Assembly (NCBI GenBank): GCA_944390895.1
Contig: CALXRQ010000005.1
Location: 983-64,982, forward strand
Reading direction: 5' to 3'
DNA: 64,000 nt
DNA from: an uncultured Alphaproteobacteria bacterium
GTDB taxonomy: Bacteria; Pseudomonadota; Alphaproteobacteria; RF32; CAG-239
Part shown: positions 1-64,000 of the stretch, in pieces
Numbering within the stretch: position 1 is the first letter of the stretch
Layout of the letters: every line of letters begins with the position of its first letter
Program-made: the position numbers and the translations under genes
Notes under the pieces: generated by a model
What the model was told of the DNA's origin: nothing
Seen by the model: the letters and a program-made list of their open reading frames with translations, nothing else
The model's database searches: none

Positions 1-1
1 T

Positions 2-502
2 CATGCATTGGATTTCAAAACTTTTAATCCGACTATTGGTTTGGATTATGCTTATTCCGACGCAGATTTCAAAAAAGAATCAAAAGATTTAAACAACAAA
101 TTCAGTTCCGGCATCATCAGCCTGGGCACCAAGATCGGCGACTATTCTTCCGTTGAGGCCTATTGGCAGATGTCTGCTGACAAAAAGACCAATACCGATA
201 CCGCCAAATACAAGGCCAGATTCTCGTCCTACGGCGTAGACGCTTACGGCCACCTGCCGCTGGGATGCGAACAGAAAGTAGAGTTGTTGGGCTCTCTGGG
301 TCTGGGTATCTATGATATTTCCATTAAAAAAGACGGCGAGAAGAGCACGACCGACCGTGTAGGCTATCGTCTCGGTCTCGGCGCCCAGTACAACTTCACC
401 GAGCATTTTTCCGGCCGTATCATGGGCAGATACAACTACATCGGCAACGGCCAGCTGCACAGCTTCAATGAAGTTACCGCCGGTATCAGATACACTTTCT
501 AA
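2..502 (+). CDS. outer-membrane beta-barrel protein (OmpA-like/porin family), 5' end cut by window edge
   Basis: Frame open back to nt 2. Alternating-hydrophobic beta-strand pattern with Gly/Tyr/Asp-rich loops. C-terminal ...AGIRYTF (terminal Phe) is typical of OMP barrels. A hairpin terminator follows. Confidence 0.7.
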   Translation, partial: HALDFKTFNPTIGLDYAYSDADFKKESKDLNNKFSSGIISLGTKIGDYSSVEAYWQMSADKKTNTDTAKYKARFSSYGVDAYGHLPLGCEQKVELLGSLGLGIYDISIKKDGEKSTTDRVGYRLGLGAQYNFTEHFSGRIMGRYNYIGNGQLHSFNEVTAGIRYTF

Positions 503-530
503 GCCGATAGAAAACTTCCTTTATAAAGAA

Positions 531-556
531 CCGCAGTTTTACAGCTGCGGTTTTTT
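531..556 (+). terminator. rho-independent terminator
   Basis: ccgcag-N8-ctgcgg hairpin followed by T6. Confidence 0.7.
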
Positions 557-639
557 AGTTTGTAATTTGCACAAAAACGTTGCCGCCCGCCGCGCCAGAT
601 GCTAGATTAAACCATAAAAAACAAACAAAGAGGAAAAAA

Positions 640-984
640 ATGCGCAAAAAATCAACTTATCTCTATGTTCTGGCGGCCATAGCCATCATCATTGCCGCCG
701 GCTTTATTATGAATATTGCCTTAATCAAATCCGCGGCGCTGTCCGTGTTTAATATGCTGCCCAACCCCTGGGTCTTTGGTCCCGCGGCCGTTTGCGCCTT
801 CATCTTTATGGGCAGCGGACGCTACTGGCTGATTAACATCGGCTGCGCCCTGATTACGGCGCTGGCCGTTCAATACTTGGTTATCGGCGGCGGGGCGGGG
901 ATCTATACCATTGCTTACCGCGCTTTGGCTTTTTTAAGCGTGGTTTATGTCTTAAACCTCGGCAAACTCCTGATTACCAAATAA
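640..984 (+). CDS. small polytopic membrane protein, unknown function
   Basis: ATG at 640 preceded by gaggaaaaaa. 114 aa with several hydrophobic helices. The upstream part of the listed ORF (from 580) is Pro/Arg/Lys-rich with no RBS. Confidence 0.6.
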   Translation: MRKKSTYLYVLAAIAIIIAAGFIMNIALIKSAALSVFNMLPNPWVFGPAAVCAFIFMGSGRYWLINIGCALITALAVQYLVIGGGAGIYTIAYRALAFLSVVYVLNLGKLLITK

Positions 985-1015
985 AAGCGCAACAAAATTT
1001 TCACAAATTTGTCTA

Positions 1016-1044
1016 TTGAATAAAGAGTAAAAATGTGTTATCTT
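1016..1044 (+). promoter_or_regulatory. candidate sigma70 promoter (TTGAAT-17-TATCTT with TG extended -10)
   Basis: Hexamers read directly with a 17-nt spacer, upstream of the lipoprotein gene at 1157. Overlapped by a 13-bp inverted repeat (1023..1035 / 1061..1073). Confidence 0.4.
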
Positions 1045-1156
1045 GAACAAATCAAATAATCATTTTTACTCTTATTCTGTGTATTCAAACGTTTCGCTTC
1101 CGCAAACGGCAGAATGAGATTTTTCCTGAAATATTAACAAAAAAAACATAAAAATT

Positions 1157-1675
1157 ATGAAAAAGTTCCATTTTGCCGCTCTGTTGAGCGTTGTTGCCGT
1201 TTTGTCTTTGTCATCCTGCTGGTCTTCGCCGCAGAGCTCTCAAGCCCCGGCAGAAGAATATGTTCCGGTTTCAATAGACTCTCTGGATGTCATCATCGGT
1301 TCAATTCAAAGAGACCCGAATGTTGCGCTGGTCGAGCAGGGAGAAGAAAAATATGTTGAGGTCTTAGACGACGGTTTTGCCCGCATCTGCAACCTCAAGA
1401 TAATTTATAACGACGCCGCCGTCAAAGACAGCACCGTCGTTATCTACGAACCTTATGACCGGGAGCACAGCAGCCTGGAAACGGAATCCACCCGGATGAT
1501 TCTTCCTGAACCGGTAAAAAAGCTGATGTCCGCACCCGATGTACAGTCCGCGGAGATAACTTCTCTGACCGCCGACGAAACAACCGGAAAAAACAGATTC
1601 TGTTGTAAACTGACGCTTCGCAAACAAGACGGTTCCACAAAAGACACGACTGTCGTTCTTCGAACCCTCAAATAA
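1157..1675 (+). CDS. putative lipoprotein, unknown function
   Basis: N-terminal MKKFHFAALLSVVAVLSLSSC is a signal peptide with a lipobox-like LSSC. No family recognised. Confidence 0.65.
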   Translation: MKKFHFAALLSVVAVLSLSSCWSSPQSSQAPAEEYVPVSIDSLDVIIGSIQRDPNVALVEQGEEKYVEVLDDGFARICNLKIIYNDAAVKDSTVVIYEPYDREHSSLETESTRMILPEPVKKLMSAPDVQSAEITSLTADETTGKNRFCCKLTLRKQDGSTKDTTVVLRTLK

Positions 1676-1694
1676 GGAAGTCGAAACCAAACGT

Positions 1695-1732
1695 AAAAAA
1701 GAACACCCGCCGTTAGTGACGGGTGTTTTTTT
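1695..1732. terminator. bidirectional rho-independent terminator
   Basis: A6 - acacccg..cgggtgt stem - T6, between convergent genes. Confidence 0.75.
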
Positions 1733-1742
1733 ATGCAACGGT

Positions 1743-2198
1743 TCAGACGTCAGGACTGCGATAATAAGCCGTAGAATCAGCGGTTGCGATTTCCTCGCTT
1801 ATTTCGTCCCGCTGCTTGGCCTTGGCAATAATCTCCTCCGCCAGCTCGAGTTTGCGGGCCGTTTCTTTTTCTTCCACAGCTTTTAGGCGTTCTTCGTCCG
1901 TCAGCGTATTAACCAAAACCAGTTTGGCCCGTTTTTTGTAATATTCCAGCAGCTGGGCAATCTCATACCAGTAAAACCGGCCGATTCCGCATTCTATCCG
2001 GTCAATCGCGTCAACCGGAATTTTCGTATCCGCGGAAACGCGTTTAAGCGTGCGATTATAACTCTGGCGGATGAGAAACAGCTGGCGGCCGAGCATTTTG
2101 CGCAAATCCCAATAGGGCTTGCCGGTCAGTTCGTTATAATAAAAGCTGTCTTCCTCACTGGCTTTGGCCGGATCAACTAACGATATGTCTTTTTTCAT
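1743..2198 (-). CDS. hypothetical protein with possible XRE-like helix-turn-helix and coiled-coil acidic C-terminus
   Basis: AAGGAG RBS 7 nt upstream of the ATG. The segment TLKRVSADTKIPVDAIDRIECG resembles an HTH. No firm family call. Confidence 0.6.
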   Translation of the reverse strand: MKKDISLVDPAKASEEDSFYYNELTGKPYWDLRKMLGRQLFLIRQSYNRTLKRVSADTKIPVDAIDRIECGIGRFYWYEIAQLLEYYKKRAKLVLVNTLTDEERLKAVEEKETARKLELAEEIIAKAKQRDEISEEIATADSTAYYRSPDV

Positions 2199-2220
2199 TT
2201 TAAACTCCTTAATGTTTTAG

Positions 2221-2256
2221 ATAAAAACAAACCGCCCAAGGCCAAACCTAAGGCGG
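2221..2256 (-). terminator. minus-strand hairpin + T-rich tail immediately upstream of the 1743..2198 gene (terminator or attenuator)
   Basis: ccgcccaagg / cctaaggcgg stem (5+3 bp, 2 mismatches). On the minus strand it is followed by tttgttttta, and it sits 23 nt before the RBS. Confidence 0.45.
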
Positions 2257-2515
2257 GGAGTTCGAAACTGTATAAGAACCAGTCTGGGTTATTCGCCGTA
2301 AAAATACGCTTATATCCCCAGCTCCCCATAAAGGAGTTGTTCTTTATTTCTTATGAGAGTTTCGACACTCCGCAATTCATCTCTGAACTGCAAAAGTTAT
2401 ATTAAAGACATTTTGCAAATTTGCAACGGAAATCTTTAATGGCGTTTTGCCGGGCAGGGAAACGCTGTCTTGACCGCCGGCCGAAATATGATAAAATAAC
2501 GGCAAAGGAGAACCT

Positions 2516-2644
2516 ATGCTCAGCTTGCTGTCTGTCATATTTGAATCTGTTTTCATAACCTTTCCGGGAGAAATCTGCAAATTGATTTTTAACATTGCCG
2601 GATGGATATATGACAAACTCCGCAATATCTTCCGCAAATGGTAA
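2516..2644 (+). CDS. candidate 42-aa small hydrophobic/amphipathic protein (MLSLLSVIFESVFITFPGEICKLIFNIAGWIYDKLRNIFRKW)
   Basis: Translated by hand. AAAGGAGA RBS 4-5 nt before the ATG. Below the ORF-track size cutoff, and no homolog recognised. Confidence 0.3.
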   Translation: MLSLLSVIFESVFITFPGEICKLIFNIAGWIYDKLRNIFRKW

Positions 2645-3087
2645 AAAAAAACAGGGCGCTCACGGCGAGCTCAGCCTGTAAATACCCGTCATTTTACATT
2701 TTGCTCGCTCTCAGAGGCCTTTTTAAAAACATCGCTTTGTCTTTACGAAACTTTTTCCGATATCATTCCGGGTTTGTCAGCTTCATCGGTGGCTGCAAGG
2801 CGCTGACGGTCTCGCGTTTTTCATTGCCGCCAAGACAACGTTTTACATTTGTTGAGTGGAAAGCGCAATCGAAACATCCCGACAAAACAACATTAACCTT
2901 TGACAAAACCAAAAGCCGCGCAATAACAACAGGTTGAGGGGAAGCTGTCTTTTTATATCACAAAATTTTGTCGCATAATATATATTATGTATAATAAGGA
3001 ATGACGAAAGACAGATAACTCGTAAATCAGCGCTCAGAACGAGCTGAAGTATTTTATGCGCACAATTGTCCGTCAGCTCGCTCTAAA

Positions 3088-4653
3088 TCAACATGCAGCA
3101 ATCAGCTTTTTGGTATATTCGTTTTGCGGACGCTTGAAAATTTGTTCGCGCGTTCCCATCTCAACAATTTTTCCGTCTTTCATCACCGCCACATTATCCG
3201 CCATGGCCTGAATTGCAGACATATCGTGAGATATGAATATGTATGACAAACCGCGCTGCTGTTGAATTTCCTGCAACAGTTTCAAAATCTGCGCCTGAAT
3301 AGTCACATCTAAAGCCGACGTCGGTTCGTCCAGAATCAAAAACTCCGGCTCCAGGATTAACGCCCGTGCAATCGCAATCCTCTGCCTTTGTCCGCCGGAA
3401 AACTCATGCGGATACTTGTACATATCCTGTTCCCTGAGGCCGACTTCTTTCAATACCTTTAATATTCTTCGCTTCCGCTCGGCACCGGATATCTCCGGAT
3501 AATGAATTTCCAGCCCTTCGCCGACAATTTCCTCAACATTCATACGCGGATTCAAGGAGTTATACGGATCCTGAAACACAATTTGAATAAATTTTCTGGC
3601 TTTTTTATCTATAACATCTTGATTTTTAAACAAAATCTTCCCTTCAGCCTTGTTCAGTCCCACAATGGCCAAACCCAGCGTGCTTTTTCCTGAACCGGAT
3701 TCGCCGACAATTCCCAGCGTCTCACACTTATGCACGCTTAAAGAAACCTCGTTCACAGCTTTCACGTAAGACATAACCCGCCCCCAGAAATTTTTCTTCA
3801 GCGGAAAAAAGACCTTCAGGTTTTTAACTTCCAATATTTTCTCATCGCTTATTTTATTTTCCTTTTTCAACAGGTTATGAGATTGAATCAGTGCCTTGGT
3901 ATAAGCGTGCTCCGGGTGTTTGAAAATCTTTTCGGCCGCGCCGCTCTCAATTATCCGACCGTCTTTCATCACGCAGACCCGGTCGGCAATTTTCCTCACA
4001 ACCTGCAAATCATGACTGATAAAAATAATCGCCATGCCGAGTTTGCGGCGCAGATCCAGCAACAGCTCAATAATCTGCTGCTGAACCGTCACGTCCAGAG
4101 CCGTGGTCGGTTCGTCCGCAATCAAGATATCCGGATTGTTGGCAATAGCCATGGCAATCATCACCCTCTGCCGCTGGCCGCCGGACAACTCATACGGATA
4201 AGCCTTCATCCGACTTCTGGCATTTCTGATGCCGGTCAGGTTCAACAGTTTCAAAACTTCTTTTCTGGCCTGACGCCGCGTCATCTGCCTGTGAACCATA
4301 AGATTTTCGGCAATCTGCTTCTCTATCGTATGCAGCGGATTAAGAGAAGACATCGGCTCCTGAAACACAAAGCCGACACGCCCGCCGCGAACCTCAGCCA
4401 AATCTTCGGAATACAACAGTTCCTTTCCGTCCAGACGGATGGAACTTCCCTGAGAATGATATGCTTTGGGATAAGGCAGCAGCCCCAAAACCGACAATGC
4501 CGTCACCGATTTTCCCGAACCGGATTCGCCGACAATGCCGAGTATCTCGCCCTTATTCAGTTCAAACGAAACCCCGGATGCCGCACATATATCTTTTCCG
4601 GCTTCGTCGCCCTTAAAAAAAACCGACAGATTTTTAACTTCCAAAAGCGCCAT
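3088..4653 (-). CDS. yejF: ABC transporter ATP-binding protein with two fused ATPase domains (YejF-type peptide/microcin C importer)
   Basis: Two Walker A motifs (GESGSGKS), two LSGGQRQR signatures and two Walker B motifs. The start overlaps the yejE stop (TAATG). Confidence 0.8.
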   Translation of the reverse strand: MALLEVKNLSVFFKGDEAGKDICAASGVSFELNKGEILGIVGESGSGKSVTALSVLGLLPYPKAYHSQGSSIRLDGKELLYSEDLAEVRGGRVGFVFQEPMSSLNPLHTIEKQIAENLMVHRQMTRRQARKEVLKLLNLTGIRNARSRMKAYPYELSGGQRQRVMIAMAIANNPDILIADEPTTALDVTVQQQIIELLLDLRRKLGMAIIFISHDLQVVRKIADRVCVMKDGRIIESGAAEKIFKHPEHAYTKALIQSHNLLKKENKISDEKILEVKNLKVFFPLKKNFWGRVMSYVKAVNEVSLSVHKCETLGIVGESGSGKSTLGLAIVGLNKAEGKILFKNQDVIDKKARKFIQIVFQDPYNSLNPRMNVEEIVGEGLEIHYPEISGAERKRRILKVLKEVGLREQDMYKYPHEFSGGQRQRIAIARALILEPEFLILDEPTSALDVTIQAQILKLLQEIQQQRGLSYIFISHDMSAIQAMADNVAVMKDGKIVEMGTREQIFKRPQNEYTKKLIAAC

Positions 4654-5693
4654 TATTTGTTTTTCCTCGCGTCAAAAGCGTCTCTGACACCTTCCCCGAT
4701 AAAAATCAGCAGCGTCAGCAGCGTCGACAAAACCGTAAAAATCGTAATTCCGATCCACGGCGCCTGCAAATTGTCTTTTCCCTGGCGAACCAAATCCCCG
4801 AGAGAAGGATATTCTGCCGGCAGCCCCAGCCCCAAAAAGTCCAGAGCCGTCAGGGAAACGATGGCCTCCGACAGCAAAAAAGGTACAAACGTTATTGTCG
4901 CAATCACCGCGTTCGGCAGAATATGCCGGGTCATAATCCGCCAGTTTCCGGCACCCATGGCCTTTGCCGCTTTCACAAACTCCATATTTCTGGTTCGCAA
5001 AAACTCGGCGCGCACGACACTGGTCAGACTCATCCATGAAAACAGCAGCAAAATCAGCAGCAGCGTCCAAAACGTCGGCACAAAAATACTAGCAATGATA
5101 ATCAGGATAAACAATTGCGGCAGAGCCTCCCAAACTTCCTGAAAACGCTGAAAAAATATGTCGATCTTGCCGCCGAAATACCCCTGCGCCGCCCCGGCGA
5201 CAATGCCGATAAGCGAAGACGCCGTCGTCAAAACAAAGGCAAAAACTACAGACAACCGCACGCCGTATAAGATTCTGGCAACAATATCCCTTCCCTCGTC
5301 GTCGGTTCCGAGCCAATGCTCGGCCGACGGCGGCGCCGGCGTCTGCGTCGTCAGTTCATAATCAACCGTATTGAAAGAAAAAGGAATGGGCGGCATCACC
5401 ATCCAGCCGTTTTTGTTAATATTGTCAATAAGATAATAGTCTTTATAATCTGCCGGGGTCGGGAAATCTCCGCCAAACGTCAGATCATCGTATTCCTTGA
5501 CAATCGGAAAATAAAAATCTCCTTTGTATTTGACAATCAGCGGCTTGTCATTGGCCAAAAATTCTGAAAACAAAGTCAGAACAAACACCAAAAGAAACAA
5601 AAATAACGAAAAAACCGCCCGCTTGTTTTTGGCAAAGGCCTTTATGCGTCTTTGCCAAATCGGAGACAACAGAGGTTGCGGTTTTTCGGACAT
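4653..5693 (-). CDS. yejE: ABC transporter permease, YejE-type (OppC/DppC family)
   Basis: Start taken at MSEKPQ (5693), avoiding overlap with the upstream gene. N-terminus NDKPL..Y.G..YFP and WLGTD..GRD..ARILYG match my recollection of E. coli YejE. Confidence 0.75.
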   Translation of the reverse strand: MSEKPQPLLSPIWQRRIKAFAKNKRAVFSLFLFLLVFVLTLFSEFLANDKPLIVKYKGDFYFPIVKEYDDLTFGGDFPTPADYKDYYLIDNINKNGWMVMPPIPFSFNTVDYELTTQTPAPPSAEHWLGTDDEGRDIVARILYGVRLSVVFAFVLTTASSLIGIVAGAAQGYFGGKIDIFFQRFQEVWEALPQLFILIIIASIFVPTFWTLLLILLLFSWMSLTSVVRAEFLRTRNMEFVKAAKAMGAGNWRIMTRHILPNAVIATITFVPFLLSEAIVSLTALDFLGLGLPAEYPSLGDLVRQGKDNLQAPWIGITIFTVLSTLLTLLIFIGEGVRDAFDARKNK

Positions 5694-5718
5694 TTTATTT
5701 TCCAAACGGCAAAGCTCC

Positions 5719-8109
5719 TTATTGCGCAGCCGAGTTTTCAAGCGGAATATTGTCATTGGCCGCGGCCGGAACCGGAGCGGGAGAAGAAACGGAAGCCGGC
5801 GCATTGTCAATCACGATGTTGAGTTTGTCACTGCTGTTGATATCGGCCGCCGGAACCTCCGTTACCGTTTCTTTGACCTCGGTTCCCTTGTCCTCAACCG
5901 GAATATTCAGCTTTTCAACCTTTGCTTCCGGTTCCTCGACAATCTCATTGCTCATCAGTTTGGCTTTTCCGACCACCACTTCCTCCGCGGCGGGAACCTC
6001 ATCCGCATTTCCCGCTGCATTTTCTTCGGAAACGCTTTGCGCCTGCGCTTCGTTCTCGGCGGCCGCCGGAACTTCCTGCGCATCGACACCTTTTGCCTCA
6101 TCCTGAGTTTTTTCCTCCGCCGGAACGCTCTCGGTCTGTTCGGGTTCAACCGCGCCCTTCTCTGCTGCCGGAACTTTTTCTTCTTTGGCATAAGGCGTAA
6201 GATTCCGGGCTTTCATCCACTGTTGATACCATTCATCAAACTTAACAATGGCGTTATCGACCGTTTTTTCATCCAAATTCAATGTGTTGAGAGAAGCTCG
6301 GAGTTCGTTCAAAACGTCTATATGCAGGTTGAATTCCTTAAGCTCCGGACATTTTCCCTTCCGGTACAGATACTGTTTCAAAACGTTCGGTGCCGAACAA
6401 ATGTCATACCGAACTCTAAAATTCTTTCTCAGCGGATCTCTGATGGCCATATCGACATATTTCTGATTTTTCAGCTCTTCGATAAAGTTCTTGCCCGCAA
6501 GAGAAGTCATGCCGTTAATGCCGCTGACGCCTTGAATGACCACGACCGTCTTTTGTGCGGACGGACTGTTGTTCAGATAGTCGATAAACCGCTGCAACCG
6601 TCCGTATACGCAGCGCAGCTGATCGGCATAAGCCTGGCGCTTGTTCTTGTCGCTGACCTTTTTAACCCAGGCCAGATCTTTCTTGTTCTGCCATTTGCCG
6701 ATCGGCTTCACATTGCAAAATTCATCATAAATAAACGTATTGGCCGGTATATTGAGCGAAACGAAATATGCCTTGTTGCCGTTGTCCTTGGCAATGTCCT
6801 TTTCCAGAATGTCAAGCATATCCAAAGAGTTTTTGACGTCGATGTTTTTGTAAGAAACGCCGACCATCGGAAACGTCTCCACGTCAATAAACGGACGCAG
6901 GATATTGTAAGAATAGGCAAAATCGTCAAACAGCCCCCAGCTTTCCAGCCATTGCGCCATCAAAACCTCTATTTTTTCCTTCTGGCTCAGGTTCATACCG
7001 TCAAAATCTATCGGCAAGCCGTTCTTTTCCACACAGCGGTCGACAACCATTTCATTGTTGACATAACACATTTCTATACCGCCGCTCTGGTAAGCGTTGA
7101 TGCCGTACTTTGCTCTCTTAAAGGTGTCAAACAGCTTGTTTTCTTTCAAATATACATATTTTGTCGTTAAGTTGTTGAATTTCCAAAAACTGCTGACGCT
7201 GATATTGCTGAGCAGATATTCGTTCAAAGACTTGGAATTGTTATTATTCAGCGCCTGTGCGATATTATTGGCCGGATCCAGATCATTGACATAAGTGTGG
7301 GGATAGAGTGTAAAGTTGTTTTTGCCGTAAAAACCGAGCATAATGTCAAGTGTCTCCCGCAGACTGTCATATTCCTGAGATTTTTTTTGTACTTTGGCAG
7401 CCACATCGTTCAGATAATTATACGAACCGACCGTCGGCAGCGCTATATAAACAAACTTCTTTCCCGGCTTGGCGTTGGGAATAATAACGTCGTCTTTGAC
7501 AACCCTGAACTTTGCATGTTCGCCGCTGTCCATAAACTGTGCAAAAACCACTCCGCCCATGCACAACATCAGCAAAAAGACAAAATACGCAATCACCTTT
7601 TTGGAAGCATAAGTTACAAACAGGAAAAAGATAAAACCAATGACGCCGGCCACCACCAGATGAGAAACATAGTTAAACAACAGCCCCAGATCCTGCGAAA
7701 TATAGGTCGCCGCCAGTCTGGAAAGCATCGAGTTCTTGTCAAATGCGGCAAACTGATTGAGCATGATAATCACAAACAGCCCCACAGCGCCTGCCGTCAA
7801 CAGGTTCTGAAAGAACGAAGAAAAAGAAACGATATACATCAGAGCAATCGAAAAAACGAAAATTCCGATCAGAATATACAAAACTTCCGGCGTAAAAAAC
7901 GTCATTGAGGAAAACATATTATAGCTTCCCGCCCCGGCAAAGATAAGAAAATCAATACTGAGCAGGCAGGCAATAATCATTGCTTTCTCTACCCAGTCAA
8001 TCAGATATACGGAAAAACTCCTTTTTTTGGGCTTCTTTACCGTCCGGTAATTCTTGTCGGCAGTGACGGCCATGCTGGTTTTGGTGTCATCAATAATAAC
8101 GTCGTGCAT
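5719..8109 (-). CDS. large polytopic membrane protein; periplasmic domain has sulfatase/phosphoethanolamine-transferase-like architecture (tentative); acidic Pro/Ala/Glu-rich tail
   Basis: GAGGAAAGAG RBS. About 5 N-terminal TM helices, then a roughly 450-aa soluble domain, then a roughly 150-aa low-complexity acidic C-terminus. The function is a guess from architecture only. Confidence 0.6.
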   Translation of the reverse strand: MHDVIIDDTKTSMAVTADKNYRTVKKPKKRSFSVYLIDWVEKAMIIACLLSIDFLIFAGAGSYNMFSSMTFFTPEVLYILIGIFVFSIALMYIVSFSSFFQNLLTAGAVGLFVIIMLNQFAAFDKNSMLSRLAATYISQDLGLLFNYVSHLVVAGVIGFIFFLFVTYASKKVIAYFVFLLMLCMGGVVFAQFMDSGEHAKFRVVKDDVIIPNAKPGKKFVYIALPTVGSYNYLNDVAAKVQKKSQEYDSLRETLDIMLGFYGKNNFTLYPHTYVNDLDPANNIAQALNNNNSKSLNEYLLSNISVSSFWKFNNLTTKYVYLKENKLFDTFKRAKYGINAYQSGGIEMCYVNNEMVVDRCVEKNGLPIDFDGMNLSQKEKIEVLMAQWLESWGLFDDFAYSYNILRPFIDVETFPMVGVSYKNIDVKNSLDMLDILEKDIAKDNGNKAYFVSLNIPANTFIYDEFCNVKPIGKWQNKKDLAWVKKVSDKNKRQAYADQLRCVYGRLQRFIDYLNNSPSAQKTVVVIQGVSGINGMTSLAGKNFIEELKNQKYVDMAIRDPLRKNFRVRYDICSAPNVLKQYLYRKGKCPELKEFNLHIDVLNELRASLNTLNLDEKTVDNAIVKFDEWYQQWMKARNLTPYAKEEKVPAAEKGAVEPEQTESVPAEEKTQDEAKGVDAQEVPAAAENEAQAQSVSEENAAGNADEVPAAEEVVVGKAKLMSNEIVEEPEAKVEKLNIPVEDKGTEVKETVTEVPAADINSSDKLNIVIDNAPASVSSPAPVPAAANDNIPLENSAAQ

Positions 8110-8171
8110 ATCTCTTTCCTCATTATTTTAATTTGACATCTTATATAAGCACAAGTTTGGTACCATTTAAA

Positions 8172-8207
8172 GAAAAAGCCTCAAGATATATACAATCTTG
8201 AGGCTTA
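8172..8207 (-). terminator. rho-independent terminator of rpsD
   Basis: aagcctcaaga / tcttgaggctt 11-bp stem with a T-run on the minus strand. Confidence 0.8.
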
Positions 8208-8225
8208 TAAGACCATCTGTCCTTA

Positions 8226-8840
8226 TTATCTTGAGTAGAACTCGATAACCAGGTTCGGTTCCATCATTGCGGCATAAGGAATGTCTTCAAACTTAGGAAC
8301 AAAAGAATATTTTGCGGTCTTCTTTTTGCTGTCGACTTCCAGATATCCCGGAAAATCTCTGTTTCCGGCTTCCAAAGCGGAAATGACAATCGGAAGTTCT
8401 TTGGATTTCTCGCGGATTTCGATAACATCGCCGGCTTTTACCATATAAGACGGAATGTTAACTCTTTTTCCGTTGACCAGAATATGTCCGTGGTTGACAA
8501 ACTGGCGGGCGGCAAAAATCGTCGAAGCGAATTTTGCTTTGTAAACCAGGTTATCCAAACGGGATTCCAACAGGCCGACCAGGTTTTCGGCAGAGTCGCC
8601 GCCTCTTCTGACAGCTTCTACATAATATTTGTGAAACTGTTTTTCAGAAACGTTGCCGTAATAAAATTTCATCTTTTGTTTTGCAATCAGCTGCTCGCCG
8701 TAGTCAGTCGGTTTTTTTCTTCTCTGACCATGCTGACCCGGGGCATAAGCTCTCTTGTCCAGAGGAGACTTGGTGTTTCCCCAGATATTTTCGCCGAAAC
8801 GGCGGTCTAATTTTTTCTTTGCAGAAATGATACTTTTCAT
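8226..8840 (-). CDS. rpsD: 30S ribosomal protein S4
   Basis: 204 aa. The N-terminus ([11 protein letters not shown]...PGQHGQRR) and the S4 RNA-binding domain are recognisable. Confidence 0.95.
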
Positions 8841-9047
8841 TAAAATTTTCCTTTTAATTGTTTTTTACGTTATTGTCCCGGTAGTTTTGGTTATTGCTCC
8901 AAACGGGGTTTTTTGCCCTCATTCCCGGAAGTATCCTGATAACTACAACAAAAAACCGATAATTTCAAGCAATATTTTAAAAATCTGCTGGATTTTATCG
9001 CCAAATTTGCTAAAATGCAGCAAAACAAAAAGGATTTAGGAGTTTCA

Positions 9048-10805
9048 ATGTCTTACGATATATTATTTCAGCAGGCTCTGACCGCGCATCAGGCCGGACG
9101 CTTTGACGAGGCGGAACATCTCTATCGCCAGATTCTGGAAACGGCGCCCGAACATCCGGACATTCTTAACCTTTTGGGGTTAATCGCTCAGGAAAAAGGC
9201 GTCCATAACGAAGCCGTTGAACTTTTCTACAAAGCCATTCAAAAAGCTCCTAAGCATGCTCCGTTTTATTTCAATCTGAGCTTTTCTCTTGATGCTTCGG
9301 GACACCCCGTCGAAGCGCTTGAAAACCTGCAAAAGGCCATAGATCTGGATCCCGACGTCAAAGAGTTCTACAACCAGACCGGCATCATCCAATACAAATC
9401 CGGCCATGTCAAGGAAGCGCAGGAAGCCTTTCTCAAAGCCGTCAGCCTCGATCCTGACTACAGCGAAGCCAAAAGCCATCTGGCCATGACCTACTTTGCA
9501 AGCGACCGAGCCAAAGCTGTTTCTTTTCTGGAAAACATTTCCGCGCAATATAAAGAAGAAGCGCTCAGCCGTTACTTTCTGAGCACCATTTTCTTTGACG
9601 AACGGCGCTTTGACGAAGCCGAAAGATACGCCCGGGAAGCAGAAAAAATCACGCCGTCCTCCGACGAAATAAAAACCGTGCTCGGATTGATAGCCGCCCA
9701 AAAAGGAAACGTTGACGACGCCAGACTGTATTTTTCTCAGGCTGTCAACCTGAACTCGACTAACGTTCAGGCGCTGGTCAATCTGGCCAACATCGAAACC
9801 AATGACAAAAATTTTGAAGAAGCCGAAAAACATTACAAACGCGCCGCCGTTTTCGCCCCCGAAAGTCTGGATGTTCACCTGAATTACGCCAATATGCTCT
9901 ATCTTGCGGACCGAACCGCCGAGGCTCTGGAAGAATATCGCAAAGCCGTAATCATTAACCCCGCTTCTTCCGAAACCAGCAACAACATCGGCATTATCTT
10001 AAAAGACCTTAAAGAATATGAAGAAGCTCTGGCTCTGATGTTTAACGCCTTTTACATGGAACCCGAACGGGAAGAATATGCAGTAAACATTGCCGAAACG
10101 CTGGTCTTGTTCAGCCGCAGCGAACATGAAAAAGCACTGAATGCCGCCCAAAACTGGGCAACGCACGCTCCCGACAACGTTTTCGCCAAACACACGCTGG
10201 CCGCTCTCAAAGGAGAAAACATTGAAGATTCTGAAGTTTATAGCGAAAAGCTGTTTGACAATTTTGCTGGTAATTATGAGCTGGTTCTTAAGAAGATTGC
10301 TTACAGCCTTCCACAGCGCATTAGAGAGCTTGCGGGAAATGCTGCGGGTACCGTTATCGATTTGGGCTGCGGTTCGGGACTGGTGGGACAAGCGCTCAAA
10401 AACCCGCAAAACCAAATAATCGGCGTCGACATTTCTCAAAATATGCTCAATCTTGCCGCCGAAAAGAAAGTCTATGCCAAACTAATCAAAAGCGGCATTC
10501 TTGAGTTTATGCAGACCAAACCTCAGGCCGACCTGATTGTAGCCGCTGACGTCTTCGGCTATCTCGGCGCACTGGAAAACATCATTGCCGCGCTGAAAGG
10601 ATATAATATCTGCTTTTCGATCGAGCTGCTTTCCGACCGTCCGGGATATCAGATTTCAGACAACGGGCGTTATCGCCACAATCCGCAATATGTCGAAAAA
10701 CTCCTGCAAGACAACGGCTTTTCGCAAATCAGCAAATATGAAACCGTTTTGAGACAGGAAAACGGCGAAGACGTCAAAGGCCTGATTTATTATGCCAAAC
10801 CCTGA
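9048..10805 (+). CDS. TPR-repeat protein fused to C-terminal class I SAM-dependent methyltransferase
   Basis: AGGAG RBS before the ATG at 9048. Multiple TPR-like 34-aa repeats. C-terminal VIDLGCGSGLVG is SAM motif I. Confidence 0.8.
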   Translation: MSYDILFQQALTAHQAGRFDEAEHLYRQILETAPEHPDILNLLGLIAQEKGVHNEAVELFYKAIQKAPKHAPFYFNLSFSLDASGHPVEALENLQKAIDLDPDVKEFYNQTGIIQYKSGHVKEAQEAFLKAVSLDPDYSEAKSHLAMTYFASDRAKAVSFLENISAQYKEEALSRYFLSTIFFDERRFDEAERYAREAEKITPSSDEIKTVLGLIAAQKGNVDDARLYFSQAVNLNSTNVQALVNLANIETNDKNFEEAEKHYKRAAVFAPESLDVHLNYANMLYLADRTAEALEEYRKAVIINPASSETSNNIGIILKDLKEYEEALALMFNAFYMEPEREEYAVNIAETLVLFSRSEHEKALNAAQNWATHAPDNVFAKHTLAALKGENIEDSEVYSEKLFDNFAGNYELVLKKIAYSLPQRIRELAGNAAGTVIDLGCGSGLVGQALKNPQNQIIGVDISQNMLNLAAEKKVYAKLIKSGILEFMQTKPQADLIVAADVFGYLGALENIIAALKGYNICFSIELLSDRPGYQISDNGRYRHNPQYVEKLLQDNGFSQISKYETVLRQENGEDVKGLIYYAKP

Positions 10806-11244
10806 TTACGTCATTGAACGGCTCTCATCAAACTCTTACGGTGAACTTATTGAAATATGGGAAGCCTCCGTTCGCGCTACCCATCTGTTTCTTACGGAAA
10901 AAGACATTGCTTTTTACAAACCCCTGATTTTGAAATACGCCCTGCCCGGCATCAAAACATACGGAATCAAAAACAACAATGCGCTCCTCGGTTTTATGGG
11001 TGTATCCGAAAATAAAGTGGAAATGCTTTTTCTGCGACCGGACTGCCGCGGCCGGGGTCTGGGACGAAAACTGCTCTCCTTTGCGCTTAACGAGCTGAAA
11101 ATTCGCAATATAGATGTTAACGAGGAAAATCCCGACGCGCTGGGGTTTTATCTGCATTTAGGATACGAAGTCGTCTCCCGCGACGAGCTGGACGGCAACG
11201 GCAAACCGCACCCGATTTTACGCCTGCAACACCGCACCGGCTGA
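10792..11244 (+). CDS. GNAT family N-acetyltransferase
   Basis: 150 aa. RGRGLGRKLL acetyl-CoA-binding motif. 14-nt overlap with the upstream gene. Confidence 0.8.
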   Translation: MPNPDYVIERLSSNSYGELIEIWEASVRATHLFLTEKDIAFYKPLILKYALPGIKTYGIKNNNALLGFMGVSENKVEMLFLRPDCRGRGLGRKLLSFALNELKIRNIDVNEENPDALGFYLHLGYEVVSRDELDGNGKPHPILRLQHRTG

Positions 11245-11349
11245 CTGTCTGAAAACAATACCCATATACATTCTGTCAGGAAAGTTTCTGTTGCAGATTT
11301 TATGAATTGTGTTAAAACTGATTATAGTAATGACAAAAGGAGAACTGCC

Positions 11350-11997
11350 ATGAGCGATGAACTGATTGATATTTATGACGGCAATATGAATCACCTTGGA
11401 ACGGCACCGCGCTCGCAGGCGCACCGCGAAGGACTGTGGCATAAGGCTTTTCACTGCTGGATTGTTAAACGCGCTTCCGACGGTCGTCACCGGGTTCTTC
11501 TGCAGCTCCGCAGCAAAAACAAAGATACGCACCCGAGCCTGCTCGACATCTCCGCCGCCGGCCATCTCAAAGCCGGAGAACAGCCCAGAGACGGCATCAA
11601 AAATATTGAAGAAGAACTGGGCATAAAAGTGGACTTTGACAAACTGAACAAACTTTTCACCATCAACCATGTCTTTGAACGCAACGGATACATCAATCAT
11701 GAGTTCAATCCAACTTATCTTCTGGAAACCGACAAAAACCTGTCCGAACTCAGCATGAATCCCAATGAGGTCGACGGAGTTTTGGAAGCGACCATAGACG
11801 ACTTGCGCAATCTTTTCAGCCACAAAGTTGATTATATATACGTTTCGGGTTTGCTGCTGGACGAATACGAAAACTATGTTCCGCACACCGGTTCCGTTTC
11901 CGTCAGCGATTTTGTCCCGCACGAAGACAGCTATTATGTCAAAGTAATGGACACCGTCAGACGCTATTTTGACAATCCGCAGAAACTAGCCGTCTAA
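11350..11997 (+). CDS. NUDIX hydrolase
   Basis: AAAGGAGA RBS with start at MSDELIDIY. Nudix box GHLKAGEQPRDGIKNIEEELG. Confidence 0.8.
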   Translation: MSDELIDIYDGNMNHLGTAPRSQAHREGLWHKAFHCWIVKRASDGRHRVLLQLRSKNKDTHPSLLDISAAGHLKAGEQPRDGIKNIEEELGIKVDFDKLNKLFTINHVFERNGYINHEFNPTYLLETDKNLSELSMNPNEVDGVLEATIDDLRNLFSHKVDYIYVSGLLLDEYENYVPHTGSVSVSDFVPHEDSYYVKVMDTVRRYFDNPQKLAV

Positions 11998-12516
11998 TTT
12001 TTTCAGGATTTCTGCAATCGCCTTTTCGCCGCTGCACAGATTTTTCTCCGCATATGCGCTGAACTCGGGAACCAGCTTTTCCGGGCTGCGTTGTGTCATA
12101 TCATAATATCTTGCCTGCAAAACCGCCTCAATCCGGTCCAGATCTTTCACAAAACGCGCTTCCGGCGTTTCAAGCGCTTCAAATTCTTCAAACAACGCCT
12201 TCAATTCGGGAAAGTTGAGCTTTTCAGCCAAAAGTCCGACCGCCGCGCGTTCTCTGCGGCTTTTTTCTTCCCGGCCGATTCCGTCCGCCGGCGTAATGTC
12301 TCCGACAATGCTTTCCTGCAAGTCATGAACAATCGCCAACTGCAGACACTTGTGCCCGTCAAGGCCTTCCGGTGTCAGCAATACGGCCAGCAAAGCCACA
12401 CCCCAGCTGTGATCAGCAACACTTTCCGGCGCCGAAACCTTTTTCATAACCCAACCCGAACGTTTCAGATCTTTCAGCTTTCCCAACAGTTCAATCACGG
12501 CGGCGGTCTCAATCAC
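11986..12516 (-). CDS. HD-domain phosphohydrolase (YfbR/HDDC2-like 5'-deoxynucleotidase)
   Basis: LKRSGW...ESVADHSWG...HDLQESIVGDITP motifs. Start reassigned to GTG 12516 (GGAGG 7 nt upstream), overlapping the upstream TGA as GTGA. Confidence 0.75.
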   Translation of the reverse strand: MIETAAVIELLGKLKDLKRSGWVMKKVSAPESVADHSWGVALLAVLLTPEGLDGHKCLQLAIVHDLQESIVGDITPADGIGREEKSRRERAAVGLLAEKLNFPELKALFEEFEALETPEARFVKDLDRIEAVLQARYYDMTQRSPEKLVPEFSAYAEKNLCSGEKAIAEILKKLDG

Positions 12517-13160
12517 AGTTTTTCCTCCAGTTCTTTCAGAAAAATCAGCGTATCTATCGGTGAAGACACTTTTAAAACCGGTAAACCGCATTCGCAACAG
12601 CGGCTGATATTCGCCGGACTGTCGTCAATTAACAGACACTCCTCGTAGTCAATACCGTTTTTGCGGAGATATCCCTCAAAAAACAACAGCTTTCCGCTAT
12701 CCGTATCCCTTTTCAGAAACCCGACCGTATCTGAAGACAGGATATCGTCAAAATGCCGTTCCAAAGACAAAGCCGGAATGGTATAGCGGCAAAAGATGTC
12801 CCAATTGTCTGTTGCCAACACTACTTTCACGCCGCGTTTTCTTATTTTGGCAATAACCTCCCAGATTTCCTCATTGTCCACGTTCTGGTGTTTGCAGCAA
12901 TCGGCAAAAATATCCAAGACCTCCTGCTTGGAAAGCAAACCGTCACGGGCAATAATTTCCGCAACCTCTTCTTGTCCGATTTTTCCCCGCGCCCATTCCA
13001 AATGCCAGCCGGTCGGGCTCTGGTCAAAAATCTTCTGGTCTATCCGGGAAAAAAGCTGCGGATCGTCCTGCCGCAGTTTATGCAAAAAAGCTCTGGATGT
13101 CAGGGTGTTAAACCAATCTATAAAAAGCACCTTAAGCTTGCTAATATTCATCTCTGTCAC
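12513..13160 (-). CDS. HAD-like hydrolase fold protein, atypical motif I (paralog A)
   Basis: FIDWFNTL (motif I-like), ATDN, LLIDDS (motif IV-like). Clear paralog of 13141..13803. The start could also be 13151. Confidence 0.6.
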   Translation of the reverse strand: MTEMNISKLKVLFIDWFNTLTSRAFLHKLRQDDPQLFSRIDQKIFDQSPTGWHLEWARGKIGQEEVAEIIARDGLLSKQEVLDIFADCCKHQNVDNEEIWEVIAKIRKRGVKVVLATDNWDIFCRYTIPALSLERHFDDILSSDTVGFLKRDTDSGKLLFFEGYLRKNGIDYEECLLIDDSPANISRCCECGLPVLKVSSPIDTLIFLKELEEKL

Positions 13161-13803
13161 AACTGGTCTCTATCATCATCAGCATTTTCAGCACATCTTC
13201 CGGTGACCTGATCAGCTTTGCCTGCATACCGTACTTTTTGCACAAATCCGTCGTCTCGCGGCTGTCGTCCAGCAAGATGGCTTCTTCATACTTTATATTG
13301 TGCTTTCTTAAAAAATCGTCAAAAAATAACAATTTTCCGTCTGCCGTATCCGTTTTGAGACACTTCAGTTCGGAAGAACACAAAATATCGTCAAAATGCC
13401 GTCGCAGCTTTAATGCCGGAACCGTATATTCGGCAAAAACGTCTACATTATCCGTGGCAATAACCGCCATTTTTCCTTTTTTGCGGATTTTTCTGATCCA
13501 TTTCAAAAAATCCCGCCTGTCCAAAAACATTTTCTCGCAGCCGTTTTTCAGCACCTCAAACACTTTCTCCGGCGCCAGATCGTCCCCGGCCAGATAATGC
13601 ACAATTTCTCGGCAGCTGATCTTTCCGCGCATCCAGTCAATAAATCCCTCTATCGGCATTTCATCAAACAGACGGCTGTCAAGCTTATGAAACAGAGCTT
13701 CGTCGACATCATGCAATTCATGAAAAAAAACGCATGAACACAATGTCTTGTGCCAATCAATAAAAACAACCTTCAACCGTTTCAGACGCTTAAACTCCCG
13801 CAT
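13141..13803 (-). CDS. HAD-like hydrolase fold protein, atypical motif I (paralog B)
   Basis: FIDWHKTL, ATDN and ILLDDS motifs. Alignable along its whole length with paralog A. Confidence 0.6.
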   Translation of the reverse strand: MREFKRLKRLKVVFIDWHKTLCSCVFFHELHDVDEALFHKLDSRLFDEMPIEGFIDWMRGKISCREIVHYLAGDDLAPEKVFEVLKNGCEKMFLDRRDFLKWIRKIRKKGKMAVIATDNVDVFAEYTVPALKLRRHFDDILCSSELKCLKTDTADGKLLFFDDFLRKHNIKYEEAILLDDSRETTDLCKKYGMQAKLIRSPEDVLKMLMMIETSCDRDEY

Positions 13804-13809
13804 TTGCCC

Positions 13810-15144
13810 CTACTCGTTGGATATGGAAAGTTCTCTCACAAAAACCGTCGGCGCGCCGAAAGCAGACGGATTGAACGCCAAATCGCCGCCGATTGCCTCA
13901 ATCTCATTCCACAGTCGGTAAACGTTGCCGGAAACCGTAATCTGATTCAACGCTCTTCCTAATTTTCCGCCTTTGATTTCAAAGGCCTCCGCGCCAAAGG
14001 AAAAATCGCCGGAAACAGAAGAATAACCGGCATGCATGCCGTTCAGGCCGACGATATAAACACCGTCCCCGGCCTGTGCCAACACTTCGTCGCGGCTCAG
14101 CATCCCCGGCATAACATAAAAGTTGGAAAAAGAGATTCCCCGATTGCCGCTTCCGCTGCCGTTGCCCGTAGAACTGACGCCGTCTTTGTGAGCCGTTCTC
14201 AAGTTATAAAGATAAGTATTTAATATTCCGTCTTTTATTACCTCATTCAATCGGCAGGGATAACCTTCGCCGTCAAAACTGCGACTGTTATACCCGCCGT
14301 CCAGCAACGGATTATCAACCAGATTGACAAAGCCAGAGGCTATTTTCTGTCCCAGTTTTCCGACCAGTTTGGAACGCTTTTCCTGTACGCTGTTGGCAGA
14401 AAAGATACCGGCCGTCGTTTCCAGAAAATCGGCAAACGCCTTGTTTTCAAACACAATTTTTCTGTTTCCGGACTTAATGTTCGTCGGATTAAGCTTGTCC
14501 AGGGCTTTTTGCGCCGCCTTGGCCGCCACGCCGGCCGGATTAAAGTCTTCTTCCTTGTCAAAAAAGACAATCTCACTGCCGGTCCTGGTTACGCCGCCGC
14601 TCTCCGCGCTCAAATACAAATAAGCATAGGCGCGGTTCTCTTTCTCAGACAAATCAAGCCCGTGCGAATTTTTCATAAACCTTTTACTCTCGCCTTCTCC
14701 CAAAAAGGTACTGATAACCTTCTTAATGCGCTTGTCGTAGGCATAAGCGGCTTTTTCAAGCTCCAGCACATATTTTTCTTTATCCAGTTTCGCATATAAC
14801 GCACTGACAGGAGCTGATTTTTTCACTTTTTGATATGATCCGCTGCCGTCATGAAAGAAGTTTTCCTCATCCCCGCTGATTAAAAGCGCATTTGCCTCCG
14901 CCTGCTCTATAATCAGCGGAATATTGCGTTCCTCCAGCTCGCCGCAGTCAAATGACCCGATATTTTTTCCCTTTTTCACGGAAAAGGTTATTCCTTGGTT
15001 TTCCGTAAAGGAACGCTTATCAATCTTGCCGTCAAGCGCGCGCAGGCCAAAACTGCTGTGGTAACCGTAATCTATCTGGAACTCTCCCGCTTTTTGCTGA
15101 AGGCCGGCTGCATAAAGTTTCTCCACAAATTTCTCGGCATCCAT
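13810..15144 (-). CDS. pmbA: metalloprotease PmbA/TldE
   Basis: PmbA_TldD family features. Start at MDAEKF (15144) overlaps the tldD stop (TAATG). The longer listed ORF would run into tldD. Confidence 0.85.
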   Translation of the reverse strand: MDAEKFVEKLYAAGLQQKAGEFQIDYGYHSSFGLRALDGKIDKRSFTENQGITFSVKKGKNIGSFDCGELEERNIPLIIEQAEANALLISGDEENFFHDGSGSYQKVKKSAPVSALYAKLDKEKYVLELEKAAYAYDKRIKKVISTFLGEGESKRFMKNSHGLDLSEKENRAYAYLYLSAESGGVTRTGSEIVFFDKEEDFNPAGVAAKAAQKALDKLNPTNIKSGNRKIVFENKAFADFLETTAGIFSANSVQEKRSKLVGKLGQKIASGFVNLVDNPLLDGGYNSRSFDGEGYPCRLNEVIKDGILNTYLYNLRTAHKDGVSSTGNGSGSGNRGISFSNFYVMPGMLSRDEVLAQAGDGVYIVGLNGMHAGYSSVSGDFSFGAEAFEIKGGKLGRALNQITVSGNVYRLWNEIEAIGGDLAFNPSAFGAPTVFVRELSISNE

Positions 15145-16526
15145 TATCTTTGTCCCCCTACCGTAATGTTTCTGACTCTGACTGCCGGTTCGCCAACTGT
15201 CGTCGGAATACTCCCGGAAGAAGCGCCGCACATGCCGCAGGCTAAATCCATATCATTGCCGACCATGTCAATCTGCTGCAGGACTTCTATTCCCGAACCG
15301 ATTAATTTTGCGCCTTTAACTTGTTGTTTTATCTTTCCTTTTTCAACGATAAAAGCCTTGTCGACACTAAAGTTGAACTCACCGCTGGCCGTATTGACCG
15401 AGCCGCCGCTCATTTTTTGCGCAAACAGGCCGTATTCGGTATTGGCAATCATTTCTTCCAATGTGGAATTCCCGTTGGCAATAAAAGTGTTGCTCATCCG
15501 CGATGTCGGCGCAAACTTGTAATTTTGCCGCCGGGCACAGCCGTTCGGTTCCATCTCCATTCGCCGGCCGTTAAGGCGGTCGACCATATAACCTTTCAAA
15601 ATTCCGTTTTCAATCAAAAGTTTACGCTGGGTTTTAACCCCTTCGTCGTCAATATTAATTGATCCCCATGCGTTGGGAATGGTCGCGTCGTCATAAGCGG
15701 TTACCAACTCGCTTGCCACTTTCTGCCCCAGCTTTCCGGCAAAAACCGAAGCATTTTTGGCAACCGCCTCAGCCTCAAGCCCGTGACCGCAGGCCTCGTG
15801 AAAAATAACACCGCCGAAACCGTTGCCGATAATCACGTCCATTTTTCCCGACGGACAATCTTCTGCGCTCAGTTTGGAAACCGCATCTTCGGCCACTTTT
15901 TCCGCAAATTCGCGATGATCATATTTGTCAAACAGCTCCAAACCGTACAAACCGCCAAAGTTATTGCCGGCGCTTTCGCTCAAATTGTCCTTGGCCGCAA
16001 TGGCTGAAAGCGAAAAACGATTGCGAAAAAGCGTGTCTTCCGCCCATACGCCCAAGGTATTGGCCACCAAAGTATGGCGCTTCTTTTCCAGATAAGTTGC
16101 ATCAACCCGGCTGATAAGCGGACTGCTTTCATAAGCATAGCAACTGATTTTTTTCATCAGATCTGCTTTATCCGATTTGTTAAGTTCCTCAAATTTCTTA
16201 TTGATTTTATGTATATTTTCAATTTCGACATCCACAAAATCAAACACAATATCCCGTTTATGGGCCAAAATTCCCCGCGCCGCTTTCTGCGCCGTCCGAA
16301 GCAGGCTCTCCCGATCTGAAAGATTGGTATAGGCATAAACCGAATTAACGCCGCTGAAAATGCGGATACCCACGCCGAAAACCAATCCCGACGTACTCTG
16401 TTTCACCTTATGCTCCGCCGTTTGCAGCGTTGAGGCGAAAGAATTCTCAACAAACACCTCCGCATAATCGCCGCCGGTTGACAAAGCCTCGTTCAAAATG
16501 TCTTTCACCAGATTTCTATCAAGCAA
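15144..16526 (-). CDS. tldD: metalloprotease TldD
   Basis: 460 aa. HEACGHGLE zinc motif. Paired with pmbA. Confidence 0.9.
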   Translation of the reverse strand: MLDRNLVKDILNEALSTGGDYAEVFVENSFASTLQTAEHKVKQSTSGLVFGVGIRIFSGVNSVYAYTNLSDRESLLRTAQKAARGILAHKRDIVFDFVDVEIENIHKINKKFEELNKSDKADLMKKISCYAYESSPLISRVDATYLEKKRHTLVANTLGVWAEDTLFRNRFSLSAIAAKDNLSESAGNNFGGLYGLELFDKYDHREFAEKVAEDAVSKLSAEDCPSGKMDVIIGNGFGGVIFHEACGHGLEAEAVAKNASVFAGKLGQKVASELVTAYDDATIPNAWGSINIDDEGVKTQRKLLIENGILKGYMVDRLNGRRMEMEPNGCARRQNYKFAPTSRMSNTFIANGNSTLEEMIANTEYGLFAQKMSGGSVNTASGEFNFSVDKAFIVEKGKIKQQVKGAKLIGSGIEVLQQIDMVGNDMDLACGMCGASSGSIPTTVGEPAVRVRNITVGGQR

Positions 16527-16538
16527 AATATCATCTCC

Positions 16539-17231
16539 TTACAAAGCGTTAAGCAGTTTTTTTAATATTTTGAACGATCTTTGGGCCATTTCTCCCCAAA
16601 AATCCGCATACTCCTGAAAATTATCATTGTTACGCAACGGATTGTCACTGATTATTCTCAGGCTGACAAACGGAACTTTTTTCATATAACAAACCTGAGC
16701 CGCCGCGCATGATTCCATGTCAACCGCCAGCCCGTCGGAAAAGTTCCGGCGGATTTCCAAAGCCTCGTCAACCCCGGAAACAAACTTGTCTCCGCTGCAA
16801 ATCAAACCTTTGTGAACCACAATACCTTCGTTTTCGCCCTCCGCAATCAGTTCCAGCAGCTTTTTGTCCGAAGCAAACCGCGGCGGAAACCCCTGCACCT
16901 GTCCGTAAAGATTAGGCTCCAAACACCAAACGTCATTGTAAACCGTCTCCGTACTTACCACAATGTCCATCTTTGACACCTGATCGCCGATACCGCCGGC
17001 AACGCCGGAATTAATCACGCAGTCCGGCATAAATTCACGAATAAGTTCGGCTGTTTTCACGGCCGCGCAAACTTTGCCGATACCGCTTTCCATCAATATA
17101 ATCTCTTTATTGCCCAATTGCCCCGTAATAAAATCAATTTCTTCTCTTTTTTCTTCTTTTACATCATTAAGAATTGACTTTATCATATTGATTTCGCTGT
17201 TCATTGCTGCAATTATGCCAATTTTTTTCAT
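16539..17231 (-). CDS. mtnN: 5'-methylthioadenosine/S-adenosylhomocysteine nucleosidase
   Basis: 230 aa. MKKIGIIAAM...GIGKV...VDMES PNP/UDP-phosphorylase pattern typical of Pfs. Confidence 0.85.
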   Translation of the reverse strand: MKKIGIIAAMNSEINMIKSILNDVKEEKREEIDFITGQLGNKEIILMESGIGKVCAAVKTAELIREFMPDCVINSGVAGGIGDQVSKMDIVVSTETVYNDVWCLEPNLYGQVQGFPPRFASDKKLLELIAEGENEGIVVHKGLICSGDKFVSGVDEALEIRRNFSDGLAVDMESCAAAQVCYMKKVPFVSLRIISDNPLRNNDNFQEYADFWGEMAQRSFKILKKLLNAL

Positions 17232-17266
17232 TTATTTTTCCTCAAGATTTTACAAATCTTCTGCAT

Positions 17267-17602
17267 TTATATTCTCTTCCACACCCTTTGCCTGTTGATT
17301 TCTTCTTTTTCGCGAAAGGCTTCTTCCAAATCAATGCCGTGCATATTGGCAATGCTGCACAGATAAATCAGCACGTCGGCCAACTCCAGCTTAACGTTTC
17401 CCGGCTCAGAACCGCTGCCGATGCTTCCGCCTTTGGTATGTTTTCGCACGGCTGAAATTAATTCTCCGGTTTCTTCGGCCAACAGACAGCATTCATAAAT
17501 CGGATCCTGCCGGAAACCCCGGGCAATTTTCATCTCCCGAACATATTGCTGAAAATCCTGAATAGTAGGATTTTCTTTCAGAATCAGTTCATTATCAGAC
17601 AT
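17267..17602 (-). CDS. MazG-like nucleotide pyrophosphohydrolase
   Basis: Start at MSDNEL (17602) has an 8-nt overlap with the pip stop. EETGEL...ELADVLIYL motifs. Confidence 0.75.
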   Translation of the reverse strand: MSDNELILKENPTIQDFQQYVREMKIARGFRQDPIYECCLLAEETGELISAVRKHTKGGSIGSGSEPGNVKLELADVLIYLCSIANMHGIDLEEAFREKEEINRQRVWKRI

Positions 17603-18527
17603 TTTTAAGGAACTCCGCCATTTCTTTCTTATTAACCGCCGACAACATTTTACTGCTGTGTCCTTTATCCGGCACAATAACCAGCTTTGAATTCTGCATC
17701 GCTTTATGAAGCTTATAGGCATTGGACGGCGGACACACAAAATCCAGCCGGTTATGGACAATCAGAGTCGGAATATGGTGTATTTTGCCGATGTTGTCCA
17801 TAATCTCGTCTTCGGCAAGCATAAATTCTTCCGCCGAATAATGCATATAAATCCGGTTTGCCGCCAGACTTCTTTCATCGGCCTCCAAAATTTCGATTTT
17901 CGGATTAAGCCGTCCCAATTGTCTTTCATAACTTCCATACAGAGAAACCGCCTTGCTCTGCAACGCTTTGTCGCCGGAATTTATCATTTTGTCATAATAT
18001 CCGGGAATTTGTGAATTGTCCGGCAAATCGCCTTTTATCGCGTCCAGAATATCCGGATAAAAACGGCCGCTGCCTTTCAGTTCCCATTCCCGGCAGTCCC
18101 TGTCAGCCAGAAAAATTTTGGACAGCAACAGACATTTGACAATCTCAGGATACTGCTCGGCAAAAAGCAACGCCAGAGTGGAACCCCAAGAACTGCCGTA
18201 TAATATGATTCCGCCTTCGATTTTAAGATAATCCAGCAGCCGCACCGCATCGTCAAGCAAATCCTGCGTCGTATTGTTTTCCGTCGCACCCAAAGGCTTT
18301 GATTTTCCGCCGCCCCTCTGATCAAACATAACCACGCGGTATTTCCGCAAATCAAAATTTTTGGCATTCTCCGCACGCGACCAATAACCGGGACCGCCGT
18401 GAAAGGTTAAAACAACCTCGCCCTGCGGATTTCCATACTCGGCAAAATACACTTGATGTCCGTCAAGCTCCGGCAGATATCCTTCGTTAAACGGTTTGGG
18501 AACAAACCATTTTTTCCAAAAAAGCAT
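17595..18527 (-). CDS. pip: prolyl aminopeptidase (alpha/beta hydrolase)
   Basis: HGGPG oxyanion motif and GSSWGS nucleophile elbow. 310 aa. Confidence 0.85.
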   Translation of the reverse strand: MLFWKKWFVPKPFNEGYLPELDGHQVYFAEYGNPQGEVVLTFHGGPGYWSRAENAKNFDLRKYRVVMFDQRGGGKSKPLGATENNTTQDLLDDAVRLLDYLKIEGGIILYGSSWGSTLALLFAEQYPEIVKCLLLSKIFLADRDCREWELKGSGRFYPDILDAIKGDLPDNSQIPGYYDKMINSGDKALQSKAVSLYGSYERQLGRLNPKIEILEADERSLAANRIYMHYSAEEFMLAEDEIMDNIGKIHHIPTLIVHNRLDFVCPPSNAYKLHKAMQNSKLVIVPDKGHSSKMLSAVNKKEMAEFLKNV

Positions 18528-18644
18528 CTTCTTTTCCTTCGTTTGTAAATGTCTGTTTCAGCGTAAAGCAAATACTGAGAATAAACCAACAAAAAAGTTG
18601 TTTTTTTAACATATATGCCTTTTATTTATAAGCGGAGGGATAAA

Positions 18645-19367
18645 ATGAACAAAACATACCGCAAAATTGCCGTTCTGACCGGCGCCGGCATTTCCGCCGA
18701 ATCAGGACTCGCCACTTTCCGCAGTTCCAACGGATTATGGAACAACCACAAAGTCGAAGACGTCGCCTCAATTGAGGGTTTTGAACGCAACCCGGCTCTG
18801 GTACACGATTTTTACAACGATTTAAAATTTGAGATTCAAAAGGCGAAGCCCAATGCCGCCCATCTGGCCGTTACCCGGCTCCAACGCGAATATCCCGCGG
18901 AAGTAAACGTCATTACCCAAAATGTAGATACCCTGCATGAAAAAGCCGGCTGCAAAAATGTCTATCACATTCACGGACAAATCAATCAGGCCGTCTGCCT
19001 CAACTGCGGACACATTCTGGAAACCTGGGGCGATGTTGATACCGAAACCGTTTGCCCGCACTGCAACATCGCCGGAATGATGAAACCCAACATTGTTTTT
19101 TTCGGCGAAAATCTGCTTTGCATGGATAAGGTTGACACCATTCTTCGTACCTGCGATCTTTTTGTTTCGGTCGGAACTTCCGGCGTTGTGTATCCGGCTG
19201 CCGGTTTTGTGCAGATTGCCAAATATTACGGCGCCGATACCATTGAATTTACCCTGGATATGACGGCCAACAACTATCTTTTCGACCGGCATATCTACGG
19301 CAAAGCCGGCGAAACGCTTCCGCCTTATGTGGAAGAACTGATCAAAAACCTGCCGCCTCAAGCATAG
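18645..19367 (+). CDS. cobB: NAD-dependent protein deacylase (Sir2 family)
   Basis: GGAGGG RBS with start at MNKTYR. GAGISAESG, QNVDTLH and a Zn ribbon (CxxC...CxxC). Confidence 0.9.
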   Translation: MNKTYRKIAVLTGAGISAESGLATFRSSNGLWNNHKVEDVASIEGFERNPALVHDFYNDLKFEIQKAKPNAAHLAVTRLQREYPAEVNVITQNVDTLHEKAGCKNVYHIHGQINQAVCLNCGHILETWGDVDTETVCPHCNIAGMMKPNIVFFGENLLCMDKVDTILRTCDLFVSVGTSGVVYPAAGFVQIAKYYGADTIEFTLDMTANNYLFDRHIYGKAGETLPPYVEELIKNLPPQA

Positions 19368-19402
19368 AAAAAAAGCCGCGGAAACCAATCCGCGGCTTTT
19401 TC
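19368..19402. terminator. bidirectional rho-independent terminator
   Basis: A-run, gccgcgg / ccgcggc stem, T5. Confidence 0.8.
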
Positions 19403-19437
19403 TTCATCTGTTCCGTCCGTTCAATACGGCAGCTTGG

Positions 19438-19908
19438 CTATTCCCTGTCCAAATCCAATTTCATTTTTTGTTCCAACGGCAAAAAGCCAAGATCTTCATA
19501 AAACTTGTATGCGCCGGTGTTTCGGTTAAAAACGCCCAATGTCACTTCCGTTATTTTCCGCGCCCTGCACGCCTCAAACACCCTGTCCATCAGAGCTTTG
19601 GCAATACCCCGCCGGCGATATCCGGGAAGCACGCCCAATCCTCCGATATGGCAAAAACTTTCCTGTTCCAGATATGGCCTGACCTCAAACGCCGCCTGTA
19701 CCATCCCGGCAATTTTTCCGTCTTCGGTTTCCGCAACATAAACGGGAGAATTCTCATCATCAAGCGCTTTCGCCAGAGAGGAGCGTTCATAATCCTCGTC
19801 AATGGGTTTGAAATACCCGCCCAATATCCTGCGGTGATGTTCCCTCATCTCCCGGCATATTTCCAAAACCTGCGGAATATCTTTGTCTTCCAAAAGCCGT
19901 ATTTTCAT
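19438..19908 (-). CDS. GNAT family N-acetyltransferase
   Basis: Start at MKIRLLED (19908), one nt after the upstream TGA. RRRGIAKALM acetyl-CoA motif. Confidence 0.8.
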   Translation of the reverse strand: MKIRLLEDKDIPQVLEICREMREHHRRILGGYFKPIDEDYERSSLAKALDDENSPVYVAETEDGKIAGMVQAAFEVRPYLEQESFCHIGGLGVLPGYRRRGIAKALMDRVFEACRARKITEVTLGVFNRNTGAYKFYEDLGFLPLEQKMKLDLDRE

Positions 19909-19909
19909 T

Positions 19910-20206
19910 TCACAGACTTTCCAAATCCCCAATATATGCCCAGCGTTTAATCTTGTCAAAATCCACTTCGCCGTCTTTTTTCATCCAGCGTTTGTCGGAA
20001 AGTCTGGAAACGACATAATCGCCGCTCCTTTCTTCAATCAGACACAGTTTGTCCGCATTCGGCAGGACGCCGGAATACCAGATTGTCTTGTCCTTTTTGA
20101 ATTTGTTCAGATTCTTTTCCGCATTGTCCAACCGCCGGCGCAAAACCTGATTGCGCCACTCGGCAAAAACAATATACAATCCCAGGGCAAAAATAACCAA
20201 ATGCAT
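19910..20206 (-). CDS. hypothetical membrane-anchored protein
   Basis: Start at MHLVIF (GGAGA RBS 6 nt upstream). One N-terminal TM helix. No family recognised. Confidence 0.55.
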   Translation of the reverse strand: MHLVIFALGLYIVFAEWRNQVLRRRLDNAEKNLNKFKKDKTIWYSGVLPNADKLCLIEERSGDYVVSRLSDKRWMKKDGEVDFDKIKRWAYIGDLESL

Positions 20207-20278
20207 ATTTTGTCTCCGTTTCTTATAAATCACTCATGTTTTTTTTATTTTAATCCGTAACCATAAATTATTTGCTAA

Positions 20279-20314
20279 CAAAAAGGCCTTTATCTTGAAA
20301 GATAAAGGCCTTTT
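20279..20314 (-). terminator. rho-independent terminator
   Basis: aaaggcctttatc / gataaaggccttt 13-bp stem flanked by A/T runs. Confidence 0.8.
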
Positions 20315-20336
20315 CCGTTTAAAAGGACTGAAAGGT

Positions 20337-20831
20337 TCAAACTTCAGCCGTAAAGACGTAAGTCTGCATCTGACACGGGCTTGCCGCCATGGCTCTCTCT
20401 TTCACGACAAAATTGCCGTGAATGACTTCGGGAAAACCGTTTGCCCGGGCAAACTCGTTGAACTGATGACGCACCAGATTCACCAGCTTGCCCTGCAGCG
20501 CCTTCTTGATATGCCATTTTCCGCCGTCAATTTCCGGAAGACGGGCGGCGAATGCCGCGGCCTCCAAAGGAGACAGACTGCCGTAACGGTCATGATACTT
20601 CAGCTCTTTGTAAACCCAGAAACCCACGCCGCCGAAATCAAGCTTGACGCCGGTGCCGGGTCTTGCGGAAAACTGAACCTTTGCGGCCAGCAGATGCAAA
20701 AGCGACAACGAAATCTTTTCCTGCGTAAAAATCTCTTCAGGTCTGATTTTCTCTTCAGACACAAATTTTTTTACCAAACTTACCATCTCTTCATGCGAAA
20801 GGTTTTTCGCAAAATTCAAAATCTGTTCCAT
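20337..20831 (-). CDS. hypothetical protein
   Basis: 164-aa ORF between two terminators with normal composition. No family recognised. Confidence 0.55.
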   Translation of the reverse strand: MEQILNFAKNLSHEEMVSLVKKFVSEEKIRPEEIFTQEKISLSLLHLLAAKVQFSARPGTGVKLDFGGVGFWVYKELKYHDRYGSLSPLEAAAFAARLPEIDGGKWHIKKALQGKLVNLVRHQFNEFARANGFPEVIHGNFVVKERAMAASPCQMQTYVFTAEV

Positions 20832-20907
20832 ATGCTTATAGAATTAATAGGATTAATACGTTTCCTATCAAACACCATTTATTCTTATTTGTCAAGTTTT
20901 GTATAAA

Positions 20908-20936
20908 ACAAAAAAGCCGCCCCAAAGGACGGCTTG
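20908..20936 (-). terminator. rho-independent terminator of fucO
   Basis: gccgccc / ggacggc stem with T-run on the minus strand. Confidence 0.7.
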
Positions 20937-20951
20937 CGAATATTGAATTTT

Positions 20952-22112
20952 TTATTTTCCGTTATAGGCTTTTTTATAAACTTCCAAAACCAGTTCTTTG
21001 CTGCAGGGCCGCGGATTGCCGCCGGTGCACACATCGGCCATGGCCGCTTCGGCCAATGCTTCCAGGTCTTCCTTTTTAACGCCGATTTCCTTCAAAGTTT
21101 TGGGAATGCCGACATCCTTGGAGAGTTTTTTTACCGCCTTGATTGCCGCTTCGCGATACTCGGCCTGTTTCATGGCGTCCACGTTTTTAACACCCATGGC
21201 CCGGGCAATTTCCCGAAACTTGGTTCCCGTTTTCGGCGCGTTAAATTCCATCACATACGGCAGCAGCACCGCGTTTGCAATGCCGTGCGGCGTGTCATAA
21301 AAAGCGGACAGAGGATGCGCCATGCCGTGAACCACGCCCAAACCGACGTTGGAAAAAGCCATACCGGTCACATATTGCCCCAATGCCATGCCTTCCCGGC
21401 CGTCGGGATCGTTTTCCACCGCCTTGCGCAGATTTTTGGCAATCAGTTCTATTGCCTTCAGATTAAGCGTATCGGCCAGCTCCCAGGCGCCGAGAGTCGT
21501 ATATCCCTCAATGGCATGCGTCAACGCGTCCATGCCGGTTGCCGCCGTCAGTCCCTTGGGCATCGAAGACATCATATCCGGATCCACGATTGCTACCACC
21601 GGAATGTCATGCGGATCAACGCATACGAACTTGCGACGCTTTTTCTCATCGGTAATCACGTAGTTTATGGTCGTCTCAGCTGCCGTTCCGGCCGTCGTAG
21701 CCACCGCAATCACCGGCACGCTTTTGTTTTTGGTCGGAGCAACGCCCTCCAGAGAAACGACATCGGCAAATTCGGGATTATTGATAATAATGCCGATACC
21801 CTTGGCCGTATCCTGCGGAGAACCGCCGCCGATGGCAATCATATAATCGGCGCCGGACTTCTTAAAGGCTTCAACGCCTTTCTGCACCACCTCCACGCTC
21901 GGATTGGCCTTGACTTTGTCAAAAACTTCGTAGGGAAGCTTGTTCTTATCCAAAATATCGGTCACTTTTTTGACCACCTTGAACTTCACCAAATCAGCAT
22001 CGGTCACGATCAATGCCTTCTTAAAACCGCGGGACTTTACCTCCGTGACAATTTCATTAACAGCACCGTGACCATGGTAACTGGTTTCATTTAAGATAAA
22101 ACGCTTTGCCAT
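20952..22112 (-). CDS. fucO: iron-containing alcohol dehydrogenase, lactaldehyde reductase type
   Basis: Long collinear similarity to my recollection of E. coli FucO (ILNET..G.GAV, GGGSPQDT, INYVITDE.KRRKFVCVDPHDIP, GMAHPL..FY.TPHG, DVCTGGNPR). Confidence 0.85.
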   Translation of the reverse strand: MAKRFILNETSYHGHGAVNEIVTEVKSRGFKKALIVTDADLVKFKVVKKVTDILDKNKLPYEVFDKVKANPSVEVVQKGVEAFKKSGADYMIAIGGGSPQDTAKGIGIIINNPEFADVVSLEGVAPTKNKSVPVIAVATTAGTAAETTINYVITDEKKRRKFVCVDPHDIPVVAIVDPDMMSSMPKGLTAATGMDALTHAIEGYTTLGAWELADTLNLKAIELIAKNLRKAVENDPDGREGMALGQYVTGMAFSNVGLGVVHGMAHPLSAFYDTPHGIANAVLLPYVMEFNAPKTGTKFREIARAMGVKNVDAMKQAEYREAAIKAVKKLSKDVGIPKTLKEIGVKKEDLEALAEAAMADVCTGGNPRPCSKELVLEVYKKAYNGK

Positions 22113-22193
22113 CTGTTTACCCTTTCATAAAAAATTTTTTTTACTGTTTACAGATATAATTCCCAATGTTTAATTTTTTATAACCGTTCCGCA

Positions 22194-22234
22194 CAAAAAA
22201 AAAGCTCCGTTCCGAATTAGAACGAAGCTCCTTT
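22194..22234 (-). terminator. rho-independent terminator
   Basis: agctccgttc / gaacgaagct stem with T9-10 on the minus strand. Confidence 0.7.
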
Positions 22235-22249
22235 TCAATCAGAAAAAGC

Positions 22250-22735
22250 TCATTTATCCGCTTTTTTATCATGGCGCGGCCCTTTGTGACGGACCGGACG
22301 ATCCATTCTCTCGGCACGGCGCTTATCGTGTTCGGCCTTTATTTTTTCCAGCTTGGCCTTTTGATCCGGCGTCAGAATAGATTCAAACTCCTTCATGTTT
22401 TCTTCACGCAGCTGGTCCATCTTCTTGCGCAGTTCATCCATCTGCTTAAACAAAGGTTCAACCTTTTTGCGCCCGGCCTCCCTAATCTCATCCGCCTTTT
22501 TCTGTTGATCCTCGGTTAATCCCAGATCCTTGGCAAATTTCTCAGCCATTTTCTTATGCATTTCCTTGTCAAATTTAGGACCTCTGCGCATATGGTCCGG
22601 ACGCGGTCCGGGATGATCCATTTCATGTCCCGGCGGCGGAGGAGGAGGAAGCAAATCTTCTTCCTGTGCTCTGAGAGCCGAAGCCGAGAACAGCAATGCC
22701 GAAGCACAAAATACGCTTAAAAGTTTCTTATCCAT
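22250..22735 (-). CDS. periplasmic Spy/CpxP-family (LTXXQ) protein
   Basis: Signal peptide, two LTxxQ motifs (LTEDQ, LTPDQ), highly charged helical sequence. Confidence 0.7.
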   Translation of the reverse strand: MDKKLLSVFCASALLFSASALRAQEEDLLPPPPPPGHEMDHPGPRPDHMRRGPKFDKEMHKKMAEKFAKDLGLTEDQQKKADEIREAGRKKVEPLFKQMDELRKKMDQLREENMKEFESILTPDQKAKLEKIKAEHDKRRAERMDRPVRHKGPRHDKKADK

Positions 22736-22737
22736 AC

Positions 22738-23232
22738 TTATTCTCCTTTTAAAAATTTAAGTTTTTCGCTCAAGATTTTTCGGGCGTTGAATAACCTTGA
22801 TTTCACGGTACCCACCGGAAGACCGGTTTTCTTTGCAATCTGCTCATAACTCATTTCTTCAAATTCAAACCAAACCACGACCTGACGCATTTTTCGCGGC
22901 AGTTCGTCAACCGCTTTCAATATGATTTTCTGGCGGGTTTTGGCGTCAATAATCTCTTCCTGACGTCCGCCGACCCGGATATTGTCCAGAACCTCGTCGC
23001 CGCCGATCTGGCTGGCTTCTATCTTATATTGCCTGGAGCGAAAATAATCGCGGCAGACATTGGCCGTCAAAGCGCTGATCCATTGCTTAAACTTGCCTTC
23101 TTCCTGATAACGGTCCATATTTTTCCAGGTTTTTATATAAACCTCCTGCTCAATGTCTTCATTATAAGACCCTGTCAGTTTCTTTATGATAGCCTTTATC
23201 CGGCTTTTGTTTTCAGCAATAATTTCTTTCAT
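22738..23232 (-). CDS. ECF-type RNA polymerase sigma factor
   Basis: Region 2 (YIKTWKNM...) and region 4 HTH (SYEQIAKKTGLPVGTVKSRL). Confidence 0.85.
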   Translation of the reverse strand: MKEIIAENKSRIKAIIKKLTGSYNEDIEQEVYIKTWKNMDRYQEEGKFKQWISALTANVCRDYFRSRQYKIEASQIGGDEVLDNIRVGGRQEEIIDAKTRQKIILKAVDELPRKMRQVVVWFEFEEMSYEQIAKKTGLPVGTVKSRLFNARKILSEKLKFLKGE

Positions 23233-23492
23233 CAGCCGACCATCAACAAGCCGTACTCATCCGTAGGCAAGCCCATATCTTCAATCACGGAACCGTTGTC
23301 GCTGTATACCGTTTCAATATAGTCAAAATATGAACCGTAACTATACTGAACCTTGTCCGCCTCCGGATAAAACATTCCGATGCCGGCAGCGCAGATCAGC
23401 ATTGCCAGCGTCGCCTTAATCCGGTTGTTGCGGCGCTTTCTTGCAAAATATAACGGCTTTGCCTCCTTAAGCAGCTTAGAAATATCTTCCAT
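23232..23492 (-). CDS. small single-pass membrane protein co-translated with the ECF sigma (possible anti-sigma/partner)
   Basis: AGGAGG RBS before the ATG at 23492. One TM helix. The stop overlaps the sigma start (ATGA). Confidence 0.55.
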   Translation of the reverse strand: MEDISKLLKEAKPLYFARKRRNNRIKATLAMLICAAGIGMFYPEADKVQYSYGSYFDYIETVYSDNGSVIEDMGLPTDEYGLLMVG

Positions 23493-23548
23493 GTTTACCT
23501 CCTTACACAACTTATAACGAAGCAATGCCGCGCAAAGTTCATTTTTTT

Positions 23549-25816
23549 TTACAGCAAAGACGGACGCACCGCATTTCCCTTGCGGCAGTCCTCCGCATCT
23601 TCAAAGGCTTGCAGCTTTGCAAAAATGTTTTTTACCTCTTCCGGCGAATATTTCTTATGGCAGAAGTCTGCCCGATAATAATCTGCCGGCACGCTGCCTG
23701 CTTCCGCCGCCAGACACAGCGGACGTTCGTCAAACAGCATAATCTGACAGTCTTTGGACAACGCCTTGTATTTGACGCCGCCGCGGCTGAGTTCAAGCCA
23801 CTTTTCTCCGCGGGAACAGTCCTTGCAGGCATTGTCACGAATGCAATCGGCGCTTGTAAACAGCGGAACGTCCTGGTAAACCACCATGCAGACCGGCAGC
23901 GGAGACGACAGGGAAAGTTCGCGGATATTTTTCAAATCATCTTCCAATGCGGCACAAACGCGCCCTGCCCCGCAGGCTTCGGCCATCCGAACCGCCTGCG
24001 TGTTCATTACATATAAAGAAGCGTCAAAACTCAAATCTATTCCCTTTTCCGGCAGAACCGACAATCCCCAATAATTGCCGATTTCCCACTTTTTATATCC
24101 CATGCCGAGCAGGGTTTTAATTTGTTTTTCAAAAATCTGCGGATGCCGGCATACCGTAGGCAATGCCAGACGGACTTTGTTTTTCGGCAAAGCGGCAATT
24201 TTTTCAATGTCCGTTTCGCGATCAAGCAAAACAACAACCTCTGCGACCCGGCTTAAATCTGTTTGTGACAGGCATTCCGGCTGATCTGTCTTAATCAGCC
24301 ATTGAGCCTTCTCAGGCAGTTTTCTGGGTTTTACCGGCGTCATTTGGCCTTGCTTGCTCATCGTTTCAATCTGACTGTAGAGTTTTCTGCGCAGCTCGTT
24401 TAACATTGAAACCGGAACAAAACGTCCGTCAGGATTGTCGATTATTACGGCTTTCAACGCCAGCTCCGTATCTCCGGTCTTACCGAACGCCGCTTTGACC
24501 GCACTCTCGGTTTTCGCCGCATCTTTTGCCGGCATAAACGTTCCGGTCAAAGCCGCCGTTTTTCCGGCGGCCGAAGCGGCAATTTCTCCGGCCGAAACTT
24601 TCAGTATAACTTCAATTTCCTCCCGGCGTTTATATTCTCCGGGCCGGGGTTTGGCAAAAGGATAAGCCCCCTTAACCTCGCTTGAGGAAGCAAGATAAAC
24701 GCTCCAACCGCACTCAAGCCCCGGCGCTCCGGCTGGAAGCCTTATTTCCGCCGTTTCTCCGGGCTTGGCTTCAAAAACGTTTTTGCCGTTCACCCTGAGC
24801 ATTTGCAGAGAAAATCCGAAAGGTTTCTCCTCTCCGGCGACATCAATCTGAATACCGTCATAACGCGCGATTTTATGGTTGGTTTTAATAAAAAAACGCC
24901 CCTTTTCCAAACGGCTGATCTGCCCGATTTTCAAACCTCGGTGGCCGACGAAATCCCTGTCGATGACATCTTTGTTTTTGCCGTTGAAGTGAAATTTGGT
25001 CCAAGGCCTTGAAAAAATCTGTCGTATGTTCTCCGCGCGCTTTTCGTCAGCGCCTTTGCCGTCCAGAATCCGCCGGTAATAATCCGTTACCGCCGCCACA
25101 TACAGAGCCGTTTTTTTGCGTCCCTCTATCTTCAGCGACGTGACCGGCATTTTTAAAACGTCTTCCTGCAATGCCATATCTTTCATTGAGAAATAATGTT
25201 TTTCGCCGCATGAACCGTGAAAAGCCGCCCGACACGGATACAGGCATTTTCCCCGATTGGCGCTTTTTCCGGTTTCCAGAGAAGAAAACAGACAAACGCC
25301 GCTGTAAGAATAGCACAATGCCCCATGAATAAAAGCCTCGGTCTCCAAACCCGGAATTGCCGCAATTTCCCGAATTTCCGGCAGGCTCAGTTCCCGAGCC
25401 AGCACCACGCGGCTGAATCCCATCTTTTGCAGAGCCAAAGCCCCTTCTTTATTATGAACGGCCATTTGCGTACTGGCGTGCATTTCCAGTTCCGGATAAT
25501 GCTCGCGGATAATTTCGGCCACACCCATATCCTGAATGATGACGGCATCAACGCCGTATTTCGCGCACATATCCAGCGTTCTCAGCAAATCGTCAAGCTC
25601 GTCTTCCTGCACCAGCGTATTGACCGCGGCATAAACCTTGCGCCCCAGCGAGTGGGCATAAGCCGTAAATTCGTTAAGCGCCTGTTCGTCAAAATTAGCC
25701 GCCGTCGCCCGCGCCGAAAACTGCCGCAGCCCCAGATAAACGGCATCCGCACCATAATAAAGCGCGGCATACCCGGCCTCAATATCCCCGGCCGGCGCCA
25801 AAAGTTCTTTTTTCAT
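23549..25816 (-). CDS. U32 family peptidase (long form)
   Basis: N-terminal ELLAPAG..E...AA...GADAVYLG and E..IHGALC.SYSG..C motifs typical of U32. Start taken at the ATG (MKKELL). Confidence 0.8.
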   Translation of the reverse strand: MKKELLAPAGDIEAGYAALYYGADAVYLGLRQFSARATAANFDEQALNEFTAYAHSLGRKVYAAVNTLVQEDELDDLLRTLDMCAKYGVDAVIIQDMGVAEIIREHYPELEMHASTQMAVHNKEGALALQKMGFSRVVLARELSLPEIREIAAIPGLETEAFIHGALCYSYSGVCLFSSLETGKSANRGKCLYPCRAAFHGSCGEKHYFSMKDMALQEDVLKMPVTSLKIEGRKKTALYVAAVTDYYRRILDGKGADEKRAENIRQIFSRPWTKFHFNGKNKDVIDRDFVGHRGLKIGQISRLEKGRFFIKTNHKIARYDGIQIDVAGEEKPFGFSLQMLRVNGKNVFEAKPGETAEIRLPAGAPGLECGWSVYLASSSEVKGAYPFAKPRPGEYKRREEIEVILKVSAGEIAASAAGKTAALTGTFMPAKDAAKTESAVKAAFGKTGDTELALKAVIIDNPDGRFVPVSMLNELRRKLYSQIETMSKQGQMTPVKPRKLPEKAQWLIKTDQPECLSQTDLSRVAEVVVLLDRETDIEKIAALPKNKVRLALPTVCRHPQIFEKQIKTLLGMGYKKWEIGNYWGLSVLPEKGIDLSFDASLYVMNTQAVRMAEACGAGRVCAALEDDLKNIRELSLSSPLPVCMVVYQDVPLFTSADCIRDNACKDCSRGEKWLELSRGGVKYKALSKDCQIMLFDERPLCLAAEAGSVPADYYRADFCHKKYSPEEVKNIFAKLQAFEDAEDCRKGNAVRPSLL

Positions 25817-25896
25817 TATTTTCAGTTCCAATTTGATTTTTTCTGATATTCATTTAACAACTGTTTCTGCACTTATACAATCTTTTTCGGCGCTTG

Positions 25897-27759
25897 TCAT
25901 TTAGCAATTTTATCCATCGTTCCCGAAGACATATACAAGCTTTCCATTCCCGCATAGCTTTGCGGATGTTCATGCACGCCGCAGCTATCGTTGCCTTCAA
26001 TGCAGGAAAAGGACTGAACCGCCTTCAAAACCGTTCCTGAAACAATGCGTTCTTTGCGCTCCTTGGACTGGAGCTTGACTATATCCGCATAGTTGCAAAC
26101 CGTCGTCCCGCCGCTTTCCCTGTCAAAAAATCCGGTCTTTCGGATTTCGTCATACAAGGCAAACAGCGAAAACATATTTTTCACCTGCCGTTCCGCCGCT
26201 TTGCGATATGCCGCTTCCGGCGTTTCGGCATTAAAAATTTTCTTGTTGTAAAACTTCTCAAAAGCCTCGGGATCAAAATCATCGCAGTTGTTGTTGATCA
26301 AATCGCTGAAAAGCAGAATTTGCTTAAAAGCCGGGTTTTTATAAAGGCCGGTTTGTTTTTTAACGTCAATCTTCTGCAAAACGGCTGCCGTACGCATATC
26401 GGCCCAGTCCAGAAGCTCCACCGTCTCCGGCGTAATGCCCCTTTGTCCGCGTTCAATCATCTTGACCAGCTTTTTGTTGACGTCTTCCAGCAAAGCGCCG
26501 GCAGCTTCCAAAGACGGACGTTCTTCCAGTTCTTTTGCCAGAGCATCCGTTTCCCGGTCTCCGGTTTCAGGCCTGATACAGCCGGCTCCGGGCATGTTTT
26601 TGCGCAGCCGTCGCAGAACGGCGATATTTTTTTTGCCGGTTTCGTTCAGAGCATCATAACGCGCCAAATCCGTAAGTCCGTCGCTTTCGGGAAGAAAAAC
26701 GTCACCCGTTTCTATCAAATCCCGTCTTTTTTCGGATAACAATGCCGGATCGTCCTTGGCGTCATAATAAGCAAGCATTTTGTCCGCCAAAATTCCCATT
26801 CCCGGAGCCGCCGCATAAAAAGCGTCCTTAAACCCCTCAAACGCTGCGTCAAGAAACTTTGCGTCCTTGCGGTTTTTCTCATGCAGTCTGGCGTTCAGCG
26901 ACGGAATTTCCCGCGACATGCAAATCAGCAGATGAATGTTCTTTGGCGTTATCTTACGCGCATAGCTCTGGTACGCAAAATCGGCCAGTCCGATTCCGCC
27001 GACTCTGCTGCTCCATTTGTCGGCCGCCAGACCAAAAGTGTTTTTAGGATTTTCTACGGCCCGGGGAATAACCTTTTCTATAAAATTGTCATAAAAGACC
27101 TCGTCTGCCATATGCTCGCAATGGTCAAAGTCGTTCATCAACGCATATTGCAGCTTCAGGTCGGACACCTCGTCCGCCAGCTTTTCCAAAACTTTCAAAC
27201 GCATGGCAAAGAAAGCCGGCGCGCCTTTGTTCTTGCAAAAAAACTCATTTATAAAATAAGCCTTGCCGCTGCCGGCAGGAATTTTGCGCACCAGATTGAC
27301 AATCCGGTTATAACAGGCCGTCATGCTTATTTTCCGGCCGGTCAGTTCCAATCGGTGCCCATATTTGGTAATTGCGGCAAAATTAGAACATAAAATCAAT
27401 TTATCATCGGGAGCTTTGCTGAAATCGAACTTGCTCAAAACACCGTTAAACTTGGAGGTCAAATCACACAGTTCCTCAAGCTCCGGCGTTTCCAGCTCCA
27501 GAAGCTGGCCGTAGTTCACTTCAAATCCTTTTTTATTGCCGAAATAATAGTCGCTTCCGAAATCATAGAGGATTCTGACAATCCTTTCGGAGGCTTCGTC
27601 AATCTGCCGTTTATAACGGGCAACGTCGGCGGCATCCCGGTGATGAGAAAAATAGCCGGGATTCTCCCGCTTTTTGCGGCAGTCATACCAGTTTCCGGCA
27701 AAAGTATCATAGCCGCCTTTAGTCATCCAATATTGATAAGCTTGTTCAAACCCGGGCAT
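25897..27759 (-). CDS. hypothetical protein (620 aa), no recognisable family
   Basis: GAGGA RBS before MPGFEQ. Long uninterrupted ORF, soluble, no signal peptide. Confidence 0.6.
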   Translation of the reverse strand: MPGFEQAYQYWMTKGGYDTFAGNWYDCRKKRENPGYFSHHRDAADVARYKRQIDEASERIVRILYDFGSDYYFGNKKGFEVNYGQLLELETPELEELCDLTSKFNGVLSKFDFSKAPDDKLILCSNFAAITKYGHRLELTGRKISMTACYNRIVNLVRKIPAGSGKAYFINEFFCKNKGAPAFFAMRLKVLEKLADEVSDLKLQYALMNDFDHCEHMADEVFYDNFIEKVIPRAVENPKNTFGLAADKWSSRVGGIGLADFAYQSYARKITPKNIHLLICMSREIPSLNARLHEKNRKDAKFLDAAFEGFKDAFYAAAPGMGILADKMLAYYDAKDDPALLSEKRRDLIETGDVFLPESDGLTDLARYDALNETGKKNIAVLRRLRKNMPGAGCIRPETGDRETDALAKELEERPSLEAAGALLEDVNKKLVKMIERGQRGITPETVELLDWADMRTAAVLQKIDVKKQTGLYKNPAFKQILLFSDLINNNCDDFDPEAFEKFYNKKIFNAETPEAAYRKAAERQVKNMFSLFALYDEIRKTGFFDRESGGTTVCNYADIVKLQSKERKERIVSGTVLKAVQSFSCIEGNDSCGVHEHPQSYAGMESLYMSSGTMDKIAK

Positions 27760-27854
27760 TGCTTTATCCTCGCTAGAGACTATCCAAGAAACTATTTTAG
27801 CATAATAGGCAAGTATTAACAATAATATAATTAATCACACTTTTTACAATTTAA

Positions 27855-28196
27855 TCATTCGACATACAAAACATCGTAAACATCCTGCCGTGTCCAAGTC
27901 TGAACGCTGTCGGCACTGACGCATTTCTTTACAATGCTGCCGTTTGTTCTCGACCGCAAGACCATACAGCTGACGTCGGAAACCGGCACCGGCCGATATT
28001 GTCCGGTCACAATGTAGCTTCCGATTGCAGAACCGGCCAATCCGCCCCAAAAGGCTTCCAATGCCAAATGACGCACAGGCTCTCTTTCCGCCCGAACCGG
28101 CGCCGGCCCGTGCCAAAAATGCGGATGATGCTCACGCGCCTCCGCAATGCCGACACCGACCATAAGCATCATTAAAACCAGTAAAATCTTTTTCAT
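27855..28196 (-). CDS. small secreted protein with His-rich N-terminus
   Basis: GGAGG RBS before MKKILLVL. Signal peptide ...GIAEA, then REHHPHFWHGP. Confidence 0.55.
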   Translation of the reverse strand: MKKILLVLMMLMVGVGIAEAREHHPHFWHGPAPVRAEREPVRHLALEAFWGGLAGSAIGSYIVTGQYRPVPVSDVSCMVLRSRTNGSIVKKCVSADSVQTWTRQDVYDVLYVE

Positions 28197-28267
28197 CTTC
28201 ACCCTCCGTAAAATTAACATACACTTTTACAACGGTGTTTTTTCTGCGTAAGTTCACTTTTTTAAGC

Positions 28268-28305
28268 AAAAAAATGCCGTCGGAACATTCCGACGGCATT
28301 TTTTC
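28268..28305. terminator. bidirectional rho-independent terminator after hydG
   Basis: A7 - atgccgtcgg / ccgacggcat - T7. Confidence 0.85.
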
Positions 28306-28317
28306 CTAAAACCGACC

Positions 28318-29736
28318 CTAAAAACGAAAATCGCGTTCGCCTTGTTCAATCTTACCGATATAATCCTCGCAAATTCCGCGGACCTTTTCCTTCGGAATAT
28401 TGTTCAGCTCCGCCTTAATCAGCGCCTCGCCGACCTTGCGCGTTTCCGGGCTGGCATAATCCATCAGATATTCCTTGAGCGTCATCAGGGCATTGGGCAG
28501 ACAGCAGTTGTGAATTTGCAGATTTTTGCACAGCGCCATGAATCTGTCGCCGGTCCTTCCTTCCCGGTAACAGGCCGTACAGAAACTCGGAATATAACCG
28601 ATCTGCATCAGCCACCGTACCACCTCGTCCAGCGTACGGGTGTCGCTCACTTCAAACTGTTCGGACTTGCCGTCCTCCGGTTCCGGCGTATCATAGCCGC
28701 CGACGCTGGTCTTGGAACCGCCGCTGATTTGAGAAATACCGTAATGAATCACCCGTTCGCGGCATTCTTTGGATTCTCTGGTCGACATGATCATTCCCGT
28801 ATAAGGAACGGCAATACGGATACAGGCCACAATTTTGGCAAAAATCTCATCGTCAATGCCATTGTCAAAAACATTCGGGTCAATATCGTCCGCACGACGG
28901 ATTCTCGGCACCGAAATCGTATGCGGTCCCACGCCGTGAACAGCTTCCAGATGCTCGGCATGCATCAGCAGTCCGGCAAATTCATAACGATACATTTCCA
29001 GCCCGAACAAAACACCCAGACCCACATCGTCAATTCCGCCTTCCATGGCCCGGTCCATTGCCTCGGTATGATATGCATAGTTATGCTTCGGCCCGGTCGG
29101 ATGCAGTTTTTCGTAACTATCTTTGTGATAGGTCTCCTGAAACAGAATATAAGTACCGATTCCGGCTTCTTTAAGCTTACGATAGTTTTCAACCGTCGTC
29201 GCCGCAATATTCACATTAACGCGGCGAATGGCTCCGTTTTTGTGCTTGATGCCGTATATGGTCTTAATGCTCTCAAGAATATATTCTATTGGATTGTTGA
29301 CCGGATCTTCGCCGGATTCTATCGCCAGCCGCTTATGCCCCATATCCTGCAGCGCAATCACTTCTCTGGCAATTTCCTCCTGTGTCAGTTTTTTCCGCGG
29401 AATATGCTTGTTTTTGGCATGGTAAGGACAATATACGCAGCCGTTGACGCAGTAGTTTGAAAGATACAGCGGCGCAAACATCACAATTCTGTTGCCGTAA
29501 TAATCTTTCTTAATCTGCTCGGCCAAAGCAAATATTTCCCGGTTTTTTTCAGGAATGTCACAGTCCAGAAGCAGCAAGGCTTCACGGTGGCTCAGCCCTT
29601 TCCTTTCTCTGGCTTTGGTCAGAACTTTGTCTATCAGTGCGGCGTTGTTTTTGTTCTCATCGGCATATTTAAGCGTATCCATCACCTCTTCGTGGCTGAT
29701 GAACTCCTCTGCCTTCAATGACTTGGGATTATACAT
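28318..29736 (-). CDS. hydG: [FeFe]-hydrogenase maturase HydG (radical SAM tyrosine lyase)
   Basis: CVNGCVYC radical-SAM cluster motif and C-terminal CTACYR...C..L..HNCC cluster region. 472 aa. Confidence 0.85.
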   Translation of the reverse strand: MYNPKSLKAEEFISHEEVMDTLKYADENKNNAALIDKVLTKARERKGLSHREALLLLDCDIPEKNREIFALAEQIKKDYYGNRIVMFAPLYLSNYCVNGCVYCPYHAKNKHIPRKKLTQEEIAREVIALQDMGHKRLAIESGEDPVNNPIEYILESIKTIYGIKHKNGAIRRVNVNIAATTVENYRKLKEAGIGTYILFQETYHKDSYEKLHPTGPKHNYAYHTEAMDRAMEGGIDDVGLGVLFGLEMYRYEFAGLLMHAEHLEAVHGVGPHTISVPRIRRADDIDPNVFDNGIDDEIFAKIVACIRIAVPYTGMIMSTRESKECRERVIHYGISQISGGSKTSVGGYDTPEPEDGKSEQFEVSDTRTLDEVVRWLMQIGYIPSFCTACYREGRTGDRFMALCKNLQIHNCCLPNALMTLKEYLMDYASPETRKVGEALIKAELNNIPKEKVRGICEDYIGKIEQGERDFRF

Positions 29737-29797
29737 TATATCAGTTCTCTTTCTTTTAGGTCAGATTTCTCTTCCCTGTCAGGTTACAGAAATTATT

Positions 29798-30043
29798 CTA
29801 ACAATTAGAATAAGCGGTTTTTACGGTAATTCCTTCAAGATTGCCGATTTTTCCGGACATGGCGCAGATTGTTTCCTGCGGAGCGTCCATGGCAACCGAA
29901 ATAATATTAAGTTTTCTTTCTCTGTAAGGGATTCCCATTCTGCCAATAATATACCCGGCATATTCGTGTAAAACGGCATTCAAAGCCTCAACCGAATTCA
30001 TATTTTCAACAATAATGCCGACAATGGCCACTCTGTTTTCCAT
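29798..30043 (-). CDS. TM1266-family iron-only hydrogenase system regulator (ACT-like)
   Basis: GAGGAG RBS before MENRVAIVGIIV. About 81 aa, directly upstream of hydG. Confidence 0.7.
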   Translation of the reverse strand: MENRVAIVGIIVENMNSVEALNAVLHEYAGYIIGRMGIPYRERKLNIISVAMDAPQETICAMSGKIGNLEGITVKTAYSNC

Positions 30044-30322
30044 GGATATCTCCTCACGATAAAAAAACAATAAAAACAATATAACCAAACTTCAGTCAAA
30101 ATACAAGCCGTTTTAGAGCCCGTTTTTTTGTTTTTGAACTTACAGATTCTTTTTTTCTTCTGGCCGGATATCAAGAAAAAAAACTGTTGCCCGTTTATAT
30201 TTTGTCGGCATAAATTAAACTGTAGAGCCTCAATCCAAGTATAAAAAAATTCCTGTTTTCAAGCAGTAACCCGATTACGACGCAACAATTGCCAATAAAA
30301 ACATTTTTTTTGAAAAAAAAGC

Positions 30323-30351
30323 TTGATTAATTATTTTTGAAAGTGTATAAA
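30323..30351 (+). promoter_or_regulatory. candidate sigma70 promoter of tRNA-Val (TTGATT-17-TATAAA)
   Basis: Hexamers and a 17-nt spacer read directly. The -10 ends about 19 nt before the mature tRNA 5' end. Confidence 0.5.
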
Positions 30352-30369
30352 CTCCTCTGTAAACACGAT

Positions 30370-30445
30370 GGGCGCTTAGCTCAGCTGGAAGAGCATCTCG
30401 TTTACACCGAGAGGGTCGGGAGTTCGAACCTCTCAGCGCCCACCA
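30370..30445 (+). tRNA. tRNA-Val (anticodon UAC)
   Basis: Hand-folded cloverleaf: acceptor GGGCGCT/AGCGCCC, anticodon stem TCTCG/CGAGA with loop TTTACAC, T-arm GGGAG-TTCGAAC-CTCTC, encoded CCA. Confidence 0.9.
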
Positions 30446-30446
30446 T

Positions 30447-30477
30447 AAAAAGGTCTGCTTTATGCAGACTTTTTTTT
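30447..30477 (+). terminator. rho-independent terminator after tRNA-Val
   Basis: gtctgc / gcagac stem followed by T8. Confidence 0.8.
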
Positions 30478-30479
30478 AT

Positions 30480-30660
30480 GGCTGAGAGGTTCTAACTCAA
30501 AAGAGCTCGCTAAGTAAAAAACACCGTTGCTCCGGTGTTTTTTGTCTGCAAGAGCAACAACATCTTAATTTTGAGAAAAAAAACTAAATATTTTTGAAAC
30601 AAAATTTAGATGCTGTTGTACCAAATAAGCGATAGCTTATGTACCTCTCAGCATTCACCA
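30480..30660 (+). repeat. tRNA-Val-linked structured insert with 10-bp terminal inverted repeats derived from the tRNA 3' strand
   Basis: gctgagaggt (30481..30490) is the perfect reverse complement of acctctcagc (30643..30652). The right end repeats tRNA nt 30428..30445 with 4 changes. The internal core at 30509..30551 is shared with the tRNA-Ser units. Confidence 0.7.
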
Positions 30661-30864
30661 ATTAAAAAAGCCACCCTGTCACACCGGCCCCGAACCGATA
30701 TCCAAATCAAACATTGATTCCTTATCCCACCTGGATACAGGATCAAGTCCGCCATGACGGTAAAGACAATGTCATCCTGAACGAAGCGAAGGATCTCAGC
30801 TGCTTAATATCGTCATGCTGAGCACAACGAAACATCCCAGCCTTATTTATACGAAATCCAGATA

Positions 30865-30905
30865 TAAAAAAAGTGTTGCAGCATAAAAACGCTGCAACAC
30901 TTTTA
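30865..30905. terminator. bidirectional rho-independent terminator
   Basis: A8 - gtgttgcagc / gctgcaacac perfect 10-bp stem - T4. Confidence 0.8.
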
Positions 30906-30925
30906 ATTCTCAAACTAAAACAGTT

Positions 30926-31198
30926 TTACAAGACCTTGTAACCTCCCTTCTCGGTTACGAATTTGCGCTGCCTGTTTGCCATATTGACAATCCAGCCCTT
31001 CTCTCCGGTTTTCTCGGCAACGGCGTCAACAGCTTCGCACTGAGACTTTTTGTTATGATGGATAAGAACGCGCACGCCGTATGTGGATTCAAGCATATAA
31101 TATCCGCGGGGCGTAGCATAGTGACGGAATTTTTCCAAACCTGCGTTCTTTGCGTTACCTTCAATCTCTTTCAACTGTTTTTTTGAATACTTTGCCAT
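30926..31198 (-). CDS. hypothetical small basic protein (90 aa)
   Basis: ORF bounded by a terminator. No family recognised. Confidence 0.5.
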   Translation of the reverse strand: MAKYSKKQLKEIEGNAKNAGLEKFRHYATPRGYYMLESTYGVRVLIHHNKKSQCEAVDAVAEKTGEKGWIVNMANRQRKFVTEKGGYKVL

Positions 31199-31316
31199 AA
31201 TTTCTGGTATTTTATGTTAATAATAAAGATAATTTCTTACTGCATGGGTTAATATATAACACATATTGCAAATGTATTCAAGAGAAAAATGACAAAATTT
31301 CGAAAAAAATTTATAC

Positions 31317-31352
31317 AAAAAAAAACGCCGATTTAAACGGCGCTTTTTTTTC
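31317..31352 (-). terminator. rho-independent terminator
   Basis: gcgccg / cggcgt stem with T10 on the minus strand. Confidence 0.7.
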
Positions 31353-31365
31353 AAGGCTTGCTTTA

Positions 31366-31983
31366 TTAACGCGTCTTGTTCATTCTCTGAACCAAATCAT
31401 TCAGGCTAACCGAGGTCGTTCCCCTGTTCTGGCCTGCATTGGCGTTTGACCTTACGGTTCCTGTTTCCTGGCGCTGAACACTGCCGCTCATTTTCACCAG
31501 TTGATCAAGTGAAATTTCCCTGACCGCAGCGTTTTGTCCGGTAGACACGGCTGCCCGATTCTGACCTCCGCTGCTTTTGGCCGCCGCCATGCTTTGTTTG
31601 GTCGAAGCAACCTGCTGTCTGCGTCTCTGCAACTTCTGCTCCGCGGTATTGTCATCAACCTGATTTCTCTGGCTTTTCAAAGAAATACCCGTCAAATCTT
31701 CCACCTCCATGGAAACACCCTGCACGTTGCTTCTCACACTGTTGCCATACACTCTGATACCGGCAACGTCACCCCGGGCATATGCCGTCGTATTGTTGAC
31801 GTCTGCCAAGACATCCGTAACACCCTTAATGATTTTATGAATGCCGCTGTTTTTATAACGGTCCAAAAGGCTCTGCGCCTGAGCCTGCTGCGGCGTGCCC
31901 ATCGCCATCATCGCCACGCCGGCAATCAGGGCCCCGCGAAAAACTTTTTTCATCTTATCTGACGCAAGTTTAAACTTTTTCAT
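31366..31983 (-). CDS. secreted Gln/Ser/Asn-rich protein, unknown function
   Basis: GAGGT RBS before the ATG at 31983. Signal peptide ending AQAQ. Internal repeat ISLDQLVKM / VSLNDLVQRM. Confidence 0.55.
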   Translation of the reverse strand: MKKFKLASDKMKKVFRGALIAGVAMMAMGTPQQAQAQSLLDRYKNSGIHKIIKGVTDVLADVNNTTAYARGDVAGIRVYGNSVRSNVQGVSMEVEDLTGISLKSQRNQVDDNTAEQKLQRRRQQVASTKQSMAAAKSSGGQNRAAVSTGQNAAVREISLDQLVKMSGSVQRQETGTVRSNANAGQNRGTTSVSLNDLVQRMNKTR

Positions 31984-32116
31984 ATTAACCTCTGCAACAC
32001 GTTGTTTATCAGGATTAATATAACTATAACACAGAAAATTGACAAAATAAAGAAAAAAAAGCGGATACACACATCGTATCCGCTTTTGCATTCAAAAATA
32101 ATACCAGGATCATAAA

Positions 32117-32141
32117 CTAAAGGGCCGGACGAACCGACCCT
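32117..32141 (-). terminator. rho-independent terminator of hup
   Basis: Minus strand: gggtcgg-ttcgt-ccggccc, then a T-rich tail. Confidence 0.65.
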
Positions 32142-32149
32142 GACTTAAA

Positions 32150-32422
32150 TTAGTTTACAGAATCCTGAAGAGCTTTACCGGCTTTGAATTTAGCCTGCTT
32201 GCGGGCAGGAATCTTAATGGCGGCGCCGGTACGCGGATTGCGGCCGGTAGTAGCAGAACGTTTGGTAACGGCAAAAGTACCAAAACCAACCAGACGAACT
32301 TCGTCGCCGGATTTCAAAGCTTTAGTGATAGAAGCAACAAAAGCGTCAACAGCTTTGGCTGAATCGGTTTTTGTCAAGCCAGTTTCGTTAGCAATGCTAG
32401 AAATGAGTTCATTTTTATTCAC
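32150..32422 (-). CDS. hup: DNA-binding protein HU
   Basis: VNKNELISSIA...GFGTF...R.GRNP.TG..I.I canonical HU sequence. GTG start at 32422 with a GAGGGAG RBS. The listed longer ORF adds a non-HU extension. Confidence 0.9.
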   Translation of the reverse strand: MNKNELISSIANETGLTKTDSAKAVDAFVASITKALKSGDEVRLVGFGTFAVTKRSATTGRNPRTGAAIKIPARKQAKFKAGKALQDSVN

Positions 32423-32668
32423 GGTGAGGACTCCCTCTAAATATAAGTTATAAACCATTGGAAAGCCTTTATCGGCTTCACACAAAAATTTAAGCGTGAT
32501 TTTTTTTAGAAGTCAAACAAAATCAATGATTACATACAAAAAAGTGCACATTTTTCATCTCAATACCCCCTCTCCAACACTTTTTATGCACTTATTCACA
32601 GCTAAATCAAGCCTGGCAATGTTTTTAAGCAATATTTAATCTTATGCCGGCGATTCTGATTTTTACGA

Positions 32669-32705
32669 TAAAAGACCCGAAATCCTTAAAGATTCCGGGT
32701 CTTTT
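32669..32705 (-). terminator. rho-independent terminator of lon
   Basis: gacccgaaatc / gattccgggtc stem flanked by A/T runs. Confidence 0.75.
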
Positions 32706-32725
32706 GCTTCTTATACCGCAAAATA

Positions 32726-35110
32726 TCACTGACGCTGACCGCATACCGGCTCTATAACGTCTTCACAGCGGCATATTTGTTTCAAAGGTTCCACCTTTTC
32801 GTTCAGCGCAATATTTATTACCTCGCTGACTTCCGAAACCGGAATAATCTTCATGCCTTTTTTGACATTGTCCGGAATCTCGGCCAAATCCTTTTCGTTG
32901 TCTTTCGGTATAATTACCGTTTTTATTCCGCCGCGCAAAGCTGCCAAAAGCTTTTCCTTCAGACCGCCGATCGGCAGAACCCTGCCCTGCAGCGTAATTT
33001 CGCCGGTCATGGCCACATCTTTCCGGACCGGAATTTTGGTCAGCACCGAAACCAATGTCGTATACATGGCAATACCGGCGGAAGGACCGTCTTTCGGCGT
33101 TGCACCTTCGGGAACGTGAACATGAATGTCCGTTTTCTCGAAAATCTCCGGATTAATCCCCAGTTCCCGGCAATGTGCCCGGACAACCGAATAAGCCGTC
33201 TCAATGGATTCCTTCATCACGTCGCCGAGTTTGCCGGTTTCGGTAACTTTGCCCTTGCCCGGCATATCGACCGCTTCAATAAACAGGATATCGCCGCCGA
33301 CTTCCGTCCAGGCCAACCCCGTCGTCACGCCGACATGATCCTTTTGTTCCGCTTCGCCGTAACGATATTTGATGACACCCAGATATTTCTCCAGATTTTT
33401 CGGCGTAACGTTTACTTTGGTCTTCTTACCCTGAGAAAGCAAAATTTCCTTAACCGCCTTGCGGGCAATCGTCGAAAGTTCCCTTTCCAGGTTACGCACG
33501 CCGGCCTCGCGGGTATAATAGCGGATAATGTCGCGGATGGCGTCTTCGGAAATATCCAGTTCTTGTTTTTTAACCGCGTTTTCGTTAAATATTTTCGGAA
33601 TCAAATGCCGTTTGGCTATTTCGATTTTTTCCTCTTCCGTATATCCCGACAGTCGGATGATTTCCATACGGTCAAGCAGCGGCCGCGGCATATCGAGCGA
33701 ATTGGCCGTCGTCACGAACATAACGTCCGAAAGGTCATAGTCCACTTCCAGATAATGATCGTTGAAGCTTGAGTTCTGCTCGGGGTCAAGCACCTCCAGC
33801 AGCGCGGACGACGGATCGCCGCGATAGTCGTTGCCCAGCTTGTCTATCTCGTCAAGCAGAAACAGCGGATTGGAGGTAGCGGCCTTTTTCATGCCTTTGA
33901 TGATCTTGCCCGGCATGGAACCGATATAGGTTCTGCGATGCCCTCTGATTTCCGCCTCGTCGCGCATACCGCCGAGCGAAGCCCGGACAAAGCTTCTGCC
34001 GGTTGCCCGGGCAATGGATTTGCCCAGCGACGTTTTGCCCACGCCCGGAGGGCCGACCAGACATAAAATAGGTCCCTTGACCTTGTCCGCGCGCGCCTGC
34101 ACGGCCAGATATTCGACAATTCTTTCCTTGACCTTTTCCAGGCCGTAATGGTCTTTTTCCAAAATCTCCAAAGCCTTGTTGAGGTCTTTGTTGACCTTGG
34201 AACGTTTTTTCCAGGGAATGTCCAGCAGCCAGTCCAGATAGTTGCGCACCACGGTCGCTTCGCTGGACATGGCGCTCATGGACTTGAGCTTTTTAACTTC
34301 GGCCAGGGCTTTTTCCTTGGCCTCTTTGGAAAGTTTGGTCTTCTCGATTTTTTTCATGTATTCCGTAATTTCGGAATCTTCGTCTCCGTCGCCGAGCTCT
34401 TTCTGAATGGCTTTCATCTGCTCGTTCAGATAATATTCCTTCTGGCTTTTTTCCATTTGTTTTTTCACGCGGGTCTTGATTTTGTTTTCAACTTCCAAAA
34501 CCGTAAGCTCCGCATCCATAAAGCCCAGAATTTTTTCAAAACGCTCCGCCAGAGTCTTACCTTCAAGCAAGGCCTGCTTTTCCGAAATTTTCAAAGACAA
34601 ATGCGCGGCAATGGTATCCGCCAGCTTGCCGTAATCCTCAATCTGGTTAACCGAAACCAAAACCTCGGGCGGCGTCTTTTTGGAAAGTTTGACATATTCT
34701 TCAAACTGCGACAGCACGGCACGCACCAGAGCCGCCAGTTCGACGCCGTCCTCATCCCGGACTTCGGGCACGACTTCAGCTTCGGCTTCAAGAAACTCTT
34801 TGTTTTTTACATATTTCAGGATTTTAACGCGTTCCATTCCTTCAATCAGAACCTTCACGGTTCCGTCGGGAAGTTTCAGCATCTGCACCACGGTGCCGAG
34901 CGTGCCTATATCATAGATGTCATCGGCCTGAGGGTCTTCAATCGCCGCTTCTTTCTGAGTTGCCAGAATGATGTTTCCGTCGCTGTCCACAACGCTTTGC
35001 AGCGCCCTGATTGATTTGTCCCGCCCGACAAACAGCGGCACAATCATCTTCGGATAAACGACAATGTCTCTCAGCGGAAGAACCGGATATTTCTTTTTCT
35101 TTGCGGCCAT
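32726..35110 (-). CDS. lon: ATP-dependent Lon protease
   Basis: Start at MAAKKKKYPVLPLRD (GAGGAA RBS). Walker A GPPGVGKTS and the PKDGPSAG catalytic Ser motif. Confidence 0.95.
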   Translation of the reverse strand: MAAKKKKYPVLPLRDIVVYPKMIVPLFVGRDKSIRALQSVVDSDGNIILATQKEAAIEDPQADDIYDIGTLGTVVQMLKLPDGTVKVLIEGMERVKILKYVKNKEFLEAEAEVVPEVRDEDGVELAALVRAVLSQFEEYVKLSKKTPPEVLVSVNQIEDYGKLADTIAAHLSLKISEKQALLEGKTLAERFEKILGFMDAELTVLEVENKIKTRVKKQMEKSQKEYYLNEQMKAIQKELGDGDEDSEITEYMKKIEKTKLSKEAKEKALAEVKKLKSMSAMSSEATVVRNYLDWLLDIPWKKRSKVNKDLNKALEILEKDHYGLEKVKERIVEYLAVQARADKVKGPILCLVGPPGVGKTSLGKSIARATGRSFVRASLGGMRDEAEIRGHRRTYIGSMPGKIIKGMKKAATSNPLFLLDEIDKLGNDYRGDPSSALLEVLDPEQNSSFNDHYLEVDYDLSDVMFVTTANSLDMPRPLLDRMEIIRLSGYTEEEKIEIAKRHLIPKIFNENAVKKQELDISEDAIRDIIRYYTREAGVRNLERELSTIARKAVKEILLSQGKKTKVNVTPKNLEKYLGVIKYRYGEAEQKDHVGVTTGLAWTEVGGDILFIEAVDMPGKGKVTETGKLGDVMKESIETAYSVVRAHCRELGINPEIFEKTDIHVHVPEGATPKDGPSAGIAMYTTLVSVLTKIPVRKDVAMTGEITLQGRVLPIGGLKEKLLAALRGGIKTVIIPKDNEKDLAEIPDNVKKGMKIIPVSEVSEVINIALNEKVEPLKQICRCEDVIEPVCGQRQ

Positions 35111-35361
35111 TTCTAATTTCCTCAAAAATTCTCTGTTACCATATTTATATAAGAAAACATAATCCAAACTGCAATACGGCGCCTGAACTTTTTTGGCACA
35201 TTTAACCTCTCCGGGCAATCATTAAACTTTTTAATCCACAACAAGCTCCGTTTTGCCCGCAAAAACGCATTTTTAGGTATAATAAATAAACAAATTGAAT
35301 TTGCAGATTAAAAAAAATTATATATTATGTGGTAAACATATTAACAAAAGAAGGTTTTTTC

Positions 35362-35613
35362 ATGGCTGGCTCAAAAATAAACACCGACATCGGCGAAGAA
35401 ATAATGGTTAACGTTTCCGTAACGCTCGGCAGCGCGAACTTGAGGGTTCACCAGCTCTTAAAGCTGGGACGCGGCGCCGTTGTGGAACTGGACCGTGACG
35501 TTAACGACTACGTTGACATCTATGCCAATGATGTCCTGATCGGCCACGGAGAAGTTGTTATAACGGAAAGTGATAAAATCGGCATTTCTATAACCGATAC
35601 CATAAAGAAATAA
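35362..35613 (+). CDS. fliN: FliN/SpoA-domain protein (flagellar switch / T3SS C-ring family), short form
   Basis: V.V.LG...L.V..LL.L..G.VV.LD......DIY.N..LI..GEVV...DK.GI.ITD matches the FliN C-terminal domain. 83 aa. Confidence 0.7.
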   Translation: MAGSKINTDIGEEIMVNVSVTLGSANLRVHQLLKLGRGAVVELDRDVNDYVDIYANDVLIGHGEVVITESDKIGISITDTIKK

Positions 35614-35619
35614 CCGCTG

Positions 35620-36369
35620 ATGAAACTAAAAGAACATATCAAAAACTTTAACAAGAAAATTACCAAGTCAAACCTTGTCACCGGCCTTATCAGCTGCCTG
35701 ATATATTGGTATACCCGTTTGGTATACAAAACTACCAGCTGGCAGATTGAAGGTCGTGAAAACGCCGTCGGTCTCTGGGAAAAAGGCGAAAGCTTCGTCT
35801 TAATCGGCTGGCACGGACGCGCCTTGATGCTGCCGTCTTTCCGCGACTATCGCTATCCGCTTGACGCTCTGGTTTCCCTGCACAATGACGGCCGGATGAT
35901 TGCCGGCGTTCTTCGGCGTTACGGTCTCGGCACCATCGGCGGTTCCAGCAACAACAACGCCCGCGGCGCCGCGCTGAATCTGATGTCTTCGCTGGAACAA
36001 AACCGCTCCATCTGCATCATTCCCGACGGTCCCCGCGGCCCGAGGATGCACCTCTCCATGAGTCCCGTTTACTATGCGCAGAAAACCGGGAAACCCGTTA
36101 TCGGCATGACATACAGCGTTCAAAGATGCAAAATCGTCGGCAAAGCCTGGGACAAAATGATGGTTCCTTTCCCCTTCGGCAAAGGCATTTGCCGCTTCAC
36201 CGCTCCGATCTACATTCCACAGACCCAAAATGACGAAGAACTCGAAAAATATCGGCTTCTGGTCGAAACGGCGCTGAACGAAATCAATTTTGAATCGGAC
36301 CGTGCCATGGGCTTGTCTCCGGTTCTACCGGGACTGAAACCCAAAAAACAGAAAATTAAACGAAAATAA
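35620..36369 (+). CDS. DUF374-family protein (lysophospholipid acyltransferase-like), common partner of waaA
   Basis: LIGWHGR...IIPDGPRGP motifs. Starts 6 nt after the fliN-like stop. Confidence 0.75.
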   Translation: MKLKEHIKNFNKKITKSNLVTGLISCLIYWYTRLVYKTTSWQIEGRENAVGLWEKGESFVLIGWHGRALMLPSFRDYRYPLDALVSLHNDGRMIAGVLRRYGLGTIGGSSNNNARGAALNLMSSLEQNRSICIIPDGPRGPRMHLSMSPVYYAQKTGKPVIGMTYSVQRCKIVGKAWDKMMVPFPFGKGICRFTAPIYIPQTQNDEELEKYRLLVETALNEINFESDRAMGLSPVLPGLKPKKQKIKRK

Positions 36370-36384
36370 CCGTGAGAAATAAAT

Positions 36385-37644
36385 ATGTTTATCCGCATCT
36401 ACAACACTCTGATCCGCATTTTGTACCCTTTGGTTATTAAGCGCTATATCAAAAAACGCCAACTCAACGGCAAAGAGGACGTCAAACGTTTTAACGAGCG
36501 CATCGGCCGTCCCTCAAAAAAACGCCCCGAAGGCAAACTCATTTGGCTGCATGGCGCTTCCGTCGGAGAATCTTTGTCCATGCTGCCTTTGATAAACAAG
36601 CTGCTGGAAAGCTATCCCGATTCTCACGTTATGGTCACCACCGGCACCGTCACCTCGGCCGAAGTTATGGAAAAAAGGCTTCCCGAACGGGCTTTTCACC
36701 AATATATCCCCATTGACAATCCCGCTTTTGTAACGCGTTTCATCCGTCACTGGCAGCCGGATCTGGTCTTATGGTTCGAATCAGACCTTTGGCCGGCGCT
36801 ACTTTCGGGCATCAAACGCAAAAACATTCCGCTGATTCTGGTCAACGGACGCATTTCCAACAAGTCGTTCAAACGCTGGCAGCAGTTTGATTTCATCAGC
36901 AAAGAACTGCTTGACTGCTTCACTTTCTGCCTCGGACAATCGGAAGAAGACGCCTATCGGCTGCGCGTGCTCGGCGCCAAAAATTCCATGTGTCTGGGCA
37001 ACCTCAAATATGCCGGCATTAATCCGCCGGTCGATCCGAACAAAAAAGCCGAGATTGAAAAACAAATCAACGGCCGCCCGCTGTGGGTCGTCAGTTCGAC
37101 GCACCACGACGAAGAACTCAAAATCGGCCGTTTTTTGAAGAACACAAACACCGAAATTCCCGGCCTTCTCACCCTGATTGCTCCCCGCCACCCCAACCGC
37201 GGCCCCGAAATTCAGGAACAGCTGAACGGCCTCGGCCTCAAAACGGCGCTGCGCTCCAAGGGCGAGAAAATCTCCCCGGACACGAACGTATATATTGCCG
37301 ACACCATCGGCGAAGTCGGCATTTGGTATGACTTGTCGCCGATCGTTTTCATCGGCGGTTCGCTTATTCCGCATGGCGGCCAGAACTTTATGGAACCTTC
37401 TCGTTTTCGCGACGCGGTCATTGTCGGACCTTATATGCACAATTTTACTGATGCCATGAACCGCGCCAAAAAAGCCGATGCCGTCATTCAGGTCAACGAT
37501 GCCGCCGAACTTGAAAATATGCTTCTGCAGCTTCTCCAAAACAAAGATCTGCTTGAAGCCAAACGCAGTCTGGCCTACAACTGGGCATACGGCGAAGCAA
37601 AAGTCCTGGACGGCATTGTCGAAAAAATCAAAGGATATCTGTAA
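36385..37644 (+). CDS. waaA: 3-deoxy-D-manno-octulosonic acid (Kdo) transferase
   Basis: 419 aa. WLHGASVGE near the N-terminus and GGS....GG.N..EP near the C-terminus, typical of WaaA/KdtA. Confidence 0.9.
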   Translation: MFIRIYNTLIRILYPLVIKRYIKKRQLNGKEDVKRFNERIGRPSKKRPEGKLIWLHGASVGESLSMLPLINKLLESYPDSHVMVTTGTVTSAEVMEKRLPERAFHQYIPIDNPAFVTRFIRHWQPDLVLWFESDLWPALLSGIKRKNIPLILVNGRISNKSFKRWQQFDFISKELLDCFTFCLGQSEEDAYRLRVLGAKNSMCLGNLKYAGINPPVDPNKKAEIEKQINGRPLWVVSSTHHDEELKIGRFLKNTNTEIPGLLTLIAPRHPNRGPEIQEQLNGLGLKTALRSKGEKISPDTNVYIADTIGEVGIWYDLSPIVFIGGSLIPHGGQNFMEPSRFRDAVIVGPYMHNFTDAMNRAKKADAVIQVNDAAELENMLLQLLQNKDLLEAKRSLAYNWAYGEAKVLDGIVEKIKGYL

Positions 37645-37646
37645 TC

Positions 37647-38597
37647 ATGAAAACACCGGGCTTTTGGCAGGATAAAAATCTGGTTTCCGATCTTTTGCTG
37701 CCTTTTGGCATAATCTACAATCTGGTCACCAGACTTAATATTCTGTTTTCCAAACCTCGCAAGACAGACCGCCCGGTCATCTGCATCGGCAATCTGACGG
37801 CCGGCGGCACCGGCAAAACTCCGGTTGCGGTTTCCCTTGCCGCCATACTGCAAAAACTCGGCCGCAAACCGTTTTTTGTCTCCCGCGGATACGGCGGAAC
37901 ACTGAAGAACGTCATCGTCGACCCTCAAAAACATTCGGCCGCGGAAGTCGGAGACGAACCTCTGCTTCTTTCAAGGCAGGCGCCGGTTGTCGTCAATCCC
38001 GACCGTTATGCCGCCGCCCAAAAAGCCGTTACCGCCGGAGCTGATATTATCCTGATGGACGACGGCTTCCAAAATCCCGGTTTGCACAAAGATTTGTCTT
38101 TTCTGGTTTTTGACGGTGGTTTCGGATACGGCAACGGCCGCGGCATTCCCGCCGGTCCCCTGCGCGAAAGCCTGCATGACGGACTGAAACGCGCACAGGC
38201 CGTCATCATCATCGGCAAAGACAGACATAATCTGGCACAAAAATTTTCCTTTCTGCCGATATTCAAAGGCACCGTCACAGCGCAAAAACCATCCTCCGCC
38301 AACCGCAGGGCCATTGCCTTTGCCGGCATCGGCCGCCCGCAAAAATTTTACGATTCAATGAAAGAACAAGGTTTTGAATTGCTCAAAACCGTTGATTTCC
38401 CCGATCATCACCAATATTCCGCAGAGGAACTGAACCTTCTCATCAAAGAGGCCGACCAACATCAGGCAGCTCTTTACACCACAGCCAAAGACTTTGTCAA
38501 AATTCCGGCGGAACTGCAAAAACACTTTCAGGTTCTGGAAATTGAAATCCGCTGGGAGAAGCAAGACGAATTGGAAAAGTTTCTGAAAAGAATATAA
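37647..38597 (+). CDS. lpxK: tetraacyldisaccharide 4'-kinase
   Basis: GNLTAGGTGKTP P-loop and SRGYGG motifs. Directly follows waaA. Confidence 0.9.
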   Translation: MKTPGFWQDKNLVSDLLLPFGIIYNLVTRLNILFSKPRKTDRPVICIGNLTAGGTGKTPVAVSLAAILQKLGRKPFFVSRGYGGTLKNVIVDPQKHSAAEVGDEPLLLSRQAPVVVNPDRYAAAQKAVTAGADIILMDDGFQNPGLHKDLSFLVFDGGFGYGNGRGIPAGPLRESLHDGLKRAQAVIIIGKDRHNLAQKFSFLPIFKGTVTAQKPSSANRRAIAFAGIGRPQKFYDSMKEQGFELLKTVDFPDHHQYSAEELNLLIKEADQHQAALYTTAKDFVKIPAELQKHFQVLEIEIRWEKQDELEKFLKRI

Positions 38598-38631
38598 AAA
38601 AAAGAGTTAACATCAACGGTTAGCTCTTTTT
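38598..38631. terminator. bidirectional rho-independent terminator
   Basis: aagagttaac / ggttagctctt stem between an A-run and a T-run, shared by convergent lpxK and the 464-aa gene. Confidence 0.7.
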
Positions 38632-38654
38632 CCGATTTTCAAAGTTTATTTTGC

Positions 38655-40049
38655 TCAGGCCACATTCTGGCTGCGCCCCAAAATCAATGACATGACGTTA
38701 ATTTCCTTTTTGCCGCCGACGTTGGGATTCCGCTTTTGCGCAATTGATTCCGGCTCCTTAATGGACATAGCCACATTGAGTTCTCTGCTCATATCTTCAT
38801 TCGGCGCCGCAAAAATCGAGTTATCATGGTTGGCACCCAGCAGAATTTTATTTTTCAGGTCTTTTTTGTGCCGCTGGTTATGAAGATTACCGTCAATTAT
38901 CATCATAAAGTTACTGATATGGTTAAAGTCAAACTCGTTTCCAGGCACTAAATTATGATATTTTTTCGGAAGTTTGTGATGTATGCTGATATGTTTTTTA
39001 GCAATTTCTTCTTTGCGAAGCTCGCTGGCGTTCTGATACTCCCGTTCTTCGCTCGGAGAAAGGAGCGCCAGTCTGCCGATATTGTTCTTTCCCAGCTTCA
39101 AATCCTTAATCCATAAAGACACGTTGGTTTTCATATAATCGCTTTTCTTGGTGAATCTGTCATAATTCACCTTATTTTTATAGGCCCATAACCCCGTTTC
39201 AAGCGAACTATAGCATTTTTCGGCAATCTTATTGATCGTATCCGCCGAAAAATCATGATTCCCCGAAAATTCTTTAATCATATTATAATGAGAACTGTTG
39301 ACCGCCGACGGATTATTTTTTAACTTTTCTCCCAAATCAAACAAATACCCCATAAGCTTTAAAAACTTCTGCTTACTTTCCGGATTACTGTTAAAATCCT
39401 TTCCCAATTCATCATTTTTAACCGGATCTTCCTGAACGTAATAAACCGAATATCCCAACCCGGAAGTCTGTTTTTTTACGTCATCACTGAGAATTTTGTT
39501 AAAAAGATGATCCGGCTGAACCTTTTGCAACAGAGCAAAATCATCGGCCAGATTCTCTCTTATTTTCTTGATCTTTCCTTTGTCAGAGCTGTTAAGAGAA
39601 CCGCTTTCAATGTTTTTAATCTGATTCTTTTTCAAAAACTCTTCAAAATCTTTTCTCAATTTCTCGCCTTCCTTCGAATCATTTTGGCGATAAAAAGCCA
39701 GACACTCGGCAAGTTTTTCGTTTTTCTGCCGCTCCAAACGCAGCCTGAAGCTTTCGAACAATTCTTCCTGAGGTTTTAACCTGCCGTTATCATCAAGTGC
39801 ATTTAAGCCGTTCAAAATTCCTTCGGCTTTTATACCGGCTTCCAAAGCTTCATCACTTTCATCAACCTTTTTCATGTCGGAAACCAGTTTATCAAGATTT
39901 GCAAGATATGATTTAAACTCCGCGGACTGCGGCTGTCCTGCAGCGTCAAAATCGTTGCAAACGTCGCATGCGGCAATAAGCTTGGTTGCAAAATACACTC
40001 TGTTCGCAAGTAAACTGATATTGGCGGCTTTAGATGTTTTTTTGTCCAT
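38655..40049 (-). CDS. orphan 464-aa protein with C-terminal AHH-like HNH/EndoVII nuclease motif (tentative)
   Basis: AT-rich ORF. C-terminal ...SIHHKLPKKY-N10-FDFNHISNFMMIIDGNLHNQRHKK fits the [AS]HH..P / N / H..H pattern of AHH-type toxin nucleases. No signal peptide. Confidence 0.6.
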   Translation of the reverse strand: MDKKTSKAANISLLANRVYFATKLIAACDVCNDFDAAGQPQSAEFKSYLANLDKLVSDMKKVDESDEALEAGIKAEGILNGLNALDDNGRLKPQEELFESFRLRLERQKNEKLAECLAFYRQNDSKEGEKLRKDFEEFLKKNQIKNIESGSLNSSDKGKIKKIRENLADDFALLQKVQPDHLFNKILSDDVKKQTSGLGYSVYYVQEDPVKNDELGKDFNSNPESKQKFLKLMGYLFDLGEKLKNNPSAVNSSHYNMIKEFSGNHDFSADTINKIAEKCYSSLETGLWAYKNKVNYDRFTKKSDYMKTNVSLWIKDLKLGKNNIGRLALLSPSEEREYQNASELRKEEIAKKHISIHHKLPKKYHNLVPGNEFDFNHISNFMMIIDGNLHNQRHKKDLKNKILLGANHDNSIFAAPNEDMSRELNVAMSIKEPESIAQKRNPNVGGKKEINVMSLILGRSQNVA

Positions 40050-40082
40050 ATCATTATCCTAATCTGACATTTATATGCTTAA

Positions 40083-40111
40083 ATTATGCATCTCTTATGC
40101 CTTTTTGTCAA
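40083..40111 (-). promoter_or_regulatory. candidate sigma70 promoter (TTGACA-17-CATAAT) for the 464-aa gene
   Basis: Read on the minus strand. The -10 ends about 33 nt before the ATG, and an AGGA RBS follows. Confidence 0.5.
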
Positions 40112-40138
40112 TTAACAAAAATATAAAGTAAAAAAATA

Positions 40139-40167
40139 TTGACAAAATAACCAAAATATCATATATA
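40139..40167 (+). promoter_or_regulatory. candidate sigma70 promoter (TTGACA-17-TATATA) for the 116-aa gene
   Basis: Consensus -35 with a 17-nt spacer. The -10 ends about 32 nt before the ATG at 40200. Confidence 0.5.
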
Positions 40168-40199
40168 TTTCCTGCTTACATGAATTAATAAATTATTCT

Positions 40200-40550
40200 A
40201 TGAAAACATTTGACATGTTGAAACAAAGTTTCAATATTGAAAAAAAATCTTTGAAATGGGCAGTTATTGAAGAAACGGTAAACGGCGTTACGGCATATAA
40301 AGCCGGTATAATGCTGAGCAAATCAAAACTGTTCATTGATATCTGTCAGCGGCGGTTCTATACCGAGGTTCATTTGCCCGAACTGTCGCGCAGAGTTTTT
40401 CCGGCAAAACGCATACTAAAATCAGAAAAAATTGTTTTTCAGGCTTTGGAAGATTCTTCCAAAAGCGTAAGTATGCCGAAAAACTTCATACAAGACATAT
40501 ATTCCGTCTGCTGGTATGACAAACAACTGGAAAAACAAATACTGTTATAA
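40200..40550 (+). CDS. orphan 116-aa protein, divergent from the AHH-like gene
   Basis: Uninterrupted ORF in roughly 30-35% GC DNA, where stops should be frequent. Own promoter and terminator. No obvious SD and no family recognised. Confidence 0.5.
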   Translation: MKTFDMLKQSFNIEKKSLKWAVIEETVNGVTAYKAGIMLSKSKLFIDICQRRFYTEVHLPELSRRVFPAKRILKSEKIVFQALEDSSKSVSMPKNFIQDIYSVCWYDKQLEKQILL

Positions 40551-40592
40551 AAAAAAGAGATAAATTTCTTTATGAAATTTATCTCTTTTTTT
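40549..40592. terminator. bidirectional rho-independent terminator
   Basis: A6 - agagataaatttc / gaaatttatctct perfect 13-bp stem - T7. Confidence 0.85.
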
Positions 40593-40603
40593 TACATAAA
40601 CCG

Positions 40604-41524
40604 CTATTCGAAAATATTGACGTAATCGCCTTTTTCAAAAACGGAGCCGTCAACAAAACGGTGCCCCTCGTCCAAAACCGCAATTTTTTCCATATCCGCT
40701 TCGTCAAGTTCCACCGCCAGAGAAGCAAAATTTTCCCTGATGCGCTCCTGATGAACCGACTTTGGAATAACAATCACGCCGCGTTGCATCATCCAGGCCA
40801 AAACCAGCTGTGCCGCCGTAACTTTCAAACGTTTGGCCATCTCCTGAACCACGGCATTGTCCAAAACTCCATGTCCTCCGGCATTATGTTGAGAACCGAG
40901 CGGAGAGTAAGCCGTAACGGCAATATTATTCTTTTGGCAGAAATCAATCAGTTCCTTTTGCTGCAGCAGCGGATGACACTCGACCTGATTAACCGCCGGC
41001 AAAACGGAAGCCTGTTCCAAAAGTTCTGCCAGACGTTTCGGTCCGAAATTGGATACGCCGATTGCCTTAACCAAACCGTCATTATAGGCTTTTTCCATTT
41101 CCGCCCAAGTCAAATCAATCGGTATGTCTTTCAAGGAAACCATATCATCGTCGCTTTCCGGAACCCCCGTACCTTTTTTCTGAGCCACCGGCCAATGCAT
41201 CAGATACAGGTCCAGATAATCCAACTGCAAATCTTTCAATGTCCGCTCCAAAGCCGGACGCACGTCTTCGGGCGCATGCGAGTCATTCCAAAGTTTAGAC
41301 GTAATGAACAGCTCTTCCCGCTTAATGTCTCCTTCACTGACCGCATCTTTAAGCGCCTGCCCTATTTCGCTCTCATTGCCGTAAATGCTGGCACAGTCAA
41401 TATGCCGGTAACCGAGCTTGATTGCCCAGCGAACCGCCTGATAAACCTCTCCGGGAGCAGCCCGCCAGGTTCCCAAACCGATAATCGGCATTTCCCGTTC
41501 AGTATTCAATTTCACGCTTTTCAT
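40604..41524 (-). CDS. aldo/keto reductase
   Basis: MPIIGLGTW, HIDCA..YGNE, LW....H and VSNF motifs of AKR (2,5-diketo-D-gluconate reductase-like). Confidence 0.85.
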   Translation of the reverse strand: MKSVKLNTEREMPIIGLGTWRAAPGEVYQAVRWAIKLGYRHIDCASIYGNESEIGQALKDAVSEGDIKREELFITSKLWNDSHAPEDVRPALERTLKDLQLDYLDLYLMHWPVAQKKGTGVPESDDDMVSLKDIPIDLTWAEMEKAYNDGLVKAIGVSNFGPKRLAELLEQASVLPAVNQVECHPLLQQKELIDFCQKNNIAVTAYSPLGSQHNAGGHGVLDNAVVQEMAKRLKVTAAQLVLAWMMQRGVIVIPKSVHQERIRENFASLAVELDEADMEKIAVLDEGHRFVDGSVFEKGDYVNIFE

Positions 41525-41643
41525 TAACTTCTCCTTGTTAGAAATACATCGTCAGCACCAGATATAATCGCGAAATATCCGGCTTAAAGAGAAACAGAAT
41601 AAATAAAGTTTTAACCATAAAAACTTTTTGTCCATTTTCACAA

Positions 41644-41672
41644 TTGACACCCCTGGAATATTGTGATATATA
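41644..41672 (+). promoter_or_regulatory. candidate sigma70 promoter (TTGACA-17-TATATA with TGn extended -10)
   Basis: Read directly, about 95 nt upstream of the 41766 ATG. Confidence 0.5.
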
Positions 41673-41765
41673 TTTCAGCAATCAACTACATTTATGCTTA
41701 TTACTATGAACCGTGATGTTATTCGCAAGCCATACTGATAAGCTTCACTTAAAAAAATTTACAAA

Positions 41766-42200
41766 ATGAAAAAATTAGTAAAAAAATTCATGAGTATGCC
41801 TAACGAAGCTAAAGCAAACCTCTTGGACGGTACCGGTCTGCTGGGAATAATAGCCGTCTTGGCATTCGTTGTTTTCGCCGAAGAAAGCGTTGTCGCCAAC
41901 TACATGCTCGGTTTCTTTGGTTTTCTTTTGAGTTGCGGTTCCGTAATTATGGTCCGCGAAGCCAAAAACTGCAAAGAAGGCACCGTTCCGCGAATGATGA
42001 TTCGTTCCGCTTTCAGCATTACGGCTTATGCTCCGCTTATGTGTATCCTTGAAAACTGGCTGGAAAAATTCGATCTGACAGTTATGCCTTTTGCCGGCTG
42101 GATACTGGGAAGCCTGATGATTTGGTTTATTTTTTCTCTGGCGGCTTTTATATTTATAACCGCTGCAGAAGCATTTGCCAAACGAAGAACCCGCTGCTGA
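41766..42200 (+). CDS. hypothetical polytopic membrane protein
   Basis: 144 aa with 4 hydrophobic helices. No SD seen and no family recognised. Confidence 0.5.
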   Translation: MKKLVKKFMSMPNEAKANLLDGTGLLGIIAVLAFVVFAEESVVANYMLGFFGFLLSCGSVIMVREAKNCKEGTVPRMMIRSAFSITAYAPLMCILENWLEKFDLTVMPFAGWILGSLMIWFIFSLAAFIFITAAEAFAKRRTRC

Positions 42201-42271
42201 TAACAACACATTTATTTTCCGATACCTTGGCGCTAAACAACGCCAAGGTATTTTCCTAAACAAAACTCATT

Positions 42272-42475
42272 ATGCTGTTTATTGAAAGTAAATTGATTAT
42301 TTTCGCAATCGGTTTCATTACGGTCGGCATCATCGGCCTGATTATGGACCACAATTGGGACAAACGCCACGGCACGCGTTATGACCGCTATGGCAATGAA
42401 ATATCCGGCAATACAACTGGCGGACTTATATTCCTATGGTGTTGTTTCGGAGGAATCCTGCTTTTTCTCTTATAA
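42272..42475 (+). CDS. hypothetical small membrane protein
   Basis: 67 aa with two hydrophobic helices. A terminator follows. Confidence 0.4.
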   Translation: MLFIESKLIIFAIGFITVGIIGLIMDHNWDKRHGTRYDRYGNEISGNTTGGLIFLWCCFGGILLFLL

Positions 42476-42482
42476 ACACTCG

Positions 42483-42517
42483 AAAAAAACGGCATCCTTC
42501 AAGGACGCCGCTTTTTT
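42483..42517 (+). terminator. rho-independent terminator
   Basis: cggcatcc / ggacgccg stem followed by T6. Confidence 0.7.
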
Positions 42518-42624
42518 AATTACACAATTTGCACAAAACAAAATAAATACCTAAAGTTTTCATTTGACACTTAACCTTTTATAAAATAACCTGATTATGC
42601 AATGGTTGATTACCGTTGTGAGGT

Positions 42625-42758
42625 TTAGAACCCTCTGTTGATAGTTGTCTGCTTAGCAGACGTAAAAAGCTACCTTTTGGTCTTTATGACTGGAAGGTAG
42701 TTAATAAGGTATATGCATATACCAAATACACTACACTATTCTATCAAATAGGTTCTAA
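42625..42758 (+). other. multi-hairpin structured element in the leader of the OMP gene (cis-regulatory RNA or MITE-like insert)
   Basis: Outer helix 42625..42644 / 42741..42758 encloses three hairpins, including a perfect 16-nt palindrome ggtatatgcatatacc. Confidence 0.5.
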
Positions 42759-42820
42759 CTTCCAGTCGCCTCTCATCAAGGCGATTTAGTTTTATATATA
42801 AAATGAAAGGAAGTTATTAA

Positions 42821-43537
42821 ATGAACAAAACTTTACTCTTGGCGGGCGTCGCTTCCGCTTTATTTGCTTTCAATGCAAATGCTATGGATTTTAATCAATA
42901 TGTTTCTGCAAAAGGTGCTTTTGTAAAAATGGAAAATGATGCTGGTGTAAATTCTCATTATTCTTTCAGCGGAACAAATCACCATTATAATAAAATTTTG
43001 GATAACAACCACAAAGATGATGTCTGGGGAATTAGATTGGCTTATGGTGCTGCGACTCCCGTAAAATACGGTAAATTAAGAGGTGAATTGGAATTTGGCT
43101 GGAATGAAGACGCAAAAGATTCTTCCACAAATGCTTTTAAGGTTATTACTCCAGCAACGGTAAATGCAACAACGGAAACATCTGTTTATTCAGCAATGTT
43201 GAATGTTTATTACGATATTGAAACAGGAACCAAATTTACACCTTATGTTGGAGCGGGTTTAGGTTATGCGAGAGTCGAAAGCAAAGCATCATTGCCTGAT
43301 AATGGTGTAAGCCAAAAGTCAAGTGATAACAATTTGGCTTGGCAAATTGGTGCCGGTGTATCTTATGCTATGACGGACAATATTTCATTTGATGCAGGTT
43401 ATAGATATACTGATTATGGAAATGTTAAAGATTCAGGACAAATGAATGTTGCTCCATTCAAAAAGCCGTTTGATGTATCATCAAAATATGATGTCACATC
43501 TCATGAATTCTTACTCGGTGCCAGATACTCTTTCTAA
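42821..43537 (+). CDS. outer-membrane beta-barrel protein (OMP_b-brl/opacity-porin family), low-GC
   Basis: AAAGGAAG RBS, signal peptide ...FNANA, beta-strand pattern, C-terminal GARYSF. Roughly 32-35% GC versus roughly 50% nearby. Confidence 0.8.
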   Translation: MNKTLLLAGVASALFAFNANAMDFNQYVSAKGAFVKMENDAGVNSHYSFSGTNHHYNKILDNNHKDDVWGIRLAYGAATPVKYGKLRGELEFGWNEDAKDSSTNAFKVITPATVNATTETSVYSAMLNVYYDIETGTKFTPYVGAGLGYARVESKASLPDNGVSQKSSDNNLAWQIGAGVSYAMTDNISFDAGYRYTDYGNVKDSGQMNVAPFKKPFDVSSKYDVTSHEFLLGARYSF

Positions 43538-43567
43538 TCACCGACCAACAAAATAGTTTTTTTTCAC

Positions 43568-43598
43568 AAAAAGGGCTGTGTAAATCACAGCCCTTTTC
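43568..43598 (+). terminator. rho-independent terminator
   Basis: gggctgtg / cacagccc stem followed by T4. Confidence 0.7.
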
Positions 43599-43641
43599 AC
43601 AAAAATAAGTAATTTTAGTTTAAAATCTCTTTTCATCACAA

Positions 43642-44030
43642 AAAAGCCGCCATCAAAGGCGGCTTGCAGTGGCGGAGAGTACAGAATGGCTAAGTAAAAA
43701 ACTGACCAATGTCAGTTTTTTGTCTGCAACATCTCAGAAATGCCGGTAAGCAAGGAAAGCGACAGCAACCGCAGCGAGCCATGAATTTCTGAGGCGTAGT
43801 CCTGTCTCCAATACAAAAGCCGCCATCAAAGGCGGCTTGCAGTGGCGGAGAGTACAGAATGGCTAAGTAAAAAACTGACCAATGTCAGTTTTTTGTCTGC
43901 AACATCTCAGAAATGCCGGTAAGCAAGGAAAGCGACAGCAACCGCAGCGAGCCATGAATTTCTGAGGCATAGTCCTGTCTCCAATACAAAAGCCGCCATC
44001 AAAGGCGGCTTGCAGTGGCGGAGAGTACAG
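43642..44030 (-). repeat. 173-bp tandem repeat (2 full units + 43-nt partial unit merging into tRNA-Ser 3' end)
   Basis: Units 43642..43814 and 43815..43987 differ at one base (43796 G / 43969 A). Each starts with the tRNA terminator hairpin plus the antisense of the last 15 nt of tRNA-Ser. Confidence 0.9.
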
Positions 44031-44103
44031 GACTCGAACCTGTGCATCGGTATTCCCGATGACGGATTAGCAATCCGCTGCATTACCACTCTGCCAACTC
44101 TCC
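44016..44103 (-). tRNA. tRNA-Ser (anticodon GCU), class II with long variable arm
   Basis: Hand-folded: acceptor GGAGAGT/ACTCTCC, anticodon loop TTGCTAA, variable arm CATCGGGAATACCGATGC, T-arm ACAGG-TTCGAGT-CCTGT, encoded CCA. 88 nt. Confidence 0.9.
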
Positions 44104-44184
44104 ATTTGTGGTACGGAGTTATATTTATATGATGTTTCAAACAACGTCAATAGCTTTTTTCAGCTTTTGAGCAAATAAATATCC

Positions 44185-44964
44185 CTACTCCATAACCATG
44201 GTCAGATATGTCATAAAAATAAACCCTAAAAAGACGGCAAACGCCGATTTCTCGGTTTGTTTGGTCCCGTAAGTTTCCGGCAATATTTCATTAATGACCA
44301 CAAACAACAGCGTACCGCCCGCCATAGCCATTCCCAACGGCACAATCTTGTCGCTGTAATCCATGGTCAACAACCCGATAACCGCGCCCAGCGGCTGCAC
44401 CATACCGATCAGCAGCGCCGTCAGCGCCGCTTTCAGCTTGCTGCTGTGCGCCGCAACCAATGATATGGCTATTGTCAGCCCTTCCGGAATATTGTGCAGT
44501 GCAATGCCTATTACCAAACTGTCCGGATTCATAAAGTCTTCCGCGCTGTATGCCACACCGACGGCCAAACCTTCGGGCAGTTTGTGCAGCGTAATGGCTA
44601 TAATGAACAACCAGGCCTTTTGCAGACTGAAATGCAGCCCGTGCTGTCCCATGTTATTATGCTCATGCGGCAGCAGTTCATTCAAAATCCACACCAGCGC
44701 CACGCCGGCAAAAACCGCGCCGGCATACCAAAACCCTGCCACATGGATATCCGGATCAAACTCAGAAATCCGCTGCATCGCCGGCACCAGCAAAGCAAAG
44801 AACGAAGCCGCAAGCATAATGCCGGCCGCCAGATTCAGCATAAAATTAATGTCATCCTGCGAATATTTCTTTTTCAGAAAAATCATAAAACCGCCGACAC
44901 CGGTAACCAGTCCCGCCACCATCGAGGCCAGCAGCCCCTGCATAAAAACACCGTCAAACATCAA
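44185..44964 (-). CDS. zupT: ZIP-family zinc transporter
   Basis: Two HN(I/L)PEGL motifs, 8 TM helices, roughly 259 aa like ZupT. Confidence 0.85.
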   Translation of the reverse strand: MMFDGVFMQGLLASMVAGLVTGVGGFMIFLKKKYSQDDINFMLNLAAGIMLAASFFALLVPAMQRISEFDPDIHVAGFWYAGAVFAGVALVWILNELLPHEHNNMGQHGLHFSLQKAWLFIIAITLHKLPEGLAVGVAYSAEDFMNPDSLVIGIALHNIPEGLTIAISLVAAHSSKLKAALTALLIGMVQPLGAVIGLLTMDYSDKIVPLGMAMAGGTLLFVVINEILPETYGTKQTEKSAFAVFLGFIFMTYLTMVME

Positions 44965-44973
44965 CCTGTCCCC

Positions 44974-45540
44974 TTACCAGCCGTATTTTTTGATTTTTTC
45001 CATAATACGCTTGTAATAAACAATCGTATATTCATTGGAAACATAGTCCCCCATCTTTCCCGTCGGCACCCAGGCCACGCCGGAATTTTCGTCTTCCTTA
45101 ACGCGTATCGGCTCGTTTTCATCGGCTTCCAGCAGATAAACCACATTCGGATGCAAATGTCTCGGCACAAATTTTCCGCGCTTATAATGATTATGCACCA
45201 CCATCATATTCAAATCTATCGGACACTCAAAAACCGGTCGCACCTTTTCCAAACCGGTTTCCTCTCCGGTTTCTTTCAACGCCACGGCCAAAAGGTCCTT
45301 TTCTCCGTCCGCATGTCCGCCGACCCAGGCCCAGGTTTTGTACATATTGTGAAAAATCATCAAAACCTTGCTGCGGTCCTTATTGACAATCCACGCCGAA
45401 GACGAAAAATGCCCGACCAGATTGTCCCGCTCATAGGCCTCATCGCCGAAAGCCTCCAAGAACTGAACAAAAGCAAGGCGTTCGGCCTCCTCTTCTTCAT
45501 TATAGGCCTTGTAATTTTTTAAAAAGCTCAAAAAATCCAT
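44974..45540 (-). CDS. NUDIX hydrolase
   Basis: AGGAA RBS before MDFLSF. Nudix box GGHADGEKDLLAVALKETGEETG. Confidence 0.8.
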   Translation of the reverse strand: MDFLSFLKNYKAYNEEEEAERLAFVQFLEAFGDEAYERDNLVGHFSSSAWIVNKDRSKVLMIFHNMYKTWAWVGGHADGEKDLLAVALKETGEETGLEKVRPVFECPIDLNMMVVHNHYKRGKFVPRHLHPNVVYLLEADENEPIRVKEDENSGVAWVPTGKMGDYVSNEYTIVYYKRIMEKIKKYGW

Positions 45541-45676
45541 GCTTTTTCCTTTTATCAATATTCAAAGCTTTCAGAATGATTGAAGCAAAACAATTTCCGG
45601 CGGCTTGAAAAATTCCGGCGCCCGAAAAAAACGTACGAATTTTTCAAGACCGCACAGATTTGCCTCTGATAAACCT

Positions 45677-47134
45677 TTATCCGAGCTTTGACTTAAGGAG
45701 TTGGTTAACCATTCCGGGATTAGCCTTCCCCTTGGAGGCCTTCATGACCTGTCCGACGAACCACCCCATCAAAGCCGTTTTTCCGGCCTTATAAGCGGCA
45801 ACATTCTCCGGAGAAGAAGCGATAACCTCGTCAATAACGGCTTCAATAGCACCGCTGTCCGTCACCTGCTTCAATCCTTTTTCTTCTACAATCTTTTCGG
45901 GATCACCGCCGGTCTCGGCCATAATTGCAAACACGTCCTTGGCCGTTTTGCCGTTAATCACGTTCGAAGTTACCAACTCAACCAGTTTGCCGAGATTTTC
46001 CGCGCTGACCGGAGAATCTTTAAGTTCAACCTTTTTCTCGTTCAGCATCGCAAAAAAGTCGCCCATCAGCCAGTTTGCCACCTTTTTGGCATCATGCCCT
46101 TTGGCTGCCTTTTCAAAGAAGTCGGCCGTTTCGCGGTTTTCGCAGATAATCATGGCATCATAAGCCGTCAGACCGAGTTCGTTGACAAAGCGGGCTTTTT
46201 TGGCATCGGGAAGTTCGACCATATCTTTTTTAACCCGTTCGATATAAGCGTCGTCCAAAACCAGCGGCAAAAGATCCGGCTCCGGGAAATAGCGGTAGTC
46301 ATGAGCAAATTCTTTCTTGCGCATAACTTTGGTCTGCCCGGTTGAAGGATCAAACTGACGCGTTTCCTGAGCAATTGTTCCGCCGCTTTCATAAACCTCA
46401 ATATGGCGCTTGGCTTCGTTTTCAATTGCCTGCATGACGAATTTGACCGAATTGACGTTCTTCATTTCGCAGCGGGTACGCAGTTCGTCGCTGCCCAGCG
46501 GCCGCACCGAAACGTTGACGTCACAGCGCATGGAACCCTCGTCCATATTTCCGTCGCAGGTTCCGAGATACCGAACGATTGAACGCAGCTTGCGCAAAAA
46601 CGCGCCGGCCTCTTCCGGCGAACGGAAATCCGGTTTGGTCACAATCTCCATCAAACCGACGCCGGCCCTGTTCAAATCAATAAAGCTTTTGTCCGGCGCC
46701 ATATCATGAATAGACTTTCCGGCATCCTGCTCAATGTGCATTCTTTCAATGCGGATATCTTTGGTGGTACCGTCGCTCAGGTCAATGCTGATGGCACCCT
46801 CGCCCACAATCGGAAACTTAAACTGCGTAATCTGATATCCCTGCGGCAAATCGGCATAAAAATAATTTTTACGCGAAAATTCGGAATATTTGTTAATCTG
46901 CGCATTCAGTCCCAAACCGGTCTTGACTGCCTGATAAACACAGTGTTCGTTCAGGGTCGGCAGCATACCGGGCATGCCAGCGTCAACAAAAGAAACGTTC
47001 TCGTTGGCATCTGAACCGTAATGGGTCGAAGCCCCTGAAAACATTTTGGACTTGGAAATAATCTGGCAGTGAATCTCCAAACCGCAAACAATTTCCCATT
47101 TGCCTTTTGCCGTTTCAATAATCATTCCGCTCAT
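45677..47134 (-). CDS. gatB: Asp/Glu-tRNA amidotransferase subunit B
   Basis: WE.V.GLE.H.Q..., RCD.N.S, GatB_Yqey C-terminus. Follows gatA. Confidence 0.95.
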
Positions 47135-47135
47135 C

Positions 47136-48593
47136 TTATTTCTTCTCCATAAATTTCACATCTGCCTCCAAAGCGTCGGCAGCTTTGAATATCGTCGCTT
47201 CGTCAAAGGCTTTTCCTATCAGCTGCAACCCCAGCGGCAGCCCTTCTTTGGACAAGCCGATCGGCAGGCTCATTGCCGGCAGTCCCGCCAGATTGACCGA
47301 AACCGTAAACACGTCGTTCAGCCACATATTAATGGGATTCTCTGCCATAGACTTGTCCCCAATCGGAAAAGCCGCGGTCGGCGCCGTCGGAGTCAAAATC
47401 ACGTCGCATTTTTCAAAGGCATTCAGAAAATCCTGACGGATCAAGCGGCGCACTTTCTGCGCTTTCAGATAATAAGCGTCATAATAACCGGCAGACAAAA
47501 CATAAGTGCCGATCATAATGCGGCGTTTGACTTCCTTGCCGAACCCTTCCGTGCGGCTGTTAATATACATATTGTCCAAATGCTCGCCCGGCACCCGCAA
47601 TCCGAAGCGCAAACCGTCATAACGGGCCAGATTTGAAGAAGCCTCCGCCGGCGCAACAATATAATAAGTTGCAAGCGCATATTTGGTATGCGGCAGCGAT
47701 ATGTTGACAATTTCGGCGCCGCGGGCTTTCAGAATTTCAATTCCCTTGTCCCAATAAGCGGCAATTTCTTCATTCAACCCCTCTGGGCGATATTCTGCCG
47801 GAACACCTATTCTCAAACCTTTGATATCCTGTCCCAAAAACTTTTCAAAATCAGGAACTTCCGCTTTGGCCGAAGTTGAATCTTTGGCATCATAACCGGA
47901 CATGGTCTTCAGCAGCAGCGCACAGTCGCGTACGTCTTTGGCTATCGGTCCTGCCTGATCCAAAGACGAAGCAAAGGCAATAATGCCGTAACGGGAACAG
48001 CGGCCGTAAGTCGGCTTAATGCCGGTCACACCGCAAAATGCCGACGGCTGACGGATGGAACCGCCGGTATCGGTACCCGTTGCGCCCGCACACATGCCTG
48101 CGGCCACCGCGGCAGCCGAACCGCCGGAAGAACCGCCGGCCACCAAATCTTTATCTTTGCTCCACGGATTAACCACTGGACCATAGTAGCTTGTCTCGTT
48201 GCTGCCGCCCATGGCAAACTCGTCCATATTCAGCTTGCCCAGAACCGAAGCGCCCGCATTTAAAAGCTTAGACGTAACCGTTGATTCGTATTGCGGCTCA
48301 AAACCGTCCAAGATATGCGAACAAGCCGTCGTACGGATGTCTTTGGTACAAAACAGGTCTTTGATTCCGAGCGGAATACCCTCCAAAGCGCCGTTCGTTC
48401 CGTTTGCATATTTTTCATCGGAAACCCTGGCCTGGGCCAAAGCAATCTCCGGCGTTTCCAAAACATAGGCGTTCAACCGGCGCTTGTTTTCCATTTCCTT
48501 AATGTAAGCCTGCGTCAGTTCCACGGCGCTGAATTCTTTCTTTTTAAGCCCGTCAAGAGCCTCGGCTATTGTTAATTTTGTTAAATCGCTCAT
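47136..48593 (-). CDS. gatA: Asp/Glu-tRNA amidotransferase subunit A
   Basis: Amidase signature [12 protein letters not shown]...GTDTGGSIR. 485 aa. Confidence 0.95.
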
Positions 48594-48765
48594 TTTTTCT
48601 TATCTCTCGCTTTTTTACCATTCTAAATTTTCTAAAAATCATCAAAAACTCAAAGAGCGCGGCAAATAATAAGATTTCAGGAATTTTGCGAAGGAGTGTA
48701 CAAAGAGGTACATGACCGAGCAAAATATCCGCAAAATCTGTATTAGTTGCTCGTTATGTGAGTTT

Positions 48766-49053
48766 TTATTCGACAACTTTCGGCACCGTAAAATACCCAT
48801 ACTGAGCCTGCGGCGCATTCTTAAGAACGGCCTGCGACTGATTGCCGTCGCTGACTGCGTCTTCACGCAAAATCAGATGACTGTCGTTTACCGAAACCAG
48901 CGGCTCGACCCCGTCGGTGTTTACCTCGTTCAGTTGCTCTACCCAATTGAGAATCTTGTTAAATTCATCCTCGGCTTCCTTGATTTTATCGTCTTCGATT
49001 TTCAGTCGTGACAAAAAAGCCACTCTTTTCACGGTTTCTGTATCTATAGCCAT
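48766..49053 (-). CDS. gatC: Asp/Glu-tRNA amidotransferase subunit C
   Basis: 95 aa. V..VA.L.RL........F...L..I...V..L.EV.T..VEP pattern. Confidence 0.9.
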   Translation of the reverse strand: MAIDTETVKRVAFLSRLKIEDDKIKEAEDEFNKILNWVEQLNEVNTDGVEPLVSVNDSHLILREDAVSDGNQSQAVLKNAPQAQYGYFTVPKVVE

Positions 49054-49123
49054 TTTACTTTCCTCTTTTTTAAACTCGTTTTAAAATAGAACAATTCTCT
49101 AATATTGCAATAAGAAATCACGC

Positions 49124-50944
49124 TCAGAAGACAATTTTAAGAGGCGGCAGCACGGCATCAAAGCGCAGGCGGCGCAGCCCTTCATAGGTTTCCGTCTCAA
49201 ATCCTGCCTCCGACAACATCTGCTTTACATAAATTCCTTTGCCGCTGTTTATCAGCAGCCGGATTTTTTCTTGAAGGCTCTTTTCCCGCGGATAATAAAC
49301 CAGACGGAACTTTTCGCCTGGCTTCATTTCCGCCAGTTCCTGAGCCTTGGCCACCGCAGCCTCAATTCCGCCCAGACCGTCGGCAAGGCCGTTCTCAACC
49401 GCACTCTCCCCGGTCCATACCCGTCCGCGGGCCAGTTTGTCCATCTCTTTGAGATTAATTTTTCTCGCCTCGGAAACTTTTAATGTAAAATCTTCATAAA
49501 CCCTATCTAATGATTTGTTAAATATATTCTTTTCTGATTTTGAAAATTTTTGATTCGAACTCAGGATGCCGGCGTTCTCGCCAAAACTCATGCGCTCCCA
49601 GTTCACTCCGAGCTTTTTCCATAACCCCTCCAGCACCATTTTTCCGCCCAAAACACCGATAGAACCGGTAATAGTCGACGGCTCGGCCATAATATAGTCG
49701 CCGCCCAATGCCACGAAATATCCGCCGGAAGCGGCATAATCCCCCATCGAAACCACAATCGGAATTTTCTTTTGCAGCTTCAACTGTTTCAGGGCATACC
49801 AGATTTCATTGGACGCCCCGTAAGAGCCTCCCGGAGAATTAATACGCAAAACCAATGCCTTCACATCATCATCTTCAACAATTTGTTCAATATCAGCCAA
49901 GACCGTATCCGCTCCGGTAATCGCTTCGTCCCGCACCGGAGAACGATAACTCGGCCCTTCGGCAATAACGCCGTCTATCGTCATGAAAGCCACCGCCGGA
50001 ACGCTTTTGCCAAAACTTTTCAGGCTGGCCGCATAACTCATAACATCCACATATTCGGCGCCGGTTGCCGTCTTCAGCGCGGCGGCCAAATCCTGCCGAA
50101 AACCAATCTTGTCTATCAGCCCGGCTTCAAGCGCCTCTTTTGCGCTGAGCGGCGCCTGATTAATCAGCCGCTCGACTTTCTGCTTGTCCGTTTTCCTCGC
50201 TGACGCAATATCCGAAACAATCCGCCCGAAAATATCCTTGCCCAGACGGTTCAGCTCACTGCGATAAGCATCGGACATCTTCTCTTCCGTCAAAGACGCC
50301 ATGGCGGTCTTATATTCGTAGCGCTGATAAAATTCCGGCGTAACGCCTATCTTATCCAAAACCTTTTTGAAAAAAGGCACTTCAAGCGCCAAACCGGTTA
50401 TTCCGGCCTCGGCGTTCGGCTGCATCCAGATTTCGTCAAAGGCCGTAGCCAGATAATACGCCCGGGTTCCCTGCCCGAAAGAACCGAAACTGCCGGAAAA
50501 CAGATACGCTTTCTTGCCGCTTTTGCGAAACTGAAAAACAGCGTCCCGCAGATCCTGAATTTGCGCCAACCCCAGCCCGGTATTGCTGACTGTCGCGGAA
50601 ATGGCCTTTATCCTGTCGTCTCCGGCGGCAATGTTAATAGCCTTAATCAGATCCAGAAACGTCTGCGAGCGTACGCCGGTCACTTCCGCCAGCAGATCGT
50701 CACTCCGCGTTTCGGAATAGTTGTCGTCAAAATTAATGCTCAGCACCGCCTGATCCGGCACCGGAACAATCTGAGCCGACTGCGGCTTAAGCATGGAAAT
50801 GACGACAATAAGCAGCAAAATAAACAGAATGCCGAAAATCGCAAACGAATAAATTAAAGACTTAAGCAGGATTCTTGCCACCAAGATTTTTTTTCTGTTC
50901 TTTTTAATGTCAACGGACGGAAAAGGACTGTCAAACTCTGTCAT
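49124..50944 (-). CDS. sppA: signal peptide peptidase SppA, 67K type
   Basis: N-terminal TM helix and two ClpP/S49 domains (SPGG..., AASGGY). Confidence 0.85.
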   Translation of the reverse strand: MTEFDSPFPSVDIKKNRKKILVARILLKSLIYSFAIFGILFILLLIVVISMLKPQSAQIVPVPDQAVLSINFDDNYSETRSDDLLAEVTGVRSQTFLDLIKAINIAAGDDRIKAISATVSNTGLGLAQIQDLRDAVFQFRKSGKKAYLFSGSFGSFGQGTRAYYLATAFDEIWMQPNAEAGITGLALEVPFFKKVLDKIGVTPEFYQRYEYKTAMASLTEEKMSDAYRSELNRLGKDIFGRIVSDIASARKTDKQKVERLINQAPLSAKEALEAGLIDKIGFRQDLAAALKTATGAEYVDVMSYAASLKSFGKSVPAVAFMTIDGVIAEGPSYRSPVRDEAITGADTVLADIEQIVEDDDVKALVLRINSPGGSYGASNEIWYALKQLKLQKKIPIVVSMGDYAASGGYFVALGGDYIMAEPSTITGSIGVLGGKMVLEGLWKKLGVNWERMSFGENAGILSSNQKFSKSEKNIFNKSLDRVYEDFTLKVSEARKINLKEMDKLARGRVWTGESAVENGLADGLGGIEAAVAKAQELAEMKPGEKFRLVYYPREKSLQEKIRLLINSGKGIYVKQMLSEAGFETETYEGLRRLRFDAVLPPLKIVF

Positions 50945-51039
50945 AAAAAAACACTTCCCGATAAAAAATAAAGACCACTGAAATCAATGGCCTTTATTCT
51001 AAATGATTATCCTGCTTTCACAAGATTATTTTATAAGTT

Positions 51040-51867
51040 TTACTCTGCCAGAGCGGCGGCCGTCTCGGCAGCTTTGTCCAAATTCAGCATACCCTGAATA
51101 TGATAACCGCAGTCAACGTGCAAAACTTCGCCGGTAATGCCGGTGCCGATGGAAGAAAGCAGACCCAATGCGGCCATGCCGACTTCTTCCTGAGTAACGT
51201 TGCGGCGCAGCGGAGCATTAAGCTCGTTCCAATGCAGAATCTTGCGAAAATCACCGATTCCGGAAGCGGCCAGCGTCTTAATCGGACCGGCGGAAATCGC
51301 ATTAACGCGAACACCCTGAGCGCCCATATCGCCGGCGGCATAACGAACCGCGGCTTCCAAAGCGGCTTTGGCAACGCCCATAATATTATAGTTCGGAAGG
51401 ATTCTTTCACCGCCGAGGTAGGTCAGCGTAACAATGGAACCGCCTTCGTTCATAATCGGAGAAGCGCAGCGACAGGCTTCCAGAAAAGAATAGCACGAAA
51501 TCTGCATCGTATTTACAAAATTGGCGCGGCTGGTATCAATCGTACGACCCTTCAGCTCGTTTTTGTCGGAAAAGGCAATGGCATGAACCACAAAATCAAT
51601 TTTGCCCCATTTGTCGCCCAGTTCCTTAAAGCAGGCTTCAACGCTCTCTGAATAGGAAACATCGCACTTAATCAGCAGAGATTCCTTGTCCAACTGGGCC
51701 GCCAGCGGCTGAACCCTTTTCTCAAGGGCTTCGTTCTGATAAGAAATCGCAATTTGAGCTCCTTGAGCATTCAGAGCCTGAGCAATACCCCAGGCGATAG
51801 ATTTGTCATTGGCAAGGCCCATGATCAGACCTTTTTTGCCAGCCATCAGAGGCGCAGGTGTAGCCAT
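51040..51867 (-). CDS. fabI: enoyl-ACP reductase (NADH)
   Basis: GKKGLIMG.AN..SIAWGIA N-terminus, Y..M...K catalytic pattern, SAGPI.T. Confidence 0.9.
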   Translation of the reverse strand: MATPAPLMAGKKGLIMGLANDKSIAWGIAQALNAQGAQIAISYQNEALEKRVQPLAAQLDKESLLIKCDVSYSESVEACFKELGDKWGKIDFVVHAIAFSDKNELKGRTIDTSRANFVNTMQISCYSFLEACRCASPIMNEGGSIVTLTYLGGERILPNYNIMGVAKAALEAAVRYAAGDMGAQGVRVNAISAGPIKTLAASGIGDFRKILHWNELNAPLRRNVTQEEVGMAALGLLSSIGTGITGEVLHVDCGYHIQGMLNLDKAAETAAALAE

Positions 51868-51977
51868 AATATTTTCCTTTGCTTTCTAAAAAAAATTAAA
51901 TATATTATGTAAAAACTCTCAAACACTTATTATAAAATTTAATATCGTTTGTAAACAACTTTTTTTATGGAGCCAGT

Positions 51978-52913
51978 ATGTATTGGAAAACCGGAATCAA
52001 AACCGCGGCAGAAACCGTTAAAAACTTCACCGTCTTTCTTTTTCACCGAGCGCAAAACGATACGATTTTCCGGGTTTCAGCCTCTCTGAGCTATACGTCT
52101 CTGATTGCGATTGTGCCGCTGTTTGCAATAGGTTTGGCCATTTTTTCGGCCTTTCCGGGTTTTACCGCCATTAAGGAGCAGTTTCAGGACTTCATCCTCA
52201 AAAACTTTGTTCCCGACATCGAACAGGAAATCAGCCATTATTTCGTGGACTTCCTGAATGCAACCGCCCAAATGACCACCATCGGCGTCATCGGTCTGGT
52301 CATTACTTCCATTCTGATGCTCTCCACCATAGAAAACAGTCTCAACTTCATATTTAAAGTATACAAGCCCCGCAACGTCAAAACCAAAATCACCTTATAC
52401 TGGACCGTCATCACTTTGGGACCGCTGCTTCTGGGTGCGGCTTTTTCCCTGCGCAGCTACCTTTTCACCCTGCAGCGTTTTATGCCTGAAGAAATCGTCA
52501 CCTCGCCGCTGTTCCTGAGCGATATGCTTCCAAGCCTGATAACCATGCTGACCCTGATTATGGTATATGTGCTGGTTCCCAACAAAAAGGTCAAAATTGC
52601 CAACGCCGGCATCGGCGCCGTCATCGCCGTCATTCTGTTTTGGTTTTTGCGCAAGGGATTCGGCCTCATCATTCTGCAAAGCGCAACCTATAAGACCATT
52701 TACGGCGCGCTGGCCACGCTCCCCATCTTTCTGATCTGGATGTATCTGGCCTGGGCCGTCGTCATCTTCGGCGCCGTCGTCACCGCCGCCCTCGAAGAGT
52801 TTCAGGCCTTGGAAAGCCCCGAAGAAAAAGAAGTGAAAACAAACCGTTATCTTCACCGCATCAAAAAAAGCATTCCTTATCGAAAAAAGTTCTTGCAAAA
52901 AGAACAAAAGTAG
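51978..52913 (+). CDS. YihY/BrkB family membrane protein
   Basis: SLSYTSLIAIVPL..., six TM helices, basic C-terminal tail. Confidence 0.8.
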   Translation: MYWKTGIKTAAETVKNFTVFLFHRAQNDTIFRVSASLSYTSLIAIVPLFAIGLAIFSAFPGFTAIKEQFQDFILKNFVPDIEQEISHYFVDFLNATAQMTTIGVIGLVITSILMLSTIENSLNFIFKVYKPRNVKTKITLYWTVITLGPLLLGAAFSLRSYLFTLQRFMPEEIVTSPLFLSDMLPSLITMLTLIMVYVLVPNKKVKIANAGIGAVIAVILFWFLRKGFGLIILQSATYKTIYGALATLPIFLIWMYLAWAVVIFGAVVTAALEEFQALESPEEKEVKTNRYLHRIKKSIPYRKKFLQKEQK

Positions 52914-53016
52914 TACATTTTATTTTCCATAGGGATAAGTGCTAAAGTCAAATTGTATTTTCCGGCCAGGCATTTATAACAATGTTTACATACAAAACTT
53001 ATAAGAGGTAAAAAAT

Positions 53017-54051
53017 ATGGATAAGCAGAAAGCACTGGACGCCGCACTGGGGCAGATTGAAAAGGCCTTTGGCAAAGGTTCCATTATGAGACTCGGCCAA
53101 AACGATGCCAGCGTTGACATTGAGGCCATTTCCACCGGTTCCATCGGCATTGACATCGCGCTCGGCATCGGCGGCATGCCCAAAGGCCGCATTGTCGAAA
53201 TCTACGGTCCCGAAAGCTCAGGTAAAACCACGCTGGCCTTAAGCGTCATTGCTCAGGCTCAGAAAAAAGGCGGAACCTGCGCCTTCATCGACGCGGAACA
53301 TGCGTTGGATCCGTCCTATGCCAAGAAAATCGGCGTAGACATTGAAAATCTGCTTATTTCCCAGCCTGATGCCGGCGAACAGGCCTTGGAAATCACCGAC
53401 ACGCTGGTTCGTTCCGGCGCCATTGACGTTCTGGTTGTCGACTCTGTAGCGGCACTGGTTCCCAAAGCCGAGCTCGAGGGCGAAATGGGCGATCAGCATA
53501 TGGGACTTCAGGCCCGCCTGATGAGCCAGGCTCTGCGCAAGCTGACCGCTACCGTTTCCCGTTCCAACACGCTGGTTATTTTCATCAACCAGATTCGTAT
53601 GAAACTCGGCGTCATGTTCGGCAGCCCCGAAACCACCACCGGCGGCAACGCGCTCAAGTTTTACGCCTCGGTTCGCATTGACATCCGCAGCATCGGCAAA
53701 ATCAAAGACAAAGAAGACATCATCGGCACTCAGACCAGAGTCAAAATCGTCAAAAACAAAGTTGCGCCGCCGTTCAAGGTTGTCGATTTTGACATTATGT
53801 ACGGCGAAGGAATTTCCAAAACCGGCGAACTGATTGACCTCGGCATCAAATCCGGCATTGTTGAAAAAGCCGGCGCCTGGTTCTCCTACAAAGGCGAAAA
53901 ACTCGGCCAGGGACGCGAAAACGCCAAGTTGTTTCTGAAAGAACACGAAGACGTTGCGCAGGAGATTGAAAACAAAATCCGCGCCGATGCCGGCCACATC
54001 ACCACCGAAATGATCGGCGATGAAGAACCTGTTGCCGTCGGAGAAGAATAA
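53017..54051 (+). CDS. recA: recombinase RecA
   Basis: Canonical sequence ([36 protein letters not shown]). Confidence 0.97.
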
Positions 54052-54091
54052 CAGCTATTCTCCAAGCCTCTCCGAAGGCAGGAACACACCG

Positions 54092-54121
54092 AACGCTCCC
54101 CATCTGCCGGGGAGCGTTTTT
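54092..54121 (+). terminator. rho-independent terminator of recA
   Basis: acgctcccc / ggggagcgt 9-bp stem followed by T5. Confidence 0.85.
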
Positions 54122-54330
54122 ATATCAGAATTCTAAACATTTTCCTGAAATGCAAACCAAAAATTAATACTTATGCTCTTATAATCAGCTTAAAAATAAT
54201 TATATTAAGCAAAAATATTTAAACAAAAATTTGACAAATTTAAAAAAATATTATAAATATGGTGAAAAAATAACTTCGGGTATTCAGAACATTACCTTTC
54301 AATACTCAGAAAATTTGTAAGTGAGGGAAT

Positions 54331-54996
54331 ATGAAAAAACTTTTAGCTATATCAGCCATTGCTCTCTTAGCCGGTTGCGCCTGCTTTGAATGCGAAGAAG
54401 ATTACATCGAAGAAACGGCTCCGGTTGAAGCTCCGGCTAATGTTTACAGAGGTTTGGACGATCGCGGATGCAGCTATCTCACTGACGAAGACTGCAAACG
54501 TGACCGCAGATCTTATGTCCAGTCTCAAAATTATCAGCAGCGGGCTGATTTATATGTAGCCGATTATCCGCAGCCGCAAAATAACGTAGCTTACCGGGAA
54601 GAAATCAATATTCAGGAAACACAGACGGCAGCTCCCGCTCCCGCTCCGGCTCCCGTTCCCGTAACGGTTACCACACCTTCCGCCGCTGACTTGGCTGCTT
54701 GCGAAGCTCTGCAGTCTACCAGCAGCGAATCGACTTTGCCCGACGGTTCTCCCTGCCCGGCCAAAATCAGAGAGACTCGCGAACCGGTTGAAATCGTTTA
54801 CAAGAAAACGACTTACAAAACCGTTTATGAACCCAAAACAACGTCCAGCGTAACTTACGAAAAAGAACCCTATAAACCGGGCGTTGAAATTAAAGCTACC
54901 GGCGACGTTGAAACTACGGTCACTAAAACCACGACAACGACCTCTACAACCACGACCACAACCGAGGATATCCTGCCGGCCGAAGAAATCAAATGA
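54331..54996 (+). CDS. lipoprotein with Pro/Ala linker and poly-Thr tract
   Basis: GAGGGAAT RBS, lipobox LLAGC, APAPAPAPVP linker, TKTTTTTSTTTTTTE tract. Confidence 0.7.
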   Translation: MKKLLAISAIALLAGCACFECEEDYIEETAPVEAPANVYRGLDDRGCSYLTDEDCKRDRRSYVQSQNYQQRADLYVADYPQPQNNVAYREEINIQETQTAAPAPAPAPVPVTVTTPSAADLAACEALQSTSSESTLPDGSPCPAKIRETREPVEIVYKKTTYKTVYEPKTTSSVTYEKEPYKPGVEIKATGDVETTVTKTTTTTSTTTTTTEDILPAEEIK

Positions 54997-55033
54997 GTTT
55001 GAATGTTTACATACACAATAAACTCTAATGATG

Positions 55034-55067
55034 GAAAATGCCTCCGCTTTTCAGCGGAGGCATTTTT
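55034..55067 (+). terminator. rho-independent terminator
   Basis: atgcctccgc / gcggaggcat 10-bp stem followed by T6. Confidence 0.85.
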
Positions 55068-55182
55068 TCATGCTCTGAGCCAATATTCCGCCCGGTATAA
55101 AACGGCACGCGGCCATTGATTAACACCGGACGACTGAATAATCAGACAAAATCTGTAAAGAGCGCCTGTTCATTATATATAA

Positions 55183-58100
55183 TCAAAACTTCCAATTAAC
55201 GCCGGCATCTATCTGCCAGCCGCCGTCATCTTCAATGTATTTATTGTAACGGCTGTAGAGGTTAAACTGCTGATACTGATATTCGGCACCGACCGAGAGA
55301 ACCGTGCGGTTACGCTGCACCTTATAACTGTTCAGCCCGTATTCGCCGGACATTCCAGCCATTCTGGCCGAAAGATTGGCATAAGGATCGCCAAATTCAT
55401 GATAGAAAGTGCCGCCGGCTCGCAATCTGACTTCATGATTTTCACCCAGCGCGAAAGTTTTCTTGGCATAAAGACCTATACCGGCCTCAACCGACAAATT
55501 ATTGGCGGCGTCAATATCAAGCTTGCCATCTTCCTTCATATCGTCCTGATAAAGTCCCAAAATGTTAAATTCGATAATCGGCTCAAAAACCAGCGCTTCC
55601 AAATCAATCTCCCGGCGCAGTTCATTGGCAATGCCGTAATAATAAACGTCCGTGTCCGCCCCGAAAACGTTTCCGTCGGCATAACGTCGGTAATCGCCCC
55701 AGCCGTATCCCAACCGCGGCGTAGAAATAAAACTGTAGGTATCGTCCTGATACAATACCGGCGCAAAAAGCTGAACAATGTTTTCATCCCGGCTGCCGCG
55801 ACCGTCATATTTGCTGTCAAACCGGGTATAACTCAAACCGAAACCATAACGCCAATAAGCGTCATATTTACGGTCAAAAATACCATAGACCGTGCTGACA
55901 TCGTCTTTATAGCCCGCCAATGTCGCCGTTCCGTCCTGCTCGCGGTACATATAGTCATACCCGACAGTTGCGCGTTCTTCCTTGGTATCGGTATTGTTCA
56001 ACACCGTATTGTTGATATTGCGGTTCAAGCTCTTGATCACATCCAGATTCTGCTTGGCAAAATTCGGAAAGAAATCCAGCCCGAGTTCGGTTGAAGCCTT
56101 GGCATTCAAACTACTGTGTGCCCCGGCTGTTTTCAAATCGTCATACAAATCTACGCCGTTGCCGGCAACATAGTTTTCTTCCAGAAATGCCGCCGCCGAC
56201 TTATTGTCAATAATATCGTCAAACGCCTTTCTGTTCATAACCACATCCTGACTGCCGTCGCCGCCGTCCTTAAGCGAAGCCTCAAACATATAAGACGCCG
56301 ACGTCAACTCAATCCCCGTGTCTTCACCGACAAAAGCCTTTTCGCTGACATAGGAATCTTCATTGCTTCCGGTAACAATGTTGTTGGAAGCATATACCTT
56401 TCCGCTGATTTCCGGAGCATTAAAAGTTCCGCCTTTCATCAGATAAACGCTGCCGTCGCCAAAACTGTTCAAATCCAGCGCAGCGTCAGAAGTCGTACTG
56501 CCGGCGTTTTCATAAATGGCGCCGTTTTCAAGACAGATGAATGAATCGCACTGCGAGGCTCCCGTATAAGCTTCCGAACCCACTTTTTGCGACACATTGG
56601 TCATATTCGCATCAGTAATTTTTATGGTACCGTTGTTCTGAATGGCCGAACCGATGCCGCTGGCATACATAGCCGTATTATTGTCGCCTTGCATAAGGAT
56701 CGTACCGTCGTTAATTGCCCTGGCTGCCACCGTAATAACGCCGTTTTCGTCTTTGAGCGAAGCATTGTCATATTCTACCTTCATACCATAGGCGTTGTTG
56801 GATTTGACAATCAACTCTCCGCTGTTGGTTATGGTTCCGGCACCCGACAAAGACATCCCGACCACGCTGCCGCTGTTTTTGTAAGCCGCATTAATTTCAA
56901 TCTTGCCGGAATTGGTCAGCGTTGAATCCGTAGACGTAATCGTCGACGAATCATCTTCCGTTTCGGCAAAATAATTGCCGGCTCTCATGGCGGCAATCGT
57001 TTCTGCTTTGCCGTCATTATCATTAATGGTAATTGTCCCCTCATTGGTCAGCGTACCGGCGTCTTCCGCCCACATCGCCGCCAGTCTGGCTGTCGCCGCC
57101 CCGTTGTTGTCTAAAACGATTTCGCCCTTTTCGCCGTTTGTTGCTGTCATGGTGCTGAATACCTTCTGATCCTCAATCACCAATCCGGTTTCCGTATACA
57201 TGGCGTAAGCCTGCCCCGAAAGACTTCCGCTGCCGGCCGTATCGGAAACAACCGCAAGCTTAGCCTTGTTGTCAAAGGTAACGGAAGCAGAATTTTCTCC
57301 GTCATTACGTCCAATCATTCCTGCGGAAGAAACGTTCATCACACCGCCCTCGGCATTGGTAACCGAGGCCGAAGTTGTCGTCACGCCGATTTCGGCCGTC
57401 ACAGTACCGCTGTTTTCCACAGACCCCGAAGCCAGAGAGAAACCATATTGGCTTGCCGTAATCGTTCCCGCATTTTTAAATGTGCCGGATCCGGTTGACA
57501 TCATAGCTGCTTCTCCGGTCGCCGTAATATCAGCGCCTTCGGCATTGGTCAGACTGCCCGAAGACGTGCTCATGCCGACCGAAGCCGTCACCGTACCTTT
57601 GTTTTCTCCGGAAGAAGAAGCCATAATGCCCGTGCCTCCGTCTGCGGAAACGCCGCCTTCATTGACCACCGTATCGCCGGAAAGGCCGTTGCCGTCGGAT
57701 ATAACGGTTCCCTTATTGGTGACGCTGCCACCCGAAATCGCCGTTCCGCTTCCCTTGATTTCCACCAGCGCGCCCAATCCGTTGGTAACGCTGCCGCTCG
57801 CCGTATAAATGCCGGTGCCGCCGTTGGTCATGGTAATGGTGCCGTTGTTCTCAACATCGCCGCTGCTGTCGGTCTTAATACCGTAGTTTCCGCCGCTTCC
57901 GCTGCCGCTGACTTCGATTGTGCCGTTGTTAATCTGCTTGCCTTCACCAATTTCCATACCGACACCGCCGCCGGAAACGGTTATTTCCTTATTATTGGTA
58001 ATATTACCCTTTTTCACATAAATGCCGGTGCCGCCCTGCCCCGAAGCAACCACATTGATTTTTCCGTCATTGGTAACGTTTGCCTCTTCAGAAACCCAGA

Positions 58101-59256
58101 TGCCGGACGCAGCGCCGGCCAGATCGCCGGTTCGCGCGCCGCTGACGATAATCTTGCCGCTGTTGTATATGTCGCCTTTTCCCCACAACCAGATACCGGT
58201 ACTGTTATCCCCGGCAATGTCAATAACGCCGCTGTTGGCAATCTTGCCGACCGTAGACGAGAAAATACCCATGCTCTGCGGCGCGATAATCTTAATCGTC
58301 CCGGCATTATTAATATCTCCGACCGTGGGATTGGCGGCATCAACCAGACAAGACGTATTTCTCGGATCGTAAATGTCAACAATACACGACATTATGCCCT
58401 TGGCATATTTGTTGGAAGACGTAATGGTAATATCACCCGTATTGTAAACATATCCGTTTTTGGAATAAATGGCTCCCCAGTGGTCAAGAGACACGTCTGC
58501 GGCCGAATTGTTGGTGACGGTTATATCCTTGTTATTGATAATGTTTTTATTCTCCGGCATATAAAGGCCCCAGTAGTCGCTTTGGCTGCCGCCGGCTGTT
58601 TCCACCACATCTTTGTTGATATTCTCGGCCACGACATACGGCGGAGCATTAACGCCGTTCATTCCGTCAATGTTTTTGACTTCATCGTCATCATCGTCGC
58701 TGTTGCTGCTCAAAATCAGCGCCACCGTACCGCCGACCAGCGCAACGCCGCCGATGGTCCACGCCGTTGTCGACGAAATCAGCGGTTCTTCATGAGGATC
58801 ATAGGCGATATAACCCAGATTCCGGTTGGAAGACATTTGTTCTATATTGGCAAAATCCTTGGCATTATACTTATATGCCTTGGACGTATTTTGCGCCGCA
58901 GCGGCCTGTTGCCTGTAGACCGGCGGCCGTCTCAACCCTTCGTTAAAAGCGATTTTTCTTTCGTCGGGAATACGGGAAACACAGGAATGGTTGATATCGG
59001 CTCCCAAACTTCTGAATGTTCGGAAAGCCGTATAGTCACTCTTCCAAACCGCAATGCACAAACCGGTATTGCCCTGAGCGTCAACGCTGTCTATGTCAAG
59101 CCCGCGATTGACGGCGTCGGCCAGAACTTTGCTTTTGCCCTGAGCCGCAAAATTATACATGGCGTCAAAATTGGCCGGCGCCAGCCCCGCATCCGCCGGA
59201 CTCGCCCATAAACAAAGGCCCAGAACGCCTGACATTAAATTAATTTTGCGAACCAA
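55183..59256 (-). CDS. autotransporter (type Va) with Gly-rich beta-helix passenger, N-terminal ankyrin repeats and C-terminal beta-barrel
   Basis: C-terminal roughly 280 aa barrel ending GVNWKF. Passenger is full of G(S/T)GI / NxG repeats. N-terminal signal peptide (TTG start; alternative ATG at 59235). D.QGNTGL..AV......GADINH ankyrin signature. Confidence 0.85.
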   Translation of the reverse strand: MVRKINLMSGVLGLCLWASPADAGLAPANFDAMYNFAAQGKSKVLADAVNRGLDIDSVDAQGNTGLCIAVWKSDYTAFRTFRSLGADINHSCVSRIPDERKIAFNEGLRRPPVYRQQAAAAQNTSKAYKYNAKDFANIEQMSSNRNLGYIAYDPHEEPLISSTTAWTIGGVALVGGTVALILSSNSDDDDDEVKNIDGMNGVNAPPYVVAENINKDVVETAGGSQSDYWGLYMPENKNIINNKDITVTNNSAADVSLDHWGAIYSKNGYVYNTGDITITSSNKYAKGIMSCIVDIYDPRNTSCLVDAANPTVGDINNAGTIKIIAPQSMGIFSSTVGKIANSGVIDIAGDNSTGIWLWGKGDIYNSGKIIVSGARTGDLAGAASGIWVSEEANVTNDGKINVVASGQGGTGIYVKKGNITNNKEITVSGGGVGMEIGEGKQINNGTIEVSGSGSGGNYGIKTDSSGDVENNGTITMTNGGTGIYTASGSVTNGLGALVEIKGSGTAISGGSVTNKGTVISDGNGLSGDTVVNEGGVSADGGTGIMASSSGENKGTVTASVGMSTSSGSLTNAEGADITATGEAAMMSTGSGTFKNAGTITASQYGFSLASGSVENSGTVTAEIGVTTTSASVTNAEGGVMNVSSAGMIGRNDGENSASVTFDNKAKLAVVSDTAGSGSLSGQAYAMYTETGLVIEDQKVFSTMTATNGEKGEIVLDNNGAATARLAAMWAEDAGTLTNEGTITINDNDGKAETIAAMRAGNYFAETEDDSSTITSTDSTLTNSGKIEINAAYKNSGSVVGMSLSGAGTITNSGELIVKSNNAYGMKVEYDNASLKDENGVITVAARAINDGTILMQGDNNTAMYASGIGSAIQNNGTIKITDANMTNVSQKVGSEAYTGASQCDSFICLENGAIYENAGSTTSDAALDLNSFGDGSVYLMKGGTFNAPEISGKVYASNNIVTGSNEDSYVSEKAFVGEDTGIELTSASYMFEASLKDGGDGSQDVVMNRKAFDDIIDNKSAAAFLEENYVAGNGVDLYDDLKTAGAHSSLNAKASTELGLDFFPNFAKQNLDVIKSLNRNINNTVLNNTDTKEERATVGYDYMYREQDGTATLAGYKDDVSTVYGIFDRKYDAYWRYGFGLSYTRFDSKYDGRGSRDENIVQLFAPVLYQDDTYSFISTPRLGYGWGDYRRYADGNVFGADTDVYYYGIANELRREIDLEALVFEPIIEFNILGLYQDDMKEDGKLDIDAANNLSVEAGIGLYAKKTFALGENHEVRLRAGGTFYHEFGDPYANLSARMAGMSGEYGLNSYKVQRNRTVLSVGAEYQYQQFNLYSRYNKYIEDDGGWQIDAGVNWKF

Positions 59257-59390
59257 ATTTTTATCCAGAAAAGTATATACTCTGCCTTTTTTTATACAAA
59301 TTTTGCCTTCCGAACAATAAAATAAGCAAAGTTATCAAATGAATTTTTGCCTTCGGCAAAAGTTTAGACAAACTTTTGCCAAAATACAAA

Positions 59391-59419
59391 TTGACACTTT
59401 CGGCAAAATATGATATAAA
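59391..59419 (+). promoter_or_regulatory. candidate sigma70 promoter (TTGACA-17-TATAAA) for the 492-aa gene
   Basis: Consensus hexamers. The spacer contains one GGCAAAA half-site of a repeated motif. Confidence 0.5.
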
Positions 59420-59538
59420 TGCTGCCGTTACAAAATATTATTAAGACTATTACCATGCATAAAGTGTTCAAAAACTTTTGGCTTTTCTGTCTTGATAATG
59501 TTTTAAATAAACTAATATTCATCTAAAAACAAACTATT

Positions 59539-61017
59539 ATGAAAACAGAATTAAGCTATCAGCCGACTTGTTACGAACAACTGATCATTGATTTGACGGA
59601 AAACCCCGATGCAAATCTTCTTTACGAAAATTATCCGGAATTCAAAAAACGCGGTCATTCCAAGGAAGAGTTTGAAGCATGGGCGGCCTATTCTAAATTT
59701 TCATTGTTCATCACGCAGTTCGGCGGAAACGACAACGCTAAAAAAGAATACCAGAAAGCTGCGCTTGAACTCCTGAAAAAAGGTGTTTCCTCATCTGATG
59801 AACTGAACCAAAAATGGTTTCAGACTTCCGAAAAAATCGGCAAAAACAAAACCTTCGCTCCCTGCGAGGCTCTTGCCGCGGAATATGTCATTCCGCGATA
59901 CCGTTTCTTTCCGGAAGAAATAGCCGCTTTCAAACAAGCCGAAGAACAGGGAAGAGTAAAAAACGCCGTGTTGAAATATTCTGATCGGTACGGACAGAAG
60001 ACGGCTTTTTGTTATCCTTACCTGAATATTCCGGCCAACGAAGGCGGACGGCCTGACATCTTAGTTGCTTTCAGCGGACACCAGCAAACCGGTTGTTGGT
60101 TTGTTGAAGCCGTTTACCATTATCTCAAAAACAAAATTGCCCGTTATAAAAAAGAGGGCTTGAACTGTGAGAAAATTGTAGACCGGCTTCTGGAACAGCC
60201 GCTGTATGTCGCTTCATTGGGAATGACAGACAACCAGGGTCTGACAGACTGGAATCCCCGTTTTGCTTTCCGGCAGAAACACGAATACGGAATGTATTTC
60301 CGCCATATGGCATTCGGAGGTCTCCCGCTCGGACTGACCAACAAACTCTCCATGCTGGAGGTAAAAGATACCTCAACCGAAGAAAACATTGGTTTCATCA
60401 TAGACACGCTTAAACACTATAAGCTGGACGATGTGAACCTCATTCTTCTCGGTTATCCGGTATACCAATGGCGGACAATGGCAGAATTTGCCAAGGGCTT
60501 TGCCAAAAGGATTGATGCGCCGAACGTATATCTCCGTGTTGCCGACATTCCGACCAAACGGGACGCGGGAGACATCACGCAGACACGCTTTCTCAGCTAT
60601 GACAGCTTAGAAATGCAGGGGCTGGATCTGATTTCCAATTGCATTGCCAATCCGTTCCGTCAGACCGAAGGTGAAAATGCCACACGCTTTCCCCTGCCCG
60701 ACGGCGGAAAGTTTCCCGAAGCGATGAAGCCTTTGCTGCAGTTGGCGCTCGGATATTCTTACAAAAACATTCCGCATGAACTGTGCGGAACCAACGAAGA
60801 TGTAGCGCTGATCCTGAAACTCAACCGTTCACTGATGCTTCTGCAGCATGACAAAGGTTACAGCGGAGAAGTTCAGGACCAACAACAGATGCAGCTGGCC
60901 ATTCAGACCAACAAAAACCTGATTGCCGCCGGTTTCACCACTCAAGAACTCATCAGCCAGGCTGATTTTCTCAGCGAAAAAGAGTTCTACGAAGCTTTGG
61001 TAGACCTTTATCGCTGA
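59539..61017 (+). CDS. orphan 492-aa protein, no recognisable family
   Basis: Long uninterrupted ORF with its own promoter and terminator. Soluble, no signal peptide. Confidence 0.6.
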   Translation: MKTELSYQPTCYEQLIIDLTENPDANLLYENYPEFKKRGHSKEEFEAWAAYSKFSLFITQFGGNDNAKKEYQKAALELLKKGVSSSDELNQKWFQTSEKIGKNKTFAPCEALAAEYVIPRYRFFPEEIAAFKQAEEQGRVKNAVLKYSDRYGQKTAFCYPYLNIPANEGGRPDILVAFSGHQQTGCWFVEAVYHYLKNKIARYKKEGLNCEKIVDRLLEQPLYVASLGMTDNQGLTDWNPRFAFRQKHEYGMYFRHMAFGGLPLGLTNKLSMLEVKDTSTEENIGFIIDTLKHYKLDDVNLILLGYPVYQWRTMAEFAKGFAKRIDAPNVYLRVADIPTKRDAGDITQTRFLSYDSLEMQGLDLISNCIANPFRQTEGENATRFPLPDGGKFPEAMKPLLQLALGYSYKNIPHELCGTNEDVALILKLNRSLMLLQHDKGYSGEVQDQQQMQLAIQTNKNLIAAGFTTQELISQADFLSEKEFYEALVDLYR

Positions 61018-61033
61018 AAAAAGAACACTTTTC

Positions 61034-61067
61034 AAAAAAATACCCTGCGATAAGCAGGGTATTTTTT
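61034..61067. terminator. bidirectional rho-independent terminator
   Basis: A7 - taccctgc / gcagggta - T6 between convergent genes. Confidence 0.85.
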
Positions 61068-61071
61068 AATC

Positions 61072-61434
61072 TTATTCAACAACGCTGATAAATTTAGAAT
61101 AACGTTCCTTGCATTTTTCAGACTGCTGTAAGGCAACGTCACGCATAATCTGATTCTCGTACATTTCTAAAAATTTCTCATCCGGTTCAACTGTCAATAT
61201 CCCGCTTTCCGCATCGTAATTAAGGCTCAAACCGATTAAAGGCGCCGGATATTCACAGTCGCACAACTGTTTATAATATTCTTCCGCAATCTTAAATTTT
61301 GCGGCAACAACTTTGCCCTGACTTTCGGTTTCGTCATTTTTAATATTTTTAACCGCAGTCTCCGTCCGAATGTAATTTTCAATCAAAATCGGCGAAAAAT
61401 CATCTGTTGCAGACCATACGTCACTCATTTCCAC
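61072..61434 (-). CDS. orphan acidic 120-aa protein
   Basis: ORF between a terminator and the tRNA-Arg terminator. No family recognised. Confidence 0.5.
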   Translation of the reverse strand: MEMSDVWSATDDFSPILIENYIRTETAVKNIKNDETESQGKVVAAKFKIAEEYYKQLCDCEYPAPLIGLSLNYDAESGILTVEPDEKFLEMYENQIMRDVALQQSEKCKERYSKFISVVE

Positions 61435-61448
61435 ACCTTTAACTTAAG

Positions 61449-61473
61449 AAAAAACCGCCCTGAAAGGCGGTTT
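61449..61473 (-). terminator. rho-independent terminator after tRNA-Arg
   Basis: Minus strand: aaaccgcc-tttca-gggcggttt followed by a T-run. Confidence 0.75.
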
Positions 61474-61478
61474 AGAAA

Positions 61479-61555
61479 TGGCGATCTCGAGAGGATTCGA
61501 ACCTCTGACCCACAGCTTAGAAGGCTGTTGCTCTATCCAGCTGAGCTACGAGACC
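61479..61555 (-). tRNA. tRNA-Arg (anticodon UCU)
   Basis: Hand-folded: acceptor GGTCTCG/CGAGATC (one G-U), anticodon stem ACAGC/GCTGT with loop CTTCTAA, T-arm AGAGG-TTCGAAT-CCTCT, encoded CCA. 77 nt. Confidence 0.9.
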
Positions 61556-61566
61556 ATTAGCCGAAC

Positions 61567-61772
61567 AATATTCTTCTTGGTCGGGGCAGCAGGATTGTAA
61601 TTCCCAATTCACCACTTTTCCCGGTATCTTTATCAAAACTGCTCCGAATTGGGCCCCTTTCGTTCAAGCTTGCTTCGCTCGGTAAACCTTACTCGCAACT
61701 TTCACCGACCCTAACGGTTCGCATCCTGACTTAAGTTTTAATAATATTCTTCTTGGTCGGGGCAGCAGGATT
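61567..61772 (-). repeat. 30-nt direct repeat (tRNA-Pro 3' 19 nt + 11 nt flank) bounding a 176-bp insert between tRNA-Pro and tRNA-Arg
   Basis: aatattcttcttggtcggggcagcaggatt occurs at 61567..61596 and 61743..61772. The second copy is the real tRNA-Pro 3' end. Confidence 0.85.
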
Positions 61773-61830
61773 CGAACCTACGACATCTTGCTCCCAAAGC
61801 AAGCGCTCTACCAGGCTGAGCTATGCCCCG
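61754..61830 (-). tRNA. tRNA-Pro (anticodon UGG)
   Basis: Hand-folded: acceptor CGGGGCA/TGCCCCG, anticodon stem CTTGC/GCAAG with loop TTTGGGA, T-arm GTAGG-TTCGAAT-CCTGC, encoded CCA. 77 nt. Confidence 0.9.
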
Positions 61831-61971
61831 AAAAAATTCAAATAATTTCCGAACACGGCATCTCCACCGCCGGCAGCAGGCCCGCTAAGCGTCGCCCTTT
61901 TTGATAACAAAACGTAATTTAGCGAATTTATTTTATTTTGCAAGCACTTTTTACTAAAAAAATGTTTCGGA

Positions 61972-62676
61972 TTATATCAACCCGCCGTCACGAAAACTGT
62001 AATAGCCGTAACGACTGATGACAACATGGTCATGCAGTTCAATATTCATTGATTCCAACGCCGCTTTCACGTTTTTGGTCACCTCGACGTCCGCCTTGGA
62101 CGGCGTCGCATCTCCGGTCGGATGGTTATGAACCATAATAACGGCGCAGGCTTTCTTGTCCAAGGCCGCCCTCACCACTTCGCGGGGATGAATAGACACG
62201 TGGTTAATCGTCCCTTTTTGCTGAATTTCCTGATCAACGACCTGATTTTTGGAATTCAGATAAATAATCCTGAATTCCTCCACATCCTGATAACACATGC
62301 TCATCCGGCAATAGTCAACCAACATATCCATATTGCCGATAACCGGAAGATCGGCGCCTTTCAGCTGTTCCCAGGACATTCTCACCGCCGCGGCACTGAC
62401 CATCTTCAGTGCAAAAACCGAATTTTCGCCAATCCCGTCCACCTCAAGCAGCTCAGACTGCGGAGCGTTTATCACGTCGGCAAAGCTTCCGAACTTTGCA
62501 ATCAGCGCCTTGGCAATAGGTTTAACGTCGCGCCGGGGAATAGCGATCATCAGATAGGCTTCCAACAGCTCATAATCGGCCATATCCCTGCCGCCGCCTC
62601 TCAAAAAGCGTTCGCGAACCCGGTGGCGGTGTCCTTCGCTGCTCAAATTCGGTTTGGCATTTTCTGTCATCAACAA
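61972..62676 (-). CDS. radC: RadC-family JAB-domain protein
   Basis: HhH region (GIGE) and JAMM motif HNHPTGD..PS..D. Confidence 0.85.
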   Translation of the reverse strand: MLMTENAKPNLSSEGHRHRVRERFLRGGGRDMADYELLEAYLMIAIPRRDVKPIAKALIAKFGSFADVINAPQSELLEVDGIGENSVFALKMVSAAAVRMSWEQLKGADLPVIGNMDMLVDYCRMSMCYQDVEEFRIIYLNSKNQVVDQEIQQKGTINHVSIHPREVVRAALDKKACAVIMVHNHPTGDATPSKADVEVTKNVKAALESMNIELHDHVVISRYGYYSFRDGGLI

Positions 62677-62705
62677 TCCTCAGCGCTGAAAAAAACAGAT
62701 ACGGA

Positions 62706-63512
62706 TTATGCTTTCTTATAGGGAGGACGGTCCAGCCCTTTCGGCGAATAAGTAAACACTTCAACCCCGTCTTTGGTAACGCCCATTGAATGCTCGAACT
62801 GCGCCGACAGCGTCTTGTCTCTGGTAACGGACGTCCAGCCGTCTTTCAAAATGATAGCGTCGGGTTTTCCGATATTGATCATCGGTTCAATCGTAAAGAA
62901 CATACCTTCTTCCATTACCGGACCGGTCCCCTTTTTGCCGACATGCATCACATTCGGAGAATCATGAAAAACCCGGCCCAGACCGTGTCCGCAAAACATA
63001 TCGACCACGCCGTAACCGTATTTATGGGCGTATTCCTCAATCACGGCGCCGATATCGCCGAAACGGGCACCCGGTTTTACCACGTCAATGCCGCGCATCA
63101 TACATTCATAGGTCACGTCACATAAACGTTTGGCCTTTATCTTTGGTTCGCCGGCATAATACATACGGCTGGTATCGCCGTACCATCCGTCCAGAATGCA
63201 GGTAACGTCAATGTTAAGAATGTCACCGTTGACCAGCTTGCGCTCATAATCGGGAATCCCGTGGCAGATGACATGATTGATGGAGATGCACACCGATTTC
63301 GGATAACCTCTGTATCCCAGACAGGCCGGAATGGCGCCGCGGCTGGTAAAAAACTCCCGGCACAAATCGTCAAGCTCGCCGGTAGAAACGCCGACCTGCA
63401 CATAGTCGGTTATATAGTCCAGACATTCAGCCGCCAAGCGCCCGGCCTTGCGCATTCCTTCAAAATCTTCTTTTTCATAAATCGTTATTCCGTCTTTTCT
63501 TTTGTGAGACAC
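62706..63512 (-). CDS. map: type I methionine aminopeptidase
   Basis: NHVICHGIP, D....DGWYGD, GHG.G and FTIEP metal-ligand motifs. Confidence 0.92.
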   Translation of the reverse strand: MSHKRKDGITIYEKEDFEGMRKAGRLAAECLDYITDYVQVGVSTGELDDLCREFFTSRGAIPACLGYRGYPKSVCISINHVICHGIPDYERKLVNGDILNIDVTCILDGWYGDTSRMYYAGEPKIKAKRLCDVTYECMMRGIDVVKPGARFGDIGAVIEEYAHKYGYGVVDMFCGHGLGRVFHDSPNVMHVGKKGTGPVMEEGMFFTIEPMINIGKPDAIILKDGWTSVTRDKTLSAQFEHSMGVTKDGVEVFTYSPKGLDRPPYKKA

Positions 63513-63525
63513 AGCAAACCCCTAT

Positions 63526-64000
63526 TCATTTATTAACGACAATATCCATTTTATTTGTGATTGTTATACTTTTTTTATCAAGATTGCAACCATAACTGAC
63601 AAACTCTAAACCGCTTTTTGCCTCTTCAAAAATCTTGGCGGCCGAGGTCGGGTCTATGGTCCACGAAAACTTTGTTTCCAAGCAGTCAATCCGTGGCACG
63701 ATCAGCACCACCACCGTCCGGTGTCCGAGTGCTCTTACCCGGCGCATTTCTTCAAACATTTCCATATCCAGAAAATTCACCTTTGAAGGAAACACCGCGC
63801 GGCCGTCTTGTTTGTTGTATATCGGCCGCAGGCTGACATAACACTTTTCGTCCTGGTTGCTGAGTTCAAAATCCAGATGCGGCAGATTGTCGGCCAAAAC
63901 CATATGACGGATTTTGCTATACTGTACAAAATCTTCCATCACCCGGTTTTTAAAAGCCTCGACAAACATTTTGGGATTGCCGCGCTGATTGACCATAACC
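63526..64000 (-). CDS. sfsA: SfsA-like nuclease-fold protein, 5' end beyond window
   Basis: Collinear with my recollection of the E. coli SfsA C-terminal two-thirds (VN...EA..N...Y, .DF.L, CY...., FP, G.R.V, DP, EA...G.E...Y). The frame stays open to the window edge. Confidence 0.5.
   Translation of the reverse strand, partial: VMVNQRGNPKMFVEAFKNRVMEDFVQYSKIRHMVLADNLPHLDFELSNQDEKCYVSLRPIYNKQDGRAVFPSKVNFLDMEMFEEMRRVRALGHRTVVVLIVPRIDCLETKFSWTIDPTSAAKIFEEAKSGLEFVSYGCNLDKKSITITNKMDIVVNK

Follow-up and report, generated by a model that had tools for sequence, protein, structure and literature searches.

Short, structured and protein-less modules form a family that comes and goes between strains, usually beside tRNA genes, in uncultured gut Alphaproteobacteria. 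The family exists in several species and shows covariation in its structure, tRNA genes are its preferred neighbours and have their ends duplicated around it, and a 173-bp unit is polymorphic within one species. Two loci of the 64,000-nucleotide stretch of DNA analysed here (hereafter the window) carry it. The tandem cassettes at tRNA-Ser are the informative, still-dynamic locus, and the 215-bp insert downstream of tRNA-Val is a degenerate copy, fixed in its species, that looks like a fossil member.

The tRNA-Val and tRNA-Ser loci of the window

All the sequence features that a preliminary description had reported for the 215-bp insert at tRNA-Val were found in place (Table 1). The att-like direct repeat of the tRNA-Val 3' end that it had pointed out is genuine: the two copies (30428-30445 and 30643-30660) are identical at 15 of 18 positions, with mismatches that are all transitions (GCCC to ATTC), and the distal copy is the sole further match to the tRNA-Val end in the 64 kb at up to 3 mismatches (0.02 expected). 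The proposed 10-bp closing stem was also recovered as a perfect 10-nt inverted repeat (30481-30490 versus 30643-30652) that closes the Val module, but the antisense arm really extends over 18 nt. This arm is complementary to 30420-30437 at 17 of 18 positions in the window and at 18 of 18 in a sister lineage (L006), and a palindrome of ~79 nt (30420-30498) is centred on the tRNA-Val terminator.

Table 1. Features of the tRNA-Val and tRNA-Ser loci (positions in the window).
Feature	Position	Strand	Basis or remark
tRNA-Val(TAC), host gene	30370..30445	+	ARAGORN; Rfam tRNA 64.9 bits
Proximal direct-repeat copy, final 18 nt of tRNA-Val	30428-30445	+	
tRNA-Val terminator hairpin GTCTGC-tttat-GCAGAC, flanked by A and T runs	30446..30480		
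Antisense tRNA-Val T-arm and acceptor 3' strand, 18 nt, GCTGAGAGGTTCTAACTC	30481..30498	+	5' arm of closing stem
Module domain 1: P1, internal loop, P2	30505..30555	+	P1 and distal P2 covary, 12 copies
Module domain 2: long hairpin P3	30555..30618	+	
Spacer hairpin ATAAGC-gata-GCTTAT, module to distal repeat	30625..30640	+	minimum-free-energy structure
Distal direct repeat of tRNA-Val 3' end, ACCTCTCAGCattcACCA, then A-run	30643..30671	+	3' arm of closing stem
Two 173-bp cassettes adjoining tRNA-Ser	43642..43987	+	modules 43683-43799 and 43856-43972
tRNA-Ser(GCT), host of second locus	44016..44103	-	ARAGORN; Rfam

In domain 1 of the Val module, a helix additional to the core (P1, GCTC/GAGC, 30505-30508 / 30552-30555), which covaries across copies, is followed by the invariant internal loop GCTAAGT / GTCTGCAA and by the P2 hairpin AAAAAACACCG-ttgctc-CGGTGTTTTTT. 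The long hairpin of domain 2 had been described as imperfect and 17 bp in length; it is present, but its arms are really 28 nt long (30555-30582 / 30591-30618) and 79% complementary. Its outer stem and its ACATCTTAA/TTTAGATG stem are retained, and its interior (~30573-30600) is A/T-rich and devoid of the GNNA-capped inner hairpin that most other copies have. The whole Val element (185 nt) folds much more stably than shuffled sequences, with z = -7.7 for the + strand and -7.35 for the - strand. With the covariance model presented below, the Val copy scores 94.5 bits, the lowest value among full-length, unbroken copies except for its near-identical variant in L017 (89.8 bits), and the broken L006 copy scores 54.9 bits. 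The Val locus is invariant in five conspecific contigs save for 1-2 nt (A/T-rich interior). In L006, other sequence stands in place of the distal repeat and of the module's 3' half. Given the decay of the distal repeat, the loss of the P3 interior and the loss of the 3' half in the sister lineage, the Val element is probably no longer able to move.

At tRNA-Ser, a 173-bp tandem repeat is present in 2.2 copies (43642-44030). Each unit combines the terminator and a 15-nt piece of the tRNA-Ser 3' end, which is antisense on the + strand, with the module and a sense-like GTCCTGTCTCCAA. It corresponds to a 126-nt insert plus a target duplication of ~47 bp, in which the final 15 nt of the tRNA are duplicated together with the trailer, the terminator and TTTT. 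The direct repeat itself contains a 14-nt tRNA end and the terminator. Among strains with an identical ZIP transporter, the number of units is 0 in two contigs (L036 and L034), 1 in seven contigs and 2 in both L033 and the window, and the order at the empty site is tRNA-Ser, trailer, terminator and TTTTTTGTGATG. The unit is clean at 173 bp, and none of 11 conspecific contigs contains a larger island. A species whose ZIP protein is 86% identical (L053) has one unit with the same junctions, in which its own variant of the terminator is duplicated; no unit was found at tRNA-Ser in species with 90%, 83% and 78% ZIP identity. The window species and L053 have the GCCGCC...GGCGGC terminator in common, and it is absent from the closer L051, from which we infer that the terminator probably travels with the cassette. 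As the empty Ser alleles retain this cassette-type terminator, they may represent secondary losses. The 0/1/2 polymorphism is no proof of site-specific excision, because homologous recombination between the repeats would suffice to generate it.

Structure and distribution of the module

The core, GCTAAGTAAAAAAC-hairpin-TTTTTTGTCTGCAA, lies inside a three-helix module of 105-125 nt. The window contains exactly three matches to its pattern, at 30509, 43689 and 43862 (+ strand in each case), where chance would give 0, and the core stems differ between loci yet are complementary (caccg/cggtg at Val and ctgac/gtcag at Ser). The structure was obtained from an alignment and RNAalifold, and the curated structure was counted over 12 copies. 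P1 is formed by the 4 nt before GCTAAGT and the 4 nt after GTCTGCAA, with pairs that include GCTC/GAGC, GAAC/GTTC, GATG/CATC, GGTT/AACC, AAGC/GCTC and GATT/AATC. The internal loop is invariant across copies and reads, as RNA, GCUAAGU / GUCUGCAA. P2 is a hairpin with A6/T6 flanks, the distal 5 bp of which covary. P3 harbours a covarying outer stem and the ACATCTTAA/TTTAGATG stem, followed by GAGC-AA-GG-AAA-GC-tetraloop-GC-AA-CC-GCG-GC-GA; the inner tetraloop, present in most copies, is GAUA, GAAA, GCAA, GACA, GUAA or GGCA, and its stem covaries.

Canonical pairing was found in 92.3% of the 430 paired cells of the 12 copies, versus 32-46% in slid-partner controls, and changes on both sides of the pair in 21 of 37 pairs; the observed values were reached by 0 of 500 shuffles. 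The compensatory pattern noticed initially in the core stem is thus borne out, and compensatory changes preserve the helices across homologues, as in structured non-coding RNAs generally. Wobble counts are 23 G.U to 12 A.C, or 15 to 12 without one invariant pair, which does not single out either strand as the functional one. The invariant GCUAAG/UCUGC loop presumably resembles the 11-nt tetraloop receptor CCUAAG/UAUGG, a likeness that we treat as a lead only.

Exact-core scans covered species-representative genomes and metagenome contigs. Apart from three obvious chance matches, the copies came only from MAGs of gut and rumen origin that bear the names Alphaproteobacteria, 'uncultured proteobacterium' or Azospirillaceae/Azospirillum sp., and from human-gut contigs. 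Homologues of HydG encoded in the window are found in MAGs labelled 'Alphaproteobacteria bacterium' or 'Azospirillum sp.'. More divergent copies were collected by BLAST against virome contigs that turned out to be bacterial chromosome (L028 and L029) and by sampling orthologous loci (L053). In total, 8 or more related MAG lineages of gut and rumen Alphaproteobacteria have the module, and the 119-position covariance model gives E-values of 1e-18 to 1e-30 in several species. With at least 13 copies in related genomes, the proposal that the core hairpin covaries within a discrete family of elements is supported.

Rfam searches with four copies at the gathering score and at permissive E-values identified tRNAs and nothing else above noise, the core pattern had 0 matches in viral contigs (IMG/VR), BLAST against plasmids gave no match to the module, and literature searches found no description of such elements. 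The finding is thus real and not a described family, in line with the initial impression that no known element type was involved. Promoter scans revealed no promoter common to the module copies. Three BLAST matches named 'Bacteriophage sp.' were rejected as phages and correspond to bacterial chromosomal fragments with genes for RecX, MgsA, AsmA and a T6SS effector.

L028 and L029 are deposited under this name and have chromosomal genes. In L028 (1-5120) the module lies within T6SS VgrG3-like effector cassettes that form a 1.8-kb tandem duplication, and in L029 (60-1000) in one unit of a 255-nt tandem repeat.

Insertion at tRNA genes

The module adjoins the genes for tRNA-Val (window, L006, L017), tRNA-Ser (window, L010, L053), tRNA-Pro (L002), tRNA-His (L008, with two tandem units) and tRNA-Glu (L005, L011-20). 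In L001 its flanks hold nothing more than tRNA fragments, and L007, L028 and L029 contain no tRNA in the sequence around it. Five of nine independent loci are within 100 nt of a tRNA; as ~1.75% of the window is that close to one, the probability of this proportion is roughly 2e-7. The suspected association of the module with tRNA genes is borne out as a strong enrichment.

Read in the orientation of the tRNA, the linked loci consist of the tRNA, a terminator in most cases, an antisense or antisense-like fragment, the module in either orientation and the direct repeat. The Glu locus is a mirror image of this arrangement, its repeat being the 5' 32 nt of tRNA-Glu. At Val, Ser, Pro and His, the direct repeats begin at the boundary between the T-loop and the 3' strand of the T-stem. 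Across loci, the length of the direct repeat differs (24-28, about 47, 65 and about 75 nt). Hallmarks of integrative elements are thus present: an intact tRNA gene of which a part recurs, displaced and in direct orientation (Val, Ser, Pro, His and Glu), canonical sublocations within the tRNA (T-stem region, anticodon stem in L030, and 5' fragment at Glu) and, at tRNA-Ser, a precise empty site (L036 and L034 empty, the others with 1 or 2 units). A regenerated tRNA gene with a displaced fragment is the classical signature of tRNA integration (PMC4383910; PMC9897764), and the att-site classes of integrases in Islander comprise 1836 T-stem, 2083 anticodon and 159 5'-fragment sites (PMC4383910). 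The proximal and distal terminators are unlike at Val, at His and in L059, as would be expected if one terminator came with the element.

Upstream of tRNA-Glu, identity in the flanks is already about 98%, which leaves little room to see extra conservation of the module, and the 3' flank of the tRNA is hypervariable among otherwise ~98% identical contigs (L011, L013, L018, L019, L020). At this locus the module lies between a promoter and the tRNA, and it would therefore have to be co-transcribed or to supply a promoter; a promoter-like TTTAGA-18-TATTAT spans its 3' end. The islands downstream of tRNA-Glu differ and carry genes for a serine recombinase and DNA methyltransferases, the module being on the conserved 5' side.

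The terminal inverted repeats had been reported to match the neighbouring tRNA. This is the case at the linked loci (Val, Ser, Pro, His and Glu), but the L028 and L029 copies have neither a tRNA nor tRNA-derived arms. The further idea that such repeats are a property of the element did not hold up: the tRNA-derived repeats belong to the insertion site and not to the module, because unrelated or distantly related inserts have the same layout at other tRNAs and because a filled/empty pair in L029 shows the module alone as the inserted unit. The paralogous units of L029 with and without the module differ by a segment of ~103 nt that covers GCTAAGC through P3, and no long repeat accompanies it.

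The first of these other inserts is found at tRNA-Val of a sister species, which lacks the module described so far (type A) and has 1.9 tandem units of another insert, type B, in the same layout. A type-B unit also adjoins tRNA-Pro in L030 (4800-5161), with a 65-nt direct repeat that runs from the anticodon stem through the terminator and includes 37 nt of the tRNA. The module interrupts the partial copy of this tRNA at ~37/38. Read in reverse, type B has an A/T-flanked hairpin, a GC-GGCA-GC inner hairpin and the GACCGCAGCGAGTTT motif in common with type A, and it matches the type-A model at 22.8-26 bits (E 0.0025 to 5e-5, depending on the sequence searched). Type B thus appears to be a distant, marginally related relative of type A. 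Type D, in L059 (6199-6500), is an unrelated insert of ~125 nt at tRNA-Ser, followed by a 24-nt tRNA-end repeat. Finally, a 147-nt insert is present in the window itself between tRNA-Pro and tRNA-Arg (61566-61773), between 30-nt direct repeats made of the last 19 nt of tRNA-Pro plus 11 nt. It includes an antisense T-arm-like CAGGATGCGAACC, its layout is that of the Val and Ser cassettes, and the module covariance models R1 and R2 gave no match to it. Three of the four tRNA genes in a single 64-kb window thus carry cassettes that duplicate tRNA ends, with variation between strains of one gut species.

Some particulars of these loci are worth recording. In the sister species (L021 5700-6340; also L022-L027), tRNA-Val and its promoter are inverted relative to lon-hupB and hydG, and the DNA between tRNA-Val and lon-hupB / hydG is unrelated to the window. 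L030 harbours a perfect 20-nt palindrome, CCAAAGCAAGCTTGCTTTGG, made from the anticodon arm. The L059 insert consists in part of inverted T-arm fragments, and its proximal and distal terminators are the unlike ones mentioned above.

Origin of the cassettes

We favour, at about even chances, the interpretation of the 215 bp as a degenerate, fixed copy of a miniature cassette of the att-site type, protein-less and integrase-less, that carries the structured module. It is preferred because the repeats are those that integration into a tRNA gene classically leaves behind, and it recasts the earlier notion of an element 'borrowing' the ends of its target tRNA as one of tRNA-site cassettes with a structured cargo. 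The module of 105-125 nt would be the cargo and would act as a folded single strand, most likely RNA. A site-specific recombinase of the tyrosine-integrase type would insert the cassette in trans at the T-arm, anticodon-arm or D-arm. The tRNA-end copy (T-stem region through CCA, often with trailer and terminator) would complete the functional gene, and the second copy would be displaced to the far side of the insert, where at Val it would represent the attR-like original fragment. Recombination between their own direct repeats might later amplify, eliminate or homogenise the cassettes. The inverted tRNA fragment could plausibly stem from fold-back, or from recombination in inverse orientation, at the palindromic terminator or the T-arm, and selection may act on the folded module as a cis-acting or RNA cargo. 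No match to integrase, transposase or reverse transcriptase families was found among the 56 ORFs of the 64-kb window, and the cassettes are called non-autonomous for this reason.

Several observations count against the integrase model. The recombinase is hypothetical, since none was identified; circles of 173-250 bp are small recombinase substrates; the direct repeats exclude the T-loop, the expected crossover region, with identity beginning right after it; and a single module family occupies at least five different tRNAs, whereas integrases tend to have one target each. Both the occurrence of the module in either orientation and its repeat-less non-tRNA sites (L028, L029) fit an independently mobile module better than a pure integrase cargo. 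Such a module, MITE-, PATE- or SINE-like and non-autonomous, would be moved in trans by an HUH/single-stranded-DNA transposase or a reverse transcriptase and would prefer hairpin-rich sites just past terminators and tRNA genes, and the tRNA duplications would be by-products of repair (long staggered breaks, fold-back priming at the terminator or twin priming). We consider this rather unlikely overall, in spite of the ~103-nt module-only insertion in L029, the position of the module directly past a hairpin or terminator at most loci, the inconstant length of the direct repeats, the near-perfect palindrome on the tRNA-Val terminator loop, which is as would be left by fold-back synthesis, and a multi-helix covarying structure that suits a template or substrate recognized in single-stranded form. 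Indeed, the module has neither intrinsic terminal inverted repeats nor a constant target-site duplication, its two hairpins are dissimilar, in contrast to those at the left and right ends of IS200/IS605, neither the window nor the neighbourhoods inspected contain a gene for a reverse transcriptase or an HUH protein, the repeats begin at the tRNA sublocations used by integrases, and unrelated inserts have the same layout. A MITE in the strict sense was rejected: the arms are tRNA-derived and different at each locus, and the L029 pair lacks both terminal inverted repeats and a fixed target duplication. Group I, group II, retron and IS200-type readings were discarded as well, their defining features being absent; with respect to retrons, group II introns and other reverse-transcriptase elements, the neighbouring genes are housekeeping genes and no intron model matched.

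The module could also be a bona fide family of small structured RNA genes, trans-acting or tRNA-related, in which the arms form a selected closing helix or processing signal and the cassettes multiply only passively, through unequal crossing-over. Strong covariation in six helices, the invariant nucleotides of the internal loop with its presumed likeness to a tetraloop receptor, and the GNNA-type capping loop speak for this possibility, as do the closure of the Val module by its arms and the location of the Glu module between promoter and tRNA. It is nevertheless unlikely: the module has no conserved promoter upstream, no flanks are shared between loci, a terminator of the same direction immediately precedes many copies, and no Rfam family matches. 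Moreover, copies decay (window Val, L006, second unit of L008), strains with 0 units exist, so the module is dispensable within a species, and the closing stem is weak or absent at Ser and in L028 and L029. A tRNA-like minihelix with a free NCCA end was rejected, as pairing of the 5' arm extends into the CCA at the His unit and other loci have weak arms or none. We find it similarly doubtful that the cassettes form a protein-less mobile class of their own, in which an RNA or single-stranded-DNA module homes to any tRNA, copies the end of its target and always regenerates the gene; the antisense arm would then be guide-like or primer-binding-like and not a by-product of an att site. That nothing specific is involved, only shared bidirectional terminators and chance, or inert scars of deleted large islands, is effectively refuted. 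P2 does resemble a bidirectional intrinsic terminator (A-run, stem, T-run), and tRNA genes of the clade are island hotspots, as seen at the 3' flank of tRNA-Glu. Against this stand the exact 14+14-nt flanks, expected 0 times by chance, the covariation over 12 copies, the E-values of the covariance model across species, the identical junctions in two species, and the clean 173-bp unit in the absence of a larger island.

The cassettes can be set beside several known systems. tRNA-targeting integrative elements and their integrase-less derivatives, such as cis-mobilisable elements (CIMEs) and the tandem att arrays at ssrA of Dehalococcoides, are alike in the regenerated tRNA with a displaced direct fragment, in repeats that start at the T-stem or anticodon (rarely at the 5' end), in tandem accretion and in site-restoring loss (PMC4383910, PMC9897764, PMC5704250, PMC3146451). 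In contrast, the present cassettes are protein-less and, at 173-250 bp, more than 10 times smaller than any described island or CIME; one cargo family occupies at least five tRNAs in both orientations, an inverted tRNA fragment lies beside the direct one, and no integrase was identified. MITEs and structured repeats (Correia/NEMIS, ERIC, RUP, Rickettsia RPE, REP/REPIN) are similarly small, non-coding, multi-copy and intergenic, with strong folding, frequent proximity to terminators and presence/absence polymorphism among strains. Unlike them, the module has no intrinsic terminal inverted repeats or fixed short target duplication, is no simple palindrome, having two dissimilar hairpin domains and an invariant internal loop, and is specifically associated with tRNA ends. 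Class C group II introns, IS200/IS605 with PATEs, and integron attC cassettes resemble it in their insertion beside terminator hairpins, in the conservation of structure over sequence and in the lack of target duplication, as at the non-tRNA site. However, the module lacks the GUGYG start, domain V and Rfam intron match of group II introns; no reverse transcriptase, TnpA or IntI is encoded nearby, its hairpins are not similar to left and right ends, and it has no attC R/L boxes. The pdif (Xer) modules of Acinetobacter plasmids are small, have inverted recombination sites on both sides, occur in either orientation and are moved by a host-encoded recombinase. They differ from the cassettes in that the sites here are tRNA-derived rather than dif-like, the setting is chromosomal and there are no cargo genes.

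Tools that search for genomic islands require an integrase and a minimum length, and cassettes of 170-250 bp are therefore invisible to them. Should a recombinase be confirmed, the cassettes would be the smallest integrative units known and would illustrate how a single cargo family can naturally be directed to many tRNAs. Were the module an RNA, an uncultured lineage of the human gut would have a structured RNA class that is new. In addition, the cassette repeats break assemblies, several contigs ending at them, and create mis-annotations of tRNA fragments.

Additional small repeats are present near the Val locus. Past the distal repeat (30672-30850), the window contains motifs such as gtcatcctgaacgaagcgaaggatct and ctggatacaggatcaagtccgccatgacgg, which seem to resemble widespread intergenic repeat motifs of other bacteria. 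At ~30866, two conspecific contigs (L043/L044) share an insertion of 141 nt in which two hairpins resemble each other (CCCCCAGTAAACTGGGGG and CCCCGAGTAAACTCGGGG). This insertion is absent from the window and three other conspecific contigs and looks like another small mobile repeat. Lastly, the conspecific assemblies L046-L050 begin a few hundred bases upstream of hydG, and since these breaks fall at or near the tRNA-Val cassette, they fit with repeats disrupting assembly.

Follow-up and report, generated by a model that had tools for sequence, protein, structure and literature searches.

A two-gene cassette between lpxK and an aldo-keto reductase gene, predicted to encode a divergent HNH-like nuclease and a small basic partner

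Introduction

The window analysed here, a stretch of 64,000 nucleotides from an uncultured alphaproteobacterium, carries an AT-rich pair of divergent genes between lpxK and an aldo-keto reductase (AKR) gene. A preliminary description of this DNA read the larger gene as an orphan with an AHH-type HNH nuclease C-terminus and the smaller one as a divergent orphan, and proposed a horizontally acquired toxin with a non-canonical immunity arrangement, or a defence-type nuclease. We asked how this pair came to lie between two core genes, whether the large product looks like a nuclease, and what the small product could do. In all probability the pair forms a novel “conflict” module made of a nuclease and its partner, a prediction whose grounds and competitors are set out below.

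Results

A two-gene cassette inserted at the lpxK-AKR junction

The 2,006 bp from the lpxK stop to the AKR stop hold two divergent genes, which make up a 2-kb cassette with the following layout:

37647..38597, plus strand: lpxK, left neighbour of the cassette, convergent with the large gene
38593..38610, plus strand: left copy of an 18-nt direct repeat, TATAAAAAAAAGAGTTAA, overlapping the lpxK stop codon, on the insertion's left edge
38598..38631, both strands: bidirectional hairpin terminator separating lpxK from the large gene; plus strand -13.4 kcal/mol (z -4.3), minus strand -10.6 kcal/mol (z -2.5)
38655..40049, minus strand: large gene (ORF confirmed), 464-aa protein with residues 1-340 all alpha-helical and 341-464 a conserved C-terminal domain
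40200..40550, plus strand: small gene (ORF confirmed), monocistronic, 116-aa basic partner, pI 9.5
40546..40563, plus strand: right copy of the direct repeat, TATAAAAAAAAGAGATAA, overlapping the small-gene stop codon
40548..40594, both strands: bidirectional hairpin terminator separating the small gene from the AKR gene, perfect 21-bp stem, z -9.1 and -9.5
40604..41524, minus strand: AKR gene, right neighbour, convergent with the small gene

Both reading frames, both hairpins and both near-consensus promoters of the preliminary description are real, and indeed no gene follows the large one on its strand. The hairpins said to bound the islet as strong bidirectional terminators fold far better than shuffled sequence; the left one is flanked by an A-run and a T-run, and in all 8 relatives examined the small gene ends in a terminator. 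The two copies of the direct repeat (38593-38610 and 40546-40563) agree at 17 of 18 positions, and Rfam and tRNA scans of the islet returned no element inside it.

The islet had been described as 30-37% GC against 55-60% in lpxK. A dip is present, but its size was overstated: GC is 0.399 in the large gene, 0.368 in the small gene and 0.508 in lpxK, with a mean of 0.481 (sd 0.032) over the window's 33 other genes. This places the pair 8-11 points under its neighbours at this site, with GC3 values only 1.3 and 2.1 sd under the mean. In relatives, the GC of the module departs from that of its locus by no more than ~4 points, or 7 in the case of the small gene in L007 and L008.

The nearest relatives, whose KdtA is 74-82% identical, have lpxK and the AKR gene directly adjacent and 10-50 bp apart (L028, L036 and L044), and a different gene occupies the junction in L029. 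Because the two genes adjoin in these relatives, the pair is an insertion at this junction, which bears out the reading of the islet as acquired. No homologue was found among the hundreds to thousands of contigs from the nearest relatives, and tblastn searches of plasmid and phage collections gave no match. Elsewhere, the module occurs in at least six different neighbourhoods that differ from lineage to lineage; the neighbours are housekeeping genes, never mobility, phage or plasmid genes. Module clusters are small, with 1-67 members, and the hosts are poorly studied uncultured gut Alphaproteobacteria related to “Azospirillum sp. CAG:260” and Candidatus Scatocola.

Two conserved proteins, neither of them an orphan

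The label of orphan was mistaken for both proteins. The large one has full-length homologues at ~44% identity, falling into 26 representative clusters among 1.84 billion proteins, of which the few that carry a name come from uncultured Alphaproteobacteria, and homologues of the small one are 35-59% identical. All 26 representatives of the large protein share one full-length architecture or are fragments of it, and in none of them is the C-terminal domain joined to any other N-terminus. Like the preliminary description, we find no signal peptide or trafficking domain. Values of dN/dS in relatives (0.05-0.17) indicate purifying selection and the within-species diversity of the module equals that of flanking housekeeping genes; the family thus shows no arms-race signature. 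One cluster may contain split alleles.

Wherever a locus extends 160 bp or more upstream, the small gene is divergent from the large one. The partner is present in every lineage checked except that of the most divergent homologue (L108, 666 aa). There, the available 468 bp of upstream sequence hold no small gene, and the gene upstream is not a homologue of the partner. Only the two genes are common to the nine lineage contexts, with no third conserved gene among them. Because this divergent arrangement is strictly conserved in the family, the two genes are functionally linked. What had been called a non-canonical immunity arrangement therefore stands as an arrangement and a family feature, but its conservation does not demonstrate immunity. 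In 8 of 9 lineages the small protein has a basic character, unlike the acidic inhibitors classically known for nucleases (Im9, barstar, NuiA). Comparing the two proteins in mirror-tree fashion gave r = 0.72, a value dominated by two close pairs and uninformative on physical interaction.

Searches of Pfam, NCBIfam, PADLOC and PHROGs with both proteins, distant homologues and all members of the C-terminal and small-protein alignments returned nothing significant. The PDB, searched by sequence with the full protein and by profile with the family, C-terminal and small-protein alignments, likewise gave no match. PADLOC-DB v2 gave no match for the large protein and, for a single member of the small-protein family, an AbiEi match (E = 0.027) that we rejected, as none of 8 other members matches.

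Back-to-back promoters sharing an inverted repeat

The intergenic region contains three overlapping elements:

40083..40111 (read 40111->40083), minus strand: sigma-70-type promoter of the large gene, TTGACA-17-CATAAT, 11 of 12 consensus positions
40103..40147, both strands: back-to-back -35 boxes that form an inverted repeat (10 nt, perfect), TTTTGTCAAT / ATTGACAAAA; candidate operator
40139..40167, plus strand: sigma-70-type promoter of the small gene, TTGACA-17-TATATA, read directly from the sequence

The near-consensus promoters already noted for both genes are borne out by conservation: neither -35 hexamer varies across nine divergent loci, and the small-gene promoter has a TG-extended -10 element in most relatives. 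Both arms of the inverted repeat, TTTTGTCAAT and ATTGACAAAA, are kept in 9 of 9 aligned intergenic regions. The repeat spans both -35 boxes and could be an operator, through which the module may regulate itself. By eye, no SOS box was seen in the intergenic region.

A putative HNH-like core at the C-terminus of the large protein

The C-terminal domain of the large protein contains one short conserved core:

38862..38993, minus strand: putative His-Me finger (HNH-like) core, residues 353-396, motif HISIHHKLPKKYH...NHISNFMMIIDGNLHNQRHKK

The motif lies where it was first reported, and across 31 homologues H358, N380 and H390 are the sole invariant residues, with N376 nearly so. In the AF2 model (pLDDT 76.5; ~70-89 in the core), a strand (354-358) ends in H357-H358 with H358 as its last residue, N380 directly precedes a second strand (381-385), and the following helix (387-394) carries H390 and, four residues on, H394. 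The motif reads S-[IV]-H-H, with [IV]-D-H in its place in three members: H357 is replaced by Asp in three sequences and H394 by Glu in a distant clade, exchanges that read as canonical ligand-preserving swaps.

These features follow the active-site grammar used to classify His-Me finger enzymes (PMC5714182) and that of the AHH, LHH and WHH toxin domains (PMC3113570). H358 supplies the His that closes the first strand on its C-terminal side and N380 the Asn in the inter-strand loop, and the helix and ligand positions are taken by H390, H394 (or Glu) and H357 (or Asp). As a sequence signature, the residue pattern is convincingly HNH-type.

Significant similarity to established His-Me finger members was not found in Pfam, PDB profiles, hhalign or Foldseek. 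Foldseek gave no match at E<1 for the full-length model against the PDB or the C-terminal model against the PDB and BFVD (best E 1.7-1.8). Viral “Endonuclease I” and “HNH endonuclease” matches at E 2.9-5.5 are sub-threshold and were not taken as evidence. With hhalign, the alignment to colicins E9 and E7 has a probability of 1%, weakly placing HH-x-P on the HH-x-K-P of E9. The preliminary description had said that absence of a beta-beta-alpha-metal fold from profile or structure searches would refute its reading. Because Foldseek, the PDB profile search and hhalign recovered none, this is formally the outcome of the database searches, but the model topology still fits the fold. Of the HNH-like claim, the residue pattern and the modelled beta-beta-alpha unit thus stand, and matches to known families or folds do not. 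Membership of the AHH family fails: the protein and 22 family members have no Pfam match, PF14412 included, at E<=10, and no AHH tripeptide. Judged by residue pattern and model, the most likely identity of the C-terminal domain is a nuclease of the His-Me finger (HNH / beta-beta-alpha-metal) type that has diverged strongly.

Discussion

We tentatively favour, at somewhat less than an even chance, a new HNH-like nuclease restrained or regulated by its small basic partner. A self-contained module has inserted between lpxK and the AKR gene as two monocistronic units that run outward from back-to-back promoters, each into its own terminator. The large product would be a cytoplasmic, mainly alpha-helical protein ending in the putative nuclease, with H358 as general base, H357 (Asp in some members), H390 and H394 (Glu in others) as metal ligands, and N380 bracing the loop. 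The partner would control the nuclease either by binding it, in the manner of an antidote or immunity protein, or as a repressor binding the inverted repeat across both -35 boxes. The whole would be a toxin/antidote-type conflict or defence module, sporadic and relocating among gut Alphaproteobacteria without mobility genes, and unlike a secreted polymorphic toxin. Of this picture, the analysis shows the insertion, the conserved gene pair, its promoters and terminators, the invariant residues, the modelled strand-strand-helix unit and purifying selection, and it predicts nuclease activity, toxicity and the part played by the partner. With its at least six neighbourhoods, its small, sporadic clusters and no homologue in abundant nearest relatives, it looks like a conflict module. 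Several observations count against this reading: neither protein significantly resembles any known nuclease or other family, the partner is basic, and the genes are divergent and monocistronic and so not co-transcribed. There is also no arms-race signature, composition is near that of the surrounding genome and neighbours are core genes in relatives, and L108 has no small gene in its 468 bp of upstream sequence.

Two readings that dispense with a conflict system or with a nuclease are each rather unlikely, but deserve weight. The large protein could be a lineage-restricted cellular DNA- or RNA-processing enzyme (in repair, recombination, the nucleoid or RNA turnover) with a basic nucleic-acid-binding subunit or transcription factor. 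The invariable housekeeping neighbours without mobility, phage or plasmid genes, a GC near that of the surrounding locus in relatives, purifying selection with low diversity and the basic partner all suit such an enzyme, and so do the consensus promoters, whose strong conservation suggests steady, high expression. Its sporadic distribution does not, with no homologue found for abundant nearest relatives, nor do the site that changes with lineage, the clear insertion at lpxK-AKR and the possible split alleles in one cluster. Equally, H357/H358, N380 and H390/H394 could form a structural or regulatory, treble-clef-like metal site in a helical scaffold protein, the small protein being its divergent regulator. 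The uniformly negative database and fold searches and a C-terminal part modelled confidently only with a deeper alignment would agree with this, and an inverted repeat over both -35 boxes together with a basic small protein fits a repressor. However, the invariant positions at a strand end, in a loop and in a first helical turn, with their Asp and Glu swaps, match the catalytic grammar of His-Me enzymes beyond what a metal site implies.

Delivered toxins fare worse. A polymorphic toxin of the AHH family, delivered to competitors and paired with the 116-aa protein as immunity in an unusual orientation, is an improbable role for the large protein: the HH...N...H...H pattern, the conserved small gene and the inserted, AT-rich site speak for it, but no PF14412 or other toxin-domain match appears at E<=10 in 22 members, the tripeptide is [IV]HH or DH, and one architecture runs through 26 representatives with the C-terminal domain never on another N-terminus. 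Signal peptide, trafficking domain and downstream immunity gene are all lacking, and strong purifying selection takes the place of strain-level hypervariability. The polymorphic-toxin part of the preliminary description is thus unsupported, given fixed architecture, absent trafficking and immunity genes, flanking-level diversity and purifying selection. More improbable still is a colicin- or pyocin-like nuclease bacteriocin with a helical receptor/translocation N-terminus, a C-terminal DNase and an immunity protein. The helical N-terminus, the ~110-aa HNH-like C-terminal domain and the ~100-aa partner reproduce the DNase-colicin layout, and hhalign puts the HH on the HH of E9/E7; yet that alignment has a probability of 1%, the partner is basic and not co-transcribed, the two-gene module has no lysis gene, no SOS box was seen by eye, and the locus is chromosomal and absent from plasmids.

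A more specific form of the preferred nuclease-plus-partner reading, which we regard as unlikely in all its parts taken together, is a conflict system of two components, so far undescribed and restricted to Alphaproteobacteria associated with the gut. Such a system would join a new and very divergent His-Me finger branch, fused to a novel ~340-aa helical domain acting as sensor or regulator, and a basic partner of new fold that is both antidote and repressor at the -35 inverted repeat, and it would spread without a recombinase by illegitimate recombination at terminator-like A8GAG repeats. If a nuclease module is what the cassette encodes, divergent monocistronic genes with back-to-back consensus promoters would be a new gene-pair architecture among nuclease-based toxin/antidote or defence modules. 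The locus also illustrates cleanly, in nature, how a small cassette can insert between convergent core genes, here with an 18-nt repeat on its flanks. Unless the cassette is shown to defend or to kill, its practical impact is modest.

Comparison with known systems

Toxin-antitoxin and small defence modules share with the cassette two genes, sporadic spread, a new site in each lineage and an absence of mobility genes, but the cassette has no operon, its larger component is 464 aa and PADLOC does not match it; by type II toxin-antitoxin standards, distribution and relocation fit and operon structure does not. DNase colicins and S-type pyocins (E9/Im9, E7/Im7) likewise have a helical N-terminus, a dedicated ~100-aa partner and a C-terminal HH...N...H...H DNase-like motif of similar spacing. 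In the cassette, however, the partner is divergent, monocistronic and basic rather than acidic, the locus is chromosomal without lysis gene or SOS control, and neither a colicin-DNase domain nor a co-transcribed Im gene is present.

The AHH, LHH and WHH toxin domains (PF14412 and relatives) have the same HH dyad in strand 1 and two helix histidines, and the putative domain of the large protein would, like them, be a derived HNH without treble-clef cysteines. The large protein differs in lacking a match to the PF14412 HMM, in its [IV]HH or DH in place of the AHH tripeptide and in its single fixed architecture. Where polymorphic toxins have shuffled C-terminal toxin domains and a same-strand immunity gene downstream, the cassette has its partner upstream and divergent, and it lacks a trafficking domain, hypervariability and any SUKH or other immunity gene downstream. 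With the His-Me finger superfamily at large, the large protein shares a His ending strand 1, an Asn before strand 2, a His in the helix's opening turn, His or Asp before the catalytic His, His or Glu at +4, and a predicted strand-strand-helix order. From the members of that superfamily the large protein is set apart by a 22-residue inter-strand loop with two short helices, and by a conserved stretch of ~70 aa, rich in beta structure, that follows the helix.

Genomic setting of the pair

The islet between lpxK and the aldo-keto reductase (AKR) gene carries a pair of genes that constitutes a new, unannotated family: a candidate HNH-like nuclease of 464 aa (the large protein) and an obligate small partner of 116 aa, in an unusual divergent architecture.

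Features of the islet and its flanks
37647-38597, + strand: lpxK (ORF call)
38593-38610: direct repeat, left copy, overlapping the lpxK stop codon
38598-38631, both strands: hairpin (z = -4.3 and -2.5 vs shuffled sequence)
38655-40049, - strand: 464-aa ORF, large gene (ORF call)
40139-40167: small-gene promoter, TTGACA-17-TATATA (read from sequence)
40200-40550, + strand: 116-aa ORF, small gene (ORF call)
40546-40563: direct repeat, right copy, overlapping the small gene's stop codon
40548-40594, both strands: hairpin with perfect 21-bp stem (z = -9.1 and -9.5 vs shuffled sequence)
40604-41524, - strand: AKR gene (ORF call)

The preliminary description had placed these four ORFs correctly, and the boundary hairpins and near-consensus promoters that it reported are likewise present, the hairpins folding far better than shuffled sequence. 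Its dip in GC content exists, but the size was overstated: the large and small genes have GC contents of 0.399 and 0.368 (lpxK, 0.508) against 0.481 ± 0.032 for 33 other genes of the window, and their GC3 lies below the mean by just 1.3 and 2.1 sd. An outer-membrane β-barrel (OmpA/Opacity-like) gene at 42821-43537 (+) deviates in composition more strongly than the islet (GC 0.364, GC3 0.25). The whole stretch from the AKR gene to a tRNA-Ser (surrounding 41500-43700) is AT-rich and includes two short ORFs, 144 and 67 aa long, that have no annotation and look membrane-like. The tRNA-Ser(GCT), at 44016-44103 (-), marks the end of this stretch, 3.4 kb right of the islet, and does not adjoin the insertion. 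Directly upstream of the lipid A/Kdo cluster, a 94-aa ORF (35329-35613, +) resembles by eye a FliN/SpoA-type flagellar switch domain.

That the islet is an insertion, as first proposed, is borne out by relatives. A metagenome scan with LpxK gave 80 loci, 79 of them from other species; the closest relatives have KdtA 74-82% and LpxK 58-65% identical. lpxK is directly followed by the convergent AKR gene in L028 (28-bp spacer) and L036 (10 bp), and the two are likewise adjacent in L044. A fourth locus, L029, from a gut relative (‘Azospirillum sp. CAG:260’ / Ca. Scatocola), has an unrelated 236-aa gene (4932-5642, -) at this junction, where insertions therefore seem to recur. The product of that gene has two C-x-C-G-x-S-x(5)-FCDGSH motifs and looks CDGSH iron-sulfur-like by eye. 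The pair was found downstream of lpxK in none of the 79 other-species loci. Exact-sequence look-up assigned the L028, L029 and L036 proteins to gut species abundantly sampled in hundreds to >1000 contigs, one of them named ‘Azospirillum sp. CAG:260 / Candidatus Scatocola faecipullorum’, yet clusters of the large-protein family are small (1-67 members) and the protein search found no large-protein homologue above 45% identity, so the module is probably absent from the nearest relatives.

The two ends of the insertion share an 18-nt direct repeat, TATAAAAAAAAGAG[T/A]TAA (17/18 identical), each copy of which also overlaps a terminator stem in its 5' half; recombination may have left this repeat behind, or the terminators may just be alike. 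Within the window's species, the pair occupies the lpxK-AKR site in 11/11 independent assemblies, with a nucleotide diversity (0-0.43%) equal to that of lpxK and AKR.

Divergent control region

The large-gene promoter, TTGACA-17-CATAAT, is the top promoter-like site of the region (11/12). In an alignment of nine intergenic regions, taken from lineages with just 20-45% protein identity, the -35 hexamers of both genes were invariant, arranged back to back (TTGTCAAT ... TTGACA). In the window they form a perfect 10-nt inverted repeat, TTTTGTCAAT-N25-ATTGACAAAA. The small-gene -10 is TG-extended in most relatives, and all eight relatives examined have a dedicated hairpin plus T-run after the small gene. 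Given this terminator and the back-to-back promoters, each gene forms a monocistronic unit of its own, and one compact divergent control region serves both.

Family and distribution

Neither gene is the orphan it had been taken for: the large protein has full-length homologues of ~44% identity and the small protein homologues of 35-59%. Searched exhaustively with HMMER, 1.84 billion representative proteins yielded 26 large-protein homologues (E<=0.001). A distant clade of ~520-700 aa has 18-23% identity. Sources that name the homologues list them as ‘hypothetical protein [Alphaproteobacteria bacterium]’ of metagenome-assembled genomes. The small-protein gene lies divergent to the large-protein homologue in every locus with at least 160 bp of upstream sequence but one, the most divergent member (666 aa), which has an unrelated ORF in the 468 bp available. 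All-against-all ORF comparison found no other gene common to nine lineage contexts; the module consists of exactly two genes. Both are under purifying selection (dN/dS 0.05-0.17, two independent relative pairs).

One homologue cluster, that of P0012, contains recurrent truncated forms of 65, 153, 368 and 385 aa (469 aa at full length) on several contigs; for both the 65- and the 385-aa form the longest contig measures 6,493 bases and may be one and the same. The pattern points to alleles that a frameshift or stop codon has split, and the large gene may therefore be inactive in some strains. The window's small protein is nearest the type of relative L007 (57%, vs 40% to L001), whereas its large protein is nearest L001/L005 (44-45%, vs 39% to L007), a mild incongruence for which recombination inside the module or unequal rates could be responsible.

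In other lineages the pair neighbours serine dehydratase/AnmK, a class II tRNA synthetase, a CoA-transferase with ribosomal proteins S9/L13, ATP synthase or phosphofructokinase. The loci examined there have no integrases, transposases or phage genes beside the pair, and plasmid and phage collections contain no relatives. Across relatives' loci of 0.33 to 0.53 GC, the module mostly deviates from its surroundings by no more than ~4 points, with 7 points for the small gene in L007/L008. In L002-L004, a VirB8-family gene (type IV secretion component) lies two genes and ~2 kb from the large-gene homologue; it is seen in no other lineage, so its proximity is probably coincidental.

Role of the pair

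We infer the function of the pair from these features. The sporadic distribution, relocation per lineage and insertion in the window, together with a strictly conserved two-gene unit and a nuclease-like effector, argue for a conflict-type module (toxin/antidote or defence). A classical polymorphic toxin or bacteriocin is argued against by the single fixed architecture, the large protein's lack of a trafficking domain or signal peptide, a partner that is divergent and not downstream, the absence of a lysis gene, the purifying selection and the lack of hypervariability within the species. A possible housekeeping alternative, namely a nucleic-acid enzyme specific to the clade plus an accessory subunit, draws support from relatives, in which the module has a composition like that of its locus and lies among core genes.

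The partner is basic in 8/9 lineages (pI 8.7-9.9); the known nuclease inhibitors Im9, barstar and NuiA are acidic DNA mimics. Its basicity would fit a nucleic-acid-binding role, for example repression through the inverted repeat that spans the two -35 boxes, and it could be antidote and repressor combined, as many antitoxins are. Conservation of its C-terminus (...E-x-x-x-L-L) extends to the final residue; that this end is a protease tag is speculation.

A candidate His-Me finger domain

The preliminary description, largely correct in its observations and right in reading an inserted HNH-like gene, erred on membership of the AHH family as well as on orphan status. Pfam, AHH (PF14412) included, matched neither the large protein and ten distant homologues nor any of 22 C-terminal domains scanned one by one (E<=10); NCBIfam, PADLOC, PHROGs and PDB profile searches gave no match, and Foldseek against PDB and BFVD nothing with E<1. 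An hhalign comparison with colicin E9/E7 aligned HH on HH, but with a probability of 1%. Because database searches fail to recognise the domain, we assign the large protein neither to AHH nor to any other named family, and consider it only somewhat more likely than not that it works like an HNH nuclease.

In an alignment of 31 sequences (30% mean column identity), H358, N380 and H390 are the only invariant residues; H357, N376, I385 and G386 are nearly so. Three sequences have D for H357, and the distant clade has E for H394 throughout. In a full-length AF2 model, confidence was restricted to the first 340 residues, which are helical; a second model of residues 296-464, from a deeper alignment (pLDDT 76.5, pTM 0.65), shows strand 354-358 (ISIHH), two short helices, strand 381-385 (FMMII) and helix 387-394 (GNLHNQRH). 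As modelled, the C-terminus matches the published His-Me finger active site, in which the catalytic His closes strand 1, Asn lies in the loop between the strands, the first helical turn bears His or Asn, and ligands are provided by D/E/H directly before the catalytic His and a further polar residue at +4 (PMC5714182; PMC3113570). In spacing, the large protein (HH-22-N-10-H-4-H) closely resembles colicin E9 (HH-15-N-9-H-4-H, verified in its sequence).

Follow-up and report, generated by a model that had tools for sequence, protein, structure and literature searches.

In the window, the whole 64,000-nucleotide stretch of alphaproteobacterial DNA analysed here, the tRNA-Ser(GCU) gene lies on the minus strand and is followed by an array of two tandem units (Table 1). 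The region 43642–44030 has the layout A-B-A-B-A, where A is a 43-nt repeat made of the last 15 nt of the tRNA and its terminator, and B is a segment of 130 nt. TRF describes the same region as 2.2 copies of a period of 173 nt with 99% matches. A repeat search recovered A in three exact copies (starts 43642, 43815 and 43988) and the 173-nt unit in two copies of 99% identity. Their single mismatch (G43796/A43969), the only difference listed in an earlier reading made from the letters alone (the sequence-only reading), is visible in the sequence. As that reading had claimed, the antisense string of the tRNA-Ser 3′ end, TGGCGGAGAG, occurs at 43670, 43843 and 44016; an exact search of the whole window finds it nowhere else. 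The sense-like copy agtcctgtctcc that had been noticed in each unit is also real and, read on the tRNA strand, represents an inverted copy of the tRNA 3′ strand, GGAGACAGGACT. A terminator scan returned six sites against 1.0 expected, and among these are all three recurring hairpins of the array. The U tract is longer at the last array terminator (the 43642 side) than at the internal ones, and for this reason repeat A copy 3 is the likely final stop. A promoter scan found no convincing sigma-70-like site for the unit. The islet directly downstream of the array contains an opacity-family OMP (42821–43537) and small membrane ORFs, and is missing from L002, a relative of the same species.

Table 1. 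Features of the tRNA-Ser(GCU) array and of the related loci in the window
Feature	Position	Strand	Basis
tRNA-Ser(GCU) gene	44016..44103	-	ARAGORN; Rfam tRNA 62.4 bits
Last 15 nt of tRNA-Ser, first part of repeat A	44016-44030	-	ARAGORN, sequence
Repeat A copy 1: tRNA last 15 nt including CCA, and 28-nt trailer	43988..44030	-	repeat search
Terminator hairpin inside repeat A copy 1, tail UUUUGUAUU	43990-44011	-	terminator scan
Unit 1, segment B (130 nt)	43858..43987	-	R1, covariation, fold
Unit 1, inverted copy of tRNA 3′ strand, GGAGACAGGACT	43971-43982	-	sequence
Unit 1, helix P2 base	43906-43914 / 43958-43966	-	covariation, fold
Unit 1, helix P3 apex hairpin	43869-43894	-	covariation, fold
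Repeat A copy 2: tRNA 3′ end re-created (CUGUACUCUCCGCCA) and terminator	43815..43857	-	repeat search, fold
Unit 2, segment B; differs from unit 1 only at 43796	43685..43814	-	R1, repeat search
Unit 2, inverted copy of tRNA 3′ strand	43798-43809	-	sequence
Unit 2, helix P2 base	43733-43741 / 43785-43793	-	covariation, fold
Unit 2, helix P3 apex	43696-43721	-	covariation, fold
Repeat A copy 3: tRNA 3′ end re-created and terminator, then longer U tract UUUUUUGUG	43642..43684	-	sequence, terminator scan
Strain-variable islet directly downstream of the array	41616..43641		comparison with L002
Related unit after tRNA-Val(UAC)	30446..30660	+	R1 87.3 bits, E 4e-18
Val unit, terminator	30447-30475	+	sequence
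Val unit, inverted copy of tRNA-Val 3′ half	30480-30498	+	sequence
Val unit, core of the same family in opposite orientation	30503-30629	-	R1
Val unit, degenerate direct copy of tRNA-Val 3′ end	30643-30660	+	sequence
Unit of shared architecture with unrelated core, tRNA-Pro(UGG)-tRNA-Arg(UCU) spacer	61564..61772	-	repeat search

Segment B holds a conserved core of approximately 122–125 nt with two long hairpins, P2 and P3. We described this core by a covariance model, R1, with 122 positions and 36 pairs. Run on the window with filters off, R1 gives three full-length matches, at 43856–43977 (97.4 bits, E 1.9e-20), at 43683–43804 (96.4 bits) and in the unit after tRNA-Val(UAC); the next best match in the window reaches 19.5 bits. 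Both array units are members of this new family, which is previously unannotated, small and non-coding, and is found in gut Alphaproteobacteria. Rfam 15 contains no match at the units besides the tRNA. Each unit also carries a Cys/Arg-rich ORF (MARCGCCRFPCLPAFLRCCRQKTDIGQFFT), which we rejected as a small peptide gene: the frame is not conserved, L019 reads ATG TAA at this position, and L016 is without ATG.

The structure of the core is supported by covariation. Paired cells amount to 93.4%, compared to 73.4% in shuffles (0/500) and 38–50% in slid controls; double-change cells number 337, compared to 93 in shuffles; and 25 of the 36 pairs show compensatory changes. The wobble pairs fit one strand only: U88.G130 and G90.U128 are invariant, and pair 84/135 alternates between G.U (23) and G-C (19). 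In every member P3 is shaped like a bidirectional intrinsic terminator, with a G+C hairpin between an A tract and a T tract; some of its sequence invariance was imposed by the search pattern used to collect members. The lower stem UUGCAGAY / RCUUAGC is invariant, and covarying pairs extend beyond the T tract. The P2 hairpin and its C/U-rich loop (UUUCCUUGCU) are conserved. Two elements of the sequence-only reading find their place here, since its bidirectional hairpin at 43696–43721 is the P3 apex and its 9-bp stem (43733–43741 / 43785–43793) is the base of P2. The two ends of the unit are predicted to pair as well: in both the MFE and the centroid fold the inverted copy forms a helix with the tRNA-derived 3′ end, so that repeat A copy 2 would close unit 1. 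Among orthologues this closing helix covaries (CAGG/CUGU vs UAGG/CUAU), and the variant in L019 differs from L019's own tRNA. Duplex energies between the two flanks, calculated as a wider check on this helix, are confounded by the terminator that is repeated on both sides.

The association of the family with tRNA genes is observed directly. All three R1 copies in the window adjoin a tRNA gene, two of them tRNA-Ser and one tRNA-Val. Elsewhere, members adjoin tRNAs for Ser(GCU/GGA/UGA/CGA), Val(UAC/GAC), His, Met, Arg(CCG), Asp, Leu(GAG), Phe, Thr(GGU), Pro(GGG), Glu(CUC/UUC) and Ala(CGC), so that at least 17 tRNA species are represented, with units located either 3′ or 5′ of the gene and in both orientations. 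The flanks of each copy are specific to the adjacent tRNA. Proximal to the tRNA, the core is preceded by an inverted partial copy of the T-arm/acceptor strand; distal to it lies a direct copy that extends from a tRNA loop to the gene end and often runs on through the terminator or leader. Accordingly, the array units read GGAGACAGGACT, core, CTGTACTCTCCGCCA, and the tRNA-Val unit reads GGCTGAGAGGTTCTAAC, core, ACCTCTCAGCATTCACCA. The loop junction is the T loop in 3′-side members, whose direct copies start at tRNA position 58–64, and the D or anticodon loop in 5′-side members, whose direct copies end at position 20–25 or 36; across members the direct copies are 14–55 nt long. Since the direct copy reaches the gene end, an intact tRNA gene is always kept. 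Members on the 5′ side occur at Thr, Pro, Glu, Ala and Val(GAC). The core is inverted relative to the tRNA at tRNA-Val, His, Asp and Met, and also in L004 at the orthologous Ser(GCU) locus. About half of the contexts have it antisense to the tRNA; at the array described here it lies on the tRNA strand. When core orientation was compared with the direction of replication by GC skew, 36 of 52 loci were positive, with a sign that mostly follows tRNA orientation and with many loci orthologous.

A search of relatives for other copies and empty sites, proposed in the sequence-only reading, produced approximately 105 R1 matches above 40 bits in loci fetched from related genomes and metagenomes, together with variable copy number and an empty allele. 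Homologous units are present at the tRNA-Ser(GCU) locus in at least six related species, and at many other tRNAs. This polymorphism between relatives is also a direct observation: L031, L019, L016 and others have the single-unit state A-B-A, L009 is empty where L019 is filled, and L002 retains a 47-nt remnant. The difference between L009 and L019 can be explained as a deletion between 54-nt repeats, and the relatives compared include no unambiguous fresh insertion. L031, an independent assembly with flanks identical to the window, has one unit instead of two and ends inside the tRNA; given this contig, the second unit might be an assembly difference. Tandem amplification as such is a recurrent state of the family, with arrays at other loci in L070, L093, L073 and L090. 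Units also bracket accessory islets, such as the cargo DNA next to tRNA-Ser in L066. Orthologous cores are 60–83% identical and show compensatory changes (ATG/CAT vs ACG/CGT), while their adjacent trailers are unalignable. Between different tRNAs, core identity reaches 86%, more than in some orthologous pairs; near-identical copies at different tRNAs are absent from the core comparison.

The statement of the sequence-only reading that the window lacks an integrase holds for the 40 ORFs scanned (17.6–64 kb), which contain no integrase or transposase domain; neither these ORFs nor the surroundings of any copy examined revealed a transposase, integrase or reverse transcriptase. A Y1/HUH transposase (RAYT or TnpA) is likewise absent from the ORFs scanned in this 17.6–64 kb part. 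The cargo of L066 and of L059 yielded no integrase, nor did L144, which encodes a Mu-like transposase only. A link to phage attP sites or integrases was rejected: 2.9 million viral contigs gave three pattern matches, the one genuine match being on the host flank of a Mu-like prophage. An exact-protein look-up of ZupT for further contigs of the same strain returned no record.

The sequence-only reading missed two related units in the window. The first is the member after tRNA-Val(UAC). The second lies in the tRNA-Pro(UGG)-tRNA-Arg(UCU) spacer, where the last 19 nt of tRNA-Pro and a 14-nt trailer (61740–61772) are repeated 176 bp downstream (61564–61596) and an inverted T-arm-like piece, CAGGATGCGAACC, lies near the start of the unit. 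We rejected this unit as a diverged member of the core family, with no R1 match, no BLAST similarity and no significant fold; the architecture alone is in common.

The same architecture is found in the RtT units of E. coli (Rfam RF00391; rttR, tpr), a tandem tRNA-end repeat structure known since 1978. Directly downstream of tyrT, E. coli has 3.1 copies of a 178-bp unit, compared to 2.2 copies of 173 bp here. Each unit ends in the 3′ end of the tRNA, from the T loop to CCA (19 nt in E. coli, 15 nt here), and an inverted T-arm/acceptor copy lies near the 5′ part of the unit in both cases (GGGGAAGGATGAGAAGC in E. coli). This inverted copy forms the closing helix of the curated Rfam structure, and the same kind of helix is predicted here. 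Further parallels are an additional copy in a tRNA-tRNA spacer (tyrT-tyrV in E. coli, Pro-Arg here) and a short basic or Cys-rich ORF of doubtful reality in each unit (tpr in E. coli, MARCGCC... here). These similarities do not extend to homology, which we rejected: RF00391 gives no match at its gathering threshold (45 bits) nor at E<=10 in 43000–44700 or 61300–62000, although the same model finds all four E. coli units with 133–137 bits; R1 has no match in the E. coli locus; and local alignment scores fall within the shuffle range. A stretch that seems shared by eye (TAAGGTT..CGAGCGAA) is not significant. Furthermore, within the examined E. coli locus (L001) RtT is seen only at tyrT/tyrV, whereas the present family is multi-locus (at least 17 tRNA species, both sides, both orientations) and contains a hairpin with A and T tracts. 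Our literature search found no description of such elements, and the function of rtT is still called unknown.

Other known systems share part of these features. MITEs and REPIN/PATE repeats are small (<300 bp), non-coding, multi-copy, present or absent among close relatives, found in either orientation and able to bracket cargo genes; REPINs and the ends of IS200/IS605 elements also have strand-specific hairpins with compensatory evolution. For their movement, MITE and REPIN/PATE repeats depend on transposases supplied in trans, for example RAYT or IS200/IS605 TnpA. In contrast to MITEs, the present units have no terminal inverted repeats of their own, their inverted repeats being local tRNA copies that differ from tRNA to tRNA, and their direct repeats extend 14–55 nt to the tRNA gene end instead of forming a short fixed target duplication or none. 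The strict tie to tRNA loops and the conservation of old copies at orthologous sites also differ from MITEs and REPINs. RNAs of the 3′ETS-leuZ, tmRNA or mascRNA type share a tRNA transcript and have ends set by tRNA-processing signals, as predicted here from the acceptor/T-like helix and CCA; those RNAs, however, are single-locus spacers without a repeated mobile core, and half of the present family is antisense to the tRNA.

We consider it probable, though far from certain, that the 173-bp units represent an old, tRNA-targeting, non-autonomous structured element, that the array grew by unequal recombination, and that the units may also give rise to an RtT-like RNA. Over evolutionary time the core would have moved from one tRNA gene to another as a mobile module that is recognised as a folded single strand, inserts within tRNA loops or beside them, and duplicates the tRNA end in the process. 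The insertion at tRNA-Ser(GCU) would be old and kept by selection. In this genome A-B-A may have grown to A-B-A-B-A when the 43-nt A repeats recombined unequally or slipped, and this expansion would be recent because the units differ at 1 of 173 nt. With the core on the tRNA strand, transcription past the first terminator, which is weak, could produce an RtT-like RNA of approximately 145 nt per unit, closed by the UGGAGA-CAGGA / UUCUG-UCUCCG helix and ending in CCA. Such an RNA may be the reason for the retention of the element. Such a transcript would have to read through P3 to form the covarying lower stem, because P3 resembles an intrinsic terminator. In favour of the explanation as a whole are the R1 matches, the covarying strand-specific structure, the tie to tRNAs with its regular junctions, both orientations, differences in presence and copy number among relatives, tandem arrays, bracketed islets, the closeness of cores at different tRNAs, the conservation of orthologous cores beside diverged trailers, and the analogy to RtT. 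Against it we count the lack of a mobilising enzyme in the scanned window ORFs or beside any copy examined, of a clear fresh insertion and of near-identical copies at different tRNAs, as well as the fact that direct repeats of 14–55 nt with an inverted copy cannot be matched to any known chemistry of transposition. The long conservation at orthologous sites, too, would be expected of a host function more than of a selfish element. The RNA part of the proposal is weakened by the antisense cores and by the missing promoter.

The most serious alternative, in our view unlikely, is that the units are a host small-RNA family without mobility, in which tandem paralogues encode a regulatory RNA of the RtT or 3′-external-transcribed-spacer type. 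This RNA would derive from the tRNA-Ser transcript, be freed by tRNA-processing enzymes through the closing helix and CCA, and act by the C/U-rich loop. Tandem small-RNA paralogues are common in bacteria. The strand-specific covarying structure with its wobble pairs, the closing helix, which shows covariation inside the unit and agrees with the curated architecture of RtT, the long-term conservation at the orthologous locus while trailers diverge, and the weaker U tracts at the internal terminators all fit this explanation; the suggestion of a structured RNA with a tRNA-like 3′ tail, made in the sequence-only reading, is likewise consistent with the covarying closing helix and its agreement with RtT. 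In many members, however, the strand that folds is the antisense strand of the tRNA gene, or is found upstream of the gene on the other side of a terminator-like hairpin, and in the L004 orthologue the core is flipped. The unit lacks a recognisable promoter, its MFE z-score is only -1.3, and P3 with its A and U tracts should stop transcription too early for the covarying lower stem and the CCA end to be made. A host RNA also leaves unexplained the tRNA-specific flanks at 17 tRNAs, presence and absence in close relatives, and the bracketed islets.

The sequence-only reading had favoured a CIME/MITE-like element at a tyrosine-integrase att site. What remains of this proposal is a repeated, non-coding, non-autonomous family tied to tRNA ends, with recurrent tandem amplification; the CIME and att-site part is not supported. 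As a CIME-like remnant, A would be an att core, B the remains of the arms, and the array a product of tandem accretion. CIMEs and other tRNA-targeting integrative elements do duplicate the tRNA 3′ end around inserted DNA, grow by tandem accretion and leave variable islets beside tRNA genes. Correspondingly, the direct repeats flanking the unit contain the final 15 nt of the tRNA, the repeats in L036, L046, L117 and L140 are only 14–22 nt long with different trailers on each side and resemble attL/attR, cargo is bracketed next to tRNA-Ser in L066, and the tRNA-Ser flank is strain-variable. We nevertheless judge this explanation, already weakened, to be quite improbable. The core has no fixed orientation relative to the tRNA; 5′-side members have junctions in the D or anticodon loop and duplicate the leader; the direct repeat often takes in the whole species-specific terminator; an inverted tRNA copy is present; and the conserved part of the approximately 130-nt unit is a covarying, strand-specific hairpin pair instead of double-stranded arm sites. 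No integrase was found beside any copy examined, among the scanned window ORFs, near the cargo islets or on the Mu-like prophage contig, and the one genuine match among three in the viral contigs is on host DNA.

Still less probable is a bidirectional transcription insulator, in which P3 terminates transcription both ways beside highly expressed tRNAs and the rest of the unit is a by-product of template switching during replication of the quasi-palindromic tRNA/terminator DNA. The bidirectional-terminator form of P3 in every member agrees with this idea, which would also account for a unit that works whichever way it points and on whichever side of a tRNA it sits, and inverted plus direct duplications are typical template-switching products. 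It does not explain the invariant lower stem, the pairs beyond the T tract, or the P2 hairpin and loop; on the 5′ side an insulator would block the tRNA's own promoter, and the tRNA's own terminator already precedes each unit. Finally, a trivial local duplication or assembly artefact of no wider meaning would suit the 99% identity of the units and the one-unit contig L031, but is hardly credible, given that the one-unit state is still A-B-A with a conserved core, that at least six related species have homologous units at this locus and many other tRNAs carry them as well, that the SNP between the units argues for two resolved copies, and that arrays occur at other loci in independent assemblies.

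The preferred explanation, a structured non-autonomous element that targets tRNA genes, may be part of something broader. As a tentative and rather doubtful extension, we propose that structured nucleic-acid modules of a mobile class not recognised so far home to tRNA genes at their T, D and anticodon loops, restore the cut-off tRNA end along with the terminator or leader, and place an inverted copy next to it. These modules would move as a folded single strand of DNA or RNA, through an enzyme or mechanism that has not previously been connected with elements of this sort, and the class would include the tRNA-Pro unit and E. coli rtT as members unrelated in sequence. If this were true, it would explain the never-understood E. 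coli structure.

The present findings turn the tandem tRNA-end repeats at E. coli tyrT from a one-off curiosity into a general, testable phenomenon, with a family of about a hundred sequenced members, a well-supported structure, clear rules for joining to tRNAs and natural presence/absence alleles. The elements can break or collapse short-read assemblies beside tRNA genes. If they are mobile, they represent a new way to target tRNA genes that leaves the genes intact; should they be RNAs, they constitute a new tRNA-linked structured RNA family in abundant uncultured Alphaproteobacteria of the human gut. Either way, they mark exchange hot spots for surface and competition genes, including those for an OMP, a T6SS effector and glycosyltransferases.

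We are confident that the 173-bp units 3' of tRNA-Ser(GCU) belong to a new family of structured, tRNA-linked repeats, one member of which is present here as two copies in tandem. The minus strand reads A-B-A-B-A from the tRNA to a far end at 43642. Repeat A (43 nt) consists of the last 15 nt of the tRNA, CCA included, and a 28-nt trailer carrying a G+C-rich terminator hairpin of 8 bp; segment B is 130 nt long. TRF returned a period of 173, 2.2 copies and 99% matches, the three copies of A show no differences among them, and the only difference between the two units is at 43796/43969. These observations bear out the sequence-only reading, which had described tandem units that re-create the tRNA 3' end and terminator and differ by one base. 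The antisense 10-mer TGGCGGAGAG from the tRNA-end part of A has no further occurrence in the 64 kb. The three A hairpins were recovered by a terminator scan (6 sites vs 1.0 expected); six U's follow the last hairpin only, the internal ones having UUUUGUAUU instead. Elsewhere in the window, the terminator-like stretch ACAAAAAAGCCGCCCCAAAGGACGGCTTGC (repeat family D7) has 83% identity to the tRNA-Ser trailer and could be a chance match or another remnant. An independent contig with identical flanks (L031; L-numbers denote fetched loci) contains one unit vs two in the window. Each unit also contains a Cys/Arg-rich ORF of 30-35 aa, MARCGCCRFPCLPAFLRCCRQKTDIGQFFT. This ORF is not conserved in orthologous units, and we rejected a peptide-coding reading.

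Features of the window discussed in the text
Feature	Coordinates	Strand	Remarks
tRNA-Ser(GCU)	44103-44016	minus	
Cys/Arg-rich ORF, one per unit	43690-43782 and 43863-43970	minus	
Strain-variable islet	41616-43641		2.3 kb
Opacity-family OMP	42821-43537		
Copy of L002 tRNA-Ser terminator	42483-42520		84%
tRNA-Val(UAC) unit	30446-30660		same core family, core orientation opposite; flanks tRNA-Val-derived
Inverted copy of tRNA-Val 3' half	30480-30498		
Direct copy of tRNA-Val 3' end	30643-30660		degenerate
tRNA-Pro(UGG)-tRNA-Arg(UCU) spacer unit	61564-61772		same architecture, other core
Terminator-like stretch	20908-20937		
Large autotransporter	55183-59256		1357 aa; internal repeats D3, D17

The 173-bp units are not a private duplication. 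Twenty orthologous loci were fetched via the neighboring ZupT-like gene; every one of them comes from an uncultured gut alphaproteobacterium. Segment B occurs once (A-B-A) 3' of tRNA-Ser(GCU) in L019, L016, L020, L013 and L015; it is cut down to 47 nt in the same-species locus L002 (ZupT-like protein 98% identical to that of the window), flipped relative to the tRNA in L004, and missing in several other loci and in L009, which is closely related to L019 and shares its trailer. Of the other copies and empty-site alleles that the earlier reading proposed to look for, relatives supply A-B-A copies, and L009 lacks B. Trailers are wholly different between species, and within one genome both copies of A match. 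The islet between the array and an aldo-keto reductase gene, 3' of the array, contains an OMP as well as a pair of small membrane ORFs; in L002 some 65 nt occupy this position (7048-7111). Together with the large autotransporter, this OMP islet suggests a variable, surface-protein-rich neighborhood.

Segment B holds a core of about 122 nt. A conserved-motif scan of metagenome contigs returned at least 120 loci; about 90 are true relatives among the matches listed, the remainder being chance matches without the hairpin. RNAalifold on an alignment of 45 non-redundant cores (A1) gave two long hairpins, P2 and P3, with compensatory changes in 25 of 36 pairs. Paired cells amount to 93.4%, compared with 73.4% after shuffling (0 of 500 shuffles reach the observed value) and 38-50% with slid partners. 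Cells changed on both sides number 337 (93 shuffled), and the covariation score is 0.554 (0.178 shuffled). The fold is specific to one strand: it includes invariant U.G and G.U pairs, and one pair switches between G.U (23 sequences) and G-C (19). The invariance of CAGAYAAAAA and TTTTTDCTTAGC is partly imposed by the search pattern; both motifs also occur in seven pattern-independent members, of which six are orthologues at Ser and one is the Val unit.

A1 also served to build a covariance model, R1. Run on the window with filters off, it identified exactly three members, two at tRNA-Ser (97 and 96 bits) and one at tRNA-Val (87 bits), the next best match scoring 19.5 bits. Over all fetched loci it finds at least about 105 members. 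R1 gave no match to the Pro-Arg spacer unit or the E. coli tyrT locus, and Rfam 15 matched nothing other than tRNA in the array region. In the Pro-Arg spacer, the last 19 nt of tRNA-Pro and a 14-nt trailer recur 176 bp downstream. The core of this unit (143 nt) is unrelated to the Ser/Val core and showed no significant fold; the unit appears to belong to a different family.

Family members adjoin at least 17 tRNA species. There are three placements. In the first, that of the array, the unit follows the tRNA gene and its core shares the tRNA strand (Ser(GCU, GGA, UGA, CGA), Arg, Phe, Met, Leu). In the second, the unit again follows the gene and its core is inverted (Val(UAC), L004 Ser, His, Met, Asp). 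In the third, the unit precedes the gene, also with an inverted core (Thr, Pro, Glu(CUC, UUC), Val(GAC), Ala). The polarity of the flanks relative to the tRNA is constant across the family. Units on the 3' side begin with the T-arm/acceptor 3' strand copied in inverse orientation. This copy sometimes includes antisense CCA and is often perfectly Watson-Crick at positions that form a G.U pair in the tRNA itself. The units end with a direct copy from tRNA position 58-64 to CCA, which either halts there (14-22 nt; L036, L046, L117, L140) or continues through the entire terminator (up to +40 nt; window, L019, L093, L106). On the 5' side the order is direct copy, core, inverted copy of the tRNA segment that comes next, short spacer and intact tRNA. 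Here, the direct copy begins in the leader (-4 to -10) and extends as far as position 20-25 in the D loop or 36 in the anticodon loop, and the inverted copy is exemplified by Thr 34-48 (15/15 nt, L096). TTGGTA precedes both the Thr and the Pro junctions.

Several observations bear on mobility. Tandem arrays occur in independent assemblies with spacings of 197 (L070), 200 (L093), 208 (L073) and 223 (L090). Direct-orientation units bracket a T6SS VgrG3-like effector islet by tRNA-Ser(CGA) at a spacing of 2.05 kb (L066, 8858-11133; L082; L023) and a glycosyltransferase islet of about 5.1 kb (L059, units 1183-1480 and 6639-6935). No recombinase was found in these islets, and no integrase or transposase among 40 window ORFs scanned (17.6-64 kb), in agreement with the earlier statement that the window lacks an integrase. 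Cores at different tRNAs reach 78-86% identity, and some orthologous Ser(GCU) cores share 60-83%. Since some cores at different tRNAs are closer than some orthologous ones, the core has probably been transferred from one tRNA locus to another. No different-tRNA pair exceeds 86% among the matches listed and the Ser and Val cores of the window share only 43%, which argues against a recent burst. The sole genuine viral-contig copy (L144) lies on the host side of a Mu-like transposable prophage (6909-10165; MuA-type transposase, S24-family repressor) beside tRNA-Ala(CGC), with a 21-nt piece of the tRNA-Ala 5' end on one side of it and the intact gene on the other. The sequence-only reading had proposed a CIME/MITE-like element at an integrase att site. 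MITE, REPIN/PATE and CIME elements each have some features in common with the family. MITE and CIME each lack at least one of the defining features tested, and the CIME/integrase reading does not fit. With REPIN/PATE the family has strand-specific hairpins with compensatory evolution in common, and no cognate Y1/HUH transposase was found among the window ORFs scanned (17.6-64 kb).

The nearest known counterpart is the E. coli K-12 tyrT locus (L001, NC_000913 1286000-1288200), where 178-bp units (3.1 copies), each terminating in the final 19 nt of tRNA-Tyr, are annotated as rttR/RtT. They enclose the small ORF tpr, a doubtful "protamine-like" ORF that is paralleled by the ORF in our units. As read from the locus sequence and the Rfam consensus structure, RtT shares the layout: a T-arm copy in inverse orientation comes first (GGGGAAGGAUGAGAAGC), a structured middle part follows, and a direct copy that begins at T-loop position ~59 and extends to CCA comes last. 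The two outer parts pair in the closing helix, as predicted for the window units. The inverted tRNA-Tyr T-arm copy (~19/22 nt) is present in each RtT unit and in the tyrT-tyrV spacer; in all of these the direct copy also starts in the T loop, and the junction rules are those of our family. Sequence or model similarity between RtT and the window units is undetectable. With shared architecture and no similarity detected, the units are RtT-like in layout and not members of RF00391, the Rfam family of RtT. Published accounts still assign rtT no known function.

Other observations are signs of function in place. Orthologous Ser(GCU) cores are still alignable and keep their pairs via compensatory changes, the adjacent trailers being fully replaced. 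The unit-closing helix, in which the inverted copy pairs with the re-created tRNA end, covaries among orthologues: L013 and L015 have CAGG/CUGU like the window, and L019, L016 and L020 have UAGG/CUAU. Because the neighboring tRNA of L019 retains CUGU, the unit ends track each other and not the tRNA. A single unit folded alone is predicted to form the closing helix and leave CCA free, at an unexceptional energy (z = -1.3). For the covarying lower stem of P3 to form in RNA, a transcript would first have to get past the terminator-like hairpin of P3 itself. The main rival explanation is a purely host-encoded small-RNA family, which we consider unlikely.

On balance, we lean towards a joint reading that combines an old non-autonomous module, a recent array and read-through RNAs. 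The module would be mobile, recognized as a folded single strand, and would insert at tRNA loops, with the tRNA end duplicated in the process. The array would have arisen recently via unequal recombination between A repeats, and read-through on the tRNA strand of the window would give rise to RtT-like RNAs.
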